This document shows, one piece after another, positions 1 to 64,000 of a stretch of 64,000 nt of DNA; position 1 is the first letter of the stretch, and the number at the start of each line of letters is the position of its first letter. Source of the stretch: a virus. Taxonomy: Duplodnaviria; Caudoviricetes. Under the pieces are notes generated by a model that saw only the letters and a list, made by a program, of their open reading frames with translations, did not search any database and was not told the DNA's origin. The position numbers and the translations under genes are program-made. The DNA lies in the IMG/VR virus record IMGVR_UViG_3300032225_002102, positions 1 to 64,000 of that record; one strand, 5' to 3'.

Positions 1-510
1 TTCTTCTGCAAACTTACTTGAAATTCTACCTAAATTAGAAGTAGCACTATCTTCTCCTGGAATAAAACTTCCATCATTAATCATATCATAGATGGAAGTA
101 AATGCAGTAGCAAATCCTATACCCAAGTTAGCACCTGTTACTTTTGTATCATTCCATAATCTATCCCAATATGATTGTGTTTGAGCAGCATATTGCTCCA
201 TTGAACCAGATTGTATGCCAGCTAAACTAACATCTACATCTTTATATTTACTTGTATCTATTCCTATAGTTATAGGAGCTGCAATATTAGGAGTATAATT
301 AACTCCTGTTGGAGTATTATTAATTCTATCTGCAATTTGATCTAATGTTTCTGATTCCGTTAAAGCAACATTTTCATTTACTCTTGTATATTGAGGAAGT
401 GTTGTTTTAAATTCTGTAAATATATTATTTAAATTACTTTCTGGTAATTTTGTTTCTGGTAGTACTGTAGCTAATGGTAAATCTTCTACATATTGATAAT
501 TCTCTTCCAT
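1..510 (-). CDS. N-terminus of a large ejected/cargo protein (partial, runs off the window)
   Basis: Not in ORF track. ATG at 510-508 overlaps the stop of the upstream gene (TAATG). Open to position 1: MEENYQYVEDLPL...QYAAQTQSYWDRLWND...GANLGIGFATAF. Position after two cargo genes matches the giant ejection-protein slot of crAss-like phages. Confidence 0.7.
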   Translation of the reverse strand, partial: MEENYQYVEDLPLATVLPETKLPESNLNNIFTEFKTTLPQYTRVNENVALTESETLDQIADRINNTPTGVNYTPNIAAPITIGIDTSKYKDVDVSLAGIQSGSMEQYAAQTQSYWDRLWNDTKVTGANLGIGFATAFTSIYDMINDGSFIPGEDSATSNLGRISSKFAEE

Positions 511-2915
511 TATTTAATTCTTGTTAATAAATCAATAAAAATATTAAATGTTTCTTGTTCTAATTGAGCAACAGAGGGTTGTTTGTTTTGTTTAGTAAAT
601 TTATCTGTTGCTTGTTGTTTAGCAGCTATTGCATATTGATTTATTTTAGCATGAATATCTGCTGTTGAATTTACACTAAATGAATAAGGTTTTCCTTTAA
701 TATTTAAACTTACATCATATATATAATCTTTACGAGAATCTCCAGCTGAAGGAATTGGATCTTTTACATTTGTAATTTGGTATTCTAATATTGTACCTTT
801 GGGTACATTTTTTGCTTTATTTGTATCAACATAAAAAACTTGATTTTTAATTAATTTTAAATATTCTGTGTTATTAGGCTGTTTAATAAAATAATCTACT
901 TCTGTATTTGGTTTATTAATATTATTTATCATATCGTTCCAACCAAGTGTTCTCATCTTAGTAGTAAAATCAGGACTAACTTTAATTAATACTTTTTCTT
1001 TACTTAAAGGTTCTCCTTTAGAATTCTTTGGTATTATTTCTACTGTTGAATTTTCTACATTAAAAGTACCTTTTCCTGATTTCTCCCAATCTATATTTTC
1101 TAATATTTTTACTCCTTCATTTGCTCCTCTAAAATTATTATCAAATACTTTTCCATCTTTAGTTAATATTTTTCCAATTCTTAATTCTGGCACTAGAGTA
1201 TTAAATATTGGTTTGCTATCTTTATCTAAGTTATTTAAAAAATCTAATGGAATTCCTCTTTTAAATGTTGTTTCTCCATAAAGAGCTTTATAACTTTCAT
1301 TATATTTAGCAGGATCTTTTCCAGTAATTTTTACTAAATCATCTTCTTGTTTTTTATTTAAATTGAAGAGTAAAGTTTTTTCTTTAATTTGATTTATAAT
1401 TCTCATTGATCCTTCAGCAGTTGCTCCATTTTCTAATCTATCACCACTCATTGACGATAACATATTTGCAGATGCAAGAATTGATTTCATTGTTTTAATA
1501 CCATATAATTTAGTGTTTAAATCTGGGTATTTTTCTAAAACTGTTTTTAATTTAGGATTACTTAAAGAGTTTTCATACATAATTTTAACTAAGTCTTTTT
1601 GTAAACCCATCATTTCATTATACATACCAACTCTTTTCTTTCTGTTCTCATTATAATAATCTATGTTTTGTCCTTTAGTATCTTCTAAAATCGTTTGTTC
1701 AGGTTTTAATCCTGTTTGATTATCTGCTATTGGAGAACTTGATTTTTTACCAGTAGAATTTTTACCATAAATACCAACTAACTTTTCATCTAAATCTCCT
1801 TGATTTTGAAGAGTTATTTTTGCAATTTCCATTTCATACTTTCTAGCATCTGATAATACATCCATTTCATTTTCTGCTGAAAGTTTCATCATACTAGCTT
1901 TAAATTGGAAATCAAGTTTTGATTGATCACTCATTTCTATTTTACTCATATATGAATAACCTTTTGAAGATTGTTGAATAGCTGTATTTTGCATATAAGC
2001 ATTTAAACCTATATTCTTAATTTGATTTACATCTTCTCCTTTTTTTACTAAATCTTGATTTTGTTTAATACTTTCTAATTTATTATCATACGCTGCAATT
2101 TCATTATCATAAATATTAGGTTTACTTGAAGTTGTTTTTGCTACTTCTAATTCTGTTTTTTTATTTTTAAAATAATTATATTGTGTGCCAAGTAAACTAT
2201 CAATATCTTTTATTGCTTGTATTGGATTTTTTTCTAAATTATACTTAACCCCAAATGTTTTTATAAAGTACCCAGAATTTTTATTTACAATATCTTGTCC
2301 ATTCTGATATAATAATCCTTGATCTTTAATTGTGTTTGTTACAACATTTTCTCCTATTATATTAATTTGTTTTCTTTCAGCAATAGTTTTAAACCCTTCA
2401 TCTAATTGTTTTTGTATATTAGGATTTATAGAAGCATGTTGTTGAGTAAATTTACCTCCTGGGTTATTAAGATATTTTAGCATTTCTTCTTGATCTGCTT
2501 GATATAAATCTGGATCATATAAATCTTTAAACTTGGGATTAGTAAGCATTAAGTTTTGTTCTTTCTGTATATTTCTAATATTAGAAGAACTAACAATACT
2601 ATCAGATATTCTAGTATCTTGCTTAACTTCCCCTAACATTGATTGAAGTTGATATGCTGTATTAGGATCTGATAAATCTACATCTTTAAAACTATTAAGA
2701 TTATCTACAACATTTTTTACCTTCTCATTGAAATATTGTCTATCATCTTCCTTCATTATATCAACATTATTTGCAAAATTGCTCAATGTAGATTGTAATG
2801 CACCACGAGTTTGTTGAATCTTTTCTGATTTATATTGAATAGCTTTAGCAAAAAAATCAAAACCCAAATCTGCTATAGGTTCTACTTTTGCTAATTTTGA
2901 ATATTGAGAAATCAT
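510..2915 (-). CDS. Virion cargo/ejection protein, 801 aa, helical
   Basis: Long helical ORF. Synteny downstream of muzzle and other cargo genes as in crAss-like phages. Confidence 0.6.
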   Translation of the reverse strand: MISQYSKLAKVEPIADLGFDFFAKAIQYKSEKIQQTRGALQSTLSNFANNVDIMKEDDRQYFNEKVKNVVDNLNSFKDVDLSDPNTAYQLQSMLGEVKQDTRISDSIVSSSNIRNIQKEQNLMLTNPKFKDLYDPDLYQADQEEMLKYLNNPGGKFTQQHASINPNIQKQLDEGFKTIAERKQINIIGENVVTNTIKDQGLLYQNGQDIVNKNSGYFIKTFGVKYNLEKNPIQAIKDIDSLLGTQYNYFKNKKTELEVAKTTSSKPNIYDNEIAAYDNKLESIKQNQDLVKKGEDVNQIKNIGLNAYMQNTAIQQSSKGYSYMSKIEMSDQSKLDFQFKASMMKLSAENEMDVLSDARKYEMEIAKITLQNQGDLDEKLVGIYGKNSTGKKSSSPIADNQTGLKPEQTILEDTKGQNIDYYNENRKKRVGMYNEMMGLQKDLVKIMYENSLSNPKLKTVLEKYPDLNTKLYGIKTMKSILASANMLSSMSGDRLENGATAEGSMRIINQIKEKTLLFNLNKKQEDDLVKITGKDPAKYNESYKALYGETTFKRGIPLDFLNNLDKDSKPIFNTLVPELRIGKILTKDGKVFDNNFRGANEGVKILENIDWEKSGKGTFNVENSTVEIIPKNSKGEPLSKEKVLIKVSPDFTTKMRTLGWNDMINNINKPNTEVDYFIKQPNNTEYLKLIKNQVFYVDTNKAKNVPKGTILEYQITNVKDPIPSAGDSRKDYIYDVSLNIKGKPYSFSVNSTADIHAKINQYAIAAKQQATDKFTKQNKQPSVAQLEQETFNIFIDLLTRIK

Positions 2916-3061
2916 GTTATTAACATTTTTTATTAATTTTACTAAATTACTTGTAAAGTAAAATAATTAATTTTATATTACCAATTTTTAATATTAATTA
3001 TTAAACAACGTTAATTTTAATCTTTTAGGTAAAAATTACAACAATTTAAAACTGGTATTAA

Positions 3062-3284
3062 TAGCAATAGCTAGTGCATAGTACCCCTCTACTAAATTTA
3101 TTTTGCTTGTACTATTTGCCACTGAAGCTTTATTTCAATAGGGGAACTCAAAATTTAGAAAAGCAACTGATTATACAGTTTTCTTGAAGAAGTTGTTCAG
3201 GGGTCTTACTTTATCTGAACCAACCAGTTATCTCAGTGGAAGTTTAGTAGAAGAAGCTCAACCCTACTAATAAGCTAAATGCTA
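3062..3284. ncRNA. Candidate multi-stem structured RNA/DNA element
   Basis: Complementary pairs: ATAGTAC 3078-84/GTACTAT 3109-15; CCACTGA 3119-25/TCAGTGG 3233-39; AACTG-attata-CAGTT; GTTCAG/CTGAAC; TCTACTAAA 3088-96/TTTAGTAGA 3243-51; closing TAGCA/TGCTA. No ORF. Confidence 0.4.
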
Positions 3285-3334
3285 ATTAATAAGTTTAAGT
3301 ATATACTATAAGAACGTAGATTACTGGTAACATA

Positions 3335-3367
3335 AAAAATCCTACTTAAAAGATTAAGCAGGATTTT
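3335..3367 (-). terminator. Intrinsic terminator hairpin
   Basis: AAAATCCTACTTAA-aaga-TTAAGCAGGATTTT; U-tract on the minus strand. Confidence 0.6.
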
Positions 3368-3484
3368 ACTTTGTTTCCCCCGCATAAGAAATTTTTTACC
3401 AGAAAACTACTTAGGGGAAAATATGTATGAAAAAGAAGGAAAAAATTCTTATTTTATTTTTCTTATTATAATTTTCTGGTAGCA

Positions 3485-3516
3485 CAAAACTACACAGAAA
3501 AAATATAAGAAACAAG
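3485..3516 (-). promoter_or_regulatory. Bacteroidota sigma-A-type promoter
   Basis: Minus strand CTTG-N20-TAGTTTTG. A second copy CTTG-N20-TAATTTTG lies at 3555-3586. Confidence 0.55.
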
Positions 3517-3659
3517 AAAAACTTTAAATTTGTTGATGATGTGTTATTGTATAGCAAAATTAATAAAAAAAATTAATTTATACAAGTTATTTATCAATTA
3601 ATTATTTAATCTGTTTAATATAATTCTTTTGTATCTTTACAGCATAAAATAAAAGAATA

Positions 3660-4085
3660 ATGAAGAGATGTAGTAAGTGTAAATTAGAAAAACATTTAGA
3701 TCAATTTCATAAAAATAAAAGTAAAAAAGATGGTTTACATAATTACTGTAAAGAATGTAATCAGATAAGAAAAAAAAATACTTATGATTATGATAAATCT
3801 AAAACCTCATATTTAAAAAATAAATACAATTTAACTAATGAAGAATTAGAAAGTTTATTTCTTAATCAAAATAAAAAATGCAAAATATGTAAAACTGAAT
3901 ATTCAACAGTATCTAAACATAAAGGTTTATATATTGATCATTGTCATAAAACAGGAGATGTAAGAGGTTTATTGTGTAATAATTGCAATGTTATTCTTGG
4001 TAATTCTAACGATGATATTTCAATATTATTAGCAGCTGTTGATTATTTAATTGATTATAAAAAATCCTACCTGAATATCAAGTAG
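3660..4085 (+). CDS. Endonuclease VII-type HNH homing endonuclease
   Basis: N-terminal CxxC zinc motifs; IDHCHKTGDVRGLLCNNCN signature. Confidence 0.9.
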   Translation: MKRCSKCKLEKHLDQFHKNKSKKDGLHNYCKECNQIRKKNTYDYDKSKTSYLKNKYNLTNEELESLFLNQNKKCKICKTEYSTVSKHKGLYIDHCHKTGDVRGLLCNNCNVILGNSNDDISILLAAVDYLIDYKKSYLNIK

Positions 4086-4091
4086 GATTTA
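4060..4091. terminator. Bidirectional terminator between convergent genes
   Basis: AAAATCCTAC-ctgaatatcaa-GTAGGATTTT with A/T tracts on both sides. Confidence 0.6.
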
Positions 4092-4110
4092 TGACATAAT
4101 AAACAAAAAA

Positions 4111-6846
4111 TCAAGTGTACTTCTTTTTGAAGAAAGAATTAATACTACCTCCTGCTTGTGCTACTACTTTTTCAGCAGCTTGTTTCTTTTTATTTTCATA
4201 AGCTTTTCTTAAAGCTTCTGCTTCTTCTGGTGTTTTAGCTTGTGCAATAGCATAATACAATTTCATATAATCTTTATCCATATCAAATCCTTGTCTCCCA
4301 CTAAGTAAATCTAAAGGATTATTGGTTTTCATCATTCCTGGTGTCATAGCAGCTAATGAGTTAAAATCATTCATACTCTTGATTTTTGAATTTCTCATTC
4401 TATCTAAATCACCTAAAGCACTTCCCATCATCTCATCTTTCTGTGCTTGTGCTTGTTGCATAGCTTGCATATACTGTTGATTAGCTGCTATATTCAACTG
4501 TTGTTCTTGATTGTATGCATTTACTCTTCCTGCTTCATTTTGAGCTGCTATTTGAGCATTTTTCTGTTGAATATCATTAAGTACATCAATTGTTTTCTTT
4601 TGTGTTTGAGAATCAATATTACTTACAAAAGCTTGTCCTGTTGGACTATTAGTATTTATATTTTGAGTTGCTAATCTTCTTTGATTATATAGTTCCTGAA
4701 CAATAGGTAAAGGATCTAGCATTGGTGTTTCAGCATATTTTAAATTTATACTAGGTCTATATTGTGATGCTAATGGTTCACTCGCTTTCATCAAGTTATA
4801 CATAGGAGCTAGATTACTTTGTCTGTTATTAAAACTATATTCTGCTTTCTTACCATATTTATCTAGAAACTGTTGAAACTTAGATTTCTTTTTTGCTTCT
4901 TCATTTGATACAGGAGTATCTCCATAAGTTATTTTTAATCCTAAGTTATCTAATCCAAATCTATTTGCATAATTTCCTAAATCTAACAATTGATCAGAAC
5001 TTCTACCAGCAAACATTTGTTGAGTAAAGTTTCCTATAGGAGAAGTTTTCCCCATATCAAATTGTTGTTCTGTAGAATTTCCAATTGAAGGGAGTAATTT
5101 AGTTCTGTAATCATTAGTTCCATAGCGTTTCATATTAGTTTCAGCACCAATATTCATATCGTAATTAGCATCTAATCTTGGATTAAAACCAATAGATTTA
5201 AACTTAGGTGCTACATACCCAGCTTGTTGCATATAGTTATCTCCACCATGTTGTTTAAAGAATCTTTTACCAACTCCAATATTAGTTCTATCAAAAGCAT
5301 ATAAATTAGGATTTTCTGATTCTACATTATTATACGTAGGTCTTTTTATGTTGATTACTCTTTCCTCTTCTGGTATATAATAATTACCTAAATCCATTAA
5401 AGGAATTTCAAATTGATAATTATTATTTACCATTTCAGGTATTTCAGTTGGTACTGGTGGTGGTTGTAATATAAATGGTTTTTCTTTTTCAGCTAATGCT
5501 GTTTTTGTTTTTTTATCTGGTAATTTTATTTTAGGTTTATCTTGATTTGTTGGAGTTGTTTGTTTCTTTACAATTTTAAAATTCTTACCTCCATCAGTAC
5601 TTAACCATTCATTTCCATCAGAACCTATATATCTACCTTTTTCAGTAGAAAGTTCTTTCATTTCTATAGGTTTACCTGTACTACCTCCTCTAATTATAGG
5701 AGAATCAGATTTATTTTCTTGAGATAAATCTGAATATTCAATGTTTCTAGGATAACCAAAAAAAACATCTGAAAATACAATACCAGATTCTTTTTTAGGT
5801 ACTGCTCTACTGTTTATATAATCAAAATTATCTGGAGTTAATCTATTTAAATTTTTTGTTTTAACATCTAACTCTTTTATTGCATCTTTATAATCTTTAA
5901 GTTTTAATTGTAAATTAGGATCATTTGGATTTTTTAAAATAAAAGGTAATCCTAATCTAATATTATCTTTTAAACTATTAATTTTTCCTAATTCTTTATT
6001 ATAAAATTCTTTTACTCTAGCTATTTTTATTTGATTTTCTGAAGTTTGTTTTTCTTTACTTAATTTTTGTAATTGAAGATCTCTTTCTTTTTTTTGTTTA
6101 TTTAATGAAATTTCTACTTGTTGTAATTGTTTTGTTAAATCATTAACTCCTGTACCACTTTGTGCATAAACAGGTTCTTCAACTACAAAATCCCCATCAA
6201 ATTTATATTCTCCACCCTGATCCATATATTGTACATTACCTAAATTATCAGTACCTTTTATGTATTGAATATCAGGTCGTACACCTTTCATAGTTATACG
6301 ATTACTTGGGATTATATTATAGGGATTATTAGAAGATTCGTATCCTTCTAAATAACCAGTGTTATTTACATATCCACCATCTTTCATTTGTTGTGGTTTT
6401 TGCATTTGCATTTGTCCACCTTGCAACTGCTGAACAATTTGCTGCAATGCTTGTTGTTGTTCTTCAGGTTTCATTTGTTGAAACTGTTGAAAAATAACAT
6501 TTGGATCTTCACCTATAGAACTCGCATACGCTTGTAATATCTGCTGAATCTTTTGAGGATTGATTCCTCCTTGTTGCATCATAGGTTGAACTTCTTGTTG
6601 TTCCATTAGTTCTTCCTGTGGTTCATTTTCAACTTCTTGTTCTCCTTGTTCTTGTTGTACTATTTGGATTGCTTGTTGAACAAATGCTTGCTGTTCTTCT
6701 GGAGTTAACTCCATAAACATCTGCATAACTTCTTCAGCAGTGTTAAATTCATCATCTTGCACTATATCTGCAAATGCTTGAAATAACTGCATTAGTTGTT
6801 CCTCTTGTCCTTCTGCTTGTCCACCTTCTTGATAATATATATTCAT
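4111..6846 (-). CDS. Modular virion cargo protein, 911 aa, with QxGG-delimited segments
   Basis: Two Gln-rich helical repeats, an IIPSNRITMKGV module, coiled-coil C-terminus; about 9 QxGG-like motifs; crAss-like cargo position. Confidence 0.65.
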   Translation of the reverse strand: MNIYYQEGGQAEGQEEQLMQLFQAFADIVQDDEFNTAEEVMQMFMELTPEEQQAFVQQAIQIVQQEQGEQEVENEPQEELMEQQEVQPMMQQGGINPQKIQQILQAYASSIGEDPNVIFQQFQQMKPEEQQQALQQIVQQLQGGQMQMQKPQQMKDGGYVNNTGYLEGYESSNNPYNIIPSNRITMKGVRPDIQYIKGTDNLGNVQYMDQGGEYKFDGDFVVEEPVYAQSGTGVNDLTKQLQQVEISLNKQKKERDLQLQKLSKEKQTSENQIKIARVKEFYNKELGKINSLKDNIRLGLPFILKNPNDPNLQLKLKDYKDAIKELDVKTKNLNRLTPDNFDYINSRAVPKKESGIVFSDVFFGYPRNIEYSDLSQENKSDSPIIRGGSTGKPIEMKELSTEKGRYIGSDGNEWLSTDGGKNFKIVKKQTTPTNQDKPKIKLPDKKTKTALAEKEKPFILQPPPVPTEIPEMVNNNYQFEIPLMDLGNYYIPEEERVINIKRPTYNNVESENPNLYAFDRTNIGVGKRFFKQHGGDNYMQQAGYVAPKFKSIGFNPRLDANYDMNIGAETNMKRYGTNDYRTKLLPSIGNSTEQQFDMGKTSPIGNFTQQMFAGRSSDQLLDLGNYANRFGLDNLGLKITYGDTPVSNEEAKKKSKFQQFLDKYGKKAEYSFNNRQSNLAPMYNLMKASEPLASQYRPSINLKYAETPMLDPLPIVQELYNQRRLATQNINTNSPTGQAFVSNIDSQTQKKTIDVLNDIQQKNAQIAAQNEAGRVNAYNQEQQLNIAANQQYMQAMQQAQAQKDEMMGSALGDLDRMRNSKIKSMNDFNSLAAMTPGMMKTNNPLDLLSGRQGFDMDKDYMKLYYAIAQAKTPEEAEALRKAYENKKKQAAEKVVAQAGGSINSFFKKKYT

Positions 6847-6899
6847 TTCATTATTATTTTACAAAAAAAGTAACCCCCTATTTCTAGGAGGTTTTCTAA

Positions 6900-7004
6900 T
6901 TACTTCATTTTCTTACCACCTGTTTGATACATAGTAGCAGATGGTTTTGCTGGCATAGGTTTTGCTGCAGGTTTTTTAACCATTGGTTTTTTTGTCATTT
7001 TCAT
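6900..7004 (-). CDS. 34-aa Lys/Pro/Met-rich basic peptide carrying YQTGG
   Basis: Not in ORF track. MKMTKKPMVKKPAAKPMPAKPSATMYQTGGKKMK*. Start coupled by TAATG to the orphan ferritin tail; hairpin follows near 6872-6892. Confidence 0.65.
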   Translation of the reverse strand: MKMTKKPMVKKPAAKPMPAKPSATMYQTGGKKMK

Positions 7005-7084
7005 TACTTCAAAAATTTAAGTTTATAAATTATTTTCTCTAACCCACTGATACTTTCTTGTAACATATTATCTATTTCATCATA
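7004..7084 (-). pseudogene. Orphan duplicate of the 3' end of the ferritin-like gene
   Basis: Translates YDEIDNMLQESISGLEKIIYKLKFLK*, versus YDEIDNKLQEFVGELDKIMYKLKFLK* at the end of 8060..8452. Confidence 0.8.
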
Positions 7085-8060
7085 AGTTGGAGCTCACCAA
7101 TTCTAAATCTATTTTACTAAAACATTCATACATACCTCCAAATTTAATTTTAGGTAAATATTTAAATTCTTTATGAGAATGTTGAAGTAAATGTTCTAAT
7201 TTACATATATTAAAACTCTCATCTGTTATTTCTTTTAATATTTTATAATTATAAGGCATAGTTGCTTTGTTTAGAAATCTATTTTTAATTTTTTTAAAAC
7301 TTTTGCCAATTTTATAAAATTCTTCTTCTTCATTCCAACATTTAATTATATATACTTTAAAAGAATCAAAGTTTTTAGATTGTAAACCTTGTTTTGTCCA
7401 TTGAGAATCTGACCAAGTATTAAAAATATTATCAAGAGATAATTGAGTTTTAATAATTCCACATTTTTTACATCCTACTCCACTTAAATGACTATCAGCA
7501 GTTTGTTCAAATATACCATGTTCTTTACATAATATTTTAACTTTTAAACGTGCTTTTACATATTTTACTAAAGAATAATCATATTTGTTTTTATGAATTA
7601 ATAAAGATTTATTAATAAAAGTTTCTGTATCATAATTATTTTTAATACTTACTGTTTCTTTACCACATAAAGTACAACCACTTCCTCTTAAATGTAAATC
7701 AGGTGTTTGAAAAAAAGTTATATTATGTTTATTACATTTAATTTTTACTTTGTTTTTACATCCATTATATTCTACTAAATCATAATTATATTTATCTTTA
7801 TGTATTTTTTTAGCATTTACAATAAAATTTAATAAACTAGTTCTTTGTTTAGTAATTGATGATTCTGTTCCACAAACTTTACAACCATAACCATATAAAT
7901 GATTTTCTGGAGTTTGATTAAATACACCATGTATTTTACAAATTATTTGAACTTTTTCTCCTGATTTTTTATAATCAACTTTTTCATAACTATATTTATC
8001 GTTATGGACTTTGATAGCTTTGCTAATAAACTTTTCTGTGTTACTTAATTTTGTACACAT
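7080..8060 (-). CDS. Free-standing homing endonuclease (3 zinc-ribbon repeats plus GIY-YIG/T5orf172-like domain)
   Basis: Three repeats KVxIxCxxHxxFxQTxxxHLxGxGCxxCG; C-terminal VYII...FYKIGKS...GGMYECF. Confidence 0.8.
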   Translation of the reverse strand: MCTKLSNTEKFISKAIKVHNDKYSYEKVDYKKSGEKVQIICKIHGVFNQTPENHLYGYGCKVCGTESSITKQRTSLLNFIVNAKKIHKDKYNYDLVEYNGCKNKVKIKCNKHNITFFQTPDLHLRGSGCTLCGKETVSIKNNYDTETFINKSLLIHKNKYDYSLVKYVKARLKVKILCKEHGIFEQTADSHLSGVGCKKCGIIKTQLSLDNIFNTWSDSQWTKQGLQSKNFDSFKVYIIKCWNEEEEFYKIGKSFKKIKNRFLNKATMPYNYKILKEITDESFNICKLEHLLQHSHKEFKYLPKIKFGGMYECFSKIDLELVSSNL

Positions 8061-8452
8061 TATTTAAGAAACTTCAATTTGTACATTATTTTATCTAACT
8101 CTCCAACAAATTCTTGAAGTTTATTATCAATTTCATCGTAATCACTACTTAACATAGAACGATAACTATTAATTTTGTTTATAACTTCTTTAATAGGAGT
8201 TATAGGTTCTTCTAAATTTTTAAATGAATAAGATTTAAAATCTTTTAAAATCATTTGTTCTTTACCTTGTACATATTCTATGAAAGTATCATAAAATCCA
8301 TCTGCAAGTTCATAAAATTCTTCAAAAGCTAAATGTTGAGAAAGAGATAAAGATTGTGTATGAAAAATCCTACCTTGTGCTAATATATGTAAAAAATAAC
8401 TTGCTAAATCAATATGATTTGGTTTAGTTTTTGGTTTGATTTCGATAGCCAT
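8060..8452 (-). CDS. Ferritin/Dps-like four-helix protein (DUF5856-like)
   Basis: IFHTQ..SQHLAFEEFYE...DTFIEYVQG and C-terminal IMYKLKFL, typical of phage ferritin-like proteins. Confidence 0.75.
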   Translation of the reverse strand: MAIEIKPKTKPNHIDLASYFLHILAQGRIFHTQSLSLSQHLAFEEFYELADGFYDTFIEYVQGKEQMILKDFKSYSFKNLEEPITPIKEVINKINSYRSMLSSDYDEIDNKLQEFVGELDKIMYKLKFLK

Positions 8453-8532
8453 TGTTAAAACAATTAAATTTGCAACAAAAGAAACAAATAATATTTGAAA
8501 TTACAAAAATTAATATTTAATATTAAATTTAT

Positions 8533-8563
8533 TTTGTAGTTACTACATTTGTTACTACATTTG
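8533..8563 (+). promoter_or_regulatory. Bacteroidota promoter overlapped by a palindrome and tandem repeat
   Basis: TTTG(8533-36)-N19-TACATTTG(8556-63); GTTACTACATTT x2; palindrome TGTAGT-T-ACTACA 8535-8547. Confidence 0.7.
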
Positions 8564-8587
8564 TATTATAAATAAAACAATAATAAA

Positions 8588-8860
8588 ATGTATAAAAGAG
8601 AATTTCCAACTGATCTTGCTACTATCATTAAATTAGGAGATAGTAATTTTTCTACTTATGAACATGATTTAGAACTTATTATGTGGGATACTATATTAAT
8701 AAAAGAAAAAGGTATTTATCACAAGTATGATTTAGAATCAGCTTTAAAATTTCCTTGTAAAGCTATTAGAGAAGATATAGAAGATTATATGTGTTTAAAA
8801 ATATATAACGATAAACAAATTTTAGATAAATATAATGAAAACAGAAATATTAAGAATTAG
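8588..8860 (+). CDS. Hypothetical protein
   Basis: First ORF after the promoter, A-rich leader. Confidence 0.6.
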   Translation: MYKREFPTDLATIIKLGDSNFSTYEHDLELIMWDTILIKEKGIYHKYDLESALKFPCKAIREDIEDYMCLKIYNDKQILDKYNENRNIKN

Positions 8861-8960
8861 AATTGATTATGAATTAAAACAAAGAGTTAAAGAAAAAATT
8901 ACAGAAGGTAAAATCTCTGAATATATTAGGAATTTAATTTTAAATAATTTAAATAAATAA
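8835..8960 (+). CDS. 41-aa ribbon-helix-helix-like DNA-binding protein
   Basis: Not in ORF track. MKTEILRIRIDYELKQRVKEKITEGKISEYIRNLILNNLNK*: alternating beta strand, helix, G-x-x-SEYIR helix. Confidence 0.65.
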   Translation: MKTEILRIRIDYELKQRVKEKITEGKISEYIRNLILNNLNK

Positions 8961-8964
8961 CAAA

Positions 8965-9309
8965 ATGAAAAAGAAAAAAGTAACTCAAAAAGAAAATGAA
9001 TGGAAAGGTGTTTTGCAACAAGAAACTCCTATTTTTTATCAAGAATCAAAACCTAATATAACTCCTGATAGTTATAATCCTACAACTACAAAAGGAAGTG
9101 ATTTTGATATAGATAAAAAAAATATCAATGTAGGTGTAAATAAAGATTGGAATAAGATTACTCCTGTTAAAAATAAAAGAGTTTGTTTTTTTAATACTTT
9201 TTCAACATATTGGCACTTAATCCCTTCTGTTGCCGTACATTTAACTTTTAAAGAAATAGAAATAAATTGGTTATGTTTTGCAGTTTTAATTAGTTTTAAA
9301 AAAAATTAA
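8965..9309 (+). CDS. Hypothetical protein
   Basis: ORF in plus-strand island. Confidence 0.55.
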   Translation: MKKKKVTQKENEWKGVLQQETPIFYQESKPNITPDSYNPTTTKGSDFDIDKKNINVGVNKDWNKITPVKNKRVCFFNTFSTYWHLIPSVAVHLTFKEIEINWLCFAVLISFKKN

Positions 9310-9483
9310 AATCATGTTAGGTAAAGAAGAAATTAAACAAAGATTAAATCGTACAATCGAATTAATGTTAGATACTATAACTGAAAAAATAAATGAAGAA
9401 TGTAACACTAACATACGGAAATAAAAATTGGTTTAGTTATCAAAACCTTTTGAAATATTATACTTATGTAGAAAGAACTTATT

Positions 9484-9693
9484 ATGCAGATTGAATTTAA
9501 AATAACAGTAGATTCTACTGAACAGATTGAACTACTTCCTTATACTAATGCAATAGAAAGAGATTCTTTTCTTTTTGAATTATTTAATAATTTTAAAAGA
9601 AAATGGAAGTATGAAGAAAAAGATCCTACATTAGAAGAAGTAATGGAAGAAATATTTGAGTTAAAAAATAAATATAAAGTTATTATTGAATAA
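9484..9693 (+). CDS. Hypothetical protein
   Basis: Last ORF of plus-strand island. Confidence 0.55.
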   Translation: MQIEFKITVDSTEQIELLPYTNAIERDSFLFELFNNFKRKWKYEEKDPTLEEVMEEIFELKNKYKVIIE

Positions 9694-9748
9694 ACCTAAT
9701 CGTTTAGGACGTATCGAGAAGGAAAGTTTAACTTCATGTATCATAGGT

Positions 9749-9955
9749 TTATAACATAAAATTATTTAAATAAGAAGATTCAACTATAGTATAAAGTCTA
9801 TTTTTATACTGTAGTTTTTTCTTTAATATATAATATCTTTTATCTTTAAATTCTATAAAATCTCCTACCTTCCAATGATTAAATTTAGAAGAAATTTGTT
9901 TAATTTCTTTTTTTAAAAACAAATAAGAAATTATATAGATTATAGTATATCTCAT
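9749..9955 (-). CDS. Small protein with N-terminal hydrophobic segment
   Basis: ATGA overlap with upstream holin-like gene. Confidence 0.45.
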   Translation of the reverse strand: MRYTIIYIISYLFLKKEIKQISSKFNHWKVGDFIEFKDKRYYILKKKLQYKNRLYTIVESSYLNNFML

Positions 9956-10194
9956 TTTTTTAAATCTTGAATTATTTTATTTTTATCAGCACTTCCTTGA
10001 CTGCTTCCTAAATAATAATTATATACATTTTCTACTTTAGATAATAATCCTCCTAATACAAGATATAGTAAATCAGTATCAACAGAAATAATCTTTGATT
10101 TCTTAAATATAATAATCATTATTGTAATAAAAAACATTATTATAGTAGAAATTGAAATAATTGATTTTATTGAGTTTTGAAATTTATCTGACAT
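9952..10194 (-). CDS. Holin-like membrane protein
   Basis: Two hydrophobic helices and C-terminal YYLGSSQGSADK motif seen in small phage holin-like proteins. Confidence 0.6.
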   Translation of the reverse strand: MSDKFQNSIKSIISISTIIMFFITIMIIIFKKSKIISVDTDLLYLVLGGLLSKVENVYNYYLGSSQGSADKNKIIQDLKK

Positions 10195-13100
10195 ATTTCT
10201 TTAATGGATTTTTAATTGCAACTATTTTATTTCCTCCTACTTGTTTCTTACTAAGATAAGTATTACTCCATAATCCTCTTTCTACAATCTTACCATCTTT
10301 ACGTTGATACATTGGTTTTCCATTATGTATAACGTTCTTACCTCCTGTTTGTTTTTGATTCATTTTTTGTAATTGCTTATCATAATAATCAGATTTTCTT
10401 TGTTGGAATCTACCCATGCTTCCATCTGTATTTCTAATATATTCTGAACCAATTACTCTTTCTGGATTATAAAATTCAGTATTTTCTGGTGCTTGATAGT
10501 TAATATCTGGGTACTGATAATTTACTTCTTGTTGTTGATAAGGAATTGATTCTATTTGAGATAAATTATTAATTTTATTTCTTTGTAAGATTTTTACTGG
10601 TTGTATTGGTTTTTTATAAACAAATTCATTACCTTTTTCTGCATATCCACCTATTCTTGGATCTTTAGGATTATTTAAATATATAGGAGGGTATTTTGAA
10701 TCATATTGATTTTTATTAAGATATGGTTTATCACTTATTATTTTTTGATTATTATTTTGATTTTTTATTGGAACTTGATTTTTTATTTGTTTTTGTAATT
10801 CTTGTAATTTAGTAGCTTGTTCAGGATTTTGTTGAATAAGATCGTTTATAATTGCTATAGCACCAACAGCATCTTTTGCTCCTAATTTTAAAGCTTCTGT
10901 TACAATTTCTGGTTTGTAAAGATTTTTAAGTAAATCATCAAAATTATTCCAAAAAGGTTTATGAACAGCTTTTAAATTTCTCCCAATAAAATTTACTGCT
11001 CCTGTTGTTTTACCTAAAGCTTTTTGAGCTTTTAAAGCAGCAGCTACAGCAGGTTGAAAAACATCTTTTGTTTTTTGTATTGTTTTTATACCTTTAGCTA
11101 ATTTTCCTATTTTTGAAATAGCACCTACTCCTAGTAAATTTGTAGGATCTAATACTAAATCAGTAGCCATTTTCAAATACGGATGTTCTTTTGCATCTAT
11201 ACCTATACCATCAGATGGATTTTCATATTTAGGAGGAGCTTTTCTAAGACCTGCACCATATAATGCTGCTTCTGTTGCATAGGTAGCAGCTTTTGCTGGA
11301 GCAGATAATACATCATCTATTTTTTCTAACCAACCTGCTTGAGCATATTCAATTTCTCCTCCTATTTGTTTTGCAAAATTACGTGCAAAATTTGCTTTCT
11401 TCCTCATCTCAGGAGTATATCTTCCTTCTGGAGCATTTAAAATCTTACGTGCAGCTTCTTGTACACTCATACCCATTCGAGTAGCTTGTGCTTTAAATGT
11501 ACCACGCTTTGAAGGATCTAATTGTATTCCAGTTTGAGCATACATTTCATTATTTTCAGATTTACTATCTTCTTGATTCTGAAATAAAAATTCATAAATA
11601 TCTTCTGGAGTTGGAATAGATTTTAATACATCTACGTTAGCAACAAATGAATTAGCTTGTCTTTCAAAGTTTAATGGTTTATCAATATTTTTATATTTAC
11701 TTACAAGTTTCTCTCTTGATTCTAATAGTTTATCCATTAGTTTAGCTGGAGACATAGAACTTAATGGACGTTTAATACTAAGATTTAATTGTTCTGCTAA
11801 TGCTAATGCTTCTTGTGGTTTAATCTTAATTTCTTCATCTGTTCTACCATAAGTATTATCAGATTGATTTCTATTTTCTTGTGTAGCTGATAATACTGAA
11901 TTTACATTATATGTACCTTGTCCACCTTGTCCTTCAGGAACATATAAAGATTCTCCATCAATAATTAATTCATTATCATCGTGGGAAGGTATGTTAGTTA
12001 TTTTACCTACTTTACCCTGATTATCTTTTACATATTCACCATTTTCTACTATGGTAAGGTTATTAGATTCTCCACCTTGTTGTTTCATATCATATACTGT
12101 TTCTGCTCCTACAGCTCCTAATAAACCTCTATTACCATATAATTCTTTAGGTTTCATTTTTTTATACAATTTATCTACAGGTAAATAAGTAGTTCTACCA
12201 TATTTAGTAGCAAGATTACCATTATCTAAATATTTATTAGTTCTTTTAAATGAACCTAATATTTTAGGATTTTCAATAGCATAAGGTACAGCTAAACTAG
12301 TTCCATTAATCAATGCACTTTCATAATCTCCTTCTCGTAAAGCATCAGCAGCTTGATATAAATCAACTCCTGCTCCAATCATATTACTAATTTTTCCAAT
12401 TGCTTGTGCTTGAGGTAAAGGTATAAAATTACCTAAAGAACCAATATCTGTTGCTATATCTAATCCTTTTACAATAGGGGTAAATACCTTTCTTTTAAAT
12501 TCATCTTGTGCTTGTTGTCTTTCAAAAATATTTCTTACATTAGGATTTAAAGGTTTGTATTCTGAAAGAAAAGTTTGATTTTTTTCAAATTCTTGTTTTT
12601 GTTTTTCTTGATTTAATAAATCTTGTTGTAATTTAGAATAAGATTGATTTGTTTCTCTATCTAATCCTTTGTTTTTCGATCCAACCAAGTTGTTATTATC
12701 AAATAAAATAAATTTATTTTTGTTAGAATAACCATTATTAATATTATCTTTTCCATTTTGAGCATATTCAATTTCTCCTCCTGTTTGATATTTATATCTA
12801 GCTTTATTTGGTATAATATTATAAGGTTGCATTTTTCCGTATTCAGTAATAGGTGCTACTTGATCTCTAAATTTTTTAACTTTATCAACATATTCAAAAG
12901 AAAACTTTGATGGATCTGGATTATCTTTTCCTAATAAATAAAAATCAACTAAATCCTTATTGTTTACTTTACCAGGACTATTCCATTTCAAAACTGTTAA
13001 ATCAAGTTGTTGTTCTTTTGTTAAGTTTGGAAAAGATTTTTTTATAGAATTTAAATCTTCTGCTAATTTACCCATACCTGCTAATACCTCATTCTTTTTA

Positions 13101-15301
13101 GAAAGATGCCAAGTATTTTTATTTATTCCTAATAATTGAGTATTAGCAGGTAAATCTTTTTGTTTAAATACTCCTTTTGATGGAGTAGTTTCAGATACAG
13201 CAAATGGTTTTGGTTTATTATATTTAGTAGTATATAATTGATTAACTGCTTCATCTAATGTTATATTATTTGCAGCTGACAATTTTGCAGCTTCCATCTC
13301 AACAAGAGCTCTTCCTGGAAAAGGAGCAAGATCTGGATTTACAGAATATTTTAAAGCATTACCTATTTTTTTACCTGTATTAAGAATAGCTTTTACAGGA
13401 GTAGAAATACCTGTATTATTTAAAGCTTCTTGTAAAATAATTTTAGATTTAGGAAGAATTGCTCCAGGAAGTTTAGCTCCCATTTTACTTTCTTTAGTAC
13501 CTATACCAATTAATAATCTAAATAATTCATCTGCTTCATCTGTATTTAAATTATATACATCTTTTATAGTTTGTTTATTTTTATCGTAAACATTCTCGTA
13601 AGAAGATATATTTTTATCTAATACTTTAAATTTATTAGTAGCTGGTAAATCTTTTATTTCTTCTTTTACACTATTAACAAATACATCTTTTTTAATATTT
13701 TTAAATTGACTAGGTCTTACTACACTAACAATTGCATCATCTCCTCCATAAAAATTCCCCATAATAGGATTATTATACATACCACTAGTAGCTCCACTTT
13801 CTAGCATGTAAGGTACAGTAAATTCTTCTTCTCCTACTTTTAATTTTCCTCTACCTGATATAGTTGCTGCATGATTTACTCTTTGATCAGAAAAATAACC
13901 AAGTTCTTGTGTAGGATGATTAAATTCTCCTTTACCCATTAAAACTCTATCTCCTATTTGTAAATCATTATAATCTAAAGGTATACCTAAAGATTTATCA
14001 AAAATTAATTCTCCATCATTAGATAATGTTTTAGATAACATATTCCACGCATTATGAGCATTATCTTCGTAATCATAAGCTTTTCCTGTTAAATTAGTGT
14101 AAAATTTATTTGATGCACTATTAGCTGATTTAGCACAAGGTGATCCAGGTAAACAATATTGTTCTTTTTGTAATCTAGCTGCTTTTTGTTGTTTAATATT
14201 ATCAAAATAATTTAAATCTTTTACTAAATGTAAAGGTAATACTTTATTAGGTAATCTTTGAGAAACTTCAGGTAAACCATATTCAACAGGATTTCTTCTT
14301 ATCTCATAATCTATAATATCAGAATAAGGTTCTAACTCTTTTCTTACATCATAATTTACATAAGTATCATCTAAATAATTATTTACTCTTGGATATAGTA
14401 CATCACCTTGTCCTACTACTTTATCTCCAATTAAAGCTTCTTTAGCTTGAGCACTATACTTATTAACATTATTCTTTAATATTTTACCTGCTTGTACACC
14501 TCTATTAAGAGCAAATTGAGTTAATTCTCTTGCATCAGTTAAGGGTCTTATTAAGTTATTTGGATTTAAATACTTAGATAAACCTGCACCTGGGAGACTT
14601 AATAAAGCATCTCCATATTCTCCTTGTGCTAGATCAACAGCAGTATTAGCAATAGCATTTCCAGCATTATAAACTTCTCCTACAACAGGTACAGGAGATA
14701 ATGCTAATCCTAATAGATTTGCTTTATCTTGTCTTGAATTAATTCTTTTATCTCTATCTACTTTATATCCTATATTTTTTACAGCTTTTGTAGTAGGAGT
14801 ACTATTACCTTGTTTTAATTGAGGTTGCTTTTCTTCAAACAATCTTTTTTGATTAGCTTGATTTATTCTATCTATTTCTAGCTTAGATAATCTTAGTTGA
14901 GGTACAGGTCTATCTGATTTGTAACCTCCTCCAGTTTGAGCATTATCAACATCTCCACCAGTTTGCCATAGTACTTTTCTACTCCAATGGTTTGCTGAAA
15001 ATATATCATCTTTAGTTAATTGTCCACTACCATTTCTAATACCTCCACTACGTGATAAATAATTTTTTCTTCTATCTTTATCGTGGTGTTGAGTATAATC
15101 TTCCATACCCCTCAAACCAAATTTAACAAGTTTATACTTATCTCCTTTTTTAGCAACTACCATTTTCTTGTGGGAATCACCTTGTGGAGCATTTTTAACT
15201 TGGTTAACTCCAGAGAATCCAAGTTTCTTATATCTATCTGGTAATCCACCAGATTGCATATAATCCTCATTTTCATATATATATTTTTTCAACTTATTCA
15301 T
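10184..15301 (-). CDS. 1705-aa mosaic virion protein (papain-like amidase, lysozyme-like, TG-like and small basic modules)
   Basis: CLPGSPCAKS..NAWNM..LQIGDRV..HAATI..MLES (papain/NlpC-P60-like); IGIGTKES..GVFKQ..KWNSPG (SLT-like); 11 QxGG/YAQxG motifs. Confidence 0.65.
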   Translation of the reverse strand: MNKLKKYIYENEDYMQSGGLPDRYKKLGFSGVNQVKNAPQGDSHKKMVVAKKGDKYKLVKFGLRGMEDYTQHHDKDRRKNYLSRSGGIRNGSGQLTKDDIFSANHWSRKVLWQTGGDVDNAQTGGGYKSDRPVPQLRLSKLEIDRINQANQKRLFEEKQPQLKQGNSTPTTKAVKNIGYKVDRDKRINSRQDKANLLGLALSPVPVVGEVYNAGNAIANTAVDLAQGEYGDALLSLPGAGLSKYLNPNNLIRPLTDARELTQFALNRGVQAGKILKNNVNKYSAQAKEALIGDKVVGQGDVLYPRVNNYLDDTYVNYDVRKELEPYSDIIDYEIRRNPVEYGLPEVSQRLPNKVLPLHLVKDLNYFDNIKQQKAARLQKEQYCLPGSPCAKSANSASNKFYTNLTGKAYDYEDNAHNAWNMLSKTLSNDGELIFDKSLGIPLDYNDLQIGDRVLMGKGEFNHPTQELGYFSDQRVNHAATISGRGKLKVGEEEFTVPYMLESGATSGMYNNPIMGNFYGGDDAIVSVVRPSQFKNIKKDVFVNSVKEEIKDLPATNKFKVLDKNISSYENVYDKNKQTIKDVYNLNTDEADELFRLLIGIGTKESKMGAKLPGAILPKSKIILQEALNNTGISTPVKAILNTGKKIGNALKYSVNPDLAPFPGRALVEMEAAKLSAANNITLDEAVNQLYTTKYNKPKPFAVSETTPSKGVFKQKDLPANTQLLGINKNTWHLSKKNEVLAGMGKLAEDLNSIKKSFPNLTKEQQLDLTVLKWNSPGKVNNKDLVDFYLLGKDNPDPSKFSFEYVDKVKKFRDQVAPITEYGKMQPYNIIPNKARYKYQTGGEIEYAQNGKDNINNGYSNKNKFILFDNNNLVGSKNKGLDRETNQSYSKLQQDLLNQEKQKQEFEKNQTFLSEYKPLNPNVRNIFERQQAQDEFKRKVFTPIVKGLDIATDIGSLGNFIPLPQAQAIGKISNMIGAGVDLYQAADALREGDYESALINGTSLAVPYAIENPKILGSFKRTNKYLDNGNLATKYGRTTYLPVDKLYKKMKPKELYGNRGLLGAVGAETVYDMKQQGGESNNLTIVENGEYVKDNQGKVGKITNIPSHDDNELIIDGESLYVPEGQGGQGTYNVNSVLSATQENRNQSDNTYGRTDEEIKIKPQEALALAEQLNLSIKRPLSSMSPAKLMDKLLESREKLVSKYKNIDKPLNFERQANSFVANVDVLKSIPTPEDIYEFLFQNQEDSKSENNEMYAQTGIQLDPSKRGTFKAQATRMGMSVQEAARKILNAPEGRYTPEMRKKANFARNFAKQIGGEIEYAQAGWLEKIDDVLSAPAKAATYATEAALYGAGLRKAPPKYENPSDGIGIDAKEHPYLKMATDLVLDPTNLLGVGAISKIGKLAKGIKTIQKTKDVFQPAVAAALKAQKALGKTTGAVNFIGRNLKAVHKPFWNNFDDLLKNLYKPEIVTEALKLGAKDAVGAIAIINDLIQQNPEQATKLQELQKQIKNQVPIKNQNNNQKIISDKPYLNKNQYDSKYPPIYLNNPKDPRIGGYAEKGNEFVYKKPIQPVKILQRNKINNLSQIESIPYQQQEVNYQYPDINYQAPENTEFYNPERVIGSEYIRNTDGSMGRFQQRKSDYYDKQLQKMNQKQTGGKNVIHNGKPMYQRKDGKIVERGLWSNTYLSKKQVGGNKIVAIKNPLKKYVR
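11339..11363. repeat. 25-bp exact repeat, second copy 12758-12782, encoding GGEIEYAQ
   Basis: TTGAGCATATTCAATTTCTCCTCCT at both sites, at module junctions. Confidence 0.85.
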
Positions 15302-15494
15302 TTATAATTGTATTTAAGTAAGAACAGAATTCGTAACATTCTGATTTCTCACAAGCTCTTAAAAACCAAATTAAATCTTCTTTCTTAGAATCTTTTATAA
15401 ATAACTTTACTTCACCTAAATTCTTGAACAAGTTTTTAGGATTTATAATTTCATTATACTTTTCTTCTAAATATATTGCTTCTATCTCGTTCAT
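15294..15494 (-). CDS. Small hypothetical protein, UVR-like tail
   Basis: Overlaps both neighbours; ACEKSECYEFC. Confidence 0.5.
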   Translation of the reverse strand: MNEIEAIYLEEKYNEIINPKNLFKNLGEVKLFIKDSKKEDLIWFLRACEKSECYEFCSYLNTIINE

Positions 15495-16927
15495 CCTAGT
15501 ACACTCCTTTCTTTAAATCTATTATTAGAATTAGGATTAAATTTATCTAAACTTAAATTAAATAAATCTTGTTCTTCTATTCTCTTGCGATTACTTTCTT
15601 GTGAACCTAACATAACTGCAGTTGCTCCAGTAGCATTAGATAAACCTCGTGCTTTAAAATCTTGAGCACTTCTACCTAAACCTAATAAAGGTTCTAATAA
15701 AGGAGCAGCTCCTGCTAAAGCAGTAGCAGCACCAGCAATATTAGATGAACCATTACTTTTTTGAGTAGTGTTAGGAGTTGTTAATTGATTAAAATTATTT
15801 TGTTGTCCCAACATTGTTTGATTATATGTACTATTTGAACTCATATCTAAAGGTTCAGATTGAGAACCATACATTGGTTTAGTATCATAAGTATCTGATG
15901 TAATATTCATTGCTTTATCTTCTGCTGTTTTTGGAGTAGAAAATGTTTCTCTTAAATTATTATTATCTGGATTAATATTTTTATTTTGTGTGTTTAAACC
16001 TGCTGTTTTAGATAGAGAATTTGAAGGAGAATAACTATTAATATTATTATTAGTAGTTCCCATACTACTATTTTCATTATTTTGTTTTTGGGTATTATCT
16101 GCCATATTAGATAACATATTACCTAATGTATTCCCTAAACCCATTTTTCCTTCTTTATCATAAGTTAAAATACCAGCTTGTGCATAGTTATAACCTCCTG
16201 TTTGTTTTATATAATCAGAGGTTTTCATATTATATGTTTCTGGTTGATTACTTGCTTTTCCTGTAAGATAATCTAAAGCTCCTTTTTCTCCTCTAAAATG
16301 CACTAGTTTTGCTAATTTATCAGTATCCATATTAAATCCTTTATTCTTTAATCTTTTTACTGCTGGAAGAAGTTCTTCGGGTAAATAATACTCATTATAG
16401 AATTTATCCTGTGCTTCTGGATTATTAAGAAATTCTTCTTTAGTTCTAACTCCAGTAAATGCTTTTATTTCATCTTGCCATCCTGTACCTGGTCTAGTTC
16501 CCCATAAAAACTGATATTTACCAGCAGCAGAACTATTAGGATTTACAGCTCTATAATCTCCACCAGATTCTTTTCTTACAATATCATCAGTAAAAGAACC
16601 ATAGTTCCCATTAGTTTTTTCTCTAGTATTATTTGTATTATTTGCATTAACATTTTTAAAATTATCTACTCTTGATCTGTATCTACTACTTTCTAAAACT
16701 TCTTTGAAATCTGGAGTAAACCAATCAGAAATTTCTTCAATATCTTCATCTTCTTTTTCTTCCTGTTCTATAATTTGACTTACTTTTTTAACTTCCTCAT
16801 TATCTATAAATTGAGAAAGATAATCATCATCTTCATAAAGAGATTCATCATCTGATTCTCCCTGATCTGTATATTGAGAAAGGTATTCGTTATCTTCGTA
16901 TATAGGGTCTAATTCAAAATTTTCCAT
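15491..16927 (-). CDS. Virion-associated lytic transglycosylase-domain protein
   Basis: IVRKESGGDYRAVN..SSAAGKYQF lysozyme-like motifs; acidic N-terminus; KQTGGYNYAQAG linker. Confidence 0.75.
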   Translation of the reverse strand: MENFELDPIYEDNEYLSQYTDQGESDDESLYEDDDYLSQFIDNEEVKKVSQIIEQEEKEDEDIEEISDWFTPDFKEVLESSRYRSRVDNFKNVNANNTNNTREKTNGNYGSFTDDIVRKESGGDYRAVNPNSSAAGKYQFLWGTRPGTGWQDEIKAFTGVRTKEEFLNNPEAQDKFYNEYYLPEELLPAVKRLKNKGFNMDTDKLAKLVHFRGEKGALDYLTGKASNQPETYNMKTSDYIKQTGGYNYAQAGILTYDKEGKMGLGNTLGNMLSNMADNTQKQNNENSSMGTTNNNINSYSPSNSLSKTAGLNTQNKNINPDNNNLRETFSTPKTAEDKAMNITSDTYDTKPMYGSQSEPLDMSSNSTYNQTMLGQQNNFNQLTTPNTTQKSNGSSNIAGAATALAGAAPLLEPLLGLGRSAQDFKARGLSNATGATAVMLGSQESNRKRIEEQDLFNLSLDKFNPNSNNRFKERSVLG

Positions 16928-19900
16928 TATCTATTCGATTTACTTGTTTTTGTAAATAATCCTTTGTAAATATATTGATATTTTGTTTCAATATCATTAA
17001 TTAATCTAATTTTTGTTTGGTTACTTCTAATCTTTTTAACTCCCATATTTGCATCTTTGTAACTAAAAGCACTAATATTCAACTCTTTATCTACATTATT
17101 AGAGTTGTTTAACCAAATTGGAGTTTCTGGTTTAGCTAAATCTTCAAACTGATTAAATGAATGAAGTTCTTCTTTATGATTAATTAAAATCTTTCTTCTA
17201 TCATTTAATTTAATAGGATAAAGAGTACTTTCTCTAACATCATTTGTTTTATTTATTAGTTCTAGCAATCCAGAATTTTGTAAACGATTATATATTACTG
17301 CTTTATTAAATGATTTATTTGGTTTAAAATAGAAATCATAATCATTTACATATTTTACCACATCAAGGTAAAAATTAACATCTTCAATTATTTCTTGTTC
17401 TAATTTAGTTTTAGTTGAAGATTCGATAATAAATGGATACTTTTTACCATAATAAGTTTGAAATGATTTATTAGTAACAGAATGTTTCCAAACTCCACCT
17501 TGCGTACCACTATCAAAATTATCTATATTCTCAATATAAAAATTTGGTAAAAACGAGTGGAAACTCATCCAAGATTTAGTATGAAAATTATATGATAATG
17601 TCCAACATTTTGAACTAAAATAACGTTTATCTTTTAAATCTAAAATGTTATTGTTAATTGTAAAGTTTTCTCCATTATAAATTATATTATCTAATAAAGG
17701 AGAGTAATCTAATTTAGTAATGTAAAAACAATTAAATCTATTATCATATACCATTGATAATCCTATTCCATTAAAAGCATTATCAATATTTACATTTGGA
17801 AAATGTTTTTCAATTTGAAAAGGTAAGTTTTCCTTAAACCAATTCCTCATATTATGATTAGAAATTTCTTCTAATCCTTGTCCATTATTAGCAAGTACAA
17901 AAACATTTCCTCTTTTAGAATCTACTGAAATATGTCCAAAAGGAGTATTAAGTAATGCTTTATGTTGAGTACCAAAATAACCTACAGTTGGTTTAGTAAA
18001 TTTAACTGGTTTATTTCCAAATATATTCCCTACTGATAATAAAGCAGTATCTTGATTAGTATTAATTTCAATATATGCATTAAATACAGAAGCACTATTT
18101 TCTTGTCTTACTAAAACTTTATTTCCTTCAATTCCTTTTATAGATATTAATCTACCATCTTTTAATTCAAAATCATAATAATCTAAAGCTCTATTAATCA
18201 AATAGTTATCAGGTAAATAATTATCATCTATTTCACTTGATTGTGAAGTATAAATAACTCTTTGTGGAAAATTAGATTTGCAATCAACTTCTCCTTTAAA
18301 GAAATTATCATATTGAAAATTAACTGATTCAGTAGATTGCTTACTATAACTTTTATCATAAATATAAAAATTATCTTGTTTTGGTGAAACATTCTTTTCC
18401 TGTAACCAAAAAGATAAATCTTGTTGATGTGGATAAAAATCTTGTTCTAATTCTTTACCTCTATCACGTAAATCAGTATTAATTGTTGATTCAGTAATAT
18501 AAGAGGGAACTCCATAATAATAAAGATACATTAATCCTTTTACTGAATTAAGTGGAATTTCAAGTTCTCCTTCTATAACCAAACAATCAAGTTTATAATT
18601 AGGTGATTTAAACCATTTAGTAATATCAAATACAGAATTTTTAAGTATTTTCAATAAATCTCTAATTAAACTTGTTGGAATAAATCCTGTAAAAGGAAAT
18701 GCAAATATATTATTTTCTAAATTAGAAATATAAGTTGGTTCTTCTTTTACTAAAGTATCAAAGAAATACGAAGGATAAGCTACGTTAGGTATTAATGAAT
18801 AATTAATATCTGTAGAATCGGGTAATCTAAATGTAGAGTTATTAAAAAATAAATGTTTACGTTTAAAAGAAAAACGATTTATAAAAGTATCTCCACCAAA
18901 TATAGATATATTAGAATCAGTTAATTTAAAACTACCCGAAGTTGTTTCTAACCAATTAATATCAAAAATAGAACCATATTGATTTAATCTGTTATTCTTA
19001 ATAGAAGCATAATAACTTGCTATTTTAGTTGAAGTAGTGTTATTACAATCACATTCATTTTTTATAACTAATGTTGTAGTAGTTGTATAAGGAAGACAAT
19101 TTTCAACTACTGAAATATCTAAATCCCCAAGATCTAATTTTCTATTTGCAAAAGTACCAACATATTGTTTAGTATAAATACTTCTATAACAAGGTGTTGC
19201 TGTAATAATTAAATTAGAATCTGCTGTTTTAAATTGATCTATTTTTTCACCAACAACAAACCATCTTCCAGGAGATAGTTCCTCAAAATCTTGCTGACTA
19301 TTACCAGGATCATTTCCTGCAACAGATAAAGGAGTACATAGTTTTCCCCATACTGCAAATAAACCTTGTGTAGCTGTTATTTTAAATTTATAACAATTAA
19401 TAGTATCAGTACTATCTATATTAGTTGTTGTAAGACTTGATACATCTTTTAAAGTAATTCTTGATTCATCTATATTTGTTGTAGATGGTAAATTTTGATT
19501 TACTGATAAATAAACAGAACTTTCTCTACCGTAATTATTAAAGAATTTTCCATCTCTTAAAGTAACTTTAGAATTAGCATCTAAATATTCTCCATTTACA
19601 ATATTACGAATTTTATTTCCGTTATTAGCTAATGTAGAAATCTGGTTATATTTACCAACAGCTTGATATTGATATTGATAATCACGATAATTACTAAGTA
19701 GTTTTAATATAGTTAAAAACTTTTCTGCTTCAGCTAATTTAACTGAAGATTTAAAAGTTAAACTACTAAAAGAAAAGAAAGGTGAATTTTGAGCTAAATT
19801 AGACCCTATCATTCCTCCTAATACTCCTCCCAGAGCACCAACAACAGCAGAACCTACTTGTGGTGGTATTCCAAAAGCAGCAGCTGTTGCTCCTCCTACT

Positions 19901-22122
19901 ACACTACCAATAGAACTTCCCATATTAGAACCTGTATCTCTAATAGCTTCTGTTGTAGGGTCTTTTAAATTATCTGAAATCCAAGTTGCAAATATAATTG
20001 CTAAAGTATATTGTTTTTTGTTAAGTAGTTTATATTTAGCTTGTTCTTCTGCAATACTAAAAGAACCTTTTGCAGTACCATATACTTCTGCTTCGAGTTT
20101 AAGTTGGTTTCCTAAGTTAGGTTGAATAAAATGAACATCAGGAGAATGAAATGTATATTTCCCTTGATTGGTAAAAGTTTGTGGTGTTATAACTCCATTT
20201 ATAGATTTATAATGTGTATTATTACTCGAAAGTAATTTATCTTCACGTAAATCATTAAAAGGATAATTTGAATATAAATAATTAGTACCTGCTGCAGAAC
20301 AAGAATTAAAATCTAAGTTAGATTCTTTCTTTTCATAATTCCAAACATCATATAGTAATCCTTTAGCTGTAATAGATTCATTACCAACACGATTTCCTCT
20401 TAGAACTTTATATCCTGTAATTCTATCTCTTTGTTCTTGTGTAATAAAATTCTCACTTACTGCTTGATCTAATAAATAATTAATATCTGATTTAATACTT
20501 ATACCAATTGGAAAAATATAATTTTGATTTTCATATATTGTATTATCAGATTGATGTGGAGTTATTAATGTATCAGGAAATTTAAAGTGTCTGATTGGTT
20601 GTCCACATAATTCTCCCCATACTTCGGGAATTGAAGGATAACGTTCTGTAGATTCCCAATAAGAAAACTCACCTTCTTCATATACTGTTTTATCACCACA
20701 TTTAGTATAGTTTATTGGATTACGATAATTTAATTTAGCAGTATTATAGATTTGCCATTTTTGATTACTACTAGTAGAACAACTTAAATTATTAGCAACA
20801 ACATCATTATTACTTACTGAAGAAGTATCATCTATTCCAAATGTATTTTTAGCTCTACTAATTAAAGGGAATACTGGGGATTCATCACCATTATCAAGAG
20901 TGAATTTTATACCATAAGGATAAACTTCATCTCTCATTCCACTCCTATAATTTTGAGCAAATTCTGGATCTGAATAATCTCCTTCTTTAGCAACTACTGT
21001 ATTCCATTTAGTTACAATTCTATTTACAATAGGTTGAAGATTAAATAGTTCATAACCTTGAAGTTGAGATTTAAATAAAATATTATTAGCAATTTCAATA
21101 TCTCCACTATTCTTGTAAAATGGGTATTTAGTAAGAAGTAATTCTAAAGATATTGAAGTACCCTCATTATCTACATCAATCCATTGTGTTTGTGATATAG
21201 GTAATGTTGCTTTTTGTTTATAGGTAGTTATCCCTTTAATCGTTTCTACAGAAGCAATAGTAAAATATTTATATCTCGAATTAGTAGTTAATTCTGTTAT
21301 ATTTATTTTAATACCTTTATTTGATTCTTCTTTACCTAAATCAAATATGTCATAACCTTGTGTAAGAGATTTAAAAGGGGTTAGGGGTAATCCTTTTGCA
21401 GTTGAATAAGCAACTAGATAAGAATATTTTCCATTTAATTTACTTCCTCCTGGAATTAATTCTAAATCTAAAGCTGGATAATTTATAGATGGATACCATT
21501 GTGTTTTACCACACTCTAATCCTGCATAAACAGGAGTACATAGTGTACCAGTATTTACTTTAAAATCTTCGTTTAATGTAAAATCATTATTATCATCTAA
21601 ATCAAAATAAATAAATCTATCTACATCATAACCATTAACAAAATATAGGTTAAAAGTACAGTCTGTAAGCTTATATTCTAATTGTAAAGGGTATTGTTCA
21701 CTCCACTTAAAACAGTTTGTTGTAAGTATTGTTTTTGTATTACAAATAGCTATTGTTGTATCTAATTCCTTTTCAATTACTTTAATATTATCACAAGATT
21801 CTGTTATAACATCTGAAGATAATAAATCTTTTTTAGCATAAGAATAAGTAAGAAATTTTTGTTGTTTTGTTTCTTTATTATAAATACAAACTAAATTTTT
21901 ATCAAATTCTACAATAGATAAAGTACCTAATACTATTTCATTATTTGCTAAACTAAAACATTTTACATTTGAAGAAGCATTAGAATAGAAAGGAAATGAT
22001 TGCTCTCCTGAAAAGTTTTCAGTAGCTGCATTTAAAGCAAAACTAACTGTTTCACCAGTATCTTGTAATTGGTTGATGTCTGTTGATATACCTTTTATCG
22101 GAACTTGAAATTCTATCTGCAT
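16927..22122 (-). CDS. Tail stabilisation/muzzle protein (P22 gp10-like), 1731 aa
   Basis: Size, synteny and crAss-type motifs: MRDEVYPYGI, YWESTERYP, IRHFKFP, FGGDTFINRF, WTLSYN..WMSFHSFLP. Confidence 0.8.
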   Translation of the reverse strand: MQIEFQVPIKGISTDINQLQDTGETVSFALNAATENFSGEQSFPFYSNASSNVKCFSLANNEIVLGTLSIVEFDKNLVCIYNKETKQQKFLTYSYAKKDLLSSDVITESCDNIKVIEKELDTTIAICNTKTILTTNCFKWSEQYPLQLEYKLTDCTFNLYFVNGYDVDRFIYFDLDDNNDFTLNEDFKVNTGTLCTPVYAGLECGKTQWYPSINYPALDLELIPGGSKLNGKYSYLVAYSTAKGLPLTPFKSLTQGYDIFDLGKEESNKGIKINITELTTNSRYKYFTIASVETIKGITTYKQKATLPISQTQWIDVDNEGTSISLELLLTKYPFYKNSGDIEIANNILFKSQLQGYELFNLQPIVNRIVTKWNTVVAKEGDYSDPEFAQNYRSGMRDEVYPYGIKFTLDNGDESPVFPLISRAKNTFGIDDTSSVSNNDVVANNLSCSTSSNQKWQIYNTAKLNYRNPINYTKCGDKTVYEEGEFSYWESTERYPSIPEVWGELCGQPIRHFKFPDTLITPHQSDNTIYENQNYIFPIGISIKSDINYLLDQAVSENFITQEQRDRITGYKVLRGNRVGNESITAKGLLYDVWNYEKKESNLDFNSCSAAGTNYLYSNYPFNDLREDKLLSSNNTHYKSINGVITPQTFTNQGKYTFHSPDVHFIQPNLGNQLKLEAEVYGTAKGSFSIAEEQAKYKLLNKKQYTLAIIFATWISDNLKDPTTEAIRDTGSNMGSSIGSVVGGATAAAFGIPPQVGSAVVGALGGVLGGMIGSNLAQNSPFFSFSSLTFKSSVKLAEAEKFLTILKLLSNYRDYQYQYQAVGKYNQISTLANNGNKIRNIVNGEYLDANSKVTLRDGKFFNNYGRESSVYLSVNQNLPSTTNIDESRITLKDVSSLTTTNIDSTDTINCYKFKITATQGLFAVWGKLCTPLSVAGNDPGNSQQDFEELSPGRWFVVGEKIDQFKTADSNLIITATPCYRSIYTKQYVGTFANRKLDLGDLDISVVENCLPYTTTTTLVIKNECDCNNTTSTKIASYYASIKNNRLNQYGSIFDINWLETTSGSFKLTDSNISIFGGDTFINRFSFKRKHLFFNNSTFRLPDSTDINYSLIPNVAYPSYFFDTLVKEEPTYISNLENNIFAFPFTGFIPTSLIRDLLKILKNSVFDITKWFKSPNYKLDCLVIEGELEIPLNSVKGLMYLYYYGVPSYITESTINTDLRDRGKELEQDFYPHQQDLSFWLQEKNVSPKQDNFYIYDKSYSKQSTESVNFQYDNFFKGEVDCKSNFPQRVIYTSQSSEIDDNYLPDNYLINRALDYYDFELKDGRLISIKGIEGNKVLVRQENSASVFNAYIEINTNQDTALLSVGNIFGNKPVKFTKPTVGYFGTQHKALLNTPFGHISVDSKRGNVFVLANNGQGLEEISNHNMRNWFKENLPFQIEKHFPNVNIDNAFNGIGLSMVYDNRFNCFYITKLDYSPLLDNIIYNGENFTINNNILDLKDKRYFSSKCWTLSYNFHTKSWMSFHSFLPNFYIENIDNFDSGTQGGVWKHSVTNKSFQTYYGKKYPFIIESSTKTKLEQEIIEDVNFYLDVVKYVNDYDFYFKPNKSFNKAVIYNRLQNSGLLELINKTNDVRESTLYPIKLNDRRKILINHKEELHSFNQFEDLAKPETPIWLNNSNNVDKELNISAFSYKDANMGVKKIRSNQTKIRLINDIETKYQYIYKGLFTKTSKSNR

Positions 22123-22963
22123 TACTTGGTAAATTAAATATTTCTAATGATTGTGGGAGTTCTTCTGCATACTTTACCATCCTCTGAAATGTAGGAAGTT
22201 TTTGATTAAATAGAGCTTCTTGCATAGATTTTGTATGCTCTTGTTCTGCTTTTTGCATACGTTGAGCAAAATCTCCTTCCGCATTATAATAAAGTTGTAA
22301 AAAAATCTCGTATGTTAAATAATCTTCTATTGCTTTAATTACATATTGATCATCAGGTATCATTGGATAACCTTCTTCATCTTGTGCATAAGCATAATAT
22401 TGTAAATGTATTGTACCTTCTTCAAAGTTAAAGTACATTTTTTTATTATCAAAATTAAAATGATCTTTCTCTTTTGAATAAAGATTTTCACATTTTGTAT
22501 GACATCTATTTTTTTTAACTTTTTTATCTAATGATAACAAACTTCTTTCACAAAACTGTCTTTCAATTGGAGTTTCAGTTTGTTCAACATACATTTTTTG
22601 AGTAACATATTCTTTAGTACGTACTATCTCACATTTATCATAACAAATAGTATCTAAAATATTATCTGAATAAACGGTAATAGGTCTTGAGTTTAAATAA
22701 TATCTTACTTTTGAACCATTAGTATTACATTCATTACATTTATGTACAACCCAAAGTAAATGAAAATCTTCAGGTAATAAACATTGATAGTTTTCAATAT
22801 CTATTATCTCTTCTTTTTCAATTGATAAACCCATACCTAATCTATCAATCATCCATTTACTCCATGTAATTAAACTAACTTCATCAATTAATGAAGCTTC
22901 ATCTAAAGAGTATAATCTTGATTTTACTCTATTTACTATTTGGTCAATACTTATATAATTCAT
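22052..22963 (-). CDS. Tail tubular/ring protein (P22 gp4-like)
   Basis: YFNFEEGTIHLQY..DEEGYPMIPD..AIEDY; immediately upstream of muzzle. Confidence 0.7.
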   Translation of the reverse strand: MNYISIDQIVNRVKSRLYSLDEASLIDEVSLITWSKWMIDRLGMGLSIEKEEIIDIENYQCLLPEDFHLLWVVHKCNECNTNGSKVRYYLNSRPITVYSDNILDTICYDKCEIVRTKEYVTQKMYVEQTETPIERQFCERSLLSLDKKVKKNRCHTKCENLYSKEKDHFNFDNKKMYFNFEEGTIHLQYYAYAQDEEGYPMIPDDQYVIKAIEDYLTYEIFLQLYYNAEGDFAQRMQKAEQEHTKSMQEALFNQKLPTFQRMVKYAEELPQSLEIFNLPSNADRISSSDKRYINRHQPITRYW

Positions 22964-23433
22964 TAGTATATTTGTTCATCGTAATCTCGTTCATAATTCT
23001 TTAAAATCTTTGCTAAAGGACGCTTTAAATTTGCTCTATGAGGTTTAAATTTAAGTAATCCTAAATCAGTACAATACATTCTCTTATATTTAGGTCTTAA
23101 TATATTTCCTAAATGAACATGTATTTGTTTAATCCATTTAAATTTATATATGTAACCAAAAGTATGATTGTTATATTCTTTTTCTTGTCCTTTAGTTTTT
23201 ACTACTTTTTCAAGTGTAATTACTCCACCTTTTTGTTTACCTTTTACTATTTTAAGTAAACCTAAAAATTTAGGAAGAATAAATCCTTGTCTTGAATTTA
23301 AAATAAATTCTTTTGCAATTTCAACATTTATTTCAGTTATAAATTTTCTATAATCTATGATTGATAAATGTTTATATTTTTGAATCTGATATTGTTCTTT
23401 AGTAAAAAAATTTACTTTATTTATCTTGCTCAT
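22963..23433 (-). CDS. IHF/HU-like protein of the crAss tail module
   Basis: GFILPKFLGLLKIVK pattern, basic, conserved position. Confidence 0.6.
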   Translation of the reverse strand: MSKINKVNFFTKEQYQIQKYKHLSIIDYRKFITEINVEIAKEFILNSRQGFILPKFLGLLKIVKGKQKGGVITLEKVVKTKGQEKEYNNHTFGYIYKFKWIKQIHVHLGNILRPKYKRMYCTDLGLLKFKPHRANLKRPLAKILKNYERDYDEQIY

Positions 23434-24074
23434 TTTGAATTTGCATTTGAATTTGTATTCTCATCTTTAGGAATACTCTTCATAATTGTTAATTGTTTGA
23501 TTGTAGATTCTACTACACCTCCAATTAAATAAGGTATGCAAGGAAAGGGTTGATCTAGTAATGAACACGTTCCTTCTTCTAATCCTAATGTTGGATCTGT
23601 AAATATACCAAAAACATTTACTTTTTCAACTTCTGAATCTGGTAGTATTAAGTAATTATCTTCAATCCAATAATATTTAGTTCTACGAGGTTTATATGGT
23701 AAGTTCTTAATACTTTTATATTTATTAACACTTATTTCTACATAATCAACATCATTTGATAAGTTATAAACTTTAATCAAACTTCCAAAATTAGATTGGT
23801 AAAAAGATGGTAATGGTTTAACACTACGCATCATATTAGAACAGTTTGATAATTGAATACAACCTTCTTCATAAGGTTCTAATTCAACACATTCTATTTT
23901 TTTAAATATAGAAGTATTCTTAAATAGTTTACGATTATCTGCATCACGCTTTATAAATAAAGCAGTTATGTTAATACCTGTCCAATAAATAAATTCACCT
24001 GATAAATAATCATCAGATGAAATTGAATTTAAATTGTTTCTTATTTGCGAAATAAATTCACGTATTGTTTGCAT
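23430..24074 (-). CDS. Tail ring protein
   Basis: YYWIEDNYLIL..V..GIFTDP..FPC pattern and synteny. Confidence 0.55.
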   Translation of the reverse strand: MQTIREFISQIRNNLNSISSDDYLSGEFIYWTGINITALFIKRDADNRKLFKNTSIFKKIECVELEPYEEGCIQLSNCSNMMRSVKPLPSFYQSNFGSLIKVYNLSNDVDYVEISVNKYKSIKNLPYKPRRTKYYWIEDNYLILPDSEVEKVNVFGIFTDPTLGLEEGTCSLLDQPFPCIPYLIGGVVESTIKQLTIMKSIPKDENTNSNANSK

Positions 24075-24075
24075 A

Positions 24076-25104
24076 TTATTTATAGCTTAACACCCAATTG
24101 ATAAGTGCGTATTTTGTACCTTCTAATACTGGATTTCCTGAATGTAAAGATTTAGGATTACATTTATCATTAATTAAATTTTTCCAAATAACAAGTTTAC
24201 CTTGTTTAGGATAAACTATTTCTTCTGTTGTTGGAAAATAAGTTTCTCCTCCACTAAAATTATCATTTAAATAAATAATAGTAGTAAACAATCTATCATT
24301 TTCTTTATTTAAACAATCAAGATGAGGTTTAAATTCTTCTCCTAATTTATATTTTATTAATTGCCATCCTTCAAACTTTAAATTACCTATTGTTGGTACA
24401 GCATTTCTAATCTTTTCTGTAATTCCAAAAGTATCATTAAACCATAAGGTAGATGAACTTCTTGAATAATCATCGTGTACTATTTTTCCATCTTGAATAA
24501 CTTCACTTTTATTAAATCCAATCTCTTCTAATTCTTGAATAATTTGATTACATAATTCAGAATCAAGTAGATCTATTTCAAGATATTCTCCTTTTTGAAT
24601 ATTCCAATGAAAAAATACATTCATTAAAATACCTTCTGGATTTGTTGATTCAATAGGATTTCTCCAATGTGTTAAATCTCTACCTTTTAAAAGTACACAA
24701 TCACTATTATTTAAAGCAGCATCATTAACTCCTCCACTATAATTTTCTGCAAATATAGGTTGAGATAATCCTGTTGTATTTTCAATTTGTAATGAAAGAG
24801 TTATATCTAAACCTTCTCTATCAAGATGTTTATTAAGAGTACTATCTACATTATAAATACGAGAATAACTATTTTCTTTTTGTAGTTTGAGATTTGTAAC
24901 TGATTCTACAATTGGAGTTAAATAATTAAAATATTCTTCTATTTCTGGTATTCTATCCAATCCGTATGAGTTACGATAGTTTGTAACATCATCCTCAAGA
25001 GAAAGTTTATTTTCAGATTGTTTATTCAAAATTACATTTTTAATATGTAATCTCTGTTCTTCTGTAATAATATTATTTAATCTAGTAATTCCACTTATAA
25101 ACAT
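24076..25104 (-). CDS. Tandem 2OG-Fe(II) oxygenase; C-terminal domain prolyl 4-hydroxylase-like
   Basis: Domain 1: SYSRIY..HLDRE..HWR..VFFHW. Domain 2: SRSSS..EGWQLIKY..EFKPHLD..RLFTTIIYLND..GGETYFP..SLHSGNPVLEGTKY, with the P4H-type terminal Lys. Confidence 0.85.
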   Translation of the reverse strand: MFISGITRLNNIITEEQRLHIKNVILNKQSENKLSLEDDVTNYRNSYGLDRIPEIEEYFNYLTPIVESVTNLKLQKENSYSRIYNVDSTLNKHLDREGLDITLSLQIENTTGLSQPIFAENYSGGVNDAALNNSDCVLLKGRDLTHWRNPIESTNPEGILMNVFFHWNIQKGEYLEIDLLDSELCNQIIQELEEIGFNKSEVIQDGKIVHDDYSRSSSTLWFNDTFGITEKIRNAVPTIGNLKFEGWQLIKYKLGEEFKPHLDCLNKENDRLFTTIIYLNDNFSGGETYFPTTEEIVYPKQGKLVIWKNLINDKCNPKSLHSGNPVLEGTKYALINWVLSYK

Positions 25105-25874
25105 GGCTTATATTCTTTTAGTTTTTCTTTTAATATTTTATTAATATTTGATAAACCTTCTACTTCTTTATCTAAATCTTCTGTATTAAAATAACTATGT
25201 TTAAAAAATAAAATATCATTATTATAATAAATTGGTTGACAATAATGAATAATATTTTTTATATCTTTAGTTTCAATATCCCAATCATTACAAATTCCAA
25301 AATTAGGTAATTCTATTATATTTATATTTTGTTTAGTAACACTATATACTAATCCATACATATCAGATTGCCAATTTTTAGTATTATTATAAATAATATT
25401 ACTAAATATAACCATATCATCTATATAAGATTTAAATGTTTTAAAATTGGTAACAAAGGGATATCTGATTGCTTTTTTTACTTCTATATTAAATCCTTCT
25501 TGATGAATAAATTCATTAATAAAAGATTGTCCTATAATAGTGTTTTCTTCAGGTACTAAATCAATACTATTTAATAACAACATATCAGGATCTAAAAATA
25601 ATAATATATCACTATCTTTAAATCTATTATCTCTTGCAAGAATTTGCTCTTGTTTATATCTATTTCCTACTTTATAACCATAACATTCATTACTAAAATC
25701 TGGAAAATCTATTTTTATTATATCATTAGGTAAAGATATTGTAGTATTACTTTCTTGTGAACACATTACAACTAATTTTCCTTGTTGATTAACAGCTTTT
25801 ATACTGTTATATAATACAATAATTTGCCAATATTGATAATCAGAATTACTAATACTTACTATAATGTAATTCAC
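25095..25874 (-). CDS. GT-A glycosyltransferase resembling plant hydroxyproline O-arabinosyltransferase / peptidyl-serine galactosyltransferase (GT95/GT96)
   Basis: Ordered motifs YQYWQ, GYKVGNR, FLDPDM (DxD), WQSDMYG, IIHY, matching recalled HPAT/SGT1 motifs YxxWQ, GYxVxNR, (E/D)(P/A)D, WxxEMY, (I/L)xHY. Confidence 0.7.
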   Translation of the reverse strand: MNYIIVSISNSDYQYWQIIVLYNSIKAVNQQGKLVVMCSQESNTTISLPNDIIKIDFPDFSNECYGYKVGNRYKQEQILARDNRFKDSDILLFLDPDMLLLNSIDLVPEENTIIGQSFINEFIHQEGFNIEVKKAIRYPFVTNFKTFKSYIDDMVIFSNIIYNNTKNWQSDMYGLVYSVTKQNINIIELPNFGICNDWDIETKDIKNIIHYCQPIYYNNDILFFKHSYFNTEDLDKEVEGLSNINKILKEKLKEYKPCL

Positions 25875-25893
25875 ATCTTTTGTTTTATAAGTT

Positions 25894-26853
25894 TTAATAC
25901 CATTCTCTAATCCAAAAATTTATTTGTTTTAAATTTTGTGGTAAATATACTTTATTCCATGCATATTTACCAACTTTCTCTAACATTTTTCCATTTTCTA
26001 AAATTAGATTATCATCTTGGGAATATAAAAACTTATAATCTTCAGTAAATCCATTCTGTTTTCTCATTCTTTGAATAACAGCACTAAATGTAGATTTAAG
26101 TGTTCCTATAAAATTAGAACTATAACTTGCTACAATCATTGCAACTAATCCTTGTTCAGCAGAATCTAAATCATTTACTTTATCTAAATAGTTTACATTA
26201 TATTTACTTTCTATTTCTTTAAAATAATTTCTATCAGAATCATCAGTTAAAATTAATAATTTTTTATTATCAAAATTATGTTCTAATACATTTATAAAAT
26301 CAGAAACTTGTATTTTTCTTGATACATTATGATCATTTAAAAAATCACCTCTCCTTATATGGATACAATTAAAACTTGGTAATCCTTTAAGAATATCTAA
26401 AGCTATTTTCTCATACTTTTTTTTAGGTTTAATAACATGTTGAATAAAGTTTTCTACTTTATATTTTTCATGTTTATCTAAACAAAATAGATAAGAATAA
26501 AACCCCAGCGTATTAGAATCTTTTGTACTAAATGTAGTGTAATCATTTAAGTTAATTATTTTATTTCTACCATTAATGAATTCTTCATCGGGAATTTGAT
26601 TCTTGTATATTATTGTATCGTGTAAATCATAAGGTAGAATACTTTCTGTATAAATATGTTGATTATGAACTATGTTATAATCTATATCATATAAATCAAA
26701 TAAAGTTAAATTCTTTTCAGAATTAAATATTTTACCAGAATGAATAAAATTTATATTTTGATTTGATAGTAAAGCTAAAATGAGTGCATTTTCAGCACTC
26801 ATTAAAGCGTTACCCATACCAACGTGACCATTCTGGTATAAATGATAATTCAT
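25894..26853 (-). CDS. O-fucosyltransferase-like GT-B enzyme
   Basis: GMGNALM, CIHIRRGDF, ILTDD, FIGTLKSTFS: the GDP-fucose-binding motifs of POFUT/FUT8/NodZ-type enzymes. Confidence 0.8.
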   Translation of the reverse strand: MNYHLYQNGHVGMGNALMSAENALILALLSNQNINFIHSGKIFNSEKNLTLFDLYDIDYNIVHNQHIYTESILPYDLHDTIIYKNQIPDEEFINGRNKIINLNDYTTFSTKDSNTLGFYSYLFCLDKHEKYKVENFIQHVIKPKKKYEKIALDILKGLPSFNCIHIRRGDFLNDHNVSRKIQVSDFINVLEHNFDNKKLLILTDDSDRNYFKEIESKYNVNYLDKVNDLDSAEQGLVAMIVASYSSNFIGTLKSTFSAVIQRMRKQNGFTEDYKFLYSQDDNLILENGKMLEKVGKYAWNKVYLPQNLKQINFWIREWY

Positions 26854-27302
26854 TAATACTTAATTGAATTTGTTGAATAATCTATTTTAAATTCATGTGT
26901 TTTAAATATATTAGAACCTATTATTCCTACTATATTATATCCAGAATTTATTCTAATAGTTCTAACTAAATAATTTAAATTTCCTCCTTTAAAAGAACTT
27001 GTAAATTGCAAACTATCTATTCCTACATTTACATTATCTAAATTATAATAATTAGTTTTTCCACCTAACCCTAATACTTCATCGGATATACTTGTTAACT
27101 TAAAATTATATTTTTTAGATTGAGTAATATCTAATATAGACATAGATGCTCCTGTATCTACCATTAAATAACAAGTTTTATTGTTTAAAGTAGCTTTTAT
27201 AATAGGTACTTTTTCTATATCAACAAAAGGAATCTCTTTTTCAAGAGATCCTTTACATTGAATTATTAATAAACTAAACAACACAATTATAATGTTATAC
27301 AT
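26853..27302 (-). CDS. Retropepsin-like aspartyl protease with lipoprotein-type signal
   Basis: MVDTGAS and GIIGS motifs. Likely start MYNIIIVLFSLLIIQC at 27302 (track start 27320). Confidence 0.8.
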   Translation of the reverse strand: MYNIIIVLFSLLIIQCKGSLEKEIPFVDIEKVPIIKATLNNKTCYLMVDTGASMSILDITQSKKYNFKLTSISDEVLGLGGKTNYYNLDNVNVGIDSLQFTSSFKGGNLNYLVRTIRINSGYNIVGIIGSNIFKTHEFKIDYSTNSIKY

Positions 27303-28537
27303 CTTTGAGTATTTCCACATGAGCTAATTAAATTAAATGTAGCACCAGAAGTAGAAACTCCTGTTGCAGAACTTGTTATTGTATAACATTCTCTGATATT
27401 TCCATTTCCTGTAGATTCTGAATAAACATTTCCTATTACTAAATTACTAGAACTTGCTACAATTGTAGAAGTTCCTCCACTAGAACATACTGTTACATTA
27501 TACTGATAACCATTTATCGCTACTGGTGCAGCTACTGGAGTTGCTACTGGAGATGTAGTAGGTGCAGCTACTGGAGTTGCTACTGGAGATGAACTACAAG
27601 AACAAGTGCTTGTTCCAATTAAAGTAACACCTTGTAATGTTACAATAGGAGCTGATGTATTCGTTTGTCGAATGCTTTGAACTCCTTCCGAAGTACAAAT
27701 ATTAACTGTACTATTTCCTAATAAAGTTCCTGATAAAGTTCCATTTACAGTAGGATAAGTATAGTTATAAGTATTGCTTGAAGCATTTTGAATACTATAA
27801 TAATTACAACTTGCAACTGGTGTAGATACTGGTGTTGCTACTGGAGTACTAACAGGTGTAGATACAGGTGTTGCTACTGGAGATGTAGTAGGTACAGCTA
27901 CTGGTGTAGATACAGGTGTAGATACAGGTGTTGTAGTAGGTGTACTTACTGGTGTTGAAACTGGAGATGTACTAGGTGTTACTACTGGTGTACTTACAGG
28001 TGTAACTGTTGGTGTTGAAACTGGATCACATGATACAACTAAACCATTAAGAATATTAGTAGTACAACCTATAATTCTAGCATCAAAGTAAACAGATAAT
28101 CCAGTAGAACTTGCAGTATAAGAGTAACCATTATTTCCTGCATTTGCAGGTTGATAAATACCTCCATTAATACTAAATTCTATAGCTTCACCATTATTAT
28201 TATTTACAGATACTCCTATTGTAGTACTATTTCCATTACAAACTCTAGTAGAAGCATTCCATCCTAGAATATTATTACATTTATTATAACCAGGAGTTAC
28301 ACCAGTTACTACAATTTGATTGCTAAAAGATCTAGTTGCTCCACAATTAGTACTAGTTAATTGTAAAGTATGAGTACCAGTTCTTGTCCATTGTATAGAA
28401 ACACTTGATGCTGTATTATTAGGAGATATTGTTCCTGCATCAGAAGGAGTAATACTCCATACATTTGTTACTGGAGTAGTAGCATTACTTGGTGTATAAC
28501 TACTATTATATGTTACTATTTGATTTAATATAGGCAT
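27287..28537 (-). CDS. Fibre/adhesin-like protein with Ig-like domains and Thr-Pro repeat stalks
   Basis: Cys-flanked beta domains separated by (T/A)P(V/T)(S/A/T) tetrapeptide runs. Confidence 0.65.
   Translation of the reverse strand: MPILNQIVTYNSSYTPSNATTPVTNVWSITPSDAGTISPNNTASSVSIQWTRTGTHTLQLTSTNCGATRSFSNQIVVTGVTPGYNKCNNILGWNASTRVCNGNSTTIGVSVNNNNGEAIEFSINGGIYQPANAGNNGYSYTASSTGLSVYFDARIIGCTTNILNGLVVSCDPVSTPTVTPVSTPVVTPSTSPVSTPVSTPTTTPVSTPVSTPVAVPTTSPVATPVSTPVSTPVATPVSTPVASCNYYSIQNASSNTYNYTYPTVNGTLSGTLLGNSTVNICTSEGVQSIRQTNTSAPIVTLQGVTLIGTSTCSCSSSPVATPVAAPTTSPVATPVAAPVAINGYQYNVTVCSSGGTSTIVASSSNLVIGNVYSESTGNGNIRECYTITSSATGVSTSGATFNLISSCGNTQRCITL
27813..28025 (-). repeat. 12-bp-period coding repeat (TPVS/TPVA)n
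   Basis: Units such as ACTGGTGTAGAT and ACAGGTGTTGCT; a shorter run lies at about 27520-27590. Confidence 0.85.
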
Positions 28538-28549
28538 ATTTTTATTTAT

Positions 28550-29935
28550 TTAAACTGTTAAAATAACTTTATACAATTCACACTTAGTTCCTTTTACCAT
28601 TACTGTTTCATTTAAACCAGTAATACTATCAAATACTCTAACTTGTTTAGTATCTAAATTAGTTGCCCAAGGATTATGAACTAAAATTAATGCTTCTGAT
28701 TTAGTATTATTATATTTTAATTGAACAACAGGTTCACTATATAATTTATTATATGGTACTAATTTAAGATTACCTGTTCTTACATTTCCATTATATTCAA
28801 AATCAGGGGTTTGCCAATTATTAGTTGTACCTTCAATAATATCTTTATATAAAGAAACATGATAAAGAGCTAAATCCCAAAACAATCTACATGATTTCCA
28901 AACTCTAGCATTATCTAATGCCCAAGTATCTGTACCCACTTGAACTTGAATTAAATTAGGACTTGCTGTATCAACTCCAAAAGGTTCTCTTGCAGGATCT
29001 TCACTATAGATACTTGGCATAACACCTTCCCATCCTATGATACCATCTCCTACTGTTAAAGAAACAATAGCTACATTATACATATACTCAGCATTAGCAT
29101 TAGCTTTTGCTCCTGATAAATTTATAAAAGTACCATCTTCTCTTTTTCTATCTACACTTAATCCTGGAAAGCCATCAACTCCTTCATTCTCTGTCCACAT
29201 TAAACTATATAATGGGATATTATTATTATACTTCAATCTTAATAGTTGTTTTTTATAGATATACAAAGCTGTAAAATCATATAAACTATCATTAGTACTA
29301 TATATAGCATCAAAAACAGCATTACATCCTGCATCTACTTGAGCAGAATATATAGTACTAGGAGTAGTATAGTAATTTAATAATGCTGATGTATCATTAT
29401 TATACCATAAACTAAGAGGAATAACATCTATCCAAGAATAAATACCAATTTGAATTCCTGGATTAGCAGCTAAAGCAGCACCTAGTATTGTTCTAAGTTT
29501 ATTAGCTTTATTAGAGTTTCCTGTTCCAGTTGTTGCATTATATCCCATAACTGCTCTCCCATCATATCCCAAAGGCATTTCTCCATTTAACCATTGTATT
29601 TTTTGCGGATTTTGAGCCATTCCCCATTGAGATTCATCTGTTGGATTACTTCCATTATAAGATAAATCTGTAAAAACAGCTAATTTATCATTAGTATAAT
29701 TAGTTAATCCTCCATGGTTAGTATAAAACATGTTATGTCCTATTCTTTCCAAAGGGTGTTTATTACCACTAATCAAAGGTATCTCTGTATCTTGTCTTAA
29801 CATAGATGCAGATTTTTTATTAGTTGGTATAGTTACTGCTGGAAAGTTATCATACTTAGGTAATCTTTTTCCTTCTGTAAATGATTTTGATTCCCAAAAC
29901 CAATCAGGAGTGGGAGTTGATATTACTTTACTCAT
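28550..29935 (-). CDS. Putative receptor-binding or carbohydrate-active protein, 461 aa
   Basis: Aromatic-rich alpha/beta protein between two fibre genes, beta-rich C-terminus. Fold not established. Confidence 0.35.
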   Translation of the reverse strand: MSKVISTPTPDWFWESKSFTEGKRLPKYDNFPAVTIPTNKKSASMLRQDTEIPLISGNKHPLERIGHNMFYTNHGGLTNYTNDKLAVFTDLSYNGSNPTDESQWGMAQNPQKIQWLNGEMPLGYDGRAVMGYNATTGTGNSNKANKLRTILGAALAANPGIQIGIYSWIDVIPLSLWYNNDTSALLNYYTTPSTIYSAQVDAGCNAVFDAIYSTNDSLYDFTALYIYKKQLLRLKYNNNIPLYSLMWTENEGVDGFPGLSVDRKREDGTFINLSGAKANANAEYMYNVAIVSLTVGDGIIGWEGVMPSIYSEDPAREPFGVDTASPNLIQVQVGTDTWALDNARVWKSCRLFWDLALYHVSLYKDIIEGTTNNWQTPDFEYNGNVRTGNLKLVPYNKLYSEPVVQLKYNNTKSEALILVHNPWATNLDTKQVRVFDSITGLNETVMVKGTKCELYKVILTV

Positions 29936-31992
29936 TATTTTGCAATTAAAAGTGAATATGAAAATAAATTTTGTGATCCAGGATTAGCAGTATTTAAAAC
30001 AACTATTTGGATTTCTACAACTGTTCCTTTATAAATTTCAGGAATTCTGTAAGGAGTAGATAAAGGAGTAGCTGAAACTATTTCTTTATTGAATTTCCAA
30101 TACTTAGAAGTTCCTGTGCTATTACCCCAAGCTGAATCTGAAATAGTTAACCCATCAGCAGCTATTTCTAATTTAGACATCCAATATAAGAAATTACCAT
30201 TATCTAAATATAATGCATATCCATAACCTGTAGTTCCAGATCCAGAATTAAAATGTTTAAATGGTGCTAATACTTTAGTGGTAGAAGGATTAATAACAGG
30301 AGATACTGTAACATTAGATTCAATTTCTGAAACAACTCCATTTGTAACTTTAACTTTCTTTAAAATATTACCTACAAAATATGCTAAATAACCTGTTCCA
30401 AATAATGTACCTGAACTAGTTCTATACACATTTGAACCCGAATTAAATCCGTTTGATGTATATACACTATCAATCTCATTAATAGCATTACTAAACTTAT
30501 TTAGTATCTTATCATATACATCATTATTAGAAGTATATAAATTAGGATAACCTATATAAACAGATTTTCTTTCTGTAAGATTACTTACAGGAGTACTCGT
30601 TGGTGTAGCAACAGGTGCAGTAATTGGAGTACTGATAGGTGTACTCACAGGAGTTGTTACTGGAGTTACAACAGGAGTACTTACAGGAGTAGCAACTGGT
30701 GTAGTAACTGGTGTTGCTATTGGAGTTGCAGTAGGTGTACTTGTAGGTGTACTTGTAGGTGTCGCTACTGGTGTAACACTACATGATAAAAGAGATCCTT
30801 CAATATAGGTAGTACAACCTATAATTCTAGCTCTAAAATAAACAAGATTACCTGTAGATGTTGCAGTATAGGTATAACTATTAGTTGTTCCTACATTTGC
30901 AGGTACATAAGTAACACCACTATTAGTACTAAATTCTACAGCTTCACCGTTATTACCACTTACAGATACATTAAAAATAGTGTTATTACCGCTACAAGTT
31001 GTAGTAGAAGAATTCCATCCTAGAATATTATTGCATTTATTATAACTAGGTGTTAACACAGGAGTATTTACTGGTGTTGTTACTGGTGAACTAACAGGTG
31101 TTGCAATAGGTGTTACTGGTACAGGGGTTGTTGGTACAGGTGTAGATACTGGTGTAACAACAGGAGTACTTGTAGGAGCACTTGTAGGTGTTATTGGTAT
31201 AGGAGTTGATGTAGGTGTTGGTATTGAAGTATCAAATGTTATTGATGATAATGCAACACAATTTACAACTATCGGTGTTGATGGTGTTGGTGTTGTAGGT
31301 GTTGCTGTTGGGGTTGCTACTGGAGTACTAGCACTACATAATCTAAAATTACCATCAGCATACTCTGCACATCCTAATAATCTTGCTTTTATTTTTTGTA
31401 AACTTCCATTAGAAGGAAAATTAAAAGTAAAATTACTTGGAGAACCATTTATCCATGTAATACCTTCATCTGAACTAAACTGAACAATACGAGAACCTGC
31501 ATTAATAACATTAACTTGTAATGTTGTAACCGCTCCTTGACAAATTGTTACAGGATTACCAAAAACAGGTACAAAACAAATATTAGGTATATTATCAATA
31601 CATATTTTTACACAATTACAATCTACTGCTAATTGAAGTTGTTGTCTACCTAAACTATTAGTAACAATAGTTTTAGTAATACAATTACCAGCAATCACTT
31701 TATCAAAAAGATAACCTTCTGAAGTATCATCTATTGAAATTTTTACTTTTTCATCAAATAAACCTCGTACTTGACATAATCTTGCATCAAGTTTTTCTAA
31801 AATAGTTTTGAGATTAGTACCGTTTCTAATACCAAAAAAGCACATCAAATTGGATGTACTACAATTAGTATCCATATTATAAATTACACCTTCAGCATCT
31901 ATTTTATCTAACGGTGCATTTTCATAATTTAATGGTACACAATTACAAGTATCTTGACATTGGTAACATCTACCACAAGTTCCTGAACACAT
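29935..31992 (-). CDS. Cys-rich fibre protein with three Thr-Pro repeat stalks
   Basis: N-terminal Cys cluster, DEKVKISIDDTSEGYL motif, two paralogous Cys-bounded beta domains, TP runs. Confidence 0.7.
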   Translation of the reverse strand: MCSGTCGRCYQCQDTCNCVPLNYENAPLDKIDAEGVIYNMDTNCSTSNLMCFFGIRNGTNLKTILEKLDARLCQVRGLFDEKVKISIDDTSEGYLFDKVIAGNCITKTIVTNSLGRQQLQLAVDCNCVKICIDNIPNICFVPVFGNPVTICQGAVTTLQVNVINAGSRIVQFSSDEGITWINGSPSNFTFNFPSNGSLQKIKARLLGCAEYADGNFRLCSASTPVATPTATPTTPTPSTPIVVNCVALSSITFDTSIPTPTSTPIPITPTSAPTSTPVVTPVSTPVPTTPVPVTPIATPVSSPVTTPVNTPVLTPSYNKCNNILGWNSSTTTCSGNNTIFNVSVSGNNGEAVEFSTNSGVTYVPANVGTTNSYTYTATSTGNLVYFRARIIGCTTYIEGSLLSCSVTPVATPTSTPTSTPTATPIATPVTTPVATPVSTPVVTPVTTPVSTPISTPITAPVATPTSTPVSNLTERKSVYIGYPNLYTSNNDVYDKILNKFSNAINEIDSVYTSNGFNSGSNVYRTSSGTLFGTGYLAYFVGNILKKVKVTNGVVSEIESNVTVSPVINPSTTKVLAPFKHFNSGSGTTGYGYALYLDNGNFLYWMSKLEIAADGLTISDSAWGNSTGTSKYWKFNKEIVSATPLSTPYRIPEIYKGTVVEIQIVVLNTANPGSQNLFSYSLLIAK
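30585..31328 (-). repeat. Three Thr-Pro coding repeat tracts (about 30585-30778, 31048-31225, 31272-31328)
   Basis: TPVATPTSTPTSTPTATPIATPVTTP and similar. Confidence 0.85.
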
Positions 31993-32019
31993 ATTTTATT
32001 AATTTAAATTTTAATAATT

Positions 32020-32616
32020 TTACACATTTGAAATTAATATACTCTGAATAGGGATACATACTACATTACATGCTGTACCACCTGTTATCCATCTAAAATT
32101 ACCACAACCATCAAATTGATAAATTTCACTTACTGTTCCAGTACATCTTTGAGTATATGGAAAATAATTTACCCAATTAGGTACACAAATAGTTACACAA
32201 GCATTTCCAGATATTTTACCTATTTGTGTTTGATTATAAGTTGGAGAACAAGGATTAAGATCTTTTTCAATAATGCGAGATTGAGCTTGAAAACAAATAA
32301 AATTTGAAGTTTCTATCCAACTAGGGGTATTATTGCATTTTCCTTCATTCACCAAAATCCATCTGGTATTTCCACAACCATCACTTTGTTGCTTTCTACT
32401 ATTACAATTTACACATTCTTCAAGACCTGTGTTTTTCCAATTAGTTTCACAAGAAAAACTACAAGGATTACCAGATGGTTTAATTGTTCGGATCTTATTA
32501 AATGATTTGCTTTTTGGGTTTATATCTTTTTCTCGCTTATAAGAAATTCCATTAATACAAAGATCTATATTAAGATTTACCCAAATTGGATTTCTATTAA
32601 ATAAATTACAAAGCAT
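32020..32616 (-). CDS. Cys/Trp-repeat structural protein
   Basis: Repeats W-x5-8-C...(DxNPCSPTYNQ or DGCGNxRW). Confidence 0.55.
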   Translation of the reverse strand: MLCNLFNRNPIWVNLNIDLCINGISYKREKDINPKSKSFNKIRTIKPSGNPCSFSCETNWKNTGLEECVNCNSRKQQSDGCGNTRWILVNEGKCNNTPSWIETSNFICFQAQSRIIEKDLNPCSPTYNQTQIGKISGNACVTICVPNWVNYFPYTQRCTGTVSEIYQFDGCGNFRWITGGTACNVVCIPIQSILISNV

Positions 32617-33049
32617 CTGTTATTTTTTGTAATACTGTTTTTAAATCAGAATAAATAGTAAAACCAGCACCTGCTGAATCTACAACTCCAGGTTTTTCAA
32701 CACTTACTAAACGATTATTTAAAGCAAGTATTGTCGCATTAATTGTATTTATTTGAGATTGCAACTGATTAATTTGAGTAATTCTTGCAGAATTTAACCC
32801 AATTAAATAATCAATTACTTGTTGATAGGTTGATATATTTGGTTGTCCTGCAACTACAGGATTAGCAATTTGTACTTCATTAATAATGTGTAATCCAAGA
32901 ATTTCAATAATTGCTTGAAGTGACATTCCATTAGTAATGCTAATTGCTTGTAAAATAGAAGGAGATACATCAGGTTTAATCTTATAAAAAACATCTGTAG
33001 AATCTACTTGTGTTGATCCACAATTTTGAGAACAGTTATTTTCACACAT
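32606..33049 (-). CDS. Coiled-coil fibre-associated protein
   Basis: Heptads ITQINQLQSQINTINATILALNNRL; N-terminal Cys. Confidence 0.55.
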   Translation of the reverse strand: MCENNCSQNCGSTQVDSTDVFYKIKPDVSPSILQAISITNGMSLQAIIEILGLHIINEVQIANPVVAGQPNISTYQQVIDYLIGLNSARITQINQLQSQINTINATILALNNRLVSVEKPGVVDSAGAGFTIYSDLKTVLQKITDAL

Positions 33050-33447
33050 TATATTCGAGTTTTAAGAAATTTAATATCTGATTGTAATACTGCAATAGTA
33101 GCTAACATTTTTTGAAGTTTACTACATGTACTCAAACAATTAGTACAATCTTCTTCAATTAATGTTAGATCTAAATCACAATCTAAATTAGCTGAAGTAG
33201 TTGGTGTTTTTTTAAGTTTAATTATCTCATCAATTAAGATTTGAATAATATCATCTTTTTTTAAAGTAGTAGAAGCAGAAAGAGTTTTAATATCTATCTC
33301 ATTAACTCCATATTTTTGTACTTCATCATATAAGTTTTCAATTAAACTCTCAAATGAAGTAAAAGGTACAGTTTTACCTTTCCACTTTATGCATTTAGTA
33401 GTAATTACTGGATCACATACTGGAGTACAATCTTTACACGTTGCCAT
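33049..33447 (-). CDS. Cys-containing fibre-associated protein
   Basis: CKDCTPVC N-terminus; coupled to neighbours. Confidence 0.5.
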   Translation of the reverse strand: MATCKDCTPVCDPVITTKCIKWKGKTVPFTSFESLIENLYDEVQKYGVNEIDIKTLSASTTLKKDDIIQILIDEIIKLKKTPTTSANLDCDLDLTLIEEDCTNCLSTCSKLQKMLATIAVLQSDIKFLKTRI

Positions 33448-33553
33448 ATTTATCCTTTAATATTTCTTTTTTTATTTTCCATACAGAAATTTTATAAGGT
33501 ACATCGTACTTTATATTCTGTAATAGTTTTTCAGCGTATTTAATTAATTCCAT
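33434..33553 (-). CDS. 39-aa hypothetical protein
   Basis: Not in ORF track. MELIKYAEKLLQNIKYDVPYKISVWKIKKEILKDKYGNV*; TAATG-coupled and fills the gap in the operon. Confidence 0.5.
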   Translation of the reverse strand: MELIKYAEKLLQNIKYDVPYKISVWKIKKEILKDKYGNV

Positions 33554-33828
33554 TAGCAATTTGTACCAAATAAAGATTCAATATAAGATTCATATCTATA
33601 TTTACAAGGTTTTACCTCTGCAATCATTTCTTCCACCTGTCCAATATAATTGTTAATATTTGGGTGATGTGGGTATCTACTCTTTAAGCAATATAATCTA
33701 TCTAAAATAGAATTTACTTCTAAAAGAGTTAAAGTACAAGGAAACTTAGTTTTCTTTTCAAGCTGCTGTTGAGCTTTCTTTTGTGCTAATGTTAACCTTT
33801 TTCGTAAACATGTATTACATATTGCCAT
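33553..33828 (-). CDS. Small Cys-containing protein
   Basis: CNTC N-terminus, in operon. Confidence 0.5.
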   Translation of the reverse strand: MAICNTCLRKRLTLAQKKAQQQLEKKTKFPCTLTLLEVNSILDRLYCLKSRYPHHPNINNYIGQVEEMIAEVKPCKYRYESYIESLFGTNC

Positions 33829-34303
33829 TACACTCTAATTTTTTAATTAATTTATCTGCTAAATTATAATATTCTGATGCTTTACTTACATCTGTTTTTA
33901 CTACATTAGATCCTGCTCTTAGTAATAAATCTACTTTATATAGTTTGTTAATTTCTTCTTCTGTTAAATCTTGTAACAAATATTCATTAAATTTGTTACT
34001 TAATTTCGTATGTCTAAGATAATTAAATTGTTTATATAAATTTGCATTTGGTGCTACTGAATATCTAAAAGTGTAAACACCATCTGGAAATTCTATTGCA
34101 TCATTAAAACAAAGTTTACCTAATGTAAGTACGTTTACTTGATCTGGTATAATATACTGATGATATACTTCATCTACCAAATTAGGGAATGTAACTTCCA
34201 CTACAGGATTAATTGGGTATTCGTAATACTCAGATTTATCCACAAATATAATAGAATCTGTAGAACCATCCTCATAAATAGTAAAATTTAATTTATGTCG
34301 CAT
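33815..34303 (-). CDS. Tail hub/fibre-attachment structural protein
   Basis: FVDKSEY, FPDGVYTFRYSVAP motif; position ahead of fibre genes. Confidence 0.5.
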   Translation of the reverse strand: MRHKLNFTIYEDGSTDSIIFVDKSEYYEYPINPVVEVTFPNLVDEVYHQYIIPDQVNVLTLGKLCFNDAIEFPDGVYTFRYSVAPNANLYKQFNYLRHTKLSNKFNEYLLQDLTEEEINKLYKVDLLLRAGSNVVKTDVSKASEYYNLADKLIKKLECNGNM

Positions 34304-34316
34304 TTTATATAAAATA

Positions 34317-34341
34317 AGAGGGAGGATAACCTCCCTCTATT
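34317..34341 (-). terminator. Terminator after abundant structural gene
   Basis: AGAGGGAGG-ataa-CCTCCCTCT. Confidence 0.75.
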
Positions 34342-34353
34342 AAAACATATCAC

Positions 34354-36684
34354 TTATAAAACAACTGCTTTCAATTCTGATCTTCCTGCACTCAATACAA
34401 GTTTATTCATTAATGTTTCAAATGATCTACCTTGACTTTGTGCAATAAAGAATTTATAATCTGTATATTCTTGATTCTTCAAGATATACGCATCTTTCTC
34501 TTGTCCTCTGTGTTTCAATCTTAAAGTATAAACATCATACATTAAGTGTCTCTTAGAAATTGGTTGGAAACCATTAATTTCATTCACAAAAGGATTGTTA
34601 GAGAATTTCTTACCTTCATAACCTGCTAATGCTGCAATTTCTGCTTCTTGTACGTACTCACCACTTGTTCCCAAGTTAAATGAAAGACGTTGCAATACTG
34701 TAGAATAAGTTTTAGTTTCATCACAAGGATTATTTGAGTAATCCAAAGAGTGAATATTAACTTGCAATAATACAGGTTTAATTTCATTTGGATGCCAGTT
34801 TGTATAACCTACAGTAGTACAATCTGTAAATGTTTTATTAAACACCGCAGTTTCTAATACTACACCACAAGCACAACATGGTTCGGTAGGAGTTGTTGGT
34901 ACAGTACAGTTTGGATAATTTGTAACTGCTTTGTAATCTTCCCACTGATAACCCATAAAGCTAGCAGGTTTACCAAATGTATATCTTTCTTCTAAACCAC
35001 AATCTAGTGTAGCAACACAATCAGATGTAATTTCTGTTACGTAACTAGCAGCACATTCTCCACGTACAGTTTCATTTGTAATGAAAGCTGGTGTTGTTGC
35101 TGTACCTGCTAAGTTTGTAGTTGCATTTACAATTGTAGGAGTTGCTAAAGTTGTTCCACCTACTGCTAAAATACCTGCTGTACCACTTGCCGTAATTGTA
35201 ATTCCAGCAGCTAAATAAGCAGCAGCATTAGCAGTAATAAAGTTATCACGAGTTACTGTTAAACTTGTAGCAAATGTAGCTGTTCTAGCAACACCACCAA
35301 TTGTTACAGTTGCTGTACCTGAAGTACCAGTAAGTGTTAGAACTGAAGATTTCTTAGTTAAACTTGTTTGTGTTTGTAACGCAACTGTTAAATCAGGATA
35401 AGCTGCTTGCAAATCCGCTAATCTATTTCCTAATCCACATTCTTTATCTGGAAGTGTAATACGGAATTGTTTAACTGTTTTATTACAAGTTTCACATGTT
35501 GACCATACCTTAGTAATAGTTTCAACTAAACATTGTTTTCCTTCTACTCCAATAATTGCGTATTCTGAAACACCTGCAAGTTGACTTGCAATAGTAGCAT
35601 CAGAAGTAGTGGTAGCAACTTTTACCAAATAAGTATCACCTAAATCAATACTTGAACCTACTTTAGAACTTGTAATTACACCTGTAATTGTAGGTAAAGT
35701 ACCATTGTAAAGAATTTTTACTTGAACAATTTTAACTCCATCTACAAGAGTAGAGCTAGTAGGACAAGTAGGACATGTATCACATAAAGGATACGTGTAT
35801 CTATTCATCGTGAAGTTTGCTGGTGCTGATGCACTTCCAAGTTGCCAGAATGAATAAACTGAATATCCATCCAAACTAGATTCACGAGTAATCTTTACAT
35901 TAGGATAAGCAGCTGCTAATTTACTAATTGTAGATACACCATCATCTTGAATCTCTAATTGATACTTCTTATACTCTGTTAATGTTGGAGTTAGAGCATC
36001 AGTAGTACATTTTTTAATTTTACTAGCTGTAATAAATTTGTTCAATGCAACTTGAACTAATTTACCACCTACTTCTGCAAATAAATTAGTACTATTTACT
36101 TTAGCTACAATTGCATCTGCAATAACATCACATGGAATATTACCACATGTATCTACTGCTGTACAATCTGATGGACACAATGTTTTATCAATTACTAAAC
36201 GATGTACAATTCTGTTTTTACCAAAGAAACGCTTGATGGGTTCTCCTTGTAAAATCAAATTAACATGAAGTGGTTTAGTATCCAACAATCCATTTAGAGT
36301 ACGTGAAGCATCTACTCCATCATAACCAATTGCAATCTTTTGTGTTTTAGCAGCACCTTGATCTGCTTTTTGTCCACTCCACGCAATAATATCAGAAGCT
36401 TCAAATTCAATTGTTGCTTTTGCTTTTTTAGTATGTCGAGAAAGAGCTGGTGATAGTTGTCCACTTGAAAAAGGAACACCTGTTTTTATGATAAAACGTT
36501 TGTTAGTTTTAAAACTTGGTGAAGCTAATGATACAGGTTCTCCTGCTGAATAATCATCTGCTGCAAAAACACCAAATTGTTCTGCTTCCAAACTTGATAA
36601 CTTTGCTCCTAAACTAACTGCTCCAGAGTTAGATACAAAAGGAGAAATAAATGCTTGCTCTAATTGACCAATAAATGAGTTCAT
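34354..36684 (-). CDS. Abundant structural protein, 776 aa (auxiliary capsid/decoration-like)
   Basis: Cys/Thr-rich beta protein, codon use like the capsid gene (CGT, TTC, AAC), own terminator, two genes after capsid. Confidence 0.55.
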   Translation of the reverse strand: MNSFIGQLEQAFISPFVSNSGAVSLGAKLSSLEAEQFGVFAADDYSAGEPVSLASPSFKTNKRFIIKTGVPFSSGQLSPALSRHTKKAKATIEFEASDIIAWSGQKADQGAAKTQKIAIGYDGVDASRTLNGLLDTKPLHVNLILQGEPIKRFFGKNRIVHRLVIDKTLCPSDCTAVDTCGNIPCDVIADAIVAKVNSTNLFAEVGGKLVQVALNKFITASKIKKCTTDALTPTLTEYKKYQLEIQDDGVSTISKLAAAYPNVKITRESSLDGYSVYSFWQLGSASAPANFTMNRYTYPLCDTCPTCPTSSTLVDGVKIVQVKILYNGTLPTITGVITSSKVGSSIDLGDTYLVKVATTTSDATIASQLAGVSEYAIIGVEGKQCLVETITKVWSTCETCNKTVKQFRITLPDKECGLGNRLADLQAAYPDLTVALQTQTSLTKKSSVLTLTGTSGTATVTIGGVARTATFATSLTVTRDNFITANAAAYLAAGITITASGTAGILAVGGTTLATPTIVNATTNLAGTATTPAFITNETVRGECAASYVTEITSDCVATLDCGLEERYTFGKPASFMGYQWEDYKAVTNYPNCTVPTTPTEPCCACGVVLETAVFNKTFTDCTTVGYTNWHPNEIKPVLLQVNIHSLDYSNNPCDETKTYSTVLQRLSFNLGTSGEYVQEAEIAALAGYEGKKFSNNPFVNEINGFQPISKRHLMYDVYTLRLKHRGQEKDAYILKNQEYTDYKFFIAQSQGRSFETLMNKLVLSAGRSELKAVVL

Positions 36685-36770
36685 ATAATTTTATAGAGAA
36701 AAGATTATTCGTTTAGTATTTATCTCTTTATCCTACCAAACGTGTTTACAAATAACGGTAAACAAACGTT

Positions 36771-37427
36771 TTATTTTTGTTCTCTTTCTTTAGATGTTTG
36801 AAAACCAAACTGATCTTCAAATTCTCTATTGATTTCTGTAACTACTCTGTTAATAATTTCACCTGATATGTATTCCGAAACATCTGGATCTATATCTTCT
36901 GATTCTCTACCATCATAATGCTTATATCCCTTCATATCAATTTTTCTAGGACTTTTATAATAACTTATAACAGTTTTATCTATTTCAAAATTATCTTTAT
37001 AAATAATAACCCCTCTATCTACTATTTCTCCCAAACCTCTTTCCCAAGCTAAACTTGGTTTTGTAAATTTATCTTCTAAATAAATATTTACATTTGGTTT
37101 TTTAATATAATTATATAAAATACATTTACCTACATAACTTTTACTTTCTGCTGGTAATATTGTATATAAATCTGAAGGGATTTCATATACTGAATATTCT
37201 TTATTATTTTCTATTCTAGTTAATTCTAAATCTTTAACTAATAATTCGAAAATAATAAATACATTATCTGAATTGTTATTATTGTCAACATAATCATTTA
37301 ACCATCGTAACGCTTCTCTATTATAAAGGTAAACAAAATTATGTTTTTCAATATTTACATTTTTATTTTGATTATTTTTATTTAGTAATAAAGAAAACTC
37401 ATAATATAGTTCGTTTACATTTCTCAT
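36771..37427 (-). CDS. Portal-proximal ring/adaptor protein
   Basis: DKFTKPS..WER..ISYYKSPRKI motif and crAss synteny. Confidence 0.6.
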   Translation of the reverse strand: MRNVNELYYEFSLLLNKNNQNKNVNIEKHNFVYLYNREALRWLNDYVDNNNNSDNVFIIFELLVKDLELTRIENNKEYSVYEIPSDLYTILPAESKSYVGKCILYNYIKKPNVNIYLEDKFTKPSLAWERGLGEIVDRGVIIYKDNFEIDKTVISYYKSPRKIDMKGYKHYDGRESEDIDPDVSEYISGEIINRVVTEINREFEDQFGFQTSKEREQK

Positions 37428-38329
37428 TTAATTTTGTATTTTTCGTTAATAAGAGTTCTAATTTTACTATATGCTTCAGCAAATTGAGATTTTTTAAGAT
37501 TTTCTTTTACTTCATCTTTAGTACCTCCTAAAACTAATCCATCATATACCCAATTTTTATCATCTGAATATTTAATAATATTATAAGATAATGCTGCATC
37601 AATAATAAAATTAATTTCTAAAAGTAATGGTTCTCTGAAGAATACTTCATGTACTTTTTGAGCATCTTTGTGTGAACTAATTGCATTCTTATATGTATCT
37701 AATTGATTATAAAGAATTTCAATTCCTAATTCACTTCTACTTGGAAGATCTAAAGCATGTGATACAGAAAGTAACCAACTTTTATTTTCTTCAAATGTTG
37801 CAATTTTACCACCAATTAAGTTTTTAATTTTAGCAATTTTCTTTTGAGAACTTGCATCTTCTTCAACATTAGAAAAATAATAAGTACAATTTAAATACTT
37901 AAATGTATTTGTATCTTCTAAACTTGGAGCTACAATACCTCCAGCAATTGCTGCTCTATAAACTAATTCATCTTCTGGTTTAGCTAAATTTAATTTAACT
38001 TCTTGGTTATTTGTTAAACATAATGGAATTCTAAAATGTAAAAGATATTCATTATCCATTGTAGGTTCTAAACTTTTACCTAATGCTTTTTCTAATTTCT
38101 TTCTATCTTTTAGAATTTCAAATTTAGCTTCTGGTTTTTTTGTTTTTAGAATTTCTTCTTCATCATCAGAAATATCTAAATTAAAACCTGTAATCCATTG
38201 ATTATTTTCTTTTCTTAAAAAACTTCCTTGTTTAGATTTTGGATATGCGTTACGCTTCCATTTTTTTTCTAAATCACCTTTTGTTGTTTCTTGTGTTACT
38301 TTACTTTTAATATATACAACACCATTCAT
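37424..38329 (-). CDS. Conserved crAss-like protein downstream of capsid gene
   Basis: LNLAKPEDEL..IVAPS..YYF pattern; synteny. Confidence 0.55.
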   Translation of the reverse strand: MNGVVYIKSKVTQETTKGDLEKKWKRNAYPKSKQGSFLRKENNQWITGFNLDISDDEEEILKTKKPEAKFEILKDRKKLEKALGKSLEPTMDNEYLLHFRIPLCLTNNQEVKLNLAKPEDELVYRAAIAGGIVAPSLEDTNTFKYLNCTYYFSNVEEDASSQKKIAKIKNLIGGKIATFEENKSWLLSVSHALDLPSRSELGIEILYNQLDTYKNAISSHKDAQKVHEVFFREPLLLEINFIIDAALSYNIIKYSDDKNWVYDGLVLGGTKDEVKENLKKSQFAEAYSKIRTLINEKYKIK

Positions 38330-38352
38330 ATTTTTATATTTTTATAAGTGAT

Positions 38353-38382
38353 TAAAAGGTGGTATATTTCAACCACCTTTTA
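38353..38382 (-). terminator. Terminator after major capsid gene
   Basis: AAAAGGTGGT-atatttca-ACCACCTTTT. Confidence 0.75.
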
Positions 38383-38389
38383 TATTTAA

Positions 38390-40102
38390 TTATTTACCGT
38401 AACTTACATAATTAGCACGAATTGTTCCATCTGGATCATATTCAAGTAACCATACACGAGAAGGATCTTGTACCCAAATCTCTCCTTCTGTTGCCATTCT
38501 AACACTTAAACCTTTATCCCAATCTGCAACTTGATTTCCTGCATTAGTAACACCCATCATTCGTAGCATATCAAGATCACAACCTGAACCTACTTTAAAT
38601 TCTGTAGTATCTTTGTAACCTCTACGTTTAATCATAGTTACGTTACGCAAATTATCAGGTTTTTTAATTCCTGTTGGGATAGCATTAGTGAAGTTACCAT
38701 CTGTAATATCTTCAATAAATACCATACCTGCTGAGTTCTGAAGATATGAACTGTATTGTACACTCTCCAAATAAGCATCAATGTTATCTAAAGTTTCATC
38801 GTGTTCAACTAATAGTAAACCTTGCTCTGGGAAGAAAATACCATTAAATTGTAGTGGACGATAAATGATTCCTCCTTTAGCATCTGTTTCAATCATTTTA
38901 GCTTTCAATAAAGCTGGATGATCTGCAAATACTGTAAATGGATTATCGGTTTTAAAATAAGCAGAGAATTGTTTACGTAATTCTTGAAAAGCTAATTTAC
39001 CTGCTCTTAATCTAACAACACGATCCTGTGGAGATACCATGCTATGAATTGAAAACAGTGTTTCAGAAAAATTTAATACTAAATTAAATAGTTGTCTAAA
39101 ATCTGAATAAGTATCCCAGTTACCACGTTGCTTAATTTGTTGATAATAACCTAATCCCATTGTTACTCTTTCTCTACCATTAGAAAGGTAAGTATTACCT
39201 TGTGACCATGTTAAGAAATTCTCTTTCATTTTTACCAATTCAGCAGCCATATTCTGCATAAATTGTGGAATCCAGAATACTCCTTTTGCTTTACCATCTG
39301 CTGTAGGTGTCCAATATTGCATTACATCCATTGTAGCACCTTGTAGGTGATTAAGCATTGGATGTGAAGCTTTTTCAATATTCAACTTACGATGAGTTGC
39401 ATCAGCAGTAATCCAAGTATGAACTGATTGTTCTGAATGTCCTACAGTATATTGGAATAATTGCAATGCTGATTTCTTATCCATTCCTGAATAACCACTC
39501 ATCTCATTAGTAAACTCACCATTAGATGAACCGTGTGATTTCATATAAGGAATACCTGGTTGTAAGAATTCTTGTGGATACCAAATATCATCTGATAAAC
39601 CATCAAGTGCAACCATATAACGGAAACCGTTTAGGTAAGGGATGATTTCAGCATCTTTACCTTTTTCCTGTATTGTTTGAACTCTAACTTGACGACCATT
39701 TCTCCAATCAGTAGTGAGAATATCACCATTAGTGTAAGCATTCTCTGATAATAGAATGAAGAAAGGTTTGTTACCTAAACCTGGTTTTGGATCATCTCCT
39801 GAAAGATTTTCAAGAATGAAAGGACAACCACGTTCAAATGGAACTCCAAATGTAAACGTTGAACCAGCTCCATCTACTTCCAATACGTTTTTATCCAATT
39901 CTGTAATTGAGATAAAAGGCATTTTCATTTTATTGAAGTTTTGCAACAAATTTAGAATACCCATCCACTGATTTTCAGAACCCATTACACGATCGAAGTG
40001 TGCTGATTCTAAGTGTTTATTACCTTGATAGGGAGATGTAATTGGTTGACCAATAGGTATCCCACCTATGTTAGCGTAACCATTTGGTGATAAATTTACC
40101 AT
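38390..40102 (-). CDS. Major capsid protein
   Basis: 570 aa; order terminase-portal-acidic protein-MCP; GLGYYQQI and EGEIWVQDPSR motifs; optimised codons; terminator. Confidence 0.85.
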   Translation of the reverse strand: MVNLSPNGYANIGGIPIGQPITSPYQGNKHLESAHFDRVMGSENQWMGILNLLQNFNKMKMPFISITELDKNVLEVDGAGSTFTFGVPFERGCPFILENLSGDDPKPGLGNKPFFILLSENAYTNGDILTTDWRNGRQVRVQTIQEKGKDAEIIPYLNGFRYMVALDGLSDDIWYPQEFLQPGIPYMKSHGSSNGEFTNEMSGYSGMDKKSALQLFQYTVGHSEQSVHTWITADATHRKLNIEKASHPMLNHLQGATMDVMQYWTPTADGKAKGVFWIPQFMQNMAAELVKMKENFLTWSQGNTYLSNGRERVTMGLGYYQQIKQRGNWDTYSDFRQLFNLVLNFSETLFSIHSMVSPQDRVVRLRAGKLAFQELRKQFSAYFKTDNPFTVFADHPALLKAKMIETDAKGGIIYRPLQFNGIFFPEQGLLLVEHDETLDNIDAYLESVQYSSYLQNSAGMVFIEDITDGNFTNAIPTGIKKPDNLRNVTMIKRRGYKDTTEFKVGSGCDLDMLRMMGVTNAGNQVADWDKGLSVRMATEGEIWVQDPSRVWLLEYDPDGTIRANYVSYGK

Positions 40103-40108
40103 ACTTTG

Positions 40109-41227
40109 TTATTTGTTAAAATTAAATTGAATTTTCTTTTTACTTTCAGTAGGTCGAACACTTGTGTTATCAGGTGTTTTAACCTTAGTTTCATTAAACT
40201 GAAATTCTTTCTTTAATGATTCAGTAGTTTTTTTGTTTGTAACATTCTGTACAATCATTTGATCGTAATCTTCAGGATTGTTAATAAACATTGCTAACTT
40301 AATCATTGCTTGTGGATTAGCTTGCATTTGCAAAATTTTATAATCCAAAATATCTATTTTCTCACCAGTACCTTTAATAGTTCCTTTACCAAAAGCTGTT
40401 TGTAATAATTCTTCTCTTTTTTTAGGAGCAATTTTAATACTGTTGAGTTCTTTTTCAAATGCTAATTGTTTCTGAACCATCAATTGTTGCTGTCGTCTAT
40501 TCTGTATTTCAGCTTGTTTTACAACCTCTTCTTGTTTTGTTGCAAAATGATCTTGATATGTATCATTTACTAAATCAAATTCATCTTCAATTCCACCTGT
40601 ATTACTTACTTGATCTAATTTACGTTGAACTTTATCTTCACTCCATTTGGTTACTTCTGTGTAATATTTTTCAATTACTTTGAGTTTACCTTTATCTGTG
40701 GAAGTATCAATTGAATTAATTTCTCTTTGTTCTTCAATTACAGATAATAAATCACCTACATTACCACCATTTTCTCTTAAAGTTAAAAGTTGTTCAATGA
40801 TTGGATCTGAACTTTTTACTTCATTGTACTTAGCTTCAATAATTGCTTCATCTAACTGCTCTTGAAAATCTACTAATTCTTCTCCACTTAATTCTGATAA
40901 TTCTTCTTCATCTACATCAAAATTATACTTTTCAATTTTCTTTCTTAGAATTGCTCTAACAGCTTCTTCTTGTAAAGATTTAGTATCCGTTTTAGTTTTT
41001 TTAGTAGGCTCATTTGATTCTTCTTTCTCATCAAATGTAACTTCTTCTGCTTTTGCTAAAACTACTTCTGGTTGTTCAACCTCTTTTTCTTTTATTTCTT
41101 TTGTTTCTACTGAAGGAACTACTATTTCCTCTAATGTAGGTTGAACTATTTCTTCTACTTCTACAGGATTTCCCCAATCAATATCATTAGCTGTTAATCC
41201 TTGTGTTTTGTTCAAATCAATTTCCAT
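40109..41227 (-). CDS. Acidic scaffold-like protein
   Basis: Glu-rich N-terminus and coiled coil, between portal and capsid genes. Confidence 0.6.
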   Translation of the reverse strand: MEIDLNKTQGLTANDIDWGNPVEVEEIVQPTLEEIVVPSVETKEIKEKEVEQPEVVLAKAEEVTFDEKEESNEPTKKTKTDTKSLQEEAVRAILRKKIEKYNFDVDEEELSELSGEELVDFQEQLDEAIIEAKYNEVKSSDPIIEQLLTLRENGGNVGDLLSVIEEQREINSIDTSTDKGKLKVIEKYYTEVTKWSEDKVQRKLDQVSNTGGIEDEFDLVNDTYQDHFATKQEEVVKQAEIQNRRQQQLMVQKQLAFEKELNSIKIAPKKREELLQTAFGKGTIKGTGEKIDILDYKILQMQANPQAMIKLAMFINNPEDYDQMIVQNVTNKKTTESLKKEFQFNETKVKTPDNTSVRPTESKKKIQFNFNK

Positions 41228-41301
41228 TGTTGTAAAATTATTGTTTTATAGTTTATGTTTTATTATATGTTGCAATAAAAATATTTTTTGCTTATATAGC
41301 A

Positions 41302-44013
41302 TTATTTAGTTTTATCTCCCATTATTCTTGAGTTAATTCCTGATTGAATTATCTCTCTTTCTTTTAAAGCTACCTTTTGTTGCTCCATTGATAGCTTTTG
41401 TTGGGTTTCTGTTCTTCTATTTTGTTCACGTTCTCTTTCTACATTTAATTTATCTTGTGATAAACCTAATTTAGAAACTTCATTGGATGCTTGAGATTGA
41501 AATTTTTGATATTCTAATGCATCTGGAATTTTATTTAGATCTTGATCTTTGTCTTGTTTGTAACCACTTGAACGAATAAATGCAACTTCTTTTTCTGCTT
41601 CTAATTTTGCATAGAATTGTTCTTGTTGTATTTTAATTCTTTCTTTTTCAATTTCTGTTTTAGCTTGTTCTTGTTGTTGTTGGAATTGTTGAATTTGTTG
41701 TTCACGTTCTGCTGCTTTCTCTTCTTCATATTTTACCACTTCAAGAATACGTTGAGCATTTGTCATTGAACCCATTTCCATTCTACTACTCATTAATGTA
41801 CCAGTAGTATTTAATTCCATTCCTAATTTTTTATACATTTCTAACTTACGTAACTCTTCTTGTGAATTAGTAACATATACATCTAAATCATAAAGTGTAA
41901 GATTCTGATAATTTGTTTTTAATAAACTTTGTGTAAGTATAGAATTTGAAAATTGAGCAGAATAATCTTTGTTGTTTGATTGTAACCATTGTGCTACTTG
42001 TAATTGATAATTAAGTATTTCACTCTCTAATTCGTAAAAATCTGTAAACCAACTTGCAGTTGCATTAAATGATTTAGTAATTGAAACATTAATTCCTGTT
42101 GCTGTATCTGATTGAGAAATATCTCCTAATCTTTCTGGAGTAAATCCTAGTTGAGATAAAGCTAATCCTCTAATTGCAGATGCAATATTTAAATGCTGAA
42201 TAATTCTAGGAGTTGTATCTAAATCAATTACTCTTGGAAATTGTCCTCCACTATTTGCACCAAGTGTATTTGAAGGTGAAGTATCCATCGGAGCAACTCC
42301 AGTAGCATTTCCAGTTTCAATCCACTTAATCAAAGATTCATCTCCTCCCCAATCTTTCTGATTAGGTAAAGTCCGAATATCATGTGCTACAAATGGAAGA
42401 ATACTTCTTTCAAGAATTTTATATGCTTTATTAAGAACTACATTGTATAAAAATTGATAAGGTTTAATTAAATCAACTTGTGATACAGATTTAGTATTTT
42501 TATTATTTGCAATTTGACCAAATATAGGAAGTGATTTAAACATTCCATCTTTACTCTGTGGTTGATACTCACATTTTTTAATATTAAAATAAATACCATG
42601 AGTATTTTGTCCAGTAGTATTATTATTGATTTTAGAACCCTCCATTATAATTGTTTTGTACATCCAAACAATTGTATTTAATTCAGGTTCATTTTGCATA
42701 TTATGATATGGAAGCTCTTTAATATATGAAGGAATAATAAAATCTTCATCTACTTCTAATACTTCAAATAAATCATTAGAAGGATTATTCCAACATAATC
42801 TACCTACTAATTCATAAGATTTCCAATATGCTTTAGTTACTACATATAATCTGTTACCATAAATATTATTATTTTCATAACTTGGTGGGAGTAAAGTACC
42901 ATAACTTAAATGATTCATACCTAAATTAGGTGCTAATCTATTAAGTAAGTTATTTGAAGAAGGTAAAAAAGTATTATATGGATTACCAGAAAAATCTAAA
43001 TAGTTTACAGAATTACCAAAAAAATCAGTTCTAGCTTTACTTTCTTTTAACTCTGTATTACTCATTGTTTCAAACGTAAGTAATTGTTTCTTAGTTAATT
43101 GATGTCCATATTTATCAATTATGAAAGAAGCAGATGCTAATTCTACAGTACCAGCATAATCTCCCTGTTGTACATATTGTATATTAGGAGATTTATGATA
43201 AAATACATTTACATAATTTAAAGGTTTTATTGATAAACCTGTTTTAGTTGTAGTTATTTCTCTAAATCTTCTACCAACAACTAAATAATCTTTAAATTCT
43301 TCTCTACGTAATTTTTTAATATTAAATCTTTCAATTTGTTTCTTTAACTCCTCCTCTGCCCATATTTCAAACTGGTGTCGAGGATTCATTTTCATATACA
43401 TTCCTATCTCTTCTGGAGTTCTTGCTTTCTTCATTTGCTCCATTTGTTGTTGAAATGCTTGTTCTTCCTCCTCTGATTGAAACTCTTCTGGAGTAACAAT
43501 TTGATTTTTTTGTAGATATTCTTGAAATGTTTTTGTAAGTTCTGCTTCAACATACTCATTAAGCATATCTAATTGAACTTGCATTTTATCATTTAAAATT
43601 TGTTCTCCTTTACCTACAACACCAAATGTATCAGGTGCTTGTTCAAATTCACCAACCTGTGTTTCAATAACAGAACGAAACATATCATAATGTTTTACAA
43701 ACTTAGGTAGTTTTCCATCAGCAATTAATTTATTTAAAGGTTCTGAAAAATCTTCTTCATCAGATTCTAAATAATCACTTTCTATAAATTCACCATTAAG
43801 TAATCGTTCATTATCAATAAGCTTTCTATGTTGCATATATTGAAAACGTGCAATGGATTCAAATGTATCCATATTACGTTTCTCCCAATTAGAAACACCA
43901 TTCTCATCTAAATTAGCTCTTTTTTCTTTACGAGATTTCATCTGAGGAGGAAGTGCATTATACATTCCAGCTCTTGTAAAGTTTTCTAAAAAAGGGTGTA
44001 CATCAAGAATCAT
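41302..44013 (-). CDS. Portal protein
   Basis: 903 aa after terminase; LPPQ, FYHKSPN..Q.G.YAG, DLIKPYQ..YN, G.TPERLG motifs; Gln-rich coiled-coil tail. Confidence 0.85.
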   Translation of the reverse strand: MILDVHPFLENFTRAGMYNALPPQMKSRKEKRANLDENGVSNWEKRNMDTFESIARFQYMQHRKLIDNERLLNGEFIESDYLESDEEDFSEPLNKLIADGKLPKFVKHYDMFRSVIETQVGEFEQAPDTFGVVGKGEQILNDKMQVQLDMLNEYVEAELTKTFQEYLQKNQIVTPEEFQSEEEEQAFQQQMEQMKKARTPEEIGMYMKMNPRHQFEIWAEEELKKQIERFNIKKLRREEFKDYLVVGRRFREITTTKTGLSIKPLNYVNVFYHKSPNIQYVQQGDYAGTVELASASFIIDKYGHQLTKKQLLTFETMSNTELKESKARTDFFGNSVNYLDFSGNPYNTFLPSSNNLLNRLAPNLGMNHLSYGTLLPPSYENNNIYGNRLYVVTKAYWKSYELVGRLCWNNPSNDLFEVLEVDEDFIIPSYIKELPYHNMQNEPELNTIVWMYKTIIMEGSKINNNTTGQNTHGIYFNIKKCEYQPQSKDGMFKSLPIFGQIANNKNTKSVSQVDLIKPYQFLYNVVLNKAYKILERSILPFVAHDIRTLPNQKDWGGDESLIKWIETGNATGVAPMDTSPSNTLGANSGGQFPRVIDLDTTPRIIQHLNIASAIRGLALSQLGFTPERLGDISQSDTATGINVSITKSFNATASWFTDFYELESEILNYQLQVAQWLQSNNKDYSAQFSNSILTQSLLKTNYQNLTLYDLDVYVTNSQEELRKLEMYKKLGMELNTTGTLMSSRMEMGSMTNAQRILEVVKYEEEKAAEREQQIQQFQQQQEQAKTEIEKERIKIQQEQFYAKLEAEKEVAFIRSSGYKQDKDQDLNKIPDALEYQKFQSQASNEVSKLGLSQDKLNVEREREQNRRTETQQKLSMEQQKVALKEREIIQSGINSRIMGDKTK

Positions 44014-44082
44014 ATTTTTTATTAAAATTTTACTGCAAGATTAATCTTATTTGTTTAAACTTGCAAATTTTAATTTTTTATG

Positions 44083-47000
44083 TTAAATTGCAGATTTCTT
44101 ATAATTACTAAATCCCATACCAAAAGCATTGTTTGTAACTTTAGGTTTTTCTTTAACTTCAACTTTTTCAGATACATTAGGTCTATATTTAGATTCTTTT
44201 TTTAAATGTATTAAAGCATGTAGAAATGCAATTATAGCATCTTTATCAGAATAATCTCCATCAAAATTCATCAATTGTTTTACAAGATATGGATCAGGTA
44301 TTCTCCATAAACCTAATTTACCATCAGGTAATTCTTCTTCACAATAATCAATAATCAATTGTAATCCATAATTTTGTGTTCTAGGAGTAGGTCTTAATCC
44401 TTTACTATTATAAGAATTAGCATTTGGATTTATTTCTCTTGATAAAGTATAAGTATCTTCTAAATAATGAGATTTGTTTTTTTCTGAAAAATGTTGGGTT
44501 AAATTATCATCAGAAGCTTCATGTAATAATGTAATACAACCTGATTCTGCACCATAAAATTCTAATGAGTTTGTAAGAATTTTCCTAAAATGAGATATAT
44601 CCTTTCTACCATTATACCAAGCAACAATTCTATTATTATAAGAATCTGAATAATCAGAAGTTTCTCTCCTCATTATGTAAAAACTACCTAATGATGCAGA
44701 TTCTGCTGTTTTTACTGTATTAAAGGGGTCACTTCCAGCACAATATAACTTTGTACCTCTTAATAATCTAGGTTCATCTACTACACATAATGGAGAATCA
44801 AATAAAGCACTATTATTCTTTTGATATGGATAATCAAATAAAGGAAGTTTAGAAGAATTGTAAGATTTATTTTGTTCATCAAAATCTATTTTTTTAATTT
44901 CAATAGATTCTAAATATTTAAGAAGTTTTTCAAACTCAACTCTAAATGTAGAAAAAGGATTATCTGCTGTTTTAAGAAACATTGAATTTATATCTCGTGG
45001 AAAGAAAATCCTTTGATCATTATAATCAGATAATTTTCCAGTATCGAGTAACAATTTTTCCTCTTTATCTAGTACAATATTAGCATATTCAAAATCAGTA
45101 GCTTCAATTGTAAGTTTATCTAAACAAGAACCTCTTTCTATTTTAATTCCTGTTCTTTCTAAATAATCTACAAATGGAATTTCTTTTTTAAAATCTGCTC
45201 TATACCAACCTCCCATAAACCTACCAACCTTTTTACCTTCATAATCAAATTCAAGTAGTTCATTTGCTTCGGGATTTAAAAAGAAACTTTCAGCATCTTT
45301 AGATAACTCTGCTTCTCCTCCTGTAAAACTAAAAAATCCAGCATTTCTATATCCATATTTACCTTTAAATGCAGGTTTAATAGCATTCCAAGATTGTTTA
45401 AAAGGAAATTTAGCAATCTCATCGTATGCAAAAAAAGACAAAGATTTACCACTACCTACTTGTGCATTATTTCCACCTGCTGTAATATATAGGTATAAAC
45501 GAGCATGAATATTATCTGTATTATCCATTTCTTTATACCCATAACGTATCTCATCTTTTCTCCAATCATTATCTAAAGGTGGAACTATTAAAAATTTTTC
45601 ACCATTATCTGTAGCAATCTTGGATTTTTTACTAAATGTAGATTTATCATTTGAAGAACCAAATAGTAGTAAAGCTTCAGTATTTTTATATAAATTAATC
45701 TCTCTCATTGTAAGAGAAACTAGCGTATCAGTATTGTGAGTAATAGTAAAACCATCAGTTAAAAATAAATGAGATTCATTATTTACTTCAATACAAGTAG
45801 TATAATCGTCATATACATACTCAATATTTTCTATTGAAATTCTATTGTTAAATCTAGAAATACTCTGTCTTTCATATTTTCTTTTTAATTTAAATATAGG
45901 TATATCTGTATATATTTGTAAACCATAACTTAATTTACCTTGTTTTTTTTCACCTTTATAAGTATAACATGATTGTTTTTTAGATATTTTACATCCCATA
46001 CCTAAACTTCTAACTATAAATTCTAAATCTTTAATTAAAGTGTAATTAGAATTAGTAAAAGAAGAACTGCCTTTTGTACATGTACCATCACTATCCATAC
46101 AACCTTTTAAAAATTCCAATCTTTGTTCAAAAGAACCATATTTATAAATATCAGGTACATGTTTGTTTTTAATTAAATTTAATCTTTTTAAATGTTTATT
46201 AAAAATATTATTACCATCTTTAGAAACAATATTATAATGAGAAGCTTTATTATTTCTTAATTTATAATCATATTTAGAAATATTCATATCTAATAATTCT
46301 GCTTGTTGATAAATATAATCTACAATTTCAGAATCCATTGTTGTTATAGCAAATCTTCTTGCATCACCATCACCTGTCCAAATTCCAAATAAATAAGGAT
46401 CAATTGGTAATTCTTTTTCAATATAATTAATAGACTTACATAAATCAATTGAATATCTCCAAGCAAAAGAATTTTTTCTTTTTTCCCAACTTTTTCTATA
46501 ACATTTAAAATCAACTAATAACTCTCTAGTTGTTTTAACTGAATATTTATTTTTATAATGGTCAAAAACATACCAATTATGATCTAATCCACAAAAAAGT
46601 TCTCTACCATCTAACATAGTAATTTTATATACAGGTTTTATTCCTTGTGGATATACACCTATAACTTCTGTTAAATTTCCAGAATCATCAAATATTTTTT
46701 CTCCTATTTTTATTTCTCCTATTGTGGTAGTAGAATCCTCTTTATACAATAAAGAACTATTTAATAAATCCTTACTTATCTGACGAGAACCTGATATACA
46801 ATAATGTTTTTTCTCTTTCTGTGCTCTATAAAAATCATTATGTATAATCCATCCATTATCTCTCAAGTAAGGATTTGCAACAGTTCTTCCTTTAGGAGTA
46901 TCTAATTCAATCTTGTGGAAATTTAAATCATAATATAAAGTTGGAGGAATAAAAACCCCATTTACATTTAATCCCTCATCACATTTCTTAAATTCATTTA

Positions 47001-47118
47001 ATACAAATGCTTCTCTATGAATACTATTTTCAGGTGGTATATCAGACTTTTTTAAATTAATAAAAAATTCAGGAGTTTTTATATTAAAAATTGTACTATC
47101 ATGTTTCAATTGTTTCAT
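44083..47118 (-). CDS. terL: Terminase large subunit with intein
   Basis: Walker A GSRQISK|T split by the intein, Walker B FFAYDEIAK, FTGG coupling motif, nuclease CAGSDPF. Confidence 0.9.
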   Translation of the reverse strand: MKQLKHDSTIFNIKTPEFFINLKKSDIPPENSIHREAFVLNEFKKCDEGLNVNGVFIPPTLYYDLNFHKIELDTPKGRTVANPYLRDNGWIIHNDFYRAQKEKKHYCISGSRQISKDLLNSSLLYKEDSTTTIGEIKIGEKIFDDSGNLTEVIGVYPQGIKPVYKITMLDGRELFCGLDHNWYVFDHYKNKYSVKTTRELLVDFKCYRKSWEKRKNSFAWRYSIDLCKSINYIEKELPIDPYLFGIWTGDGDARRFAITTMDSEIVDYIYQQAELLDMNISKYDYKLRNNKASHYNIVSKDGNNIFNKHLKRLNLIKNKHVPDIYKYGSFEQRLEFLKGCMDSDGTCTKGSSSFTNSNYTLIKDLEFIVRSLGMGCKISKKQSCYTYKGEKKQGKLSYGLQIYTDIPIFKLKRKYERQSISRFNNRISIENIEYVYDDYTTCIEVNNESHLFLTDGFTITHNTDTLVSLTMREINLYKNTEALLLFGSSNDKSTFSKKSKIATDNGEKFLIVPPLDNDWRKDEIRYGYKEMDNTDNIHARLYLYITAGGNNAQVGSGKSLSFFAYDEIAKFPFKQSWNAIKPAFKGKYGYRNAGFFSFTGGEAELSKDAESFFLNPEANELLEFDYEGKKVGRFMGGWYRADFKKEIPFVDYLERTGIKIERGSCLDKLTIEATDFEYANIVLDKEEKLLLDTGKLSDYNDQRIFFPRDINSMFLKTADNPFSTFRVEFEKLLKYLESIEIKKIDFDEQNKSYNSSKLPLFDYPYQKNNSALFDSPLCVVDEPRLLRGTKLYCAGSDPFNTVKTAESASLGSFYIMRRETSDYSDSYNNRIVAWYNGRKDISHFRKILTNSLEFYGAESGCITLLHEASDDNLTQHFSEKNKSHYLEDTYTLSREINPNANSYNSKGLRPTPRTQNYGLQLIIDYCEEELPDGKLGLWRIPDPYLVKQLMNFDGDYSDKDAIIAFLHALIHLKKESKYRPNVSEKVEVKEKPKVTNNAFGMGFSNYKKSAI
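45733..46770 (-). mobile_element. 346-aa LAGLIDADG intein, class 3 signature
   Basis: Begins D117 (K|DLLNSSLL), block B CGLDHNW, LAGLIDADG motifs GIWTGDG and GCMDSDG, block F TTCIEV, ends ITHN|T. Confidence 0.85.
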
Positions 47119-47683
47119 TTCTTACAAAATTAATTTTTAATCTTTCTGATAATCCTTCTTTACCTTTTACTTGAACTTCTACTGTATTATTCTCTAATTG
47201 ATCAATCATTGGTTTTAATTCAAGTAATATTTTAAATATTCTACTTCTTGTTTTAATTTGAGTTGGAGCATTTGCACAGATAAGTACATCTTCATAAGAT
47301 ACTCCCTTTTTACTCACTTTAGCTACTCTATGATACCTATGTTCTATTTCAGATGCAGGTCTTGCTTCATAATAATTTTTAATATCATTAATTTTTTCTT
47401 TAACTTGTTCTAATGAATATTGAATAAATGTACTATCTCCTTCTATTTGTTTAATAGATTTGAGTTGTTCTACAGTTTCTTTTAATACAACAATAGTAGC
47501 ATCCATCTTTGCTTCGATAGATGCTACTACACTTGCTTTAATTTGTCCTGTAGAACTTGTTATATATTCAATATCATCTGTTAGATTATCTAAATCAAAT
47601 TTATTAGTAGCATCTAAATTGTTACCAATTTCTCGTTTAGAATCCTCAAGATTTAAACTTTTATAACTGTTCTTCTTTGCCAT
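47099..47683 (-). CDS. Hypothetical protein upstream of terL (terminase small subunit candidate)
   Basis: Overlaps terL start; helical. Function inferred from position only. Confidence 0.4.
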   Translation of the reverse strand: MAKKNSYKSLNLEDSKREIGNNLDATNKFDLDNLTDDIEYITSSTGQIKASVVASIEAKMDATIVVLKETVEQLKSIKQIEGDSTFIQYSLEQVKEKINDIKNYYEARPASEIEHRYHRVAKVSKKGVSYEDVLICANAPTQIKTRSRIFKILLELKPMIDQLENNTVEVQVKGKEGLSERLKINFVRNETIET

Positions 47684-48035
47684 TTATAATACACATTTCA
47701 AATTCTTCTTGTGTGATAAAAATAATTTCTTTTAATTCATCCGTTGAGAAAAATTCAGTTTCTAATTCCCCATTTTGTACCTTAACACTTGCTTCTTGTG
47801 CTTCTTTAAAAAATAACTCAATAGCTTCTAAATCAGTTAATGGAATATCTTCTTTTTGAATAATTTCATTCTGATATTTTTCTACTAGTTTATTCTGTTC
47901 AGGAGTTAATTCTTTACTGAATTTAAAACTAGGATTTTTTTCTAAAAATCTTGCTCTTGAAGCTTTTGCATAATTATCAAGTTTTGTGATAATTAAATTG
48001 TGATATTGCAATTGATCTAATATGAAGTTTTTCAT
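47661..48035 (-). CDS. Hypothetical protein
   Basis: Coupled ORF in operon. Confidence 0.55.
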   Translation of the reverse strand: MKNFILDQLQYHNLIITKLDNYAKASRARFLEKNPSFKFSKELTPEQNKLVEKYQNEIIQKEDIPLTDLEAIELFFKEAQEASVKVQNGELETEFFSTDELKEIIFITQEEFEMCIINGKEEQL

Positions 48036-48307
48036 TTAACAGTTGCTTTTAAAAGTATAAAATCTGAATTTCCTTTTGGATAATTAATTGATACAACAGA
48101 AAGTTTTTCTCCATATTGATTCATATCCAAAAAAAGCTTTAATTCTTTTTTATCTCTATCATACATTTTACGTGTACATGAACAGTTTACAATAAAATTA
48201 TCTACAGATAAATTTTCATTTCCTAAATAATTAAAAATTACATCGTGTGTAGTATTATATTTTACTTCACCAAAATGATGTTCTTTTTTATTCCATAATT
48301 GTTCCAT
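48032..48307 (-). CDS. Small Ig-like protein (DUF1573-like)
   Basis: HHFGEV..F.Y.G...L.V.....CSCT pattern of Bacteroidota DUF1573. Confidence 0.55.
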   Translation of the reverse strand: MEQLWNKKEHHFGEVKYNTTHDVIFNYLGNENLSVDNFIVNCSCTRKMYDRDKKELKLFLDMNQYGEKLSVVSINYPKGNSDFILLKATVK

Positions 48308-48311
48308 TGTT

Positions 48312-48695
48312 TTATTTTTTATTGTTTTCTAATTTAAATAATTCCCAATTATACTTATTCATCATCTTAGGATAACAAGCTGTTGTTCTACCTGTTACAT
48401 AGTTTTTAATATAATCATCTTTTACCTTTTCAAGTGAACATCCTTTATCTGCAAAATATAATCCTTGTGTTATAGAACATCCACACCAAAGACAACTTCC
48501 ATTTTGAGTACATTGCTTTGCTTCATAAAACCTATAAAGAAATTGTTCTTCAATATGCTTACGTATAAACAAAGGAAAATATAACCATAAAAACATACGT
48601 AAATTTCCTTGAACATAATACCAAATATTTATTGGATCTTCTTTAATTAATATCCAATAAGATTTTAAATTCTCAAGTTTGTCTTTAATTTTCAT
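48312..48695 (-). CDS. Cys-rich, probably zinc-binding protein
   Basis: CTQNGSCLWCGC..ADKGC..CYPKMM. Confidence 0.55.
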   Translation of the reverse strand: MKIKDKLENLKSYWILIKEDPINIWYYVQGNLRMFLWLYFPLFIRKHIEEQFLYRFYEAKQCTQNGSCLWCGCSITQGLYFADKGCSLEKVKDDYIKNYVTGRTTACYPKMMNKYNWELFKLENNKK

Positions 48696-49027
48696 CCTTT
48701 CATTCTTTTATGTTTGAATTTTAAATTGTACTCTGTGATAAATCCTCTAAGTTTTTCGTATTTTTTAATTTTTTTAATAATTTTAACACGTTGCTTTACA
48801 TCAGTTTCTTTTTCTAATAATTGATTTGCTTTTATTTGTCTTGCTATAACAGGAGATAAATTAACACAAAATACTCCTAATCCTGGATAATTAAGAAATT
48901 GCCAATCTATATTGTATAAATTAAACATTAAATACTCATCAATGAATTGATTATACATTTCCATTGATTGATTATCTGTTAAATTATACTTCTCTCCTAT
49001 TCGTTTAACAATATCTTTCTCAAGCAT
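48692..49027 (-). CDS. HU/IHF-like protein
   Basis: KDIVKRIGEKYNLT helix pair and YPGLGVF strand. Confidence 0.6.
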   Translation of the reverse strand: MLEKDIVKRIGEKYNLTDNQSMEMYNQFIDEYLMFNLYNIDWQFLNYPGLGVFCVNLSPVIARQIKANQLLEKETDVKQRVKIIKKIKKYEKLRGFITEYNLKFKHKRMKG

Positions 49028-49370
49028 TTTTAACTAAACATTTAATCATAAAAATCAACTCATTATCTTGAATCTTTAAACTATTAAATGGTTCTATTAC
49101 CTCCCATTTCTTACTCGCAGTTTTAATAATGAGTTTTTTATTAACTAATGAAGATTTAGCATTATCAATTATTTGCTTATCCTTTACTAATTTATTATCT
49201 AAAATAAATTGATAAGTTTCATCTTTAATACCTTGAATACAAAAGTAAGTTAAAACTAAAAATTCTTGATTTCTTAATTTTATGTTATTTAATAAACAAT
49301 GTATTTTAATATATTTATCCCACAATGAATAAATAGAAGGATAAACATATACCTTCTTATACGGATTCAT
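49020..49370 (-). CDS. Winged-helix-like protein
   Basis: KLRNQE..VL..IDNAKSSLVNKKLIIK. Confidence 0.45.
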   Translation of the reverse strand: MNPYKKVYVYPSIYSLWDKYIKIHCLLNNIKLRNQEFLVLTYFCIQGIKDETYQFILDNKLVKDKQIIDNAKSSLVNKKLIIKTASKKWEVIEPFNSLKIQDNELIFMIKCLVKNA

Positions 49371-49728
49371 GTGTTAGTTTTTTATAAGTGTTTAAAAATA
49401 AATCCCACTCTTCTTCAGAACTAAAATACATTCCACCAACTCTTTCGATTGTACCAAATGAGTTAGCATTTGCTTTATTTAAACAAAGTGTTTTGTATTC
49501 TTTTCTTGTAATTTTTGTAGCTGGGTTAGAATAATCTTCAGGAAGAATATTTAAGAAAGAATGAATAGTAAGAAGTTTACTTACAAGTGTAAGTTCTTTT
49601 TGAAACCTTTCAACTGTTTTAGGATTGTTATGAGCAATATTATCTACTTTCTTTCTATCAATAGATAAAGATTTATCAAAATACTTGAGATTCTTAATCT
49701 TTTGAAGTAATTGTTTTTCAGAAATCAT
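49357..49728 (-). CDS. Hypothetical protein
   Basis: Likely start MISEKQ at 49728, since a TATATTTG promoter box (49750-57) overlaps the track start 49752. Confidence 0.55.
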   Translation of the reverse strand: MISEKQLLQKIKNLKYFDKSLSIDRKKVDNIAHNNPKTVERFQKELTLVSKLLTIHSFLNILPEDYSNPATKITRKEYKTLCLNKANANSFGTIERVGGMYFSSEEEWDLFLNTYKKLTHESV

Positions 49729-49810
49729 TTTATAAGTGATATGTTTCTGCAAATATAATAATAAATAAAATTAAAAAACAAGTTTTTAATAAAATATTTT
49801 AAAAAATAAA

Positions 49811-49838
49811 AAACTCACCTCTATTAAAAGTGAGTTTC
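49811..49838 (-). terminator. Terminator
   Basis: AAACTCAC-loop-GTGAGTTT with minus-strand U-tract. Confidence 0.6.
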
Positions 49839-49850
49839 TTTATTATTTGT

Positions 49851-50612
49851 TTAGAATGTTTTCTGAGTACCACTGAAGCATCTGTTTTTAAATTTTTTTT
49901 TTAATTGTCGCTCTTTTCTTTTTTCTAAAAATAAATACATTAAATTATTTTTTCTTAATCTACTATAAAGTGTACCTCTATCTATATTTAATAAATTAGA
50001 ACACTCAATTACATTTTTACTTTTATTAATTGCTTCTAATAATTTATCTAAAGGAATATCAATATATCTTTTGGATTCAAAAGTACTTCCTTGTGTATAT
50101 ATAAATAAACATTGTTTTCCACAAAAATGCAATCCCATTTTATTATACTTTAAAATTCTTATTCTTTTATTAAATAATTTTTTACAAGAAAAGCATTGAA
50201 CTTCAATTCTTTCAGCTATCAACTCTCTTACTCTTTTTTTCTGGGATTCACTTTGATTTTTTCTTTGTTCTAGTGTCCATTTTGCACCTAAACCAGTTTC
50301 TCCACCTATTGTTAAATTATAACCTTTTTTATAAGTGTTGTGTAATTTTATATATTTTATTTCTAAATTGCTTAGTATAAATTTTACTTCAGTTTTATTT
50401 TCATTAATTTCAAAAGAATCTAAAATTGTTAATTTAAAATTTTCTATCCCATTATATTTAATAATTGCATTATAAAATTTTCTACCTATAGAGTTTTTCT
50501 TTTTCCTTTTATAAATAGAAAATCTTGCTTTAAAATCTATAGATTGTCCAATATAACTTTTACCCGAAGGAGAAGTAAACATGTAAATTACTGCTAAATT
50601 TTTATACTCCAT
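49851..50612 (-). CDS. GIY-YIG homing endonuclease
   Basis: VIYMFTSPSGKSYIGQS..R..LEIKYI..GYNLTIGG; zinc motif and HTH tail. Confidence 0.9.
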   Translation of the reverse strand: MEYKNLAVIYMFTSPSGKSYIGQSIDFKARFSIYKRKKKNSIGRKFYNAIIKYNGIENFKLTILDSFEINENKTEVKFILSNLEIKYIKLHNTYKKGYNLTIGGETGLGAKWTLEQRKNQSESQKKRVRELIAERIEVQCFSCKKLFNKRIRILKYNKMGLHFCGKQCLFIYTQGSTFESKRYIDIPLDKLLEAINKSKNVIECSNLLNIDRGTLYSRLRKNNLMYLFLEKRKERQLKKKFKNRCFSGTQKTF

Positions 50613-51540
50613 TAGTTAAATTATTTTTATAATATAATAACATATCTATTATTTCTTTTTTCATATAAGGGACTTCATAAGTTTTACTATTTGTTTGTTT
50701 ATAAATTTCATCACCAATTTCTTGCAAATCAAACCATTCAAATTCAATAAAATCAACTTCATATCCAAACTGTTCTAACATATAACCATATAAACTTAAT
50801 TGTAAAAAATAATGTATTTTATTACAATCTTCTAAATGAGAAATAGGATTTTTCATTTTTTGATATTGATTACCCTCTTTTATCTCAATATTAGTTTTCC
50901 AATCTCGAATAATTACTTTACGATTTTCTAAAACTATTATCTGATCTGCTGTTCCTGCTAATCTAAATTCTGGTAATATAAGTTTTAATTCTACATGAGT
51001 ACCTGGTTCAAGATTATACCAATCAATGTTAGAATGTTGTGGAATTACAGGGTACTCTTTACCATTAAAGTTAAATAACTTATCTTTAAACTGTTTATCT
51101 TCTTTAGCTAGATGAAATGCACTACCTTTTCTTGTACTTTTCTTATTCCCCTCTACCCAATTATTCTTAATTAATTTACATACCCTAAGAATCTCATCTT
51201 GTTCTCTATAAGAAAACACATTTATAAATAATTTATCATCTTTATTACATTGAGATAATCCATATCTTTGATATTGTTTGTATTCACTTTCAGAAAAAAT
51301 TACATTCCCAATTAAATCATTTAACTCACTATTGTATTTTTTAATCTTAGCTGGTTTATCTATATCTGATAAATATTGAAGTGATTTATAAATTAACCAA
51401 AATTGTTCTTGATCTTCAAAGTGATTATAAAAATGTCCTAAGAATTGTGTAGCTGATTCATATCTTAATCCTTCTTTATTTGTATATGTATGTGTGGGTT
51501 CACAGAAGAATAATTCTTCCTTTAAAAATAATGATTTCAT
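50602..51540 (-). CDS. PD-(D/E)XK (Cas4/RecB-like) exonuclease
   Basis: HTYT, KGSAFH, E..LAGTADQI..IRDWKTN, YFLQLSLY. Confidence 0.85.
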   Translation of the reverse strand: MKSLFLKEELFFCEPTHTYTNKEGLRYESATQFLGHFYNHFEDQEQFWLIYKSLQYLSDIDKPAKIKKYNSELNDLIGNVIFSESEYKQYQRYGLSQCNKDDKLFINVFSYREQDEILRVCKLIKNNWVEGNKKSTRKGSAFHLAKEDKQFKDKLFNFNGKEYPVIPQHSNIDWYNLEPGTHVELKLILPEFRLAGTADQIIVLENRKVIIRDWKTNIEIKEGNQYQKMKNPISHLEDCNKIHYFLQLSLYGYMLEQFGYEVDFIEFEWFDLQEIGDEIYKQTNSKTYEVPYMKKEIIDMLLYYKNNLTNGV

Positions 51541-51542
51541 AA

Positions 51543-51794
51543 TTAATTAAAAAATTGTGAGTTTAAACTAAATTTATTTTTCTTACTTGTAGCAAATAAA
51601 ACTTTACTATCTAATAACCCCCCTACTGCTTTCTTAAACGTGTTAAGAGAAACCTTTACATCTTCAGTATATTGTTTATGTGTTATTTCAATCACATCTT
51701 CTTGTGGAGTTTGTAATTGAATCCATATTAATAAATTTTTACTAGATTGAGTGAGATTCAATAACTCATCTTTTTTATTTAAATTTAATTTCAT
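51543..51794 (-). CDS. Short RepL-like winged-HTH protein
   Basis: VSLNTFKKAVGGLLDSKVL..KFSLNSQFF. Confidence 0.55.
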   Translation of the reverse strand: MKLNLNKKDELLNLTQSSKNLLIWIQLQTPQEDVIEITHKQYTEDVKVSLNTFKKAVGGLLDSKVLFATSKKNKFSLNSQFFN

Positions 51795-51814
51795 TCTTTA
51801 AATATTTAGTTTTA

Positions 51815-51845
51815 CAAAGATATGTCAAATTTTGATAGAAACAAA
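51815..51845 (-). promoter_or_regulatory. Bacteroidota promoter
   Basis: Minus strand TTTG-N19-TATCTTTG. Similar -7 boxes at 49750-57, 52620-27, 55383-90 (minus) and 60019-26, 62259-66 (plus). Confidence 0.7.
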
Positions 51846-51972
51846 TCTATTTGAAAATATTTACTTTTTACTAGATAAAGTTAAATTATTTAGTAATATA
51901 TCAATACCCTGTATGTTTAGAGTTTAAAATTAATACCCCCTATATATAAAAAGAGAGATTATTCTTCCTCTC

Positions 51973-52593
51973 TTATAAAATATTTTGTTTCCATTGTAAA
52001 TTTTCTATATTTATATTTTTAGAATTATTGTCCAAATAACACACCGTAAAATAATTATTGTGTTTAATAAAATTAAATGCTCTCAATACTTCTTTTGCAA
52101 CATTAACTCTTTTATACGAACCATTTTTATACAAATTACAAGTTACATAATTCTCTTTATTATTAAATCCTTTATATAATTTTTTACTAGATTCAATTTC
52201 AACAATATTTCCTAAATTAGAAATTATATATCTTTCTTCATATCCATAAACAGGTAAAAATATTTCATCCTCTAAAGGAGTATAAAAAATAGATTTAAAA
52301 TTCTTTGTTTCTTTTTTTATTTTTGGAAATGGTTTATCTACCCAATATAAATTAGAAACTTCATTATTTAATTTATTACCATCTAATCTTTTAACCCATT
52401 TATTTCCCATATTTTCAACAGGATTAAAAACTTCTAATACTACTCTATGTACTAAATAATCCTTTGATTTAACCTTAAAAGATTGATACCCTGCTTTAGA
52501 TGTTTTTAAATTTAGTACCCCTCCACTTGGATTTTTAACATTACCCAAATTTGATACTTGATAACCACCCTTAAATTCTTTAAAAATTTCCAT
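51973..52593 (-). CDS. Tandem NUMOD4-HNH protein, catalytic His apparently lost
   Basis: Two YxxSNLGN..V..VL..F..DxNxxN...NLxW units; VKRLDGN and VCYLDNN replace the usual VNH(K/I)DG. Confidence 0.75.
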   Translation of the reverse strand: MEIFKEFKGGYQVSNLGNVKNPSGGVLNLKTSKAGYQSFKVKSKDYLVHRVVLEVFNPVENMGNKWVKRLDGNKLNNEVSNLYWVDKPFPKIKKETKNFKSIFYTPLEDEIFLPVYGYEERYIISNLGNIVEIESSKKLYKGFNNKENYVTCNLYKNGSYKRVNVAKEVLRAFNFIKHNNYFTVCYLDNNSKNINIENLQWKQNIL

Positions 52594-52787
52594 TGTTATT
52601 ATTGTTTAAATTAATAATACAAATGTAATACTAATTTACGGGAATAATAACTGCTATTATAAATATTTAATATAAGTGTGTGAGTAGAGTAGGATTGTAT
52701 TTGTTCCCCATACAAACTGATACTCCGTTGGTACTCCGCTACCTTCGAAGTAAATTTACCATTTTAAACTTTTAAACAATTAATACA

Positions 52788-53303
52788 ATGGCATTAGTTA
52801 CAGTTAAATACCTTGGTTCTACCTCAACAGGTAGATACCATAAGTACGAAGTGATACCAACAATCACACCAGCAAAACCTGCTTCAGGAGCAGGTGCTAC
52901 AGAAGTAGAAGCTACTCCTGAAATAGTAAACACTCACGTAGCAGAACTTACTGCTGACGGTGTTGAAATGAACAAGAATCTCGGAGTTACGGGATTCCTT
53001 TCGCAAACACATCTTCACACAACTCCAAAGGTTGGAGATACTGTAGAAGCGGACGTTCGTGCATTCGTAAAGAATGCTACTACAACAGTAAACTTCTTCC
53101 ACGGTATTGACCGTGCAAAGCAAGAAGCTTTTGCTTCTGCAAATAGGTTAAATCGTGAATTTGCGGAAGTTGCAAGCTTTGCGAAAAAGCTTGAGGAGTT
53201 CGATATTAGTGCAAATGATATCAAAGCATTCGAAGAGATTAAGCTCCTTAAGGAACGCAGAAAACTCATCACAGCACAGTTGAAAGGGTTAGATGATAAC
53301 TGA
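52788..53303 (+). CDS. First plus-strand (early) gene, hypothetical; possible OB-like domain plus coiled coil
   Basis: 171 aa, visibly more GC/CpG than the rest of the window, followed by a strong terminator. Confidence 0.7.
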   Translation: MALVTVKYLGSTSTGRYHKYEVIPTITPAKPASGAGATEVEATPEIVNTHVAELTADGVEMNKNLGVTGFLSQTHLHTTPKVGDTVEADVRAFVKNATTTVNFFHGIDRAKQEAFASANRLNREFAEVASFAKKLEEFDISANDIKAFEEIKLLKERRKLITAQLKGLDDN

Positions 53304-53312
53304 CCCTTTGGG

Positions 53313-53343
53313 AAGAGCGGAGTGAAAAACTCCGCTTTTTTTT
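53313..53343 (+). terminator. Intrinsic terminator
   Basis: AAGAGCGGAGT-gaaaa-ACTCCGCTTTTTTTT. Confidence 0.85.
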
Positions 53344-53349
53344 AGAATT

Positions 53350-53411
53350 GGAAGCATTTAGTGATTTGCTTTCGCATTCTTTCAAAATCGGAAGCATTTA
53401 GTGATTTGCTT
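53350..53411 (+). repeat. Two 22-bp direct repeats, each a hairpin, period 40
   Basis: GGAAGCATTTAGTGATTTGCTT at 53350-71 and 53390-411. Confidence 0.85.
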
Positions 53412-53462
53412 ACGCTTTTGATTTATTTGTTTTGTTTAAATAATTAATTAAATAAATAAAAA

Positions 53463-53624
53463 ATGGAAAAAATAACAATGATTGAACTTGAAAACCATGT
53501 TAATAAATGGTTTGGTTCTGATTGGAACAACCAATCATCAGCACAGATTTTAGCAATGACGATAGATTTGCTTGAAAAAGTTGATGTTGAAGTTGTTTCA
53601 GAAAAACATTTCAAAGAGGTGTAA
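53463..53624 (+). CDS. 53-aa hypothetical protein
   Basis: Not in ORF track. MEKITMIELENHVNKWFGSDW...KHFKEV*; A-rich leader; terminator 53613-53634. Confidence 0.6.
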   Translation: MEKITMIELENHVNKWFGSDWNNQSSAQILAMTIDLLEKVDVEVVSEKHFKEV

Positions 53625-53957
53625 CAACCTCTTTTCTTTTAATGCTTCATTGTTGTTTCACAAGGACAACCTATCTAAGATAGAAAGCAGAGTGGAAGAA
53701 AGAGATGCAACACTCTTTAATTTGTTGTTTTAATTATAAACCTTTCTCATGTAACATGGCTGGATTTATTATTAGTGGGGTTATTGTATCTGTTGAGGAT
53801 ACGAGAGATTATGATTTTAAATAGCGGTTATCCCATTTTTTAAAATTGTATACCACAAGGATTGATTCTCCTTGATAAAGAAAAGAATTACAGGGGAAGA
53901 TAGAATCCTGTATAATGTAACTATCGTATTGTTTTTTTATTCTAAATCATATAAAAA

Positions 53958-54206
53958 ATGACAAAGAAAAAAGAAAGAGGTTCATTCAACCTATCTTTAT
54001 CCACAGTTAGGAGAAAGAAAAGGTTGGATTCTTACTTTGCTTTTACACAGCAGAGAGAAGAGGAAGCAGAATATGCTTATTCTTACTTTCGTGGTTTGTT
54101 AAAAGCTAACGTAAGAATAGGTTGTGGTTGTGGTTGCGGAGGAGATAGTGTAAACGAGAGTTTATATTACCTTGGAGCAAGCATATATCGCACTCTAAAC
54201 GATTGA
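53958..54206 (+). CDS. Small protein with GCGCGCGG motif
   Basis: ORF with A-rich leader. Confidence 0.55.
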   Translation: MTKKKERGSFNLSLSTVRRKKRLDSYFAFTQQREEEAEYAYSYFRGLLKANVRIGCGCGCGGDSVNESLYYLGASIYRTLND

Positions 54207-54310
54207 AGTTTCTCCCTTAAAAATTGGAGATAAGATTCGGAGTTTAACTGTACTTGGCAACAGAAACAGTTACTTTTATTTTTTATTTTATCTTTAAACA
54301 AAAAAAAACA

Positions 54311-54673
54311 ATGTTGAAAATTAATTTATCTGGTCATTTTAATAAAAATCTTGCAGAGAAAGGTTTTACCTTTCCTGGAACTGTTCAGATTAATCCTGAG
54401 AAATCTTTTCAGGATAATTTAGAAGCAGTAACTAAATTCTTACAAGGATTAGGTGTTGTTTCTGATAGCAATGTAACTATTGCTCTTCCTGGAATGAGTG
54501 TGTTAGCTACTATGGTTACAGTAGCATTACATGGTTTGACAGGACAATTTCCAGAAATTGCTCCTTTGTTTAGAAATGAAAATGGAGATTTTGTGTGTGT
54601 GGAAACAATAGATTTACAAACAATGAGGAATCATGTTTGTAGAAATCTACGTGAAAGCATTATAGAATTATAG
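54311..54673 (+). CDS. Csx15-like (CARF-related) protein
   Basis: Start MLKINLSGH at 54311; IALPGMS..A...V.LHGLTGQFP..F...ETIDLQ.MR..R matches the recalled Csx15 pattern NFSH..LPGL..LHG..G.FP..E.I.LQ..R. Confidence 0.65.
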   Translation: MLKINLSGHFNKNLAEKGFTFPGTVQINPEKSFQDNLEAVTKFLQGLGVVSDSNVTIALPGMSVLATMVTVALHGLTGQFPEIAPLFRNENGDFVCVETIDLQTMRNHVCRNLRESIIEL

Positions 54674-54859
54674 GTTAAAGTGGTAAATGATAATAAAGTA
54701 GGGATATTATTTCTCTACTTTTATTTTCTTTTTACCTGAATATGAAGATTAGGTAAATTTCTTATATATGCAAAGGATGTTTTGGATTTATGTAGATGTA
54801 CATAAGAAAAATAGTTCCGAGAAGTTAATCAGACTACTTGCATTAAGTTATATAAGAAT

Positions 54860-54889
54860 AAAAGAAGTAGATTAGTTCTACTTCTTTTT
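54860..54889. terminator. Bidirectional terminator
   Basis: AAAAGAAGTAG-attagtt-CTACTTCTTTT. Confidence 0.7.
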
Positions 54890-54905
54890 ACCTAATTATG
54901 AAGAT

Positions 54906-55358
54906 TTAATTAGTTAAATATTTTATAGATTCTTCTTCTACAATATTAAAACTTTCTATTTGCTTTCCTTCAATGATTGCATCAATTAAAGTTTTTCTAT
55001 CTACTTGTGATTCTCTCCAAACAGTTAAAGGATTTAATTGATATTGTCCTTTTGCTAATTTAACAACAAGTTTAGAATGACATAATCTATCAATACATTT
55101 ATAAAATGTTTGCTCGTTAAAATTTTTACCTATATCTTCTTGTATTTGAGTTTGTAATAATTTGTTTGTGTTAAACACATTTAACTTATTACTATTTTTA
55201 GATAAGTATAAAAAAATTTGCATATCTAATAACGAAGATAACTTTTTAGTTAAATCTAAAACATTGTCATACAATTGTGTGTAATTATCTTCAATTTCAA
55301 TGTAACCTTTCTTTTGAGTAGTTACAATCTCTTCTGTTTTAAAATAAAATCTGCTCAT
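54906..55358 (-). CDS. RepL-like winged-HTH replication/maintenance protein
   Basis: YTQLY..QIFLYL..EQTFYKCIDRL....LV.KLAKGQYQLNP..W. Likely ATG at 55358 with a promoter box at 55383-90. Confidence 0.7.
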   Translation of the reverse strand: MSRFYFKTEEIVTTQKKGYIEIEDNYTQLYDNVLDLTKKLSSLLDMQIFLYLSKNSNKLNVFNTNKLLQTQIQEDIGKNFNEQTFYKCIDRLCHSKLVVKLAKGQYQLNPLTVWRESQVDRKTLIDAIIEGKQIESFNIVEEESIKYLTN

Positions 55359-55478
55359 TTGAAATTTGTTTAAATTATAATACAAATATACTATTTTAAA
55401 TCTACAATAACTAATCAATACTATACTAAAATAATTAATATTTTATTAGGAATTGTAAATTATTTTATTATGAGAGAT

Positions 55479-55541
55479 ACTATACCTACAGGATAGTACA
55501 ACTATACCTACAGGATAGTGACACTATACCTACAGGATAGT
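55479..55541. repeat. Three 19-bp iteron-like repeats at 22-bp period
   Basis: ACTATACCTACAGGATAGT at 55479, 55501, 55523; 3-bp spacers ACA and GAC. Confidence 0.9.
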
Positions 55542-55675
55542 AGGATTTGATTAAAAATAGCTTAAAATGCTTATAATCAACGTTTTATATAATTTTAGTT
55601 GTTATAACTCTTTCTACTGTAGGTGATTAGCCTATCTGTGTACTGATTTGCATATATTTTGAACAGCAATTACAT

Positions 55676-55730
55676 TTTCTATATATAGTTATTTTACTAT
55701 ACTGATGAGTTCTTAAGAACGAAATAGAAA
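55676..55730 (+). ncRNA. Type III hammerhead ribozyme
   Basis: Stem III TTTCTAT/ATAGAAA, cleavage triplet AUA 55681-83, stem I TATAGT/ACTATA, core CTGATGA 55702-08, stem II GTTC-ttaa-GAAC, GAAA 55721-24. Confidence 0.85.
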
Positions 55731-55759
55731 TCCATTTTACCACAATAATATTTATTACA

Positions 55760-56092
55760 ATGCAAAAATTAAATTTAAAAACAAATGTACAATTGAATGG
55801 TAAAGTACTTTATACTACTTTGAACCTTTCAATTGGAGTGCATCACTTATGCAGTGTAACATTACATAATGCTGATGTAAAAAGTATTGAATTTCGTTTA
55901 TCTTTACCTAAAGCATGTGGAGAAAATGTAATGGAATATGTATATTTTACTGATAATTTGGAATTACAAGGATTAAGTTCTTTCCATATCTACCAGTTAT
56001 ATAAAGAATCAGTTGCAAGATACTGGAAAACATCTCCTTACAAAGAGGTAATGAAAAATTATCATTTAAGTAAAGCTAATAAATATGCTTAA
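55760..56092 (+). CDS. Hypothetical early protein
   Basis: ORF 30 nt downstream of the hammerhead. Confidence 0.6.
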   Translation: MQKLNLKTNVQLNGKVLYTTLNLSIGVHHLCSVTLHNADVKSIEFRLSLPKACGENVMEYVYFTDNLELQGLSSFHIYQLYKESVARYWKTSPYKEVMKNYHLSKANKYA

Positions 56093-56123
56093 AAGATAAT
56101 TTATCGTACTGATACGGTAAGGA

Positions 56124-56171
56124 ATAGATAATTTATCTGCTATTTTAAAGAATGGTAGGTAAATTATCTGT
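56124..56171 (+). other. 21-bp RNA hairpin with four G-U pairs
   Basis: ATAGATAATTTATCTGCTATT-ttaaag-AATGGTAGGTAAATTATCTGT. Confidence 0.75.
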
Positions 56172-56279
56172 TTTAATGATGGAAATGGGAGGTTTAATAG
56201 TTGGCTAATTCACATTCACCACTATTCAACTCAATCAGATATTAAAGAATTTAAAAAACATAACCAAATAATATAGCAA

Positions 56280-56459
56280 ATGGAAACAGATAGTTTATAT
56301 TTCCAACTCATTCAAGAAATTGCTAATGAGTTAATTAAATCAGAACAGTATGGCTTAGTGGATTTCATTCAAGGTAGAATGGATGAGATTACAATGATTG
56401 AAGATGCTTATATGGATAATCAGCTTTCAATTTTAGAAAACCAATCAACTGAATGTTAA
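56280..56459 (+). CDS. 59-aa acidic hypothetical protein
   Basis: Not in ORF track. METDSLYFQLIQEIANE...ENQSTEC*; abuts next ATG. Confidence 0.6.
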   Translation: METDSLYFQLIQEIANELIKSEQYGLVDFIQGRMDEITMIEDAYMDNQLSILENQSTEC

Positions 56460-56460
56460 T

Positions 56461-56754
56461 ATGAAACTATTTACTGTACATCAAAACACCTATACCGAAG
56501 GTAACTTTGGTGATTTAATGTATGCAGGTGCAAAATTAATTGGTGTTTACACTAATTATGAATCTGCTAAGAAGATTGTAGATGATTTTGTTTCTATTAC
56601 ATATTATGCTCAGTTTGGAACAGGTGAGCAAGATATGTATATAACGGAAATAGAATCTGATGTGCAATTATCTGAACCTAATACTGATAATGGTAGATAT
56701 TATTCAGATGATGAAGATGAGTATCAAGAAGAAAACGATTTAACTTTAAAATAA
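56461..56754 (+). CDS. Acidic hypothetical early protein
   Basis: LIGVYTNYESAK..YITEIE pattern common in small phage proteins. Confidence 0.65.
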   Translation: MKLFTVHQNTYTEGNFGDLMYAGAKLIGVYTNYESAKKIVDDFVSITYYAQFGTGEQDMYITEIESDVQLSEPNTDNGRYYSDDEDEYQEENDLTLK

Positions 56755-56762
56755 AAATAATT

Positions 56763-56969
56763 ATGTCAAACTTCAGAAAGTTAATTGAGTTCATAAGCAT
56801 AATGTTTATGAGTTATTTGATAGTGAATTTTGTAATCTCTATAATTGGAGATTATAGCTCTTACAAGGAATGCTTGAGAGATAGTTATAACATTTATTTA
56901 TTGTTTCTTGTGTATTGGTGGATTCCAATATTCAGAATGATAGATATAGATGAACAACAATACAAATAG
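56763..56969 (+). CDS. Two-TM membrane protein
   Basis: Two hydrophobic segments. Confidence 0.6.
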   Translation: MSNFRKLIEFISIMFMSYLIVNFVISIIGDYSSYKECLRDSYNIYLLFLVYWWIPIFRMIDIDEQQYK

Positions 56970-56970
56970 C

Positions 56971-57190
56971 TGTTATAACTTGTGCACAGGTTGTAATAAT
57001 ACCAGAGGAAGTGCTGGCTTAGCTAATTAAGGTGTGTTTAACTTGAACAACAGAATTATTGGCATCAGAGAGTAATCTCTAATATAAGTTAGTCCATTGT
57101 AGCTAACACTGTATAGGTTACAGAATAACTTAAAGGAAATAATTCTTCCTTGACAACAAAGAGCTAAGCATCTCTATTGTAAAAACTGCT
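56971..57190 (+). ncRNA. Candidate ncRNA: about eight consecutive hairpins
   Basis: 12-bp stem 56971-98 with 3 G-U pairs; AGAGA-gtaa-TCTCT; GTTAGT/GCTAAC; AAGGAA/TTCCTT and others; no ORF. Confidence 0.45.
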
Positions 57191-57219
57191 TAACTTTTTA
57201 ACTTTAAACAAATAAACAA

Positions 57220-57699
57220 ATGAACTTAACATTATTTTTTAGATTGATAACAATGTCAATCTTCCAGAAAACAGTTATTTATAATAAAAAGGATTCAATG
57301 TATAGACAAATGAGTTATGACAACACTCATTTTTATTGTCCAATAGTCTACGCAATGGATGGTTTTAATGTATCATTACAAATCCATCATGCCAATTACT
57401 GCTCATCAGAAAATGGGTATAGAGAATTAGGACATTCAATGCAAGATGTTGAATTTGGGTTTCCTTCCCAAAATGAAGAGATTATGTTTGAATATGCAGA
57501 AGGGTACGGTTTACCTGAATATACCTTTGATGAAAATGGAGAATATAGCGAAACACCTTTTAACGTATCGTTATTTGATATAACTAAAGAGGTAGGTAGT
57601 ATTCCTCTGGACATAATGGAAGCTGTGTTTGAAAAACATGGTGGAATTGATTGGGAAAAAACCATTTCTGTTGAACAATTTAATCAAAAAGTATCATGA
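57220..57699 (+). CDS. Hypothetical protein
   Basis: DGFNVSLQ..YCS..VEFGFPS..KHGGI pattern of a widespread phage family. Confidence 0.65.
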   Translation: MNLTLFFRLITMSIFQKTVIYNKKDSMYRQMSYDNTHFYCPIVYAMDGFNVSLQIHHANYCSSENGYRELGHSMQDVEFGFPSQNEEIMFEYAEGYGLPEYTFDENGEYSETPFNVSLFDITKEVGSIPLDIMEAVFEKHGGIDWEKTISVEQFNQKVS

Positions 57700-57893
57700 G
57701 CAACATAGTTTATTGGACAATGGCAAATGGTGAAAAAATAGATATAGATAGCATGGGGATTAAACATCTCCGTAATACTCTCAAGATGATTGTTAACAAC
57801 AGTCAAAAAAGAAGAGAAATAATCCTTAATGGAGATATGGCAGAACAGTTCAATTTTATCCACGAAGAAAACATTGAAGAACTTGAATACTAA
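57696..57893 (+). CDS. Hypothetical protein
   Basis: WTMANGEKI.I..M...HL.N motif; ATGA overlap. Confidence 0.65.
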   Translation: MSNIVYWTMANGEKIDIDSMGIKHLRNTLKMIVNNSQKRREIILNGDMAEQFNFIHEENIEELEY

Positions 57894-58026
57894 AATTTTA
57901 AAAATAGCTAGTATATTTTTTATAATATTAAGTATACTCAGTTTCTTCAAAGGAAACAATGTAAATTTTTTTATAACATCATTCTTATGGATTAATGCCA
58001 TGGGATATTTAATTAAAGAAAAATGA
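57829..58026 (+). CDS. Small two-TM membrane protein (true start probably later)
   Basis: Hydrophobic pair; ATGA overlap with lysozyme gene. Confidence 0.45.
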   Translation: MEIWQNSSILSTKKTLKNLNTKILKIASIFFIILSILSFFKGNNVNFFITSFLWINAMGYLIKEK

Positions 58027-58634
58027 AAAACTTAAGTTTAGCTACATTAAGTGTAGTTCTTTTTGTTCTAACTTGTTCTTGTTCAAATGCAGAACAAGTT
58101 AAAATAGTGAAAGATAATCCAGCTTTTTCTCCTACACAAAAATATCAGATAATGGTATGGAATATAAAAAAAGCTGAAAATTACAGATCTGATATTTATA
58201 AGTGTCAAGCTAAAAAAAAAACAACTGGATGGGGATTCACCAATGTTAAAAGTGTCAAAAACATCCAACATGCTGATATTATTTTAAGAGATATGGTAGA
58301 AGAGTTACATAGTATAGTAAAAAAAGAGTACCCTAAGCAAACATACCTTCAACAAGCAGCAATAGTAAGCTTAATATATAATACTGGAGATTTAAAAGGT
58401 ATTAAAAAATCAAAATTTGCTAAATCTTTAGTAAAAAATGATATAGATAATGCTGTAGCAGCTTTTAAAGCTTGGAATAAGGTAAAAATTAAAAAAGGTA
58501 AATACATTGTAAGTAAAGGATTAGTAAAACGTAGAACTTATGAAGCAAAATTGCTTAACAATACGTTTACTATGAATGATTACAATAAACTTAAATCTGA
58601 GATTTCTCAGATATACAAAGAAAATAGATTTTAA
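58023..58634 (+). CDS. GH24 phage lysozyme with N-terminal signal/lipoprotein peptide
   Basis: E-x8-C-x5-T triad (ENYRSDIYKCQAKKKT-TGWG), SLIYNTG, W.K, GLVKRRTYE; leader ending VLTCSCS. Confidence 0.85.
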   Translation: MKNLSLATLSVVLFVLTCSCSNAEQVKIVKDNPAFSPTQKYQIMVWNIKKAENYRSDIYKCQAKKKTTGWGFTNVKSVKNIQHADIILRDMVEELHSIVKKEYPKQTYLQQAAIVSLIYNTGDLKGIKKSKFAKSLVKNDIDNAVAAFKAWNKVKIKKGKYIVSKGLVKRRTYEAKLLNNTFTMNDYNKLKSEISQIYKENRF

Positions 58635-58712
58635 TTGTGTATATTAATTATTTATTATTTTTTACTTTTTAATAGTGTGGAGATTTTCTTCACACTTATT
58701 TTTTTATTTATA

Positions 58713-58774
58713 ATCTGTAAAGGAATTAATAGAAGAAATTCTATAGTATGGTTCGTTTCCATACACAGATACTA
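58713..58774 (+). ncRNA. tRNA-like element lacking a D-arm
   Basis: ATCTGT/ACAGAT stem, ATAGAA-gaaa-TTCTAT arm, GTATGG-TTCGTTT-CCATAC T-like arm. Confidence 0.45.
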
Positions 58775-58820
58775 ATCCTGTAGGTGCAGGATTTTAAACA
58801 AACAATCAAAAAACAAAAAC

Positions 58821-59279
58821 ATGCAAAATTCAAACGCAATCGCAACAGGAGTACAAACAGTAGAAGATTTAGTAAAAATTATTGAATCACGCAAGTTAAT
58901 TGCTCAACCAGGTGCTTATGATTTAAAAGTAACTGGTGTAACAGCTTACAATGGTAATCATATTGTAAATCTTTCAGCAATGAGTAATTATCACGTAGAA
59001 GAAGCTCGTGAATTAGCTTCTGAAGGTAAATTTCAAGAATCAGCAAACAAACAATTCACAATCAATGTACTTCCTAATGGATATTTACCTGCTAAAGGTG
59101 AAATAATTAAGTGTTATATTGATAATGTAAAAACTAAAAGTGGTGTAGAAGGATTATTTGTTACTTCACATTCAGAATTGAAATCTATTGCTGCTGGTAA
59201 AGTAGTATTTAATTTCGGTACTACAAAATCTACTACAGAAACTATTAGTTCTTCAGTAGCAGAAAATGCTTTTGCTTAA
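58821..59279 (+). CDS. Abundant protein, possible OB-fold ssDNA-binding protein
   Basis: Beta-rich, optimised codons, flexible tail, own terminator 59287-59313. Function is inference. Confidence 0.4.
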   Translation: MQNSNAIATGVQTVEDLVKIIESRKLIAQPGAYDLKVTGVTAYNGNHIVNLSAMSNYHVEEARELASEGKFQESANKQFTINVLPNGYLPAKGEIIKCYIDNVKTKSGVEGLFVTSHSELKSIAAGKVVFNFGTTKSTTETISSSVAENAFA

Positions 59280-59342
59280 TTTTAACAAGGTAGTACTGTA
59301 ATGGTACTACCTTTATCTTTTACTTTTAACAATTAATGTAAC

Positions 59343-59756
59343 ATGAAGAAGTTTTTAGTAATCAATCACAATGATAGCTATACAGTTATCAAAAATACAA
59401 TCAACAATGTAGTAGAAACTATTACGATTGGTTGGAATAGTTTAAACGTGCCAAAACTTGATGCTATTGCATTTAAGTTGAACAGAACGATAGAATCTCA
59501 AGAAGATAAAGTAAAGTACTTTCAGAATCGTTTAATGGAAGAGAGTAATAAATTAAGTTCTCTTAAATCAATTAAACAAAGTTTAAAAAAAGAAAATCGT
59601 AAACTTCGTAAAGAGAAAGGTGTTAGTATTCGTATCAACTCTACAGGAGAAGAAACATTTATTGATTCTGAAACTTTAGAAATTTTAGATCCTTCTGATT
59701 ATACTTTATTAAGTATTGGTGAGTTTGTTACCAATGAAAAAGAAGTTTATATGTAA
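59343..59756 (+). CDS. Coiled-coil hypothetical protein
   Basis: Central heptads; terminator 59765-59790. Confidence 0.6.
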   Translation: MKKFLVINHNDSYTVIKNTINNVVETITIGWNSLNVPKLDAIAFKLNRTIESQEDKVKYFQNRLMEESNKLSSLKSIKQSLKKENRKLRKEKGVSIRINSTGEETFIDSETLEILDPSDYTLLSIGEFVTNEKEVYM

Positions 59757-59805
59757 TATTCATTAACTGCTACTGTAACAGGTAGCAGTTTTAATTTAAA
59801 ACAAA

Positions 59806-60015
59806 ATGGAAACAATTAAAGTATTTGATAATAATAAAAAAGAAATAGAACCAGTTTATATTCCAGAAGAAGAAATTTGGAATTGGAGTAAATTCTTACT
59901 TCCTGAATTATTTCAAGAAATGAGTAATTTACTCACAGTACGGAATCCAAAAAGATTTCAATTTTACAATGATTTAAATAAATTTGTTAAAAATTGGAAA
60001 AAAAATAATAAATAA
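59806..60015 (+). CDS. Hypothetical protein
   Basis: ORF with A-rich leader. Confidence 0.55.
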   Translation: METIKVFDNNKKEIEPVYIPEEEIWNWSKFLLPELFQEMSNLLTVRNPKRFQFYNDLNKFVKNWKKNNK

Positions 60016-60042
60016 GTTTAACTTTGCTATATACATTTTAAG

Positions 60043-60339
60043 ATGGAAACAATACTCATAGTATTAGAGGTATTTTATGTAATTACATTTATTTTATTTG
60101 GATTTTTGATTAGACATTATCGCAATATAATTGAAAAGAAAGTTCAATTTGGAAATGAATTTTTCAATCGTTATTTGAATTTATGTATTCAAAACACAAT
60201 AATTGAAAACCAAAATTTTAAATATTCTACTATTAGTAGAAACTTGTATAATAACAATCAAGATTTACGTTTAGATAATTCAGCATTACTTGAAAAAGTT
60301 GCTAAATTAGAAAATAAAAAGAAAAAAACTATAAAATGA
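60043..60339 (+). CDS. Membrane-anchored coiled-coil protein
   Basis: N-terminal TM helix; ATGA overlap with polB. Confidence 0.55.
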   Translation: METILIVLEVFYVITFILFGFLIRHYRNIIEKKVQFGNEFFNRYLNLCIQNTIIENQNFKYSTISRNLYNNNQDLRLDNSALLEKVAKLENKKKKTIK

Positions 60340-62216
60340 GATATTGTTATGACATAGAAACTCTTAAAAGGGTATTTACAATAACATTTCTTGATTATGA
60401 TTCAGAACAATGTTATCAATTTGAAATTTCAAGAAGAATAAATCAATTTCAAGAAATTAAAGATTTTTATCTTAATAAAATGAAGTGGAATATATGCTTC
60501 AATGGAATTTATTTTGATAACATTGTAATGAATTGGTTAGTTGATCAAAGATTTGATAAAAAAGAAGGAGAATTTATTTCTTCGGAGATTTATAAAGTTG
60601 CTCAAATTACAATTAATCAAGAAAGAGATTACGATTTGTTTAAACATTATTCTAAGTACAAATATAAGGATTATCATAAGGTTATAGATTTGTTTTGTTA
60701 TTGGGCAAAGATGAGTAGATTAAGCAAAAAACTTTCTCTTAAAACATTAGCATGTTCTATGGGTATGAGTATAGAAGAAATGCCTATACACCATTCCCAA
60801 GAATATCTAACAGATGATGAAATTCAATTAACTCTTGAATACAATAAAAATGATTGTATTGTAACAAAAGAATTAGCAAATCGTTTGAAAAATGAAATTA
60901 ATCTTAGAATGGATATTACTAAAAATTCTGGATTAAATGTTTTATCTTATGATGCTCCCAAGATTGCTTCTGAATTGTTATTAGATTCATATTGTAAAAA
61001 AACATTTACTGAAGAAATTAGTGAATATACTGTTTTTGAAGAATATAAGAAAAAAATTAAAGAAAGAAGATATTCTACATTTGGTTTTTTAATAAAAGAT
61101 TATATTCCAAAATTTCAATTTAATAATAATCAATTGCAAAATTTATATAATGACATTTTAAAATCTAAAAGTAGTTTTGAACAAGAATTATTATTTAAAA
61201 ATAAAAATGGAAATTATATAAAGTTGCAATATAGTAATGGTGGTTTGCATATTGTTCAACCAGTTCAATATTTTAAATCTAATTCTAAATTTGTTTATGT
61301 AGAAAAAGATTACTCCTCACTTTATCCGAATTTGTACATTAATTATAATTTTAATTCTCCTTTTTTTGGTACAGATTTATCTGATTTGCAAAATCAAATT
61401 TTAAAAGAAAGATTAGATGCAAAAAAGAATGGTAGAAAGTCAGAAGATAGTACAAAAAAATTAATATTAAATTCATATAGTGGAATTATAGATAATGCTT
61501 ATTCTCCTTTTTATGCTCCAGAACAAGCTTTAGCTATGAGAATTACAGGACAATTATGTATTTCTAAAGTAATTGATAAATATTATGAATTAAGAATAGA
61601 AATAGTTTCTGTAAATACAGATTCTGTAACGTTAAAATTAGAAAGAGATAATTTATATTTATTAGATAAAGTCAGAGAAGAAATAAAATCAGAATTAAAT
61701 TTAAATTTAGAAGATACGTTTTATCATTCTATTTATTATTTTTCAGTAAATGATTATATAGGTTTTACAGAATCAGGAAAAGTTAAATGTAAAGGAGAAT
61801 TTATTTATAACCATATTTTAGATGGTTCTAATGAATTTACAATTATACCTTTAGCAATTAAAGAATTTTTACAGAATAACGTTCCAATAAGTAAAACAGT
61901 TAATGAATGTAAAGAATTATGGAGATTTTGTAAATCACAAAAAGTTGATAAAAAATTTAAAATATTCTATCAAGGTAAAGAAATCCAGCATTTAAATCGC
62001 TATTTTGTTTCTGATAGAAAAAATGGAGCATATTTATATAAATCTCCAGATGGAATAAAAATGCTTAATTTATTTAAAGATACTCCTATTTACATTTGCA
62101 ATGAGGACATACGAGAAAGTGATATATTAAAATATCCAATTAATCGTGAATGGTATATTAGAAAAGCAGAAGAGAAATTACAAAACTTTTTTCCTTCACA
62201 AACAATATTATTCTAA
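60336..62216 (+). CDS. polB: Family B DNA polymerase
   Basis: Exo YDIET, FNGIYFD, YNKND; Pol DYSSLYPN, KLILNSYSG, VNTDS. Confidence 0.9.
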   Translation: MRYCYDIETLKRVFTITFLDYDSEQCYQFEISRRINQFQEIKDFYLNKMKWNICFNGIYFDNIVMNWLVDQRFDKKEGEFISSEIYKVAQITINQERDYDLFKHYSKYKYKDYHKVIDLFCYWAKMSRLSKKLSLKTLACSMGMSIEEMPIHHSQEYLTDDEIQLTLEYNKNDCIVTKELANRLKNEINLRMDITKNSGLNVLSYDAPKIASELLLDSYCKKTFTEEISEYTVFEEYKKKIKERRYSTFGFLIKDYIPKFQFNNNQLQNLYNDILKSKSSFEQELLFKNKNGNYIKLQYSNGGLHIVQPVQYFKSNSKFVYVEKDYSSLYPNLYINYNFNSPFFGTDLSDLQNQILKERLDAKKNGRKSEDSTKKLILNSYSGIIDNAYSPFYAPEQALAMRITGQLCISKVIDKYYELRIEIVSVNTDSVTLKLERDNLYLLDKVREEIKSELNLNLEDTFYHSIYYFSVNDYIGFTESGKVKCKGEFIYNHILDGSNEFTIIPLAIKEFLQNNVPISKTVNECKELWRFCKSQKVDKKFKIFYQGKEIQHLNRYFVSDRKNGAYLYKSPDGIKMLNLFKDTPIYICNEDIRESDILKYPINREWYIRKAEEKLQNFFPSQTILF

Positions 62217-62290
62217 AACAAATCTTTAAATTTTCTTGTTTGTATCCTATTTATTTTATATATTTGTATATCATTTAAATATATGAAAAT

Positions 62291-63229
62291 ATGAAATATA
62301 GTAGAAAAGAACATTTAATTAGTGGAATTTATGCAATTATTAATCAAGTTAATGGTAAAATGTATATTGGAAAATCTAAAAATATTTACAATAGAACAAA
62401 TACTCATATAACTGGATTAAATACTAAAAATAAGAATGAAAATAGATATTTAATTAATAGTTGGCATAAATATGGAAAAGAAAATTTTAAATTAATTGTG
62501 TTAGAAGAATTAGAGTTAAATGAAGAATTAATTGCAGAAAGAGAACTTTATTGGATAAATTTTCATAATACCACTAATTCTAAATATGGATATAATTTGA
62601 GAATGGATTCTTCTACTAATACTATTGTCCACCAAGATACAATAGAGTTGATGAAAGAATCACATGCTATAAGAGTTTTAAATATGACAGAAGAACAAAG
62701 AAAAAAATGTGGGAATATTTCAAGAGAATTTTGGAAAAATAATCCAGAAAAAAAAGTTGAAATGGTTAAAAAAGTAAGAGAACAAATTCAAAAATATTCT
62801 ATTGTTCAATTTACAAAAGAAATGGAATTTATTAAAGAATATGGTGGTAGATATGATATTGTAAAAAATTATCCACTTTTATATGTTCAAGCAATTTTAG
62901 CTGTATGTAATGGAAATAAAGCTTCATATCAAGGATATATTTGGAGATATAAAGATTTAAAAACAAAAGAAATAGTATATCAAAAATCGCTTGAAGAAAG
63001 AAAAGAAAACATTTCTATAAGAAAATCAAGTAAAAAATCTTTTATAGTTAAAGATAACCAAATAAAAGAATATAACACTTTATCTCAATTATGTAAAGAA
63101 AATAATTTAGTTATTAACAATATTCATAAAAAACTAAGTAAGAATGGTATTGTAAAATTAAAAAACAAAAATATTTGGATCTTTTATGATAAAAATTTAT
63201 TTGAAAAATCTCAATTAACATTATTTTAA
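62291..63229 (+). CDS. GIY-YIG homing endonuclease with NUMOD1-like domain
   Basis: SGIYAIIN..MYIGKS..R..ERELYWI..GYNL; IVQF..C.G....QGYIWRY. Confidence 0.9.
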   Translation: MKYSRKEHLISGIYAIINQVNGKMYIGKSKNIYNRTNTHITGLNTKNKNENRYLINSWHKYGKENFKLIVLEELELNEELIAERELYWINFHNTTNSKYGYNLRMDSSTNTIVHQDTIELMKESHAIRVLNMTEEQRKKCGNISREFWKNNPEKKVEMVKKVREQIQKYSIVQFTKEMEFIKEYGGRYDIVKNYPLLYVQAILAVCNGNKASYQGYIWRYKDLKTKEIVYQKSLEERKENISIRKSSKKSFIVKDNQIKEYNTLSQLCKENNLVINNIHKKLSKNGIVKLKNKNIWIFYDKNLFEKSQLTLF

Positions 63230-63235
63230 AAACAA

Positions 63236-63550
63236 ATGAACTATACAGTTAAATTAATAAAACAAACTAAATATTTAGAATCTACATTATTAGATTTTAA
63301 AATATTAAAATACAGATTACAAGTTAAAATATTAAAATTATATTCTGATTTACCTAATCATAAAGAACCTGAAGGTATAAATTATAAATTCTATTATACT
63401 TTATCAGGATTATTAATCTTTCTAAGTAAAAAGTACATTAGAAAAGGTAATAATTGGGTATTATTAAGAACAGATAATACATATCATAAAGTTAAAGTTA
63501 TTAAAGAATCAAAAGTATTAAGTATAAATTATATAAAATATGAAAAGTGA
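63236..63550 (+). CDS. Hypothetical protein
   Basis: ORF after the endonuclease. Confidence 0.5.
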   Translation: MNYTVKLIKQTKYLESTLLDFKILKYRLQVKILKLYSDLPNHKEPEGINYKFYYTLSGLLIFLSKKYIRKGNNWVLLRTDNTYHKVKVIKESKVLSINYIKYEK

Positions 63551-63647
63551 AAATTAAAGATTATATATAGTAAAATAATGAAACATTACACTTAGTTAAA
63601 AGTATTGATAAACAATTTTTAAACAAGGAGATTTCTCCTCATATAAA

Positions 63648-63944
63648 ATGAATTATATTGTAAAAAATAAACAAGAACTTGAATTGTGCGAAAAATTAAT
63701 TACTGATAATGTTTTAGGTTTTTGTGGAAATAATATAGAAACTATTAAAATTAATTCTACTAATGAAATTATAGTTAAATTAAGTGAATTTACTCATCCT
63801 GTAAATTTTATATTGAAATTACCAATTCAAGAAATTATCGAATTACGTAAAAATTATAAAACTATTTATTTTAAAACAGATAAATATATTTTAGAATTTC
63901 CTATTTCTTATGAATATGAATTAAAATCTAAAAATAATGGATAA
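63648..63944 (+). CDS. Hypothetical protein
   Basis: ORF. Confidence 0.5.
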   Translation: MNYIVKNKQELELCEKLITDNVLGFCGNNIETIKINSTNEIIVKLSEFTHPVNFILKLPIQEIIELRKNYKTIYFKTDKYILEFPISYEYELKSKNNG

Positions 63945-64000
63945 AGAATCAAAAATATTAAGTATAAATTGGATTAAATACTAAAATGATGAAAACAACA

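What the first reader, a model, noticed from the sequence alone, without database searches (positions are those of the whole stretch)
4111..16927. QxGG/YAQxG motif punctuates cargo proteins: candidate polyprotein or packaging signal
Seen: more than 20 copies in four neighbouring proteins, for example YMQSGG, LWQTGG, KYQTGGEIEYAQNG, MKQQGG, AKQIGGEIEYAQAG, QKQTGG, KKQVGG (1705 aa); YYQEGG, MMQQGG, YAQSG, FKQHGG, VAQAGG (911 aa); IKQTGGYNYAQAG (478 aa); MYQTGG (34 aa). They fall at boundaries between unrelated modules, and I did not see them in capsid, portal or tail proteins. Known: adenovirus protease and ASFV pS273R cut virion precursors after GG motifs. Inference: a protease releases many small injected effectors from these polyproteins, or the motif targets proteins into the prohead.
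Basis: partly seen in the sequence, partly recalled or inferred. Interest (0 to 1): 0.8.

Follow-up and report, generated by a model that had tools for sequence, protein, structure and literature searches.

The report
Junction tag of crassvirus cargo proteins
A short Gln-x-Gly-Gly / Tyr-Ala-Gln-x-Gly peptide really does mark every joint and end of the swappable modules in the proteins this crAss-like phage probably injects. It is the local form of an undescribed tag found across crAss-like phages, and whether it is a docking handle or a cutting site is still open.

Summary
QxGG occurs 14 times in the four named proteins (3,128 aa), against about 1 expected from shuffles and 1 in the other 37,000 aa of this 129-kb crAss-like phage. 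With the YAQxG form there are 19-20 strict copies.

- **Conservation:** the copies are invariant in homologues that are otherwise 42-85% identical.
- **Position:** they sit exactly where modules are gained, lost, fused or split. They are the only low-confidence stretches between confidently folded modules.
- **Spread:** an HMMER scan of 1.84 billion proteins shows the same pattern order-wide. Each exchangeable unit is a leader tag plus a module. A longer core (KLxKY) recurs at protein N- and C-termini.
- **Proteases:** I found no adenain-type, prohead-type or zincin protease here. The only recognisable one is a retropepsin-like enzyme that looks exported, and four complete crassvirus genomes with tagged cargo lack that family.
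- **Published gel data:** my re-analysis of the crAss001 gel mass spectra finds no full-length 91-kDa gp45, which keeps cleavage alive.

Best reading: an address-and-joint tag bound by a common virion partner (0.45). The main rival is a cleavage site (0.35). The scan has already found this tag in at least eight other crAss-like genomes.

The parts
15491..16927 (-). 478-aa cargo-class protein just downstream of the muzzle-like gene. It has an acidic N-terminus, a lytic-transglycosylase-like core (my reading of the sequence) and an N/S/T-rich tail.
   Evidence: ORF. The double tag is conserved in the orthologues of L004 and L005. No Pfam or PDB hit.
16166..16213 (-). Double tag of the 478-aa protein, residues 239-254 (xKQTGG then YAQAG).
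15294..15494 (-). Conserved 66-aa ORF between the 478-aa gene and the mosaic gene. It carries no tag.
   Evidence: Present in L004 and L005. No family hit.
10184..15301 (-). 1705-aa mosaic cargo protein. Its units are DUF5754 (20-116), a private 127-842 block (CHAP/lysozyme-like, as an ESM Atlas lead only), 852-1077, module A (1078-1259), module B (1260-1315) and a private 1325-1654 block.
15245..15289 (-). N-terminal leader of the 1705-aa protein, residues 5-19 (KKY core followed by YMQSGG).
   Evidence: The same peptide is internal in the 674-aa protein of relative L004.
14924..14974 (-). Double tag at residues 110-126, directly after the end of the DUF5754 unit.
   Evidence: The stand-alone DUF5754 protein of phage NCTB ends exactly where this tag starts.
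12752..12796 (-). Double tag at residues 836-850 (QTGG, three residues, then YAQNG).
   Evidence: The 30-nt DNA repeat D4 is 97% identical to the copy at 11339-11368.
12071..12091 (-). Tag at residues 1071-1077, in front of module A.
   Evidence: pLDDT below 50
11528..11545 (-). Tag at residues 1253-1258 (YAQTG), between module A and module B.
11333..11377 (-). Double tag at residues 1309-1323, after module B.
10340..10360 (-). Tag at residues 1648-1654.
10187..10252 (-). Last tag (1684-1690) plus the C-terminal half-tag (PLKKY core, 1697-1705).
6900..7004 (-). 34-aa basic Lys/Pro-rich peptide gene that ends in a tag (residues 24-30) plus four basic residues.
   Evidence: Conserved as a called 34-36-aa gene, with in-frame indels, in L004, L005 and L007.
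4111..6846 (-). 911-aa cargo-class protein. It has helical modules, a hypervariable middle (about 232-430) and a conserved C-terminal long-helix region.
6820..6840 (-). N-terminal tag of the 911-aa protein, residues 3-9.
   Evidence: Y4, Y5, Q6 and G8 are invariant in 14 homologues.
6565..6585 (-). Tag at residues 88-94. In distant homologues a deletion runs from this tag to the next xDGG (residues 155-158, window 6373-6384).
6154..6171 (-). Tag at residues 226-231 (VYAQSG), the last conserved residues before the hypervariable block.
   Evidence: Y227, A228, Q229 and G231 are invariant.
5212..5262 (-). Double tag at residues 529-545.
   Evidence: F529, F530, G534 and G535 are invariant.
4147..4167 (-). 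C-terminal tag at residues 894-900, followed by a conserved basic-aromatic tail.
   Evidence: Q897, G899, G900, N903 and F905 are invariant.

Best explanation
The motif is this lineage's version of a leader/junction tag that crAss-like phages put in front of every exchangeable unit of their C1-class cargo proteins. These are the proteins encoded just after the muzzle gene and thought to be stored in the portal/tail channel and ejected first.

A unit is a tag plus a module. Units exist as separate small genes or are strung together in frame, so tags end up at N-termini, at joints and, as half-tags, at C-termini.

The tag is a flexible short linear motif. I infer that it is bound by one common virion partner (portal, tail rings or scaffold; the partner is not identified). 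Under that reading any module carrying the tag is loaded and ordered in the particle, and modules can be swapped, fused or split without losing delivery.

- **Shown:** enrichment, confinement to cargo, protein-level conservation, unit architecture, flexible context and order-wide spread.
- **Inferred:** binding by a partner, and that the tag stays uncut.
For: - **Enrichment and confinement:**
- **Conservation:** tag residues are invariant while flanks diverge or are replaced. Gly codons are mixed GGA/GGT like the background, so selection acts on the protein.
- **Module exchange:** indels and swaps end in tags. In L004 an endonuclease-like ORF splits the mosaic gene exactly in front of a tag.
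- **Module B:** among the best hits of an HMMER search that gave 1,180 in all, module B is 60-80% identical in about 100 proteins of 82-2293 aa, at any position. In nearly all of them it is preceded by x-x-x-G-G and followed by AK-x-x-GG.
- **Module A:** it is preceded by xQxGG, or by an N-terminal leader of the M-S-K-L-N-K-Y type even when nothing lies upstream. A pure spacer for cutting would not be needed there.
- **Termini:** stand-alone units end just before the place of the next tag. The same KLxKY core sits at 25 of 145 N-termini and 19 of 150 C-termini, against 0.5% of internal windows.
- **Structure:** tags are the only stretches with pLDDT below 50 between modules modelled above 90.
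- **crAss001:** the equivalent AFGG tag opens the portal-bound domain (residues 425-552) and is ordered and contiguous in the cryo-EM model. Pfam crAss_CARG1 starts there.
- **34-aa peptide:** cutting after GG would remove only four residues.
- **No suitable protease:**
Against: - No partner is identified and no binding has been tested.
- The giant RNA-polymerase-type cargo and the 801-aa protein are presumably packaged without the tag, so it is not a general address.
- Spacing between tandem copies varies from 0 to 3 residues, which is odd for one fixed epitope.
- A full-length 91-kDa gp45 is not detectable in the published crAss001 gel bands of 70 kDa and above, although all five virion proteins of 77-97 kDa checked are.
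- The cryo-EM fragments of gp45 begin at or just after tags. Cutting would also explain that.
Confidence: 0.45

Rival explanations
1. The tags are cleavage sites. The cargo proteins are polyproteins cut during or after head assembly, or after ejection, into separate small effectors. The tag may also serve first as an address, as the T4 capsid-targeting sequence does.
For: - The signal is short, conserved and flexible, and sits at both ends and at every joint.
- Covalent continuity is dispensable: the gene is split in L004, and stand-alone units exist.
- No full-length gp45 appears in crAss001 gel bands of 70 kDa and above, while the portal protein, at the same copy number, gives 11 peaks against 2.4 by chance.
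- The intactness of gp45 was never shown. Bayfield 2023 analysed a single unresolved gel band.
- The resolved gp45 pieces, 214-245 and 425-552, each fall between consecutive tags.
- The pattern hydrophobic-x-Gln parallels the T4 gp21 site Leu/Ile-x-Glu (from memory).
Against: - No prohead-type, clan CE, ClpP-type or zincin protease was found in the genome.
- Capsid, portal and scaffold-like proteins lack the motif.
- AFGG at 425-428 of gp45 is continuous with the domain in the solved structure, so that site is not cut after GG.
- N-terminal leaders and C-terminal tails are themselves conserved.
- Cutting the 34-aa peptide after GG would release only four residues.
Confidence: 0.35
2. The tags are passive standard connectors: flexible linkers that persist because cassettes recombine at them. 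No partner and no protease reads them.
For: - Module gain and loss end inside tags.
- Two junctions are 29/30 identical at the DNA level.
- Tags are predicted disordered.
Against: - Specific side chains (Tyr/Met, Gln, Gly-Gly) are invariant over 42-85% identical homologues. Across the best-scoring representatives of the HMMER search, the x-x-x-G-G and AK-x-x-GG flanks of module B recur in nearly every protein.
- Most copies differ at the DNA level, with mixed Gly codons.
- The tag is kept at N-termini where nothing is joined.
- All copies in one genome share one lineage-specific flavour, which points to a common reader.
Confidence: 0.12
3. A special case of cleavage: the phage's own retropepsin-like aspartic protease (26853-27320) cuts the tags between the hydrophobic residue and the residue before Gln, as in Gag-type polyprotein maturation.
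For: - It is the only Pfam-recognisable protease in the genome, above the gathering score for RVP and Asp_protease_2, with DTGA, flap and GSN/D motifs intact.
- The family is present in crAss001 and its relatives. It is found in 51 phage records, against 52 records with the gp45 CARG1 domain. The two lists share the same organism names, and the extra CARG1 record is a 75.8-kb Bacteroides phage record, PhiCrAssBcn25.
- Retropepsins favour a hydrophobic residue next to a hydrophobic residue, with Gln or Glu at P2' (from memory).
Against: - It has an N-terminal signal or anchor with an invariant Cys, so it is probably exported.
- The family is absent from four complete crassvirus genomes that carry tag-flanked module B (cr10_1, cr50_1, cr118_1, Rudgehvirus jaberico), while the crAss001 control is found.
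- In gut phages the gene lies in the replication module.
- The co-occurrence is what any two core genes of one family would show.
- Many tags have Lys before Gln.
Confidence: 0.05

Closest known systems
Cargo protein 1 (gp45) of Bacteroides phage crAss001 (Bayfield et al. 2023, PMC10172136; Pfam PF25725 crAss_CARG1)
   Same: - Gene position after the muzzle gene.
- Shares module B with the C1 proteins of gut crassviruses (47-77% identity over about 60-70 aa).
- gp45 carries the looser aromatic-x-x-GG tag at its N-terminus, at joints and near its C-terminus.
- One tag opens the portal-bound domain.
   Different: - No CARG1 hit in any of the four proteins, and hhalign finds nothing significant.
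- The role is spread over three large proteins and a peptide.
- The tag has a Gln-specific flavour.
- The paper does not mention the tag or any processing.
Capsid targeting sequence of the phage T4 internal proteins, removed by the gp21 prohead protease (from memory, not tested here)
   Same: A short leader is shared by otherwise unrelated packaged and ejected proteins. The site pattern is hydrophobic-x-acid/amide.
   Different: - The T4 leader is N-terminal only and is known to be cleaved.
- Here tags are also internal and C-terminal.
- No gp21-like protease was found, and cleavage is unknown.
Polyvalent proteins of phages and conjugative elements (Iyer et al. 2017, PMC5512222)
   Same: - Large delivered proteins built from many unrelated effector-type domains, including wall-attacking ones.
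- One module-A relative carries ART-PolyVal.
   Different: - That paper predicts processing by embedded zincin-like peptidases and does not mention glycine or linkers.
- This genome has no HExxH motif in any ORF.
Adenovirus protease and ASFV pS273R cutting virion precursors at GG-X
   Same: Gly-Gly-containing sites in virion-internal precursor proteins. Small basic peptides are among the substrates.
   Different: - No clan CE protease is found here.
- Gln occupies the position of the Leu/Ile/Met determinant.
- Half of the copies have only one Gly.
Cargo-loading peptides of encapsulins (from memory)
   Same: A short Gly-rich flexible peptide that docks diverse cargo inside an HK97-fold shell and stays uncut.
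   Different: The encapsulin peptide is usually a single C-terminal copy. No binding site is known here.

Membership tests
Crassvirales virion module | Crassvirus ring, capsid and muzzle-type proteins next to the cargo genes | tested here: met
   - CrAss_Ring_1, 1.1e-23 (22052-22963).
- CrAss_Ring_2, 9.1e-18.
- Crass_capsid, weak at 0.0068.
- The 1731-aa protein matches phrog_37948 at 6.9e-147.
crAss_CARG1 (gp45 portal-bound domain, PF25725) | Pfam domain hit above the gathering score | tested here: not met
   No hit at E <= 0.01 in the 911-, 1705- or 478-aa proteins, while gp45 scores 222 bits. hhalign of residues 150-240 of the 911-aa protein, and of module A, against CARG1 gives probability below 1%.
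C1-class crassvirus cargo (functional class) | Encoded after the muzzle gene and shares modules with the C1 proteins of cultured or classified crassviruses | tested here: met
   Synteny. Module B is shared with Dulem virus 41, cr108_1, cr128_1 and Rudgehvirus C1-position proteins.
C1-class crassvirus cargo (functional class) | Protein is present in virions and is ejected | not testable with these tools
   The phage is uncultured, and no proteome is held for it.
Virion polyprotein-processing system | A dedicated protease with access to the assembling head | tested here: inconclusive
   Pfam and PHROGs over about 130 ORFs find only an apparently exported retropepsin-like protein. A divergent or host enzyme cannot be excluded.
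Virion polyprotein-processing system | Candidate sites lie in exposed, flexible segments | tested here: met
   All tags fall in stretches with pLDDT below 50.
Virion polyprotein-processing system | Mature termini at the sites | not testable with these tools
   The only indirect evidence is that gp45 is not seen at full length in crAss001 gel bands 1-10. Bands 11-13 are cut off in the held file.
Adenain / pS273R type (clan CE) GG-X maturation | A clan CE cysteine protease is encoded | tested here: not met
   The Pfam scans show no Peptidase_C5, C48 or C57 family (and those).
T4-type capsid targeting sequence | The same leader at the N-terminus of unrelated packaged proteins | tested here: met
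   The KLxKY core is found in 25 of 145 N-termini against 0.5% background.
T4-type capsid targeting sequence | The leader is removed by a prohead protease (S77 or S78) | tested here: inconclusive
   No such family was detected, and removal cannot be tested.
Polyvalent proteins (Iyer et al. 2017) | Embedded zincin-like or other processing peptidase | tested here: not met
   No HExxH in any ORF of the genome, and no homologue of the Suoliviridae head-module peptidase.

The most novel reading that the evidence does not exclude
Crassviruses use an order-wide cargo code. One roughly 15-residue tag (GG, KLxKY core, xQxGG) would be both the address that loads first-out cargo into the portal/tail channel and the site where lineage-specific proteases cut the string into separate effectors. 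Candidate proteases are the retropepsin-like enzyme here and in Steigviridae, and the HExxH peptidase next to the portal gene in Suoliviridae. That would amount to polyprotein maturation of injected cargo in tailed phages.
Probability: 0.15. Interest if true: 0.9.

Novelty: new variant of a known kind. Interest (0 to 1): 0.6.

Why it matters
CrAss-like phages are the most abundant viruses of the human gut. How they load and eject several megadaltons of protein is unknown.

A universal tag on exchangeable cargo units would explain how these phages shuffle wall-cutting and counter-defence modules so freely. It would also give a direct experimental handle: tag a reporter and see whether it is packaged, or search existing virion mass-spectrometry data for termini at the tags. 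And it would offer a way to deliver chosen proteins with a phage.

The papers I searched and read do not mention the tag. The scan itself has now met it in at least nine genomes.

Tried and rejected
- **Chance or composition:** rejected by shuffles.
- **A DNA repeat rather than a protein motif:** rejected. Codons are mixed, and only two junctions are near-identical in DNA.
- **Close relatives in IMG/VR:** none were found for the 1705-aa protein or the protease.
- **Homology of the 911-aa protein, or of module A, to the gp45 CARG1 domain:** not supported.
- **Homology of the 801-aa protein to gp46 (C2):** not supported. It is 'C2' by position only.
- **Fold matches for modules A and B:** Foldseek best E 0.36, VIA-align best Z 4.5, generic helices only.
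- **PDB sequence searches of the putative wall-hydrolase parts:** nothing significant. The CHAP/lysozyme-like reading rests on an ESM Atlas lead of 0.88-0.91.
- **A wall-hydrolase-like Cys peptidase inside the 1705-aa protein as the processing enzyme:** rejected, because that block is private to this phage while the tags are not.
- **The retropepsin as the general tag protease:** unlikely.
- **Literature:** searches for crassvirus proteolysis or an aspartyl-protease function found nothing relevant.
- **Tool limits:** I therefore could not check whether the closest relatives keep the protease next to the fibre genes.

Full report
**What the window is.** The window is the first 64 kb of a single 129,291-bp contig with 25.7% G+C. 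It is a crAss-like phage. Pfam finds CrAss_Ring_1 (1.1e-23, 22052-22963), CrAss_Ring_2 (9.1e-18) and, weakly, Crass_capsid. The 1731-aa protein at 16927-22122 matches a virion-protein PHROG at 6.9e-147 and lies where gut crassviruses have the muzzle or 'stabilization' protein. Reading down the minus strand, the order after it is as follows.
- The 478-aa protein.
- A 66-aa ORF.
- The 1705-aa mosaic protein.
- A block of small plus-strand ORFs.
- A DUF5856 gene.
- A homing-endonuclease insert.
- The 34-aa peptide gene.
- The 911-aa protein.
- An 801-aa protein.
- The giant RNA-polymerase-type proteins, across the contig ends.

This is the place of cargo proteins C1 and C2 and of the virion RNA polymerase in crAss001.

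**The observation.** QxGG occurs 14 times in the four proteins (3,128 aa) and once in the remaining 37,008 aa of ORFs in the genome. Shuffling the four proteins gives 1.06 +/- 1.04. The [YF][AM]QxG form occurs 6 times against 1. Strict copies number 19-20. The consensus over 68 copies in this phage and three relatives is Tyr/Met/hydrophobic, then Ala/Lys/Tyr/Met, Gln, Thr/x, Gly, Gly. The Gly codons are mixed GGA/GGT as in the background. Only two junctions are near-identical in DNA, at 29 of 30 nt. The signal is therefore kept at the protein level.

**Conservation and anatomy.** Thirteen homologues of the 911-aa protein, 42-85% identical, keep the tag residues invariant: Y4 Y5 Q6 G8; Y227 A228 Q229 G231; F529 F530 G534 G535; Q897 G899 G900. 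The block after residue 231 is replaced beyond recognition. A deletion in the distant homologues runs from one tag exactly to the next. Three related contigs keep the gene order and carry the tag in the same gene families only.

The mosaic gene differs in every relative, and the differences end in tags.
- In L007 the DUF5754 unit is joined through one tag directly to module A.
- In L004 an endonuclease-like ORF splits the gene. The upstream product stops exactly where the tag follows in this window.
- The stand-alone DUF5754 protein of phage NCTB also ends there.
- The N-terminal leader of the 1705-aa protein occurs internally in L004.
- The C-terminus of the 1705-aa protein repeats the core of that leader.

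**Order-wide picture.** HMMER with residues 1060-1330 against 1.84 billion representatives gives 1,180 proteins at E <= 0.001.
- **Module B** is about 55 aa, basic, and a three-helix bundle in the model. It is 60-80% identical in about 100 proteins of 82-2293 aa, at any position. In nearly all of them it has x-x-x-G-G in front and AK-x-x-GG behind.
- **Module A** is preceded by xQxGG, or by an N-terminal leader of the M-S-K-L-N-K-Y type with or without QxGG.
- Stand-alone module-A proteins stop just before the place of the next tag.
- The KLxKY core is found at 25 of 145 N-termini and 19 of 150 C-termini, against 0.5% of internal windows.

The building block is therefore a leader tag plus a module. 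Long cargo proteins are in-frame strings of such blocks.

In the phage collection, module B is found only in crAss-like records. In Suoliviridae it is a 73-83-aa gene between the portal and capsid genes. crAss001 gp45 has the looser aromatic-x-x-GG form at residues 21, 210, 265, 333, 374, 428, 563 and 822. Pfam crAss_CARG1 begins at residue 424, which is at the AFGG tag.

**Structure.**
- With 14 sequences, the 911-aa protein models poorly (mean pLDDT 50.6). Even so, all tags fall in stretches below 50 between helical modules.
- With a 30-sequence alignment, residues 1060-1330 model well (mean pLDDT 82). Modules A and B mostly score above 90. The only internal stretches below 50 are the two tags at model residues 13-18 and 193-198, and the third tag starts the disordered end at 255.
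- No solved fold matches.

**Protease hunt.** Pfam and PHROGs over about 130 ORFs show no prohead, clan CE, ClpP-type or zincin protease, and no ORF has an HExxH motif.
- The one protease is a retropepsin-like protein at 26853-27320. It scores 27.5 bits for RVP and 25.7 bits for Asp_protease_2, both above the cut-offs. The DTGA site, the flap and the GSN/D motif are intact.
- Ten homologues share an N-terminal hydrophobic leader with an invariant Cys, so export is likely.
- The family is the annotated but unstudied 'aspartyl protease' of crAss001 and its relatives, where it lies between the dUTPase and DNA-polymerase genes.
- It is found in the same set of records as the CARG1 domain, 51 against 52. 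That is expected for two core genes of one family.
- It is absent from four complete Suoliviridae and Intestiviridae genomes that carry tag-flanked module B, while the crAss001 control is found.

**Published experiments.** Bayfield et al. (PMC10172136) report no proteolysis. Their mass spectrometry used one unresolved gel band, so the size of gp45 in virions is unknown. Their resolved gp45 pieces, 214-245 and 425-552, each lie between consecutive tags. The second piece includes AFGG, so that site is not cut after GG.

Shkoporov et al. (PMC6235969) deposited MALDI peak lists for their gel bands, of which bands 1-10 are held. My peptide-mass fingerprint gives these assignments.

| Bands | Proteins assigned |
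|---|---|
| 3 | gp47 and gp50 |
| 4 | gp49 and gp44 |
| 5-9 | gp20, gp26, gp22, gp25 and gp23 (77-97 kDa) |

The proteins in bands 5-9 give 11-25 matched peaks against about 2 by chance. gp45 (90.8 kDa, 12 copies by cryo-EM) stays at chance in every band. Either gp45 is not full length in virions, or it recovers poorly; it is basic, with pI 9.3.

**Weighing.**
- A passive linker does not explain invariant side chains, tags at N-termini with nothing upstream, or one tag flavour per genome.
- A docking or ordering handle explains those points, the ordered AFGG in the solved structure, the conserved tails and the 34-aa peptide. It has no identified partner.
- Cleavage explains the missing 91-kDa band and the fragment boundaries. 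It lacks an enzyme, and it is contradicted at one site for cutting after GG.

I put the uncut address-and-joint tag at 0.45, cleavage at 0.35 (of which the retropepsin is 0.05 at most), and the passive connector at 0.12.

**Relation to earlier notes of this scan.** At least eight other crAss-like genomes gave the same kind of finding, and all left docking versus cutting open. New here:
- the Gln-specific variant in a 129-kb low-GC lineage;
- the leader-plus-module rule from the billion-protein search;
- the gel re-analysis;
- the test that removes the retropepsin as a general tag protease.

Noticed in passing
window 26853-27320 (-): Retropepsin-like aspartic protease of 149-155 aa, sitting inside the fibre/glycosylation cassette. 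It has an N-terminal leader and an invariant Cys. It is the only recognisable protease in the genome, and no PHROG family matches it.
   Followed up: yes
genome 112212-122885 (L009 13-10686, -): The 3557-aa giant virion-type protein ends in a NADAR domain (PF08719, 1.4e-11, residues 3269-3392). This may be a packaged counter-defence module.
   Followed up: no
L018 1152-2450 (cr10_1), L019 1164-2459 (cr50_1): Two Suoliviridae, cr10_1 and cr50_1, encode a 432-aa 'peptidase' between the portal gene and a stand-alone 73-75-aa module-B gene, ahead of the capsid gene. The cr10_1 protein has an HExxH motif. cr118_1 has no such ORF between its portal and module-B genes. The position is that of a head-maturation protease. 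This window's genome has no homologue.
   Followed up: partly
L004 3989-4676: In a relative that is 50% identical in the 911-aa protein, a 209-aa endonuclease-like ORF splits the mosaic cargo gene exactly in front of a tag. Both halves stay open.
   Followed up: partly
window 1-510 (-) and genome 122887-129291: The ORF that starts at 510 runs off the contig start. Its N-terminus matches that of the roughly 2000-aa proteins of relatives. The contig is therefore broken inside this gene, and the 2086-aa ORF at the other end is probably its continuation (a circularly permuted record).
   Followed up: no
window 11339-11368, 12758-12787, 14936-14965: A 30-nt direct repeat family that encodes the double tags. 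Two copies are 97% identical, a trace of or substrate for recent recombination between junctions.
   Followed up: partly
window 11378-11527 (module B, residues 1259-1308 of the 1705-aa protein): A very widely spread, 60-80% conserved basic three-helix module. It is annotated 'transcriptional regulator' where it stands alone and may be a DNA-binding unit of the cargo. It is not in Pfam.
   Followed up: partly
PMC6235969, supplementary file figure_3a_MS_spectra: gp45 and gp46 of crAss001 are not detectable in gel bands 1-10 by peptide-mass fingerprint. Bands 1-2 (above 300 kDa) contain gp44 plus gp34.
   Followed up: yes

Follow-up and report, generated by a model that had tools for sequence, protein, structure and literature searches.

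The window that we analyzed, a stretch of 64,000 nucleotides, comes from an uncultured crAss-like phage whose record spans 129 kb and 181 ORFs. On its minus strand, positions 24076-31992 hold seven ORFs, of which neighbours either overlap by 1-34 nt or stand 1-19 nt apart. In order, they encode a fibre-like protein of 685 aa (29935..31992), a 461-aa protein without known family (28550..29935), a second fibre-like protein of 416 aa (27287..28537), a retropepsin-like aspartyl protease of 155 aa (26853..27320), a GT-B glycosyltransferase of the fucosyltransferase superfamily (GT11/GT23/GT65/GT68-like, 319 aa, 25894..26853), a GT-A glycosyltransferase assigned to the HPAT family (PF23452; CAZy GT95/GT96-related; 259 aa, GTG start, 25095..25874) and a double 2OG-Fe(II) oxygenase of 342 aa (24076..25104). 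An earlier note, made from the DNA letters, had described this succession of two Thr-Pro-stalk genes, protease, two transferases and oxygenase in overlapping or abutting ORFs on one strand, and the ORF layout confirms it. The note had also placed the block between tail ring genes. This does not hold, since the two recognisable ring genes, crAss tail ring protein 2 (CrAss_Ring_2, PF25702, E = 9e-18, 23430..24074) and crAss tail ring protein 1 (CrAss_Ring_1, PF24228, E = 1e-23, 22052..22963), both lie downstream on the minus strand and no ring-like gene was recognised upstream of the cassette.

Ring protein 2 forms the downstream flank and served as a synteny anchor, with 74-97% identity in the related loci L155-L157. 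Upstream of the fibre genes, two small Cys-rich genes of 198 and 147 aa (32020..33049, minus strand) are 64-88% identical to matching genes or gene parts in the same three loci and belong to the same conserved fibre region. As no intergenic terminator-like site was found from 34.3 kb to the ring genes, the cassette block reads as one late operon. The replication genes are found away from this late tail operon, on the genome's other arm.

The two fibre-like proteins are the proposed substrates of the cassette. In the 685-aa protein, Pro-periodic runs cover residues 221-240, 255-315 and 405-468 (nt 31273-31332, 31048-31230 and 30589-30780), that is 145 residues including 48 Thr, 40 Pro, 21 Val, 16 Ser and 11 Ala. 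Those of the 416-aa protein cover residues 169-240 and 315-338 (nt 27818-28033 and 27524-27595; 96 residues). In both proteins the dominant dipeptide of the runs is TP, Lys is absent and the coding DNA is periodic at 12 nt. Only two of the 181 ORFs of the 129-kb record contain such runs, and these are the two that adjoin the cassette. The 685-aa protein is built from a conserved N-terminal region of 219 aa (matched at 57-78% identity by the one TP-fibre that L155-L157 have), three stalks, Cys-rich globular inserts and a C-terminal domain. It shares a globular domain with the 416-aa protein (54% identity). The final 76 aa of the latter match the C-terminal end of the L155 and L157 TP-fibres at 67-89% identity. 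No match to the 685-aa protein was found among isolated phages, so that it is position and architecture that suggest a role as fibres for the repeat proteins. The 461-aa protein encoded between the two stalk genes gave no sequence match in Pfam, PHROG or the PDB. Its position is nevertheless kept in relatives, with 31-35% identity to proteins of 480-493 aa in L155-L157, and the nearest Atlas clusters are hypothetical proteins of Bacteroidota and Verrucomicrobiota.

The oxygenase, which matches the Pfam family 2OG-FeII_Oxy_3 (E = 6.6e-14), is made of two domains, at residues ~5-168 and ~173-340. Judged from sequence, the C-terminal half is a prolyl-4-hydroxylase-type domain, with H261, D263, H321 and K331. 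Its sequence matches to solved structures are prolyl 4-hydroxylases (P4Hs) only: the best-scoring one is the Bacillus anthracis P4H (PDB 3itq/5hv0, E = 2.2e-16 over 160 residues, an alignment that takes in the HxD, the distal His and the Lys), together with the P4Hs of PBCV-1 (PDB 5c5t, 8.9e-10) and Chlamydomonas (2.4e-8) and the human C-P4H alpha-2 (5.7e-8). The iron triad and the 2OG-binding Lys are invariant, the invariant residues of the two-domain enzyme being read from our alignments A2 and A5. The P4H-like character assigned by the earlier note is thus borne out for this half, but the note had missed the second oxygenase domain in the N-terminal half, which belongs to an uncharacterised oxygenase family and keeps an iron-binding HxD...H and an Arg. 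The oxygen dependence of such an enzyme requires an aerobic host; the hosts of isolated relatives are Flavobacterium, Cellulophaga, a cyanobacterium and Bacteroides.

The 319-aa transferase was assigned by Pfam, BLAST and Foldseek. It matches GT11 above the Pfam cut-off (E = 1.5e-6) and O-FucT below it (E = 2e-6), and carries the motif HIRRGDF at residues 165-171, R167 being invariant in alignment A3. A BLAST match (E = 5e-9) also relates it to fused transferases of phages, through their O-FucT domain; these transferases themselves score 1e-25 against PF10250. Its AF2 model (pLDDT 73) retrieved POFUT2, AtFUT1, FUT8, NodZ and POFUT1 among the top Foldseek matches listed, all with E <= 5e-6, in agreement with the O-fucosyltransferase-like enzyme announced beforehand. 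The case of the 259-aa transferase is less straightforward. The ordered HPAT/SGT1 motifs are all found (YQYWQ, YGYKVGNR, DPDM, WQSDMY and IIHY) and coincide with columns that are conserved when the family is aligned, and HPAT is the sole Pfam match of its family, obtained for 12 of 21 members with a best value of 2.9e-16. However, the window protein itself scores below the cut-off (E = 0.0068, 16.3 bits against 23.9) and its AF2 model (pLDDT 93) is that of a GT8/GT6-like retaining GT-A enzyme, the best folds being glycogenin (Z 16.8), LgtC, BoGT6a and the Skp1 alpha-galactosyltransferase (Z 15.5); GT95 and GT96 have no structure for comparison. The 259-aa protein is soluble, and its gene has the lowest GC content of the block (20.3%). 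This gene is absent from L155-L157, where the gap between the FucT and oxygenase genes is 4-13 nt; as these are the three closest relatives, it represents a one-gene insertion in the window. No nucleotide-sugar gene was seen in the checked part of the genome.

The aspartyl protease matches RVP (4e-6, 27.5 bits) and Asp_protease_2 (2e-5, 25.7 bits), both above cut-off, and displays a DTGAS motif. With an N-terminal hydrophobic segment and Cys22, it is possibly exported or lipidated. Only L003, L155 and L157 showed homologues; its position in L156 is occupied by an unrelated gene, and L149-L152 as well as all aquatic loci lack it. The protease is thus specific to this sub-lineage and not a core part.

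The earlier note had set as a test the co-occurrence of the enzymes with TP-repeat genes across phages, and this association was indeed observed. Seven crAss-like tail loci carry the oxygenase (the window, L003, L149, L151, L155, L156 and L157), and each of them encodes one or two [S/T/A]P-repeat proteins (runs of 91-162 aa) directly upstream of the enzymes and ring protein 2. The crAss-like phages Lbo-JY46, Fpv1 and csAssE-Sib have neither enzymes nor repeats over ~28 kb around their ring genes (7/7 versus 0/3, Fisher p = 0.008, the seven loci being related). In L150 and L152, whose oxygenases are 42-43% identical, the enzyme again adjoins SP/TP-repeat proteins, and L001 has a TP-rich neighbour. 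A further group comes from unrelated aquatic phages, where a P4H gene lies directly upstream of a fused transferase with HPAT-like, O-FucT and PF11397 domains; fusion of the enzymes is frequent there, and additional transferases occur. The one contig looked at in detail, L002, bears T4-like neck and tail genes. PT/PS-repeat ORFs, counted as runs of 50 aa or more (the longest reaching 485 aa), were present at 19 of 54 aquatic loci against one of 80 control loci of similar phages (p = 5e-8), although both Fisher values overstate independence because the case loci are phylogenetically related. After dereplication of the aquatic loci at 70% identity, 7 of 16 clusters were positive, and the single positive control probably reads a collagen-like gene in antisense.

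The constant core is the pair formed by the oxygenase and the repeat protein, while the transferases are varying and swappable accessories, which suggests that the type of glycan differs between phages. Of the enzyme-plus-substrate set put forward initially, this pair is retained, but the HPAT-like gene and the protease, absent in some relatives, are not core. Glycosylation would not be obligatory for the stalks, since the HPAT-like gene is missing in L155-L157 and L150 contains no glycosyltransferase at all. The fusion of HPAT-like and O-FucT domains in aquatic phages indicates that the two separate transferases of the window are functionally linked.

We propose, as the reading that we hold to be reasonably probable, that the cassette serves for the post-translational modification of the phage's own fibre stalks and forms part of the late structural operon. 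Since oxygenase and repeat proteins keep company across many phages that are not related, it is probable that this phage hydroxylates its own fibres and coats them with sugars. In the cytoplasm of the infected cell, the double oxygenase, consuming O2 and 2-oxoglutarate, would hydroxylate prolines within the (T/A/S)-P-x-x repeats of both fibre-like proteins (685 and 416 aa), and its second domain may contribute another hydroxylation. Sugars from host-made nucleotide sugars could then be attached to hydroxyproline and/or to the abundant Thr and Ser by the two transferases, the soluble retaining GT-A of the HPAT family and the GT-B of the fucosyltransferase superfamily. The expected outcome would be an extended, stiff, protease-resistant and glycan-coated rod between globular domains. 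What the sequences show are the genes, their families, the intact catalytic motifs and the linkage of oxygenase with repeat proteins across phages; we infer the stalks as substrate, the modified residues, the sugars used and the physical consequence alike. Against the reading weigh the GT-A score under the HPAT cut-off and its generic fold, the transferases missing in relatives, a fibre role deduced from gene position, the requirement for an aerobic host, the lack of nucleotide-sugar genes in the checked part of the genome and the reported non-detection of hydroxyproline in PBCV-1 virions. As a whole, the idea of fibre hydroxylation and glycosylation is partly supported: it came through the P4H, FucT, HPAT and co-occurrence checks, and lost the placement between ring genes and the core status of the HPAT-like gene and protease. 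We found no paper describing such a phage cassette.

One would also wonder whether the oxygenase alone acts on the stalks, the transferases being directed at host envelope glycans (for receptor masking or superinfection exclusion) or at another phage or host protein. The variability and dispensability of the transferases beside a constant oxygenase-repeat pair, the low-GC one-gene insertion of the HPAT-like gene, the LPS/glycan transferases LgtC and BoGT6a among the nearest solved folds of the GT-A and the occurrence of the fucosyltransferase fold in the glycan-acting FUT8, NodZ and AtFUT1 would all fit. However, the sole Pfam family matched by the GT-A family consists of protein (Hyp) glycosyltransferases, the window's transferase genes sit beside the proposed substrate within a late structural operon, and the fused HPAT-like/O-FucT gene directly follows the P4H in dozens of aquatic loci that also carry repeat proteins, which leads us to regard this possibility as unlikely. 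We give somewhat less credit still to the assumption that the enzymes target host proteins for host takeover, such as a translation factor or a ribosomal protein, their adjacency to fibre genes being a by-product of a hypervariable tail region. The tight adjacency of oxygenase and [S/T/A]P repeats is found again in lineages whose oxygenases share 42-62% identity, and also in aquatic phages of unrelated descent, with changing genes around them, and controls devoid of the oxygenase are also devoid of repeats. In addition, the best solved relatives are P4Hs acting on Pro-rich repeat peptides, even though PF13640 takes in hydroxylases of non-structural proteins, including the two kinds just named, related single-domain 2OG oxygenases without known substrate are common in cyanophages and one relative is annotated at its source as a Tpa1-like Rps23 hydroxylase.

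The Thr-Pro stretches could as well be ordinary unmodified linkers, since many secreted proteins of bacteria have PT linkers, and the enzyme genes beside them inactive or irrelevant passengers. This appears a little less probable again, given that the catalytic residues are invariant over 19-21 diverged homologues in each family, that the enzyme-repeat association is non-random and that close relatives share the oxygenase and FucT-like transferase at 70-92% identity, as would be expected under purifying selection. Finally, phages are known in which 2OG dioxygenases and glycosyltransferases together hypermodify DNA, and among the PHROG neighbours of the oxygenase some bear the wrong label of DNA endonuclease, so that one could think of DNA hypermodification of the TET/JBP style with later glycosylation of the base. 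Such a role is very improbable: the oxygenase matches protein prolyl hydroxylases and not TET/JBP, the genes reside in the late tail operon with the replication genes on the other arm, and the link to Pro repeats would be left unexplained.

A parallel for the favoured reading, modification of the phage's own stalks, can be drawn with mycobacteriophages, in which Freeman and colleagues reportedly described in 2023 phage glycosyltransferases that O-glycosylate the C-terminal Ser/Thr-rich tails of capsid and tail-tube proteins in virions. There too, the transferases come from the phage and would act in the cytoplasm on its own structural proteins, but with other GT families, phage groups and hosts, and with neither hydroxylase nor Pro-repeat stalks. 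The Hyp glycosylation of Skp1 in Dictyostelium and Toxoplasma, by the P4H PhyA, Gnt1 (PF11397), PgtA and AgtA/GlaT (PDB 6mw8), likewise relies on a cytoplasmic, soluble and O2-dependent P4H followed by soluble transferases. The aquatic relatives of the cassette carry PF11397 fused to HPAT-like and O-FucT domains, and the Skp1 alpha-galactosyltransferase ranks among the best structural matches of the window GT-A. Skp1 is however modified at one proline, unlike the phage repeats, and no PF11397 or PLOD-type transferase was found in the window phage. The B. anthracis P4H, whose substrates are collagen-like (GPP), is another soluble P4H of the bacterial world, but a single-domain cellular enzyme without link to a glycosyltransferase.

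Among viruses, the chlorovirus PBCV-1 also encodes a small P4H in a genome with Pro-rich repeat ORFs (Eriksson et al. 1999, cited in PMC7019647), and its role is likewise unproven; for this enzyme, the one characterised viral P4H, hydroxyproline was reportedly not detected in the virions (PMC7019647). PBCV-1 differs in being a eukaryotic giant virus, with a single-domain P4H that has no adjacent substrate gene and no HPAT-like or FucT partners. A counterpart of the whole set is the Hyp-rich glycoprotein pathway of plants and green algae, in which a P4H is followed by HPAT1-3 (GT95, Hyp O-arabinosylation) and SGT1 (GT96, Ser O-galactosylation), GT95 and GT96 being related families (PMC8012813), and which acts on extensins and AGPs. 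The phage enzymes are soluble, without membrane anchor, and would work in the bacterial cytoplasm instead of the ER/Golgi; the oxygenase is double, the GT-A stays below the Pfam HPAT cut-off and is dispensable in close relatives, and the second transferase belongs to the fucosyltransferase superfamily, whereas plants use elongating arabinosyltransferases of GT77/GT47. Common to both are a P4H-type oxygenase, an HPAT-family GT-A with DPD, W..DM and HY columns and a substrate made of [S/T/A]-Pro repeats, which are non-contiguous and expected to give extended rods.

The seven ORFs of the block, as listed in the earlier note, are all present on the minus strand and are joined by overlaps or by gaps of at most 34 nt. 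They belong to a crAss-type virion module in which all genes between about 44 kb and about 10 kb lie on the minus strand, and which contains a portal (phrog_6547, 1e-79), a weak match to a major capsid protein and, before the block, a virion structural protein. CrAss_Ring_2 (23430-24074; PF25702, 9e-18), a 156-aa gene, CrAss_Ring_1 (22052-22963; PF24228, 1e-23) and a muzzle-like protein of 1731 aa follow on the same strand. The block had been placed between tail ring genes; this is wrong since both Ring 1 and Ring 2 are downstream. Ring 1, Ring 2, the portal and the giant muzzle-like protein are collinear with those of the Leptolyngbya phage Lbo-JY46, as in a crAss-like phage. Lbo-JY46 is also the nearest isolated relative by Ring 1, and its muzzle-like protein is 40% identical; further relatives are the Flavobacterium psychrophilum FpV phages, Cellulophaga phages and gut crAss-like phages. 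A search of IMG/VR for close relatives of Ring 2 returned none. The sole convincing intergenic terminator-like site within 22-34.5 kb is a minus-strand hairpin at 34338-34317 (9 bp, 6 GC, T-rich tail), which separates a 776-aa gene from the small genes preceding the fibre block, and consensus promoters were matched no more often than in sequence that had been shuffled.

The complete record is 129,291 bp long, with an estimated completeness of 87% and a GC content of about 27%, the window being its first 64 kb. In the other genome arm, the ten largest ORFs are all of replication type and none is a nucleotide-sugar gene. Beyond the window, a LAGLIDADG domain splits a 624-aa AAA_24 ATPase (genome 72460-74331; L063:8460-10331), as if an intein or a homing endonuclease had inserted into a replication or recombination gene.

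The proteins of 685 aa (29935-31992) and 416 aa (27287-28537) contain five proline-periodic stalks totalling 241 residues, composed mostly of T, P, V, S and A and encoded by imperfect 12-nt repeats; TP predominates among their dipeptides and lysine is absent. Among the 181 ORFs of the whole genome, these two are the only ones with such proline runs. Their stalks are separated by Cys-rich globular domains, one of which is common to both proteins (54% identity). The 685-aa protein has 22 cysteines, with CxxC-like clusters at its N-terminus, and the 416-aa protein has 13; such a richness is unusual for proteins assembled in the cytoplasm, and the PT-repeat proteins of aquatic phages bear similar inserts. 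DNA and protein searches of isolated phages with the N- and C-terminal domains gave no match, and we call these genes putative fibre genes from their position and architecture. The same placement, upstream of Ring 2, is that of genes with a tail-fibre or carbohydrate-binding annotation in the crAss-like phages csAssE-Sib and Lbo-JY46.

The gene closest to Ring 2 (24076-25104) encodes an oxygenase with two domains. Residues 248-338 match PF13640 with 53.1 bits (cut-off 27), and the C-terminal half (residues 173-340) matches, among solved structures, prolyl 4-hydroxylases (P4H) only: those of Bacillus anthracis (2.2e-16), PBCV-1 (8.9e-10) and Chlamydomonas (2.4e-8), and the human collagen P4H alpha-2 (5.7e-8). 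The iron triad H261, D263 and H321, together with K331, the lysine for the 2-oxoglutarate (2OG) C5-carboxylate, is invariant in 20 homologues, and the four residues align to their counterparts in the B. anthracis enzyme. The C-terminal half is thus a prolyl 4-hydroxylase-type domain, for which hydroxylation of proline at C4 is predicted, and the proposal of a P4H-like oxygenase is borne out with its catalytic residues intact. The N-terminal half holds a second domain, in which R, Y, HxD, H, R and H are invariant and whose sequence gave chance-level matches only in the PDB. PHROGs and GenBank label this domain as a ferrochelatase, a label that we rejected: because the HxD...H and Arg motif is conserved, we consider it to be another 2OG oxygenase. 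It precedes the P4H domain in the lineage of the window and follows it in the aquatic phages (L007-L060), and it also occurs as a stand-alone gene of 176-184 aa (for example L002:8451-8981 and L015:9038-9565). An iterated HMM for the N-terminal domain drifted and recognises both oxygenase domains, so that its "P4H_N" counts mean a 2OG oxygenase domain of either type; a search with a three-sequence oxygenase alignment found just 4 distant loci.

Two glycosyltransferase (GT) genes precede the oxygenase. The product of the first one (25894-26853) scores above the cut-off for GT11 (PF01531, 28.1 bits vs 23.9) and below that for O-FucT (PF10250, 28.0 vs 31.5). It can be aligned (E 5e-9) to the O-FucT domains found in fused phage enzymes, which themselves match PF10250 with 72-93 bits, up to 1e-26. 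Its sequence HIRRGDF (residues 165-171) fits the HxRRxD motif, which we take to be the donor-binding motif of fucosyltransferases; R167 is invariant, and H165, R168 and D170 are found in at least 90% of 20 homologues. The structural model is of moderate quality (pLDDT 73, TM about 0.5), and the top Foldseek matches listed are all fucosyltransferases, namely POFUT2, AtFUT1, FUT8, NodZ and POFUT1 (E <= 5e-6). Motif and GT-B fold, the latter with the reserve due to a moderate model, therefore agree with solved fucosyltransferases, as the earlier note had expected. We predict that this protein belongs to the fucosyltransferase superfamily (GT11/GT23/GT65/GT68), a family name that does not fix the donor sugar; PF10250 also includes enzymes using other sugars.

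The second GT (25095-25874) had been proposed to be an HPAT-like enzyme of the GT95/GT96 type, two families that are related (PMC8012813). The motifs on which this proposal was based do fall on conserved columns (Q14, N71, D95-P96-D97-M98, W168, M172, H210-Y211, K225), and the DxD-like D95-P96-D97 is invariant. With 16.3 bits (E 0.0068), the protein itself scores below the cut-off of the HPAT family PF23452 (23.9), but 12 of its 21 aligned homologues match that family at E <= 0.01, the best one at 2.9e-16, and none of the 21 matches another Pfam family; fused relatives reach 28.9 and 41.6 bits. Among 1.8 billion representatives, a full HMMER scan retrieved no more than 50 relatives; a k-mer search retrieved one only. 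Searches of isolated phages, with DNA and protein, gave no match, those of the PDB by sequence chance-level matches only, and a BFVD fold search generic viral GT-A proteins only. The AF2 model (pLDDT 93) displays a GT-A fold of the retaining type, and its nearest neighbours among solved structures are glycogenin (Z 16.8), LgtC (Z 16.0), BoGT6a and the Skp1 alpha-galactosyltransferase GlaT (Z 15.5). The nearest folds are thus GT8-like, but as no GT95 or GT96 structure exists, this likeness neither counts against the HPAT assignment nor confirms it. The family matches of its relatives speak for the proposal, and we tentatively assign the protein, itself a marginal hit, to the HPAT family, with sugar transfer as its predicted activity. 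GT95 enzymes transfer L-Araf to hydroxyproline (Hyp), and GT96 enzymes Gal to Ser. Its sequence opens with the first beta-strand of the fold, without the hydrophobic N-terminal segment that a few homologues do carry; in this the protein differs from plant-type HPATs, which have a type II anchor and a Golgi location.

In the closest relatives, L155, L156 and L157, the oxygenase is 92%, 81% and 78% identical, respectively, to that of the window, and the identity of Ring 2 is 74-97%. All three display the same order: small Cys-rich genes, a gene resembling that of the 461-aa protein, one TP-stalk fibre (599-625 aa, with proline runs of 103-113 aa), the fucosyltransferase-like GT (70-92% identical), the oxygenase and Ring 2. 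No HPAT-like gene was found in them by tblastn, the gap between the fucosyltransferase-like gene and the oxygenase being 4-13 nt. Another crAss-like locus, L003, has an HPAT-like gene (3419-4186) at the exact site of that of the window, 35% identical between neighbours that are 76-79% identical; the window copy is nearer to that of the unrelated contig L001 (38%). With 20.3%, it also has the lowest GC of the block. Because of this absence in L155-L157, of the diverged allele of L003 and of the low GC, we regard the HPAT-like gene as a precise insertion of one gene and an exchangeable accessory; it looks like an exchange of GT cassettes.

More distant crAss-like loci vary further. L149 and L151, whose oxygenases are 62% and 45% identical, contain SP/TP-repeat proteins, another subtype of HPAT-like GT, the oxygenase and Ring 2, without a fucosyltransferase-like GT or a protease. 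Three TP proteins, then the fucosyltransferase-like GT and the oxygenase are found in L152, and an SP/TP protein with the oxygenase and no detected GT in L150. In L152 (2148-3275, 5944-7797), an IS605 OrfB/TnpB-type gene lies 2 kb upstream of the TP-repeat genes, and one TP-repeat protein carries an SprB repeat (PF13573), the repeat of Bacteroidota gliding adhesins, which hints at Bacteroidota as the host phylum. Within about 28 kb around the ring genes of Lbo-JY46, Fpv1 and csAssE-Sib, neither the enzymes of the cassette nor such stalks were found.

The fibre genes also differ in the arrangement of their domains, as seen by comparing window 27287-32616 with L155:3735-8594, L156:3414-8201 and L157:3812-8585. 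The single TP-fibre of the relatives corresponds to the 685-aa protein over its N-terminal 219 aa and to the 416-aa protein over its last 76 aa, and their upstream protein of 492-512 aa corresponds to a 198-aa gene of the window plus a domain resembling the C-terminus of the 685-aa protein. From these alignments, fibre genes look as if they had been shuffled at the stalks, whose repetitive DNA may serve as a recombination joint for swaps of distal domains. The 461-aa protein (28550-29935) is kept between the fibre genes, belongs to no known family and is 31-35% identical in the relatives. Its nearest language-model clusters consist of hypothetical proteins from Bacteroidota and Verrucomicrobiota, and the sole family lead is a weak GH42 match; it may be a tail-borne protein that binds or degrades glycans.

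The aspartyl protease (26853-27320) matches RVP (PF00077, 27.5 bits vs a cut-off of 20.7) and Asp_protease_2 (PF13650, 25.7 vs 24.3), and its translation contains the active-site motif VDTGAS. Its N-terminal hydrophobic stretch, which ends with LIIQC (Cys22), suggests that this retropepsin-like enzyme would be exported or lipid-anchored. A protease of the exported type is odd inside a virion operon. It is found in the immediate sub-lineage of the window only (L155 and L157 have homologues with 54-55% identity, and L156 has an unrelated 236-aa gene in its place), and we see no evidence that ties it to hydroxylation or glycosylation.

We collected 54 IMG/VR loci of unrelated aquatic phages with the GT-A profile. 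There, a two-domain P4H is found directly upstream of a fusion of 900-1500 aa that comprises HPAT-like, O-FucT and PF11397 domains and sometimes also a PLOD-type GT, and many loci carry enormous PT/PS-repeat proteins with Cys-rich inserts. L002, the sole contig examined in detail, has T4-like neck and tail genes. Counting within 10-kb flanks, proline runs of at least 50 aa occur in 19 of the 54 loci vs 1 of 80 controls, which are loci surrounding the neck gene in similar phages (Fisher p = 5e-8, the loci being phylogenetically non-independent); the sole positive control is apparently a collagen-like gene read in antisense. When the loci are dereplicated at 70% identity, 7 of 16 clusters are still positive, and the negatives are mostly short contigs. 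The co-occurrence of these enzymes with repeat genes, called for by the earlier note, is thus found in the crAss-like relatives as well as in the aquatic loci. L052 and L059, two contigs named GVMAG (binned giant-virus MAGs), contain HPAT-like/FucT genes, and L052 also a P4H; the module may exist in eukaryotic giant viruses as well, or these may be misbinned phages.

The one unbroken association links the double oxygenase to a structural protein with [S/T/A]P repeats, and this pair is the invariant core of the system. No other observation argues as strongly for the repeats as substrate of the oxygenase. The GTs are tied to the oxygenase by adjacency and, in other phages, by fusion, and they come and go, being swapped even between near-identical phages. 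A different role for the same enzymes, namely hypermodification of DNA by the oxygenase and the GTs, was weighed as a rival and rejected. As the GTs are variable and the oxygenase-repeat pair is constant, we read the system as a predicted proline hydroxylation of fibre stalks, with O-glycosylation, on Hyp (to which the HPAT name would point) or on Thr/Ser, as an optional and variable addition. In a broader proposal, which we put forward tentatively and consider less likely than not, tailed phages of several unrelated groups (crAss-like and aquatic) would make true Hyp glycoproteins. Extensin- or mucin-like rods would form in the bacterial cytoplasm by means of an O2-dependent double hydroxylase, and exchanged GT genes would give near-identical phages different glycan coats, or glyco-types.

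If the predicted modification of the stalks is real, phage fibres would be chemically far more elaborate than their genes suggest, and the prediction of fibre structures and the reading of cryo-EM maps would have to allow for modifications. Infection success would be linked to the supply of oxygen and 2-oxoglutarate, and both glycan coats and recognition by the immune system would bear on the engineering of host range and on phage therapy. On the broader proposal, adhesion, host range, or the resistance of phages to proteases and grazers could be tuned by the glyco-type. Hyp-linked protein glycosylation, thought to be a plant, algal and protist trait, would become a widespread feature of the bacterial virosphere, and one would also wonder about the direction of HPAT-family transfer between viruses and eukaryotes. 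The system, which consists of a single substrate segment with two or three enzymes that are soluble, is compact and can therefore be tested in Escherichia coli without phage culture. For the production of repeat proteins with hydroxyl groups or sugars, it could also be a source of P4H and HPAT-like enzymes that are soluble and of bacterial type.

The P4H of PBCV-1 is the only characterised viral P4H; its role is unproven, and Hyp was reportedly not found in the virions (PMC7019647). Full-text searches of the literature found no description of phage-encoded Hyp formation or Hyp glycosylation, and no publication on a phage P4H and an HPAT-like GT acting on phage proteins, in line with the earlier note, which knew of no such set in a phage. 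New here are a crAss-like case with unfused genes, the presence or absence of a GT among near-identical relatives, controls of a second class and the shuffling of stalk domains. Hyp and Hyp- or Ser/Thr-linked glycans on Pro-rich rods occur in plant cell walls, in collagen and in protist Skp1; to our knowledge, such rods are not textbook features of bacteriophages. The parallel with Skp1 differs between the two groups of phages. In that pathway, the P4H is followed by a Gnt1-type enzyme of PF11397, the family of the Skp1 Hyp GlcNAc-transferase. With an HMM made from PF11397 domains taken from the fused relatives, no such domain was detected in the 129-kb genome studied here, whereas most of the aquatic relatives have one.

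Follow-up and report, generated by a model that had tools for sequence, protein, structure and literature searches.

A stand-alone Csx15-family protein in a crAss-like phage as a probable counter-defence factor

Can a phage make use of Csx15, a protein whose usual link is to type III CRISPR loci? An earlier 2026 preprint described Csx15 as absent from phages and perhaps useless as an anti-CRISPR (10.64898/2026.01.21.700848). A later one collected over 20 homologues of viral origin from IMG/VR and env_nr, rare and mostly situated in prophage regions, and suggested the name AcrIII-3 for them ahead of any functional test (10.64898/2026.10.26.761840). The question is raised again by a small gene at 54,311–54,673 (+) of a stretch of 64,000 nucleotides (hereafter, the window), which corresponds to positions 1 to 64,000 of the IMG/VR virus record IMGVR_UViG_3300032225_002102. 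The full record is 129,291 bp long, has an estimated completeness of 87% and a GC content of 25.7%. A sequence-only reading of the window had taken this gene for a captured, stand-alone relative of Csx15 acting against type III immunity, either as a ring nuclease or as a sponge for cyclic oligoadenylates (cOA).

The open reading frame of 120 codons (protein P0001) is found exactly where that reading had placed it. ATG 54,311 is supported as the start codon, since all homologues begin 0–7 residues before a conserved K-L/I-N-L-S-G-H motif; a longer reading from TTG 54,254 would be possible, but the starts of the homologues make it unneeded. Nucleotide similarity to a related metagenomic contig (L002) begins roughly 100 nt before the ATG (74% over 54,209–54,645, blastn), and this match and the corresponding alignment delimit a conserved 5' leader with short hairpins at 54,209–54,310 (+), the final 15 nt of which are A-rich and carry no Shine-Dalgarno motif. 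A weak Rfam alpha_tmRNA match (20 bits) at 54,157–54,274 was set aside. As for a promoter, a crude k-mer comparison yielded no usable shared motif, and sigma-70-like sites occurred at background level. The terminator previously ascribed to the gene could be recognised as a hairpin of 10 pairs with a 7-nt loop, then a T-run TATTTTCTTT, at 54,695–54,721 (+), 22 nt past the stop codon; the surrounding 5 kb contain eight terminator-like sites, where shuffled sequences would lead one to expect 1.6. The gene, taken as early in the sequence-only reading, is located near the start of a rightward block of small genes, but this block also includes an endolysin (58,023–58,634). The downstream neighbour of the gene (54,906–55,418) is convergent with it and has a terminator of its own at 54,888–54,860. 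Neighbouring genes, including those at 52,788–53,303, 53,958–54,206 and 54,906–55,418, could not be placed in any family, nor are they conserved among relatives; therefore, we propose no partner gene.

P0001 almost certainly belongs to the Csx15 family, as judged from several profiles. The NCBIfam equivalog model NF040560 (CAS_Csx15) matched it with 45.4 bits (E 8.3e-12), above the curated cut-off of 35 bits, and the same match recurred when the record of the phage itself was searched in six frames; the PADLOC model of Csx15 gave an E-value of 1.3e-7. Compared with the PDB on its own, P0001 had its best match in the Csx15 entry 9tet (E 3e-4). An exhaustive phmmer search over 1.8 billion representatives returned 65 matches, and from the query, these matches and further word-index matches we assembled an alignment of 54 proteins of similar length (A1), every one of which (54/54) matched NF040560. 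The profile built from A1 covered the full domain of two solved Csx15 proteins, CliCsx15 (9teu_A, E 2.3e-15, positions 3–114) and PfCsx15 (9tet_A, E 2.7e-15, positions 4–114), and also matched CbCash, a Schlafen fusion, in its Csx15 domain (9ylu, E 1.8e-7). Neither Pfam nor PHROGs offered a family for P0001, a DUF4857 match at E 0.16 being noise. In Pfam, likewise, P0001 lacks the DUF1874 domain of AcrIII-1 and has no match to the two-lobed SAVED domain (PF18145), being itself a single lobe of 120 residues. Multi-stretch matches in two other proteins (P0033 and P0042) were dismissed as repeat-protein noise. A separate observation concerns P0034 (327 aa) and P0043 (319 aa), single metagenomic proteins with tandem-duplicated Csx15 domains; they fit the "duplicated Csx15" cluster, a proposed route to SAVED domains (bioRxiv 10.64898/2026.10.26.761840).

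The predicted structure points in the same direction. AlphaFold2, supplied with A1, gave a confident model (pLDDT 96.2, pTM 0.87) of a small domain of alternating strands and helices with a hairpin at residues 86–96 that bears F94. The modelled fold is Rossmann-like, of the CARF/SAVED-related type, and its nearest solved folds are CARF and SAVED sensors, the spectrum of neighbours published for Csx15 as well. The matches themselves were weak, the best E-value of Foldseek against the PDB being 3.4e-3, and the similarity to the AcrIII-2 entry 9r8s extended over half a domain (E 0.066, TM 0.44). Searching the BFVD retrieved weak matches to small uncharacterised viral proteins, and solved Csx15 entries were retrieved from neither the PDB nor the BFVD by fold. 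A comparison with Csx15 by HMM and by Foldseek, suggested at the outset, thus turned out positive for the HMM, which scored above its cut-off, and positive for CARF/SAVED folds in Foldseek, while the recovery of solved Csx15 entries by Foldseek failed. The similarity to Csx15/CARF folds, on which the original proposal depended, is present in the model.

More informative are the residues to which function has been assigned in the family. Chi et al. described PfCsx15 as a cA4 sponge and CliCsx15 as a slow cA4 ring nuclease, both forming dimers stacked head-to-tail; one face exposes S9/H11 in PfCsx15 and H13 in CliCsx15, and the opposite face H82/H90, F106/Y113 and R116/R120/R123 (10.64898/2026.01.21.700848). 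Klimavicius et al. showed HaCsx15 and CsCsx15 to be broad ring nucleases acting on cA3–cA6, cAAG and cAAA, with a composite active site that arises only in ligand-induced filaments, with H8 and R125 as catalytic residues and with R118 required for binding (10.64898/2026.10.26.761840). We transferred these positions through A1-profile alignments to the numbering of the two preprints, allowing for a 7-residue offset in the PDB chains. In this map, H9 of P0001 corresponds to H8 of HaCsx15 and CsCsx15, H11 of PfCsx15 and H13 of CliCsx15; H74 to H82 of PfCsx15 and H90 of CliCsx15; F94 to F106 of both HaCsx15 and PfCsx15 and to Y113 of CliCsx15; and R106/R111/R114 to R118/R122/R125 of HaCsx15 and R116/R120/R123 of PfCsx15. 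Every Csx15 residue with mutagenesis support is therefore present in P0001, namely the head motif S7-G8-H9, H74, the hairpin residue F94 and the C-terminal triad R106/R111/R114, and mutation of the mapped residues abolishes Csx15 activity or binding (bioRxiv 10.64898/2026.10.26.761840, 10.64898/2026.01.21.700848). In the phage clade these positions are invariant or at least 90% conserved: H9 does not vary in any of the alignments A1, A2 and A7, and in the central motif A-L-H74-G-L-T-G-Q-F-P (L-H74-G-L-T-G-x-F-P in general form), conservation reaches 90% or more at H74, G78, F80 and P81. The arginine triad of P0001 is spaced R-x4-R-x2-R versus R-x3-R-x2-R, with one added residue between the first two arginines. 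Taken together with the profile matches, the complete set of mapped residues bears out the original identification of the gene as Csx15-like.

What kind of genome carries this gene? A minus-strand block of the phage encodes a portal, a large terminase, a major head protein and a giant virion protein. Relatives of the portal are crAss-like phages, including Cellulophaga phages phi17:2 and phi4:1, cr128_1, cr50_1 and others, and its best match is that of Leptolyngbya phage Lbo-JY46 (34%); by its portal, then, the carrier is a crAss-like phage. It looks like a non-integrating one, because no integrase of the tyrosine or serine recombinase type was found in the 129-kb record. The same record contains no tRNA genes and no SAVED domain. 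Searches for Cas10 (Csm1 or Cmr2) and for CRISPR-like spaced repeats or arrays found none in its 129,291 bp, so that the absence of cas genes and arrays, first remarked in the window, extends to the whole record. Over that record, a Shine-Dalgarno core precedes 2 of the 88 long ORFs, which equals background, and the 5' leaders consist of A by 56%. Scarce Shine-Dalgarno motifs and A-rich leaders are typical of Bacteroidota and their phages. Because these two traits are combined with a crAss-like portal, the hosts are probably Bacteroidota.

The distribution of homologues shows how the gene has been kept and passed on. No homologue of P0001 was found by tblastn among 50,697 deposited phage genomes, nor did megablast of the region match any of them. 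Close homologues (60–88% identity) came from metagenomic contigs only. They include the contig mentioned above (L002, 130,622 bp) and two IMG/VR records, G001 (136 kb, locus L006) and G002 (91 kb, locus L007), and in all three the gene occupies the same junction between a leftward and a rightward gene block. Within a neighbourhood of 12 kb, the Csx15-like gene is almost the sole stretch with detectable nucleotide similarity to relatives; its protein is 69–73% identical, and flanking proteins are 27–37% identical or absent. Compared with G001, the Csx15-like protein is 71% identical, TerL 50%, the portal 37–39% and the major capsid protein (MCP) 28%. Between G001 and G002, the gene is nearly the same (98% amino acid and 94% nucleotide identity), despite portals that share a PHROG at about 21% identity (E 0.017), and the region is mosaic among three related loci (L003, L006 and L007). 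Such a pattern indicates that the gene moves horizontally between phages. It is also under purifying selection, with pairwise dN/dS values of 0.03–0.21.

More distant members (31–45% identity) were found in unrelated IMG/VR records of 92–217 kb without this portal family, and a profile search over 5.8 billion proteins yielded 55 clusters, all metagenomic and none named Csx15. No cas-type Pfam match occurred in any related context that we inspected. Those contexts that are sufficiently long look phage-like, several contigs being too short to judge. Two scans of 185,579 species genomes revealed no close cellular relative, a result that constitutes weak evidence of absence given the narrow peptide patterns used. 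Instead of a recent capture from a host, as the sequence-only reading would have it, the data so far suggest a compact clade of proteins (113–125 aa) that appears restricted to metagenomes and is in large part phage-borne.

Several features of these loci deserve mention in their own right. In the window, an HNH/NUMOD4 homing endonuclease (51,973–52,593, –) is encoded where the divergent junction has its edge, some 1.7 kb away from the Csx15-like gene, and at the equivalent junction of L002 there are the mobile nucleases Endonuclease_7 and T5orf172; such varied mobile nucleases at a divergent junction are consistent with a hot spot of recombination. The two convergent terminators enclose an intergenic element of about 95 nt (54,766–54,860), approximately 80% identical to L006:7495–7588, L007:7618–7711 and L003:7388–7483, where flanking genes are not conserved at the nucleotide level. 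It forms a hairpin with 5–6 compensatory pair changes and has an invariant 3' half (TAGTTCCGAGAAGTTAATCA-N-ACTACTTGCATTAA), a fold z of –3.2 on the minus strand and –1.3 on the plus strand, and no Rfam match; it may represent a small RNA. Further downstream, at 55,676–55,730 (+), Rfam Hammerhead_3 (type III hammerhead ribozyme) matched over its full model length with 44.6 bits (E 8e-8), just short of the gathering score of 48.5. In a phage-like contig of 90 kb, a TnpB-like gene (OrfB_IS605 / Cas12f1-like_TNB; L023:5322–6527, –) lies about 3.5 kb from a Csx15-like gene. Finally, the portal of the 91-kb DTR phage G002 (C1:58455–60887, L022) consists of two adjacent phrog_6547 matches, the second with 2 in-frame TAA codons, which could reflect a split gene, an intron or stop-codon recoding.

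Considering the evidence as a whole, we propose that P0001 is a stand-alone, apparently catalytically intact Csx15 that serves a crAss-like phage as a counter-defence factor, a reading drawn by analogy with characterised members of the family, to which we assign a probability of about 0.62. A role in counter-defence as such appears likely, since the carrier is a phage genome without Cas10, purifying selection on the gene is strong, and the gene has spread horizontally between phages that are only distantly related. For true catalysis by P0001 we see roughly even odds. By analogy with characterised Csx15 proteins, dimers of P0001 would stack head-to-tail around cA4, possibly also around cA3 or cAAG, with the ligand sandwiched between H9 and F94 on the head face of one dimer and R106/R111/R114, contributed by the tail face of its neighbour. 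There it would be held and probably cleaved. Once the second messenger, whether produced by a host Cas10 (type III CRISPR) or by a cyclase of CBASS, was removed, the cOA-activated effectors of the host would stay silent during infection.

PfCsx15 is inactive with the same residues, so that the sequence of P0001 is compatible both with destruction of the ligand and with its being simply withheld. As a non-catalytic sponge, P0001 would bind cA4 in filaments in the manner of PfCsx15 and, after strong expression, sequester it stoichiometrically. Indeed, PfCsx15, with its equivalent S/H, H, F and Arg residues, is an inactive nuclease and yet inhibits a cA4-activated RNase (10.64898/2026.01.21.700848), and the insertion of one residue in the Arg helix of P0001 may disturb the composite active site. 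The abundant cOA output of type III systems, however, disfavours sponging (10.64898/2026.01.21.700848). In addition, the invariance of H9 and the conservation of H74 at 90% or more across the clade seem to exceed what binding would need, although H11 of PfCsx15 is needed for binding. Because both histidines are kept, cleavage seems somewhat more likely than pure sponging, and we regard a purely sequestering P0001 as rather unlikely.

The nature of the target and of the beneficiary has to be weighed too. CBASS or another cyclic-oligonucleotide defence signalling through cA3 or cAAG, instead of type III CRISPR, might be the main target: CsCsx15 and HaCsx15 cleave cA3–cA6, 3'3'3'-cAAG and 2'3'3'-cAAA (10.64898/2026.10.26.761840), and CBASS SAVED domains are among the closest solved folds of the P0001 model. 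Against this stand the strong tie of cellular Csx15 to Cas10 and its weak one to CBASS (10.64898/2026.10.26.761840), the specificity of CliCsx15 and PfCsx15 for cA4 (10.64898/2026.01.21.700848) and the adaptation of a symmetric dimer to cA4, which together make CBASS an improbable main target. It is also conceivable that the gene has nothing to do with counter-defence and encodes the phage's own cOA sensor or regulator (for example, in lysis timing or phage exclusion), or that it is a neutral passenger. Csx15 can indeed serve as a sensor domain fused to effectors, as in the Schlafen-Csx15 fusion Cash, and 25% of cellular Csx15 genes are found in genomes without type III loci. A sensor, however, is hard to reconcile with the lack of any fused or conserved neighbouring effector, the flanking genes not being conserved between relatives, and a neutral passenger with dN/dS values of 0.03–0.2 and retention across horizontal transfer; we consider this explanation very improbable.

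One may go a step further than the counter-defence reading of P0001 and speculate, with rather low confidence, that the compact clade as a whole consists of phage-resident, horizontally traded and active broad-spectrum ring nucleases protecting phages from both type III CRISPR and CBASS. If so, crAss-like phages, which would thereby gain their first assigned anti-CRISPR, and several unrelated large phages would be the beneficiaries, and the published view of Csx15 as too slow to be useful to viruses would be overturned. The idea of viral Csx15 as an anti-CRISPR and the name AcrIII-3 have been in print since October 2026 (bioRxiv 10.64898/2026.10.26.761840). Our analysis adds a crAss-like carrier without a detectable integrase, conservation above that of the terminase, evidence of horizontal transfer and the definition of a compact clade that appears confined to metagenomes and occurs mostly in phage-like surroundings. 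Conservation above the terminase and exchange between phages with nearly unrelated portals are the signature to be expected of a working counter-defence gene. The locus makes a clean test case, as its copy is intact and the large crAss-like phage that carries it has no detectable integrase. Should the protein prove active, it would demonstrate viral use of filament-forming ring nucleases and open a way to study how crAss-like phages deal with the cyclic-nucleotide immunity of their hosts, probably Bacteroidota.

Finally, we would like to compare P0001 with the systems already known. HaCsx15, CsCsx15 and CliCsx15 (9teu) are stand-alone, single-domain proteins of the same family and share with it the head histidine, the central histidine, the stacking aromatic residue and the C-terminal arginine triad. 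Unlike them, P0001 is encoded by a phage without Cas10, and it is shorter (120 aa versus roughly 125–132 aa) because it has no insertion after the G-H motif; its identity to canonical-looking members of A1 amounts to 30–35%. The type III linkage usual for Csx15 is missing here, with no Cas10 in the phage record and no cas-type Pfam match in the inspected relatives, as is to be expected of a viral copy, and the quarter of cellular genes noted above likewise come from genomes without a type III locus. PfCsx15 (9tet), with the same conserved residues, is also an orphan gene unlinked to a CRISPR locus, but it comes from a bacterium and belongs to a minor, divergent cluster. The closest counterparts in terms of context are the AcrIII-3 proteins, such as the vCsx15 of Lokiarchaeota virus Skoll, which are Csx15 homologues in metagenomic viral genomes. 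P0001 is such a homologue as well, its IMG/VR record encoding a portal, a terminase and a head protein, and this record may even be among the AcrIII-3 sequences of the preprint. In contrast to AcrIII-3 copies in prophage regions, P0001 is carried by a crAss-like phage of 129 kb in which no integrase could be detected, and among such phages its gene has spread horizontally. AcrIII-1 (DUF1874) and AcrIII-2 (viral SAVED, 9r8s) are families other than Csx15; AcrIII-2 shares with Csx15 a composite head-to-tail active site. A precedent within the Csx15 family is CliCsx15, which overcomes a type III system dependent on cA4 in vivo (10.64898/2026.01.21.700848). What would unite P0001 with both AcrIII-1 and AcrIII-2 is the proposed strategy, that is, the viral destruction of the type III cA4 signal.

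Follow-up and report, generated by a model that had tools for sequence, protein, structure and literature searches.

Hammerhead ribozymes have been known in phages since 2011, and their role there is still unproven. Perreault et al. (2011; PMC3088659) showed self-cleavage, in vitro as well as in E. coli, for phage and prophage hammerheads that are positioned ahead of genes; transcript processing was proposed as their role, and the excision of RNAs bracketed by ribozymes was raised as a possibility. For natural hammerheads in general, Dufour et al. (PMC2632901) described sequence motifs for loop 1 (UNmYN) and loop 2 (RNnA); the 5′ U of the former and the 3′ A of the latter pair with each other in most cases. 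Here we compare with these systems a hammerhead on the plus strand of IMGVR_UViG_3300032225_002102 (hereafter G000), an IMG/VR virus contig of 129,291 nt that is estimated to be 87% complete and whose positions 1 to 64,000 constitute the window, that is, the whole stretch of DNA that was analysed (64,000 nt).

The best GenBank matches of the family B polymerase of G000 are with uncultured crAss-like phages (cr131_1, cr124_1, cr130_1, a Bohxovirus; 26-28% identity), and G000 is accordingly best described, in agreement with these matches, as an uncultured crAss-like phage. Leftward genes, the terminase and structural genes among them, extend to about 52.6 kb and rightward genes begin at about 52.8 kb; the hammerhead (55676-55730) is found just past this switch from leftward structural genes to a rightward block that includes the DNA polymerase. 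The gap that contains it is 341 nt long and separates a lone leftward gene (54906-55418, minus strand) from a rightward gene for a 110-aa protein (55760-56092, plus strand), whose mRNA would be headed by the ribozyme. No plus-strand ORF of at least 20 aa overlaps the element, and it sits in a divergent gap, with the end of the previous same-strand ORF 1002 nt away. A sequence-only reading of this DNA had given its distances to a set of repeats and to an ORF, and both hold: the last of three 19-mers, discussed below, ends at 55541, 135 nt upstream, and a 29-nt spacer separates the end of the hammerhead from the ATG at 55760.

All parts of the ribozyme can be located on the plus strand. The 5′ strand of stem III (55676-55682), as read from the sequence, the RF00008 alignment and the predicted fold, ends in U16.1 and is followed by A17 at 55683, where the RF00008 alignment and standard hammerhead numbering place the predicted scissile bond (55683/55684). 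Stem-loop I (55684-55701; sequence and fold) consists of 6 bp, formed by 55684-55689 with 55696-55701, and the hexaloop UAUUUU. The catalytic core strand CUGAUGA (C3 to A9, 55702-55708; sequence and RF00008 alignment) leads into stem-loop II (55709-55720; sequence, RF00008 alignment and fold), in which 4 bp, GUUC/GAAC (55709-55712 with 55717-55720), are closed by the tetraloop UUAA. The remaining stretch (55721-55730; sequence and RF00008 alignment) holds the core GAA (G12 to A14, 55721-55723) and then, from A15.1 onward, the 3′ strand of stem III, so that the consensus GAAA is present at 55721-55724. Stem III thus has 7 bp (55676-55682 with 55724-55730), which include the A15.1-U16.1 pair (A55724-U55682); the cleavage triplet is A-U-A, and nucleotide 17, A55683, is other than G, as required. 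The pairs next to the core are likewise intact, namely U55684-A55701 (1.1-2.1) and G55709-C55720 (10.1-11.1). Indeed, all 17 pairs of the three helices (6, 4 and 7 bp) are Watson-Crick, without a mispair, and the topology, with stems I and II closed by loops and stem III open, is that of type III.

Folding of the 55-mer with ViennaRNA gave the hammerhead as both the minimum free energy and the centroid structure, at -8.1 kcal/mol, and both were retained when the element was folded within a 216-nt context. The stability of the fold is modest (z only -1.4), and its helices are A-U rich. The sequence-only reading had proposed a check against Rfam hammerhead models, and its outcome was divided. 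A full-length match to RF00008 (1-54 of 54) was obtained at 44.6 bits, with E-values of 1.1e-8 in a 401-nt search, 3.8e-7 in a 14-kb search and 8.3e-10 when that family alone was run against the 129,291-nt record; however, the score falls below the curated gathering cut-off of 48.5 bits, and for this reason a default Rfam scan of the window reports nothing. Compared with the RF00008 (Hammerhead_3) model, the element has the full consensus core, the A15.1-U16.1 and G10.1-C11.1 pairs, a non-G nucleotide 17, closed stems I and II and an open stem III, whereas its stems are almost entirely A-U, its loop 2 has 4 nt instead of the 8 in the model and its loop 1 is longer. It also differs in being carried by a DNA phage rather than by a viroid, satellite or eukaryotic repeat.

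A covariance model trained on 104 distinct type III hammerheads from other IMG/VR contigs, with G000 excluded, scored the element at 58.9 bits (E 1e-14 over 890 kb), a score that is partly inflated because the pattern used to assemble the training set fixed the same stem II as in G000; the near-perfect pairing within that set is likewise a product of how the search descriptor was constructed. To estimate the frequency of such motifs by chance, CTGATGA was planted in 400,000 flanks generated with a first-order Markov model based on the window (27% G+C). In 11 of these 400,000 cases the outcome was a complete type III motif of 17 bp or more, a rate of 2.75e-5 per CTGATGA that corresponds to roughly 3.3e-4 expected per genome, and a motif with helices of 6, 4 and 7 bp arose in none of the 400,000 trials.

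The two loops conform to the natural motifs to different degrees. Loop 1, UAUUUU, fits the UN3YN hexaloop, which is the commonest natural form (PMC2632901), and loop 2, UUAA, provides the 3′ A that partners the 5′ U of loop 1 but lacks the 5′ purine of RNnA, as it starts with U. In having a UN3YN loop 1 and a loop 2 that ends in A, the element resembles the type III hammerheads of viroids and satellites, such as those of CChMVd and sTRSV (PMC2632901), while differing from them in the U at the start of loop 2 and in its putative use, which would be mRNA processing rather than rolling-circle replication. Compared with its counterpart in the syntenic relatives described below, loop 2 is also shorter by 4-5 nt. 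A tertiary contact between loops 1 and 2 is plausible from these features, but since loop 2 is shortened and without its 5′ purine, it is uncertain whether the contact would allow fast cleavage at cellular Mg2+. The same architecture, comprising a 6-bp stem I, a U-rich loop 1 of 5-7 nt and a loop 2 ending in A, is present in phage contigs L038, L081, L084, L089 and L119.

Like the phage hammerheads of Perreault et al. (PMC3088659), that of G000 is intergenic, on the coding strand and some tens of bases ahead of a small gene, and it passes the acceptance rules of that study, with a consensus core and no mispair next to it. In contrast to their hammerheads, which often occur as clusters in long transcripts, between genes that run in the same direction, it is solitary and lies in a divergent gap. 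Clustering in the sense of several ribozymes flanking genes on one transcript is not seen in G000, where neither Rfam nor the phage-trained model revealed a second ribozyme in the 129-kb record. Excision of an RNA by a pair of ribozymes was considered for G000 and rejected, as no partner ribozyme was found. A comparison with 168 other phage hammerheads gave a similarly two-sided picture. Downstream of these, the next same-strand ORF begins at a median distance of 38 nt and, in 58% of cases, within 60 nt (of random positions, as a control, only 17% have an ORF start within 100 nt). Upstream, the median distance from the end of the previous same-strand ORF is 32 nt, and none of the 168 is inside a long ORF. 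By this standard the G000 hammerhead is typical downstream, at 29 nt, and atypical upstream, at 1002 nt.

Searches with elements of stem II illustrate the range of phage hammerheads more broadly. The pattern GUUC/GAAC was found in at least 119 viral contigs of IMG/VR (L002-L120), many of about 60 kb; of the hammerheads among the matches listed, 125 were of type III and 44 of type I, often with two to six per locus, and the dominant type III form among the matches listed had a 7-bp stem I, the loop GWGU and a loop 2 of the form NAAA. A metagenome scan for stem II together with loop 2 (GUUC-UUAA-GAAC) returned only two unrelated type I hammerheads, L166:1764-1786 (minus strand) and L167:5318-5340 (plus strand), each in a short gap before a gene.

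Single-protein searches of IMG/VR with both flanking ORFs and the polymerase gave no matches, blastn and tblastn against INPHARED gave none for the hammerhead locus or the 110-aa ORF, and alignment of that ORF against viral, metagenome and genome collections yielded no locus. Alignment of the polymerase, by comparison, led to 45 more distant loci at 31-42% identity. A strict hammerhead descriptor matched none of the 45, but the covariance model found a match in one of them, L127, at 2225-2280 (33.3 bits, E 1e-6), which the descriptor had missed because this hammerhead carries an extra U that the descriptor does not allow. The coordinates taken for the element are L127:2223-2282 and L177:11253-11312. 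These two loci, both on crAss-like contigs, have the hammerhead in common; the contig of L177 is 136 kb long and is also the source of L128. Their polymerase is about 40% identical to that of G000; the other polymerase relatives showed none within the flanks examined with the covariance model and the descriptor.

Several features identify the L127/L177 hammerhead as the counterpart of that in G000. Stem III is preceded by the same 7 nt (ATTACAT, 55669-55675 in G000) and followed by the same bases in both versions, and no other locus shows this combination; indeed, among all loci the ATTACAT flank is limited to G000, L127 and L177/L210. Upstream of the hammerhead in L127/L177 is a homologue of a Csx15-like gene of G000 (71% identity), and downstream, after one extra 68-aa ORF, is a 113-aa homologue of the 110-aa ORF (27% identity, E 1e-7). 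Beyond the element and the 12 nt that flank it, the intergenic regions can scarcely be aligned, with 40-44% identity by MAFFT as compared with 32% expected from composition for ungapped random sequence. Within the element, the differences preserve pairing. For example, pair 16.2-15.2 is A-U in G000 and G-C in L127/L177, and in stem II the second position is U-A versus C-G and the fourth C-G versus U-A; in stem I, several pairs differ, or are related by a compensated shift of one pair. Two-sided changes therefore affect all three stems, and no pair is broken in either version. The comparison covers L127/L177 and the subfamily described below. Maintenance of the hammerhead by what appear to be compensating mutations, at a syntenic site in distant relatives, is the strongest evidence for the element that the sequences provide.

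These data bear directly on the possibility that the element resembles a hammerhead only by chance, or is a relic in decay whose cleavage is now too slow to be useful. One might point to the score below the Rfam cut-off, to the weak, A-U-rich helices, to a loop 2 that is shorter than in the syntenic relatives and matches only half of its motif, and to the few chance motifs that, by extrapolation from the simulation, would be expected over many gigabases of A+T-rich DNA. Yet the E-values range from 1e-8 to 1e-14, every core base is intact and the syntenic homologue shows compensatory changes with no broken pair, and we consider a look-alike or relic very unlikely. The claim of the sequence-only reading that this is a complete type III hammerhead, with all core elements and perfect stems, is instead borne out by the sequence, the fold, the RF00008 match and the comparative evidence alike. 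We conclude that 55676-55730 (plus strand) is confirmed as a genuine, canonical type III hammerhead, for which self-cleavage is predicted.

A pattern built on the shared stem III matched 61 IMG/VR stretches in all, and at least ten distinct sequences among these form a tight subfamily with the L127-type hammerhead (L127/L177, L172, L173, L176, L181, L196, L199, L205, L207, L211 and L213). In its members an unpaired U directly follows CUGAUGA, between A9 and G10.1; they also have in common the loop 1 sequence CUAUUG, an 8-nt loop 2 and C17, and their stems I and II covary heavily. The plus-strand hammerhead of CChMVd is likewise known to have an insertion after A9. Rfam RF00008 gave no report on the subfamily even at an E-value of 0.01. 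Several of the crAss-like contigs that carry these hammerheads, which are 65-142 kb long, have terminase, structural or small rightward genes in common with G000, and the ribozyme is consistently placed in them: soon after a strand switch, after a gene-free interval of 370-1100 nt and 19-29 nt before a small ORF on the same strand. The G000 hammerhead thus resembles the subfamily in stem III, in the core of stem I (AUAG/CUAU in several members) and in its place on the genome map, as well as in its flanks where L127/L177 are concerned, whereas it differs in having no extra U, the loops UAUUUU and UUAA, and A17. Without the extra U, with a shorter loop 2 and with A instead of C at position 17, it is closer to the classical consensus. 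As a separate observation, L177 contains a sub-threshold match to twister-P1 at 10203-10289 (plus strand; 40.3 bits, where the cut-off is 67.2, and E 2e-5), on the same strand as the hammerhead and about 1 kb upstream of it; no counterpart of this match was found in G000.

The 110-aa protein encoded downstream of the ribozyme in G000 has nine metagenomic homologues (P0002-P0010) at 64-88% identity and no match in Pfam, PHROG, Atlas, PDB or BFVD; its AlphaFold model (pLDDT 77) has five strands and two helices. Hairpins mark the limits of the putative transcription unit. A terminator-like hairpin at 56125-56170 (plus strand) closes the unit of hammerhead and ORF, another at 54695-54721 (plus strand) ends the upstream plus-strand unit, and a 12-bp hairpin with T runs on both strands at 54860-54888, behind the minus-strand gene, resembles a bidirectional terminator. 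Such sites, identified with a terminator scan, are enriched in the region (8 as compared with 1.6 in shuffled sequences). Because of the hairpin at 54695-54721, the ribozyme transcript probably starts downstream of it. Matches to a sigma-70-like promoter occur in the region at chance level (29 against 30.6 expected), although the promoter type of the phage or its host may differ. Further upstream, a weak match to alpha_tmRNA at 54157-54274 of the window (plus strand; 20.3 bits, E 0.011) straddles the start of the Csx15-like gene and is probably noise.

The start of the ribozyme RNA could even lie inside the motif. Were a local promoter to start transcription at or within the hammerhead, most transcripts of the 110-aa gene would be without an intact ribozyme, and the hammerhead would act only on the occasional read-through RNA, giving it a 5′ end at about the same position. 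The terminator-like hairpins upstream imply a promoter somewhere within 55419-55700, and a -10-like hexamer, TACATT, does end at 55676, some 6-7 nt before A17 and overlapping the conserved ATTACAT flank; similarly, TATAAT occurs in the same register before the hammerheads of L176, L196, L207 and L213. However, both the hexamer and the best -35 element to go with it are weak, matches of this kind are at chance level in such A+T-rich DNA and most members of the subfamily have no such hexamer, and we regard this arrangement as quite unlikely.

The gap also contains the three 19-mers mentioned above, which are exact, quasi-palindromic copies at 55479-55541 with 22-bp spacing and are confined to this site within the window (0.03 expected). 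The seven bases with which they begin, ACTATAC, recur at 55421-55427 and at 55696-55702, the latter being the 3′ strand of stem I plus C3. The repeats match no CRISPR-repeat or other Rfam family and, judging from their sequence, resemble the operators of a dimeric DNA-binding protein. The sequence-only reading had suggested that the ribozyme might trim an origin-proximal RNA, for which we find no support. Were the 19-mers to mark an origin at which the ribozyme trims RNA for the initiation of replication, their exactness, their restriction to this site 135 nt upstream of the hammerhead and the turn of the cumulative GC skew near 52-54 kb would be accounted for. But the skew turn coincides with the switch in coding strand, the syntenic relatives keep the hammerhead without the repeats and the neighbouring gene has no match to a replication-initiator family. 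Moreover, no origin is known to make use of a hammerhead. Such a role in replication is, in our judgement, hardly credible.

A further question is which product of cleavage would be the useful one. If it were the upstream piece, the hammerhead would serve as a 3′-end maker for a non-coding RNA terminating in a 2′,3′-cyclic phosphate, possibly with the help of a second ribozyme upstream, and the 5′ end of the mRNA would be a by-product. The gene-free 370-1100 nt that precede hammerheads of the subfamily, the sub-threshold twister-P1 match in syntenic L177 and the suggestion of ribozyme-bracketed RNA excision by Perreault et al. (PMC3088659) are all consistent with this idea. In G000, by contrast, neither Rfam nor the phage-trained model detects the second ribozyme; the upstream gap is only 257 nt and has no similarity to the gaps of the relatives, and the upstream RNA (55470-55683) folds no better than shuffled sequence. 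In addition, what is conserved is that the next start codon follows at a short and constant distance. An upstream product is therefore possible but unlikely.

The reading that we favour, and that we hold to be rather likely though far from assured, is that the element is a functional, cis-cleaving type III hammerhead in a plus-strand RNA leading into the gene at 55760-56092. Here we infer, rather than show, plus-strand transcription from upstream of 55676, cleavage at cellular Mg2+ and an effect on mRNA stability or translation. As the RNA is transcribed, the three helices would fold around the CUGAUGA/GAAA core and the RNA would cut itself after A55683. The 5′ piece, either a promoter-proximal leader or read-through RNA, would end in a 2′,3′-cyclic phosphate and, as we propose, fall away because it is held only by a 7-bp, A-U-rich helix. 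The 3′ piece would be the mRNA, beginning with a 5′-OH at 55684 and carrying stem-loops I and II at its tip, followed by 29 A/U-rich bases and the AUG, for a leader of 76 nt. Of the corresponding proposal in the sequence-only reading, the cut after 55683 that leaves a 5′-OH end on the downstream mRNA stands as the best-supported interpretation, while the processing or stabilising effect attached to it is one that we, too, can only infer. Cleavage would give the first gene of a small unit a fixed 5′ end, uncoupled from the sequence upstream, and the ribozyme would probably also shield the mRNA from RNases that depend on the 5′ end. In its simplest layout the unit would contain one gene, in the order promoter, hammerhead, ORF and terminator, bounded by the terminator-like hairpins.

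This arrangement has an engineered parallel. RiboJ is a synthetic insulator for 5′ leaders, built from the sTRSV hammerhead, that cuts off promoter-derived sequence and stays in place as a 5′ hairpin structure. The G000 element is similarly a type III hammerhead, in a predicted 5′ leader, with the difference that RiboJ is engineered and the phage element natural.

In G000 we thus encounter a known ribozyme type in a known kind of place, conserved in position within a crAss-like lineage that has been little sampled and unusual, in a small way, for standing alone in a putative leader. Because the Rfam cut-off hides the G000 hammerhead and the RF00008 model misses the extra-U subfamily, ribozyme counts in such phages are underestimates. 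The position of the hammerhead has been kept at about 40% polymerase identity while neighbouring genes changed, and its function would therefore be tied to the 5′ end of the downstream message. More tentatively, and with appreciable doubt, we suggest that in one crAss-like clade the hammerhead may be a fixed landmark that heads the rightward block and acts as a natural, leader-clipping insulator rather than as a cutter of polycistronic RNA, with G000 having a reduced version in the form of a solitary, terminator-bounded, one-gene cassette. If this is true, a triphosphorylated and possibly structured or regulatory upstream RNA would be removed in these phages, and the mRNA would be left with a 5′-OH and a hairpin cap.
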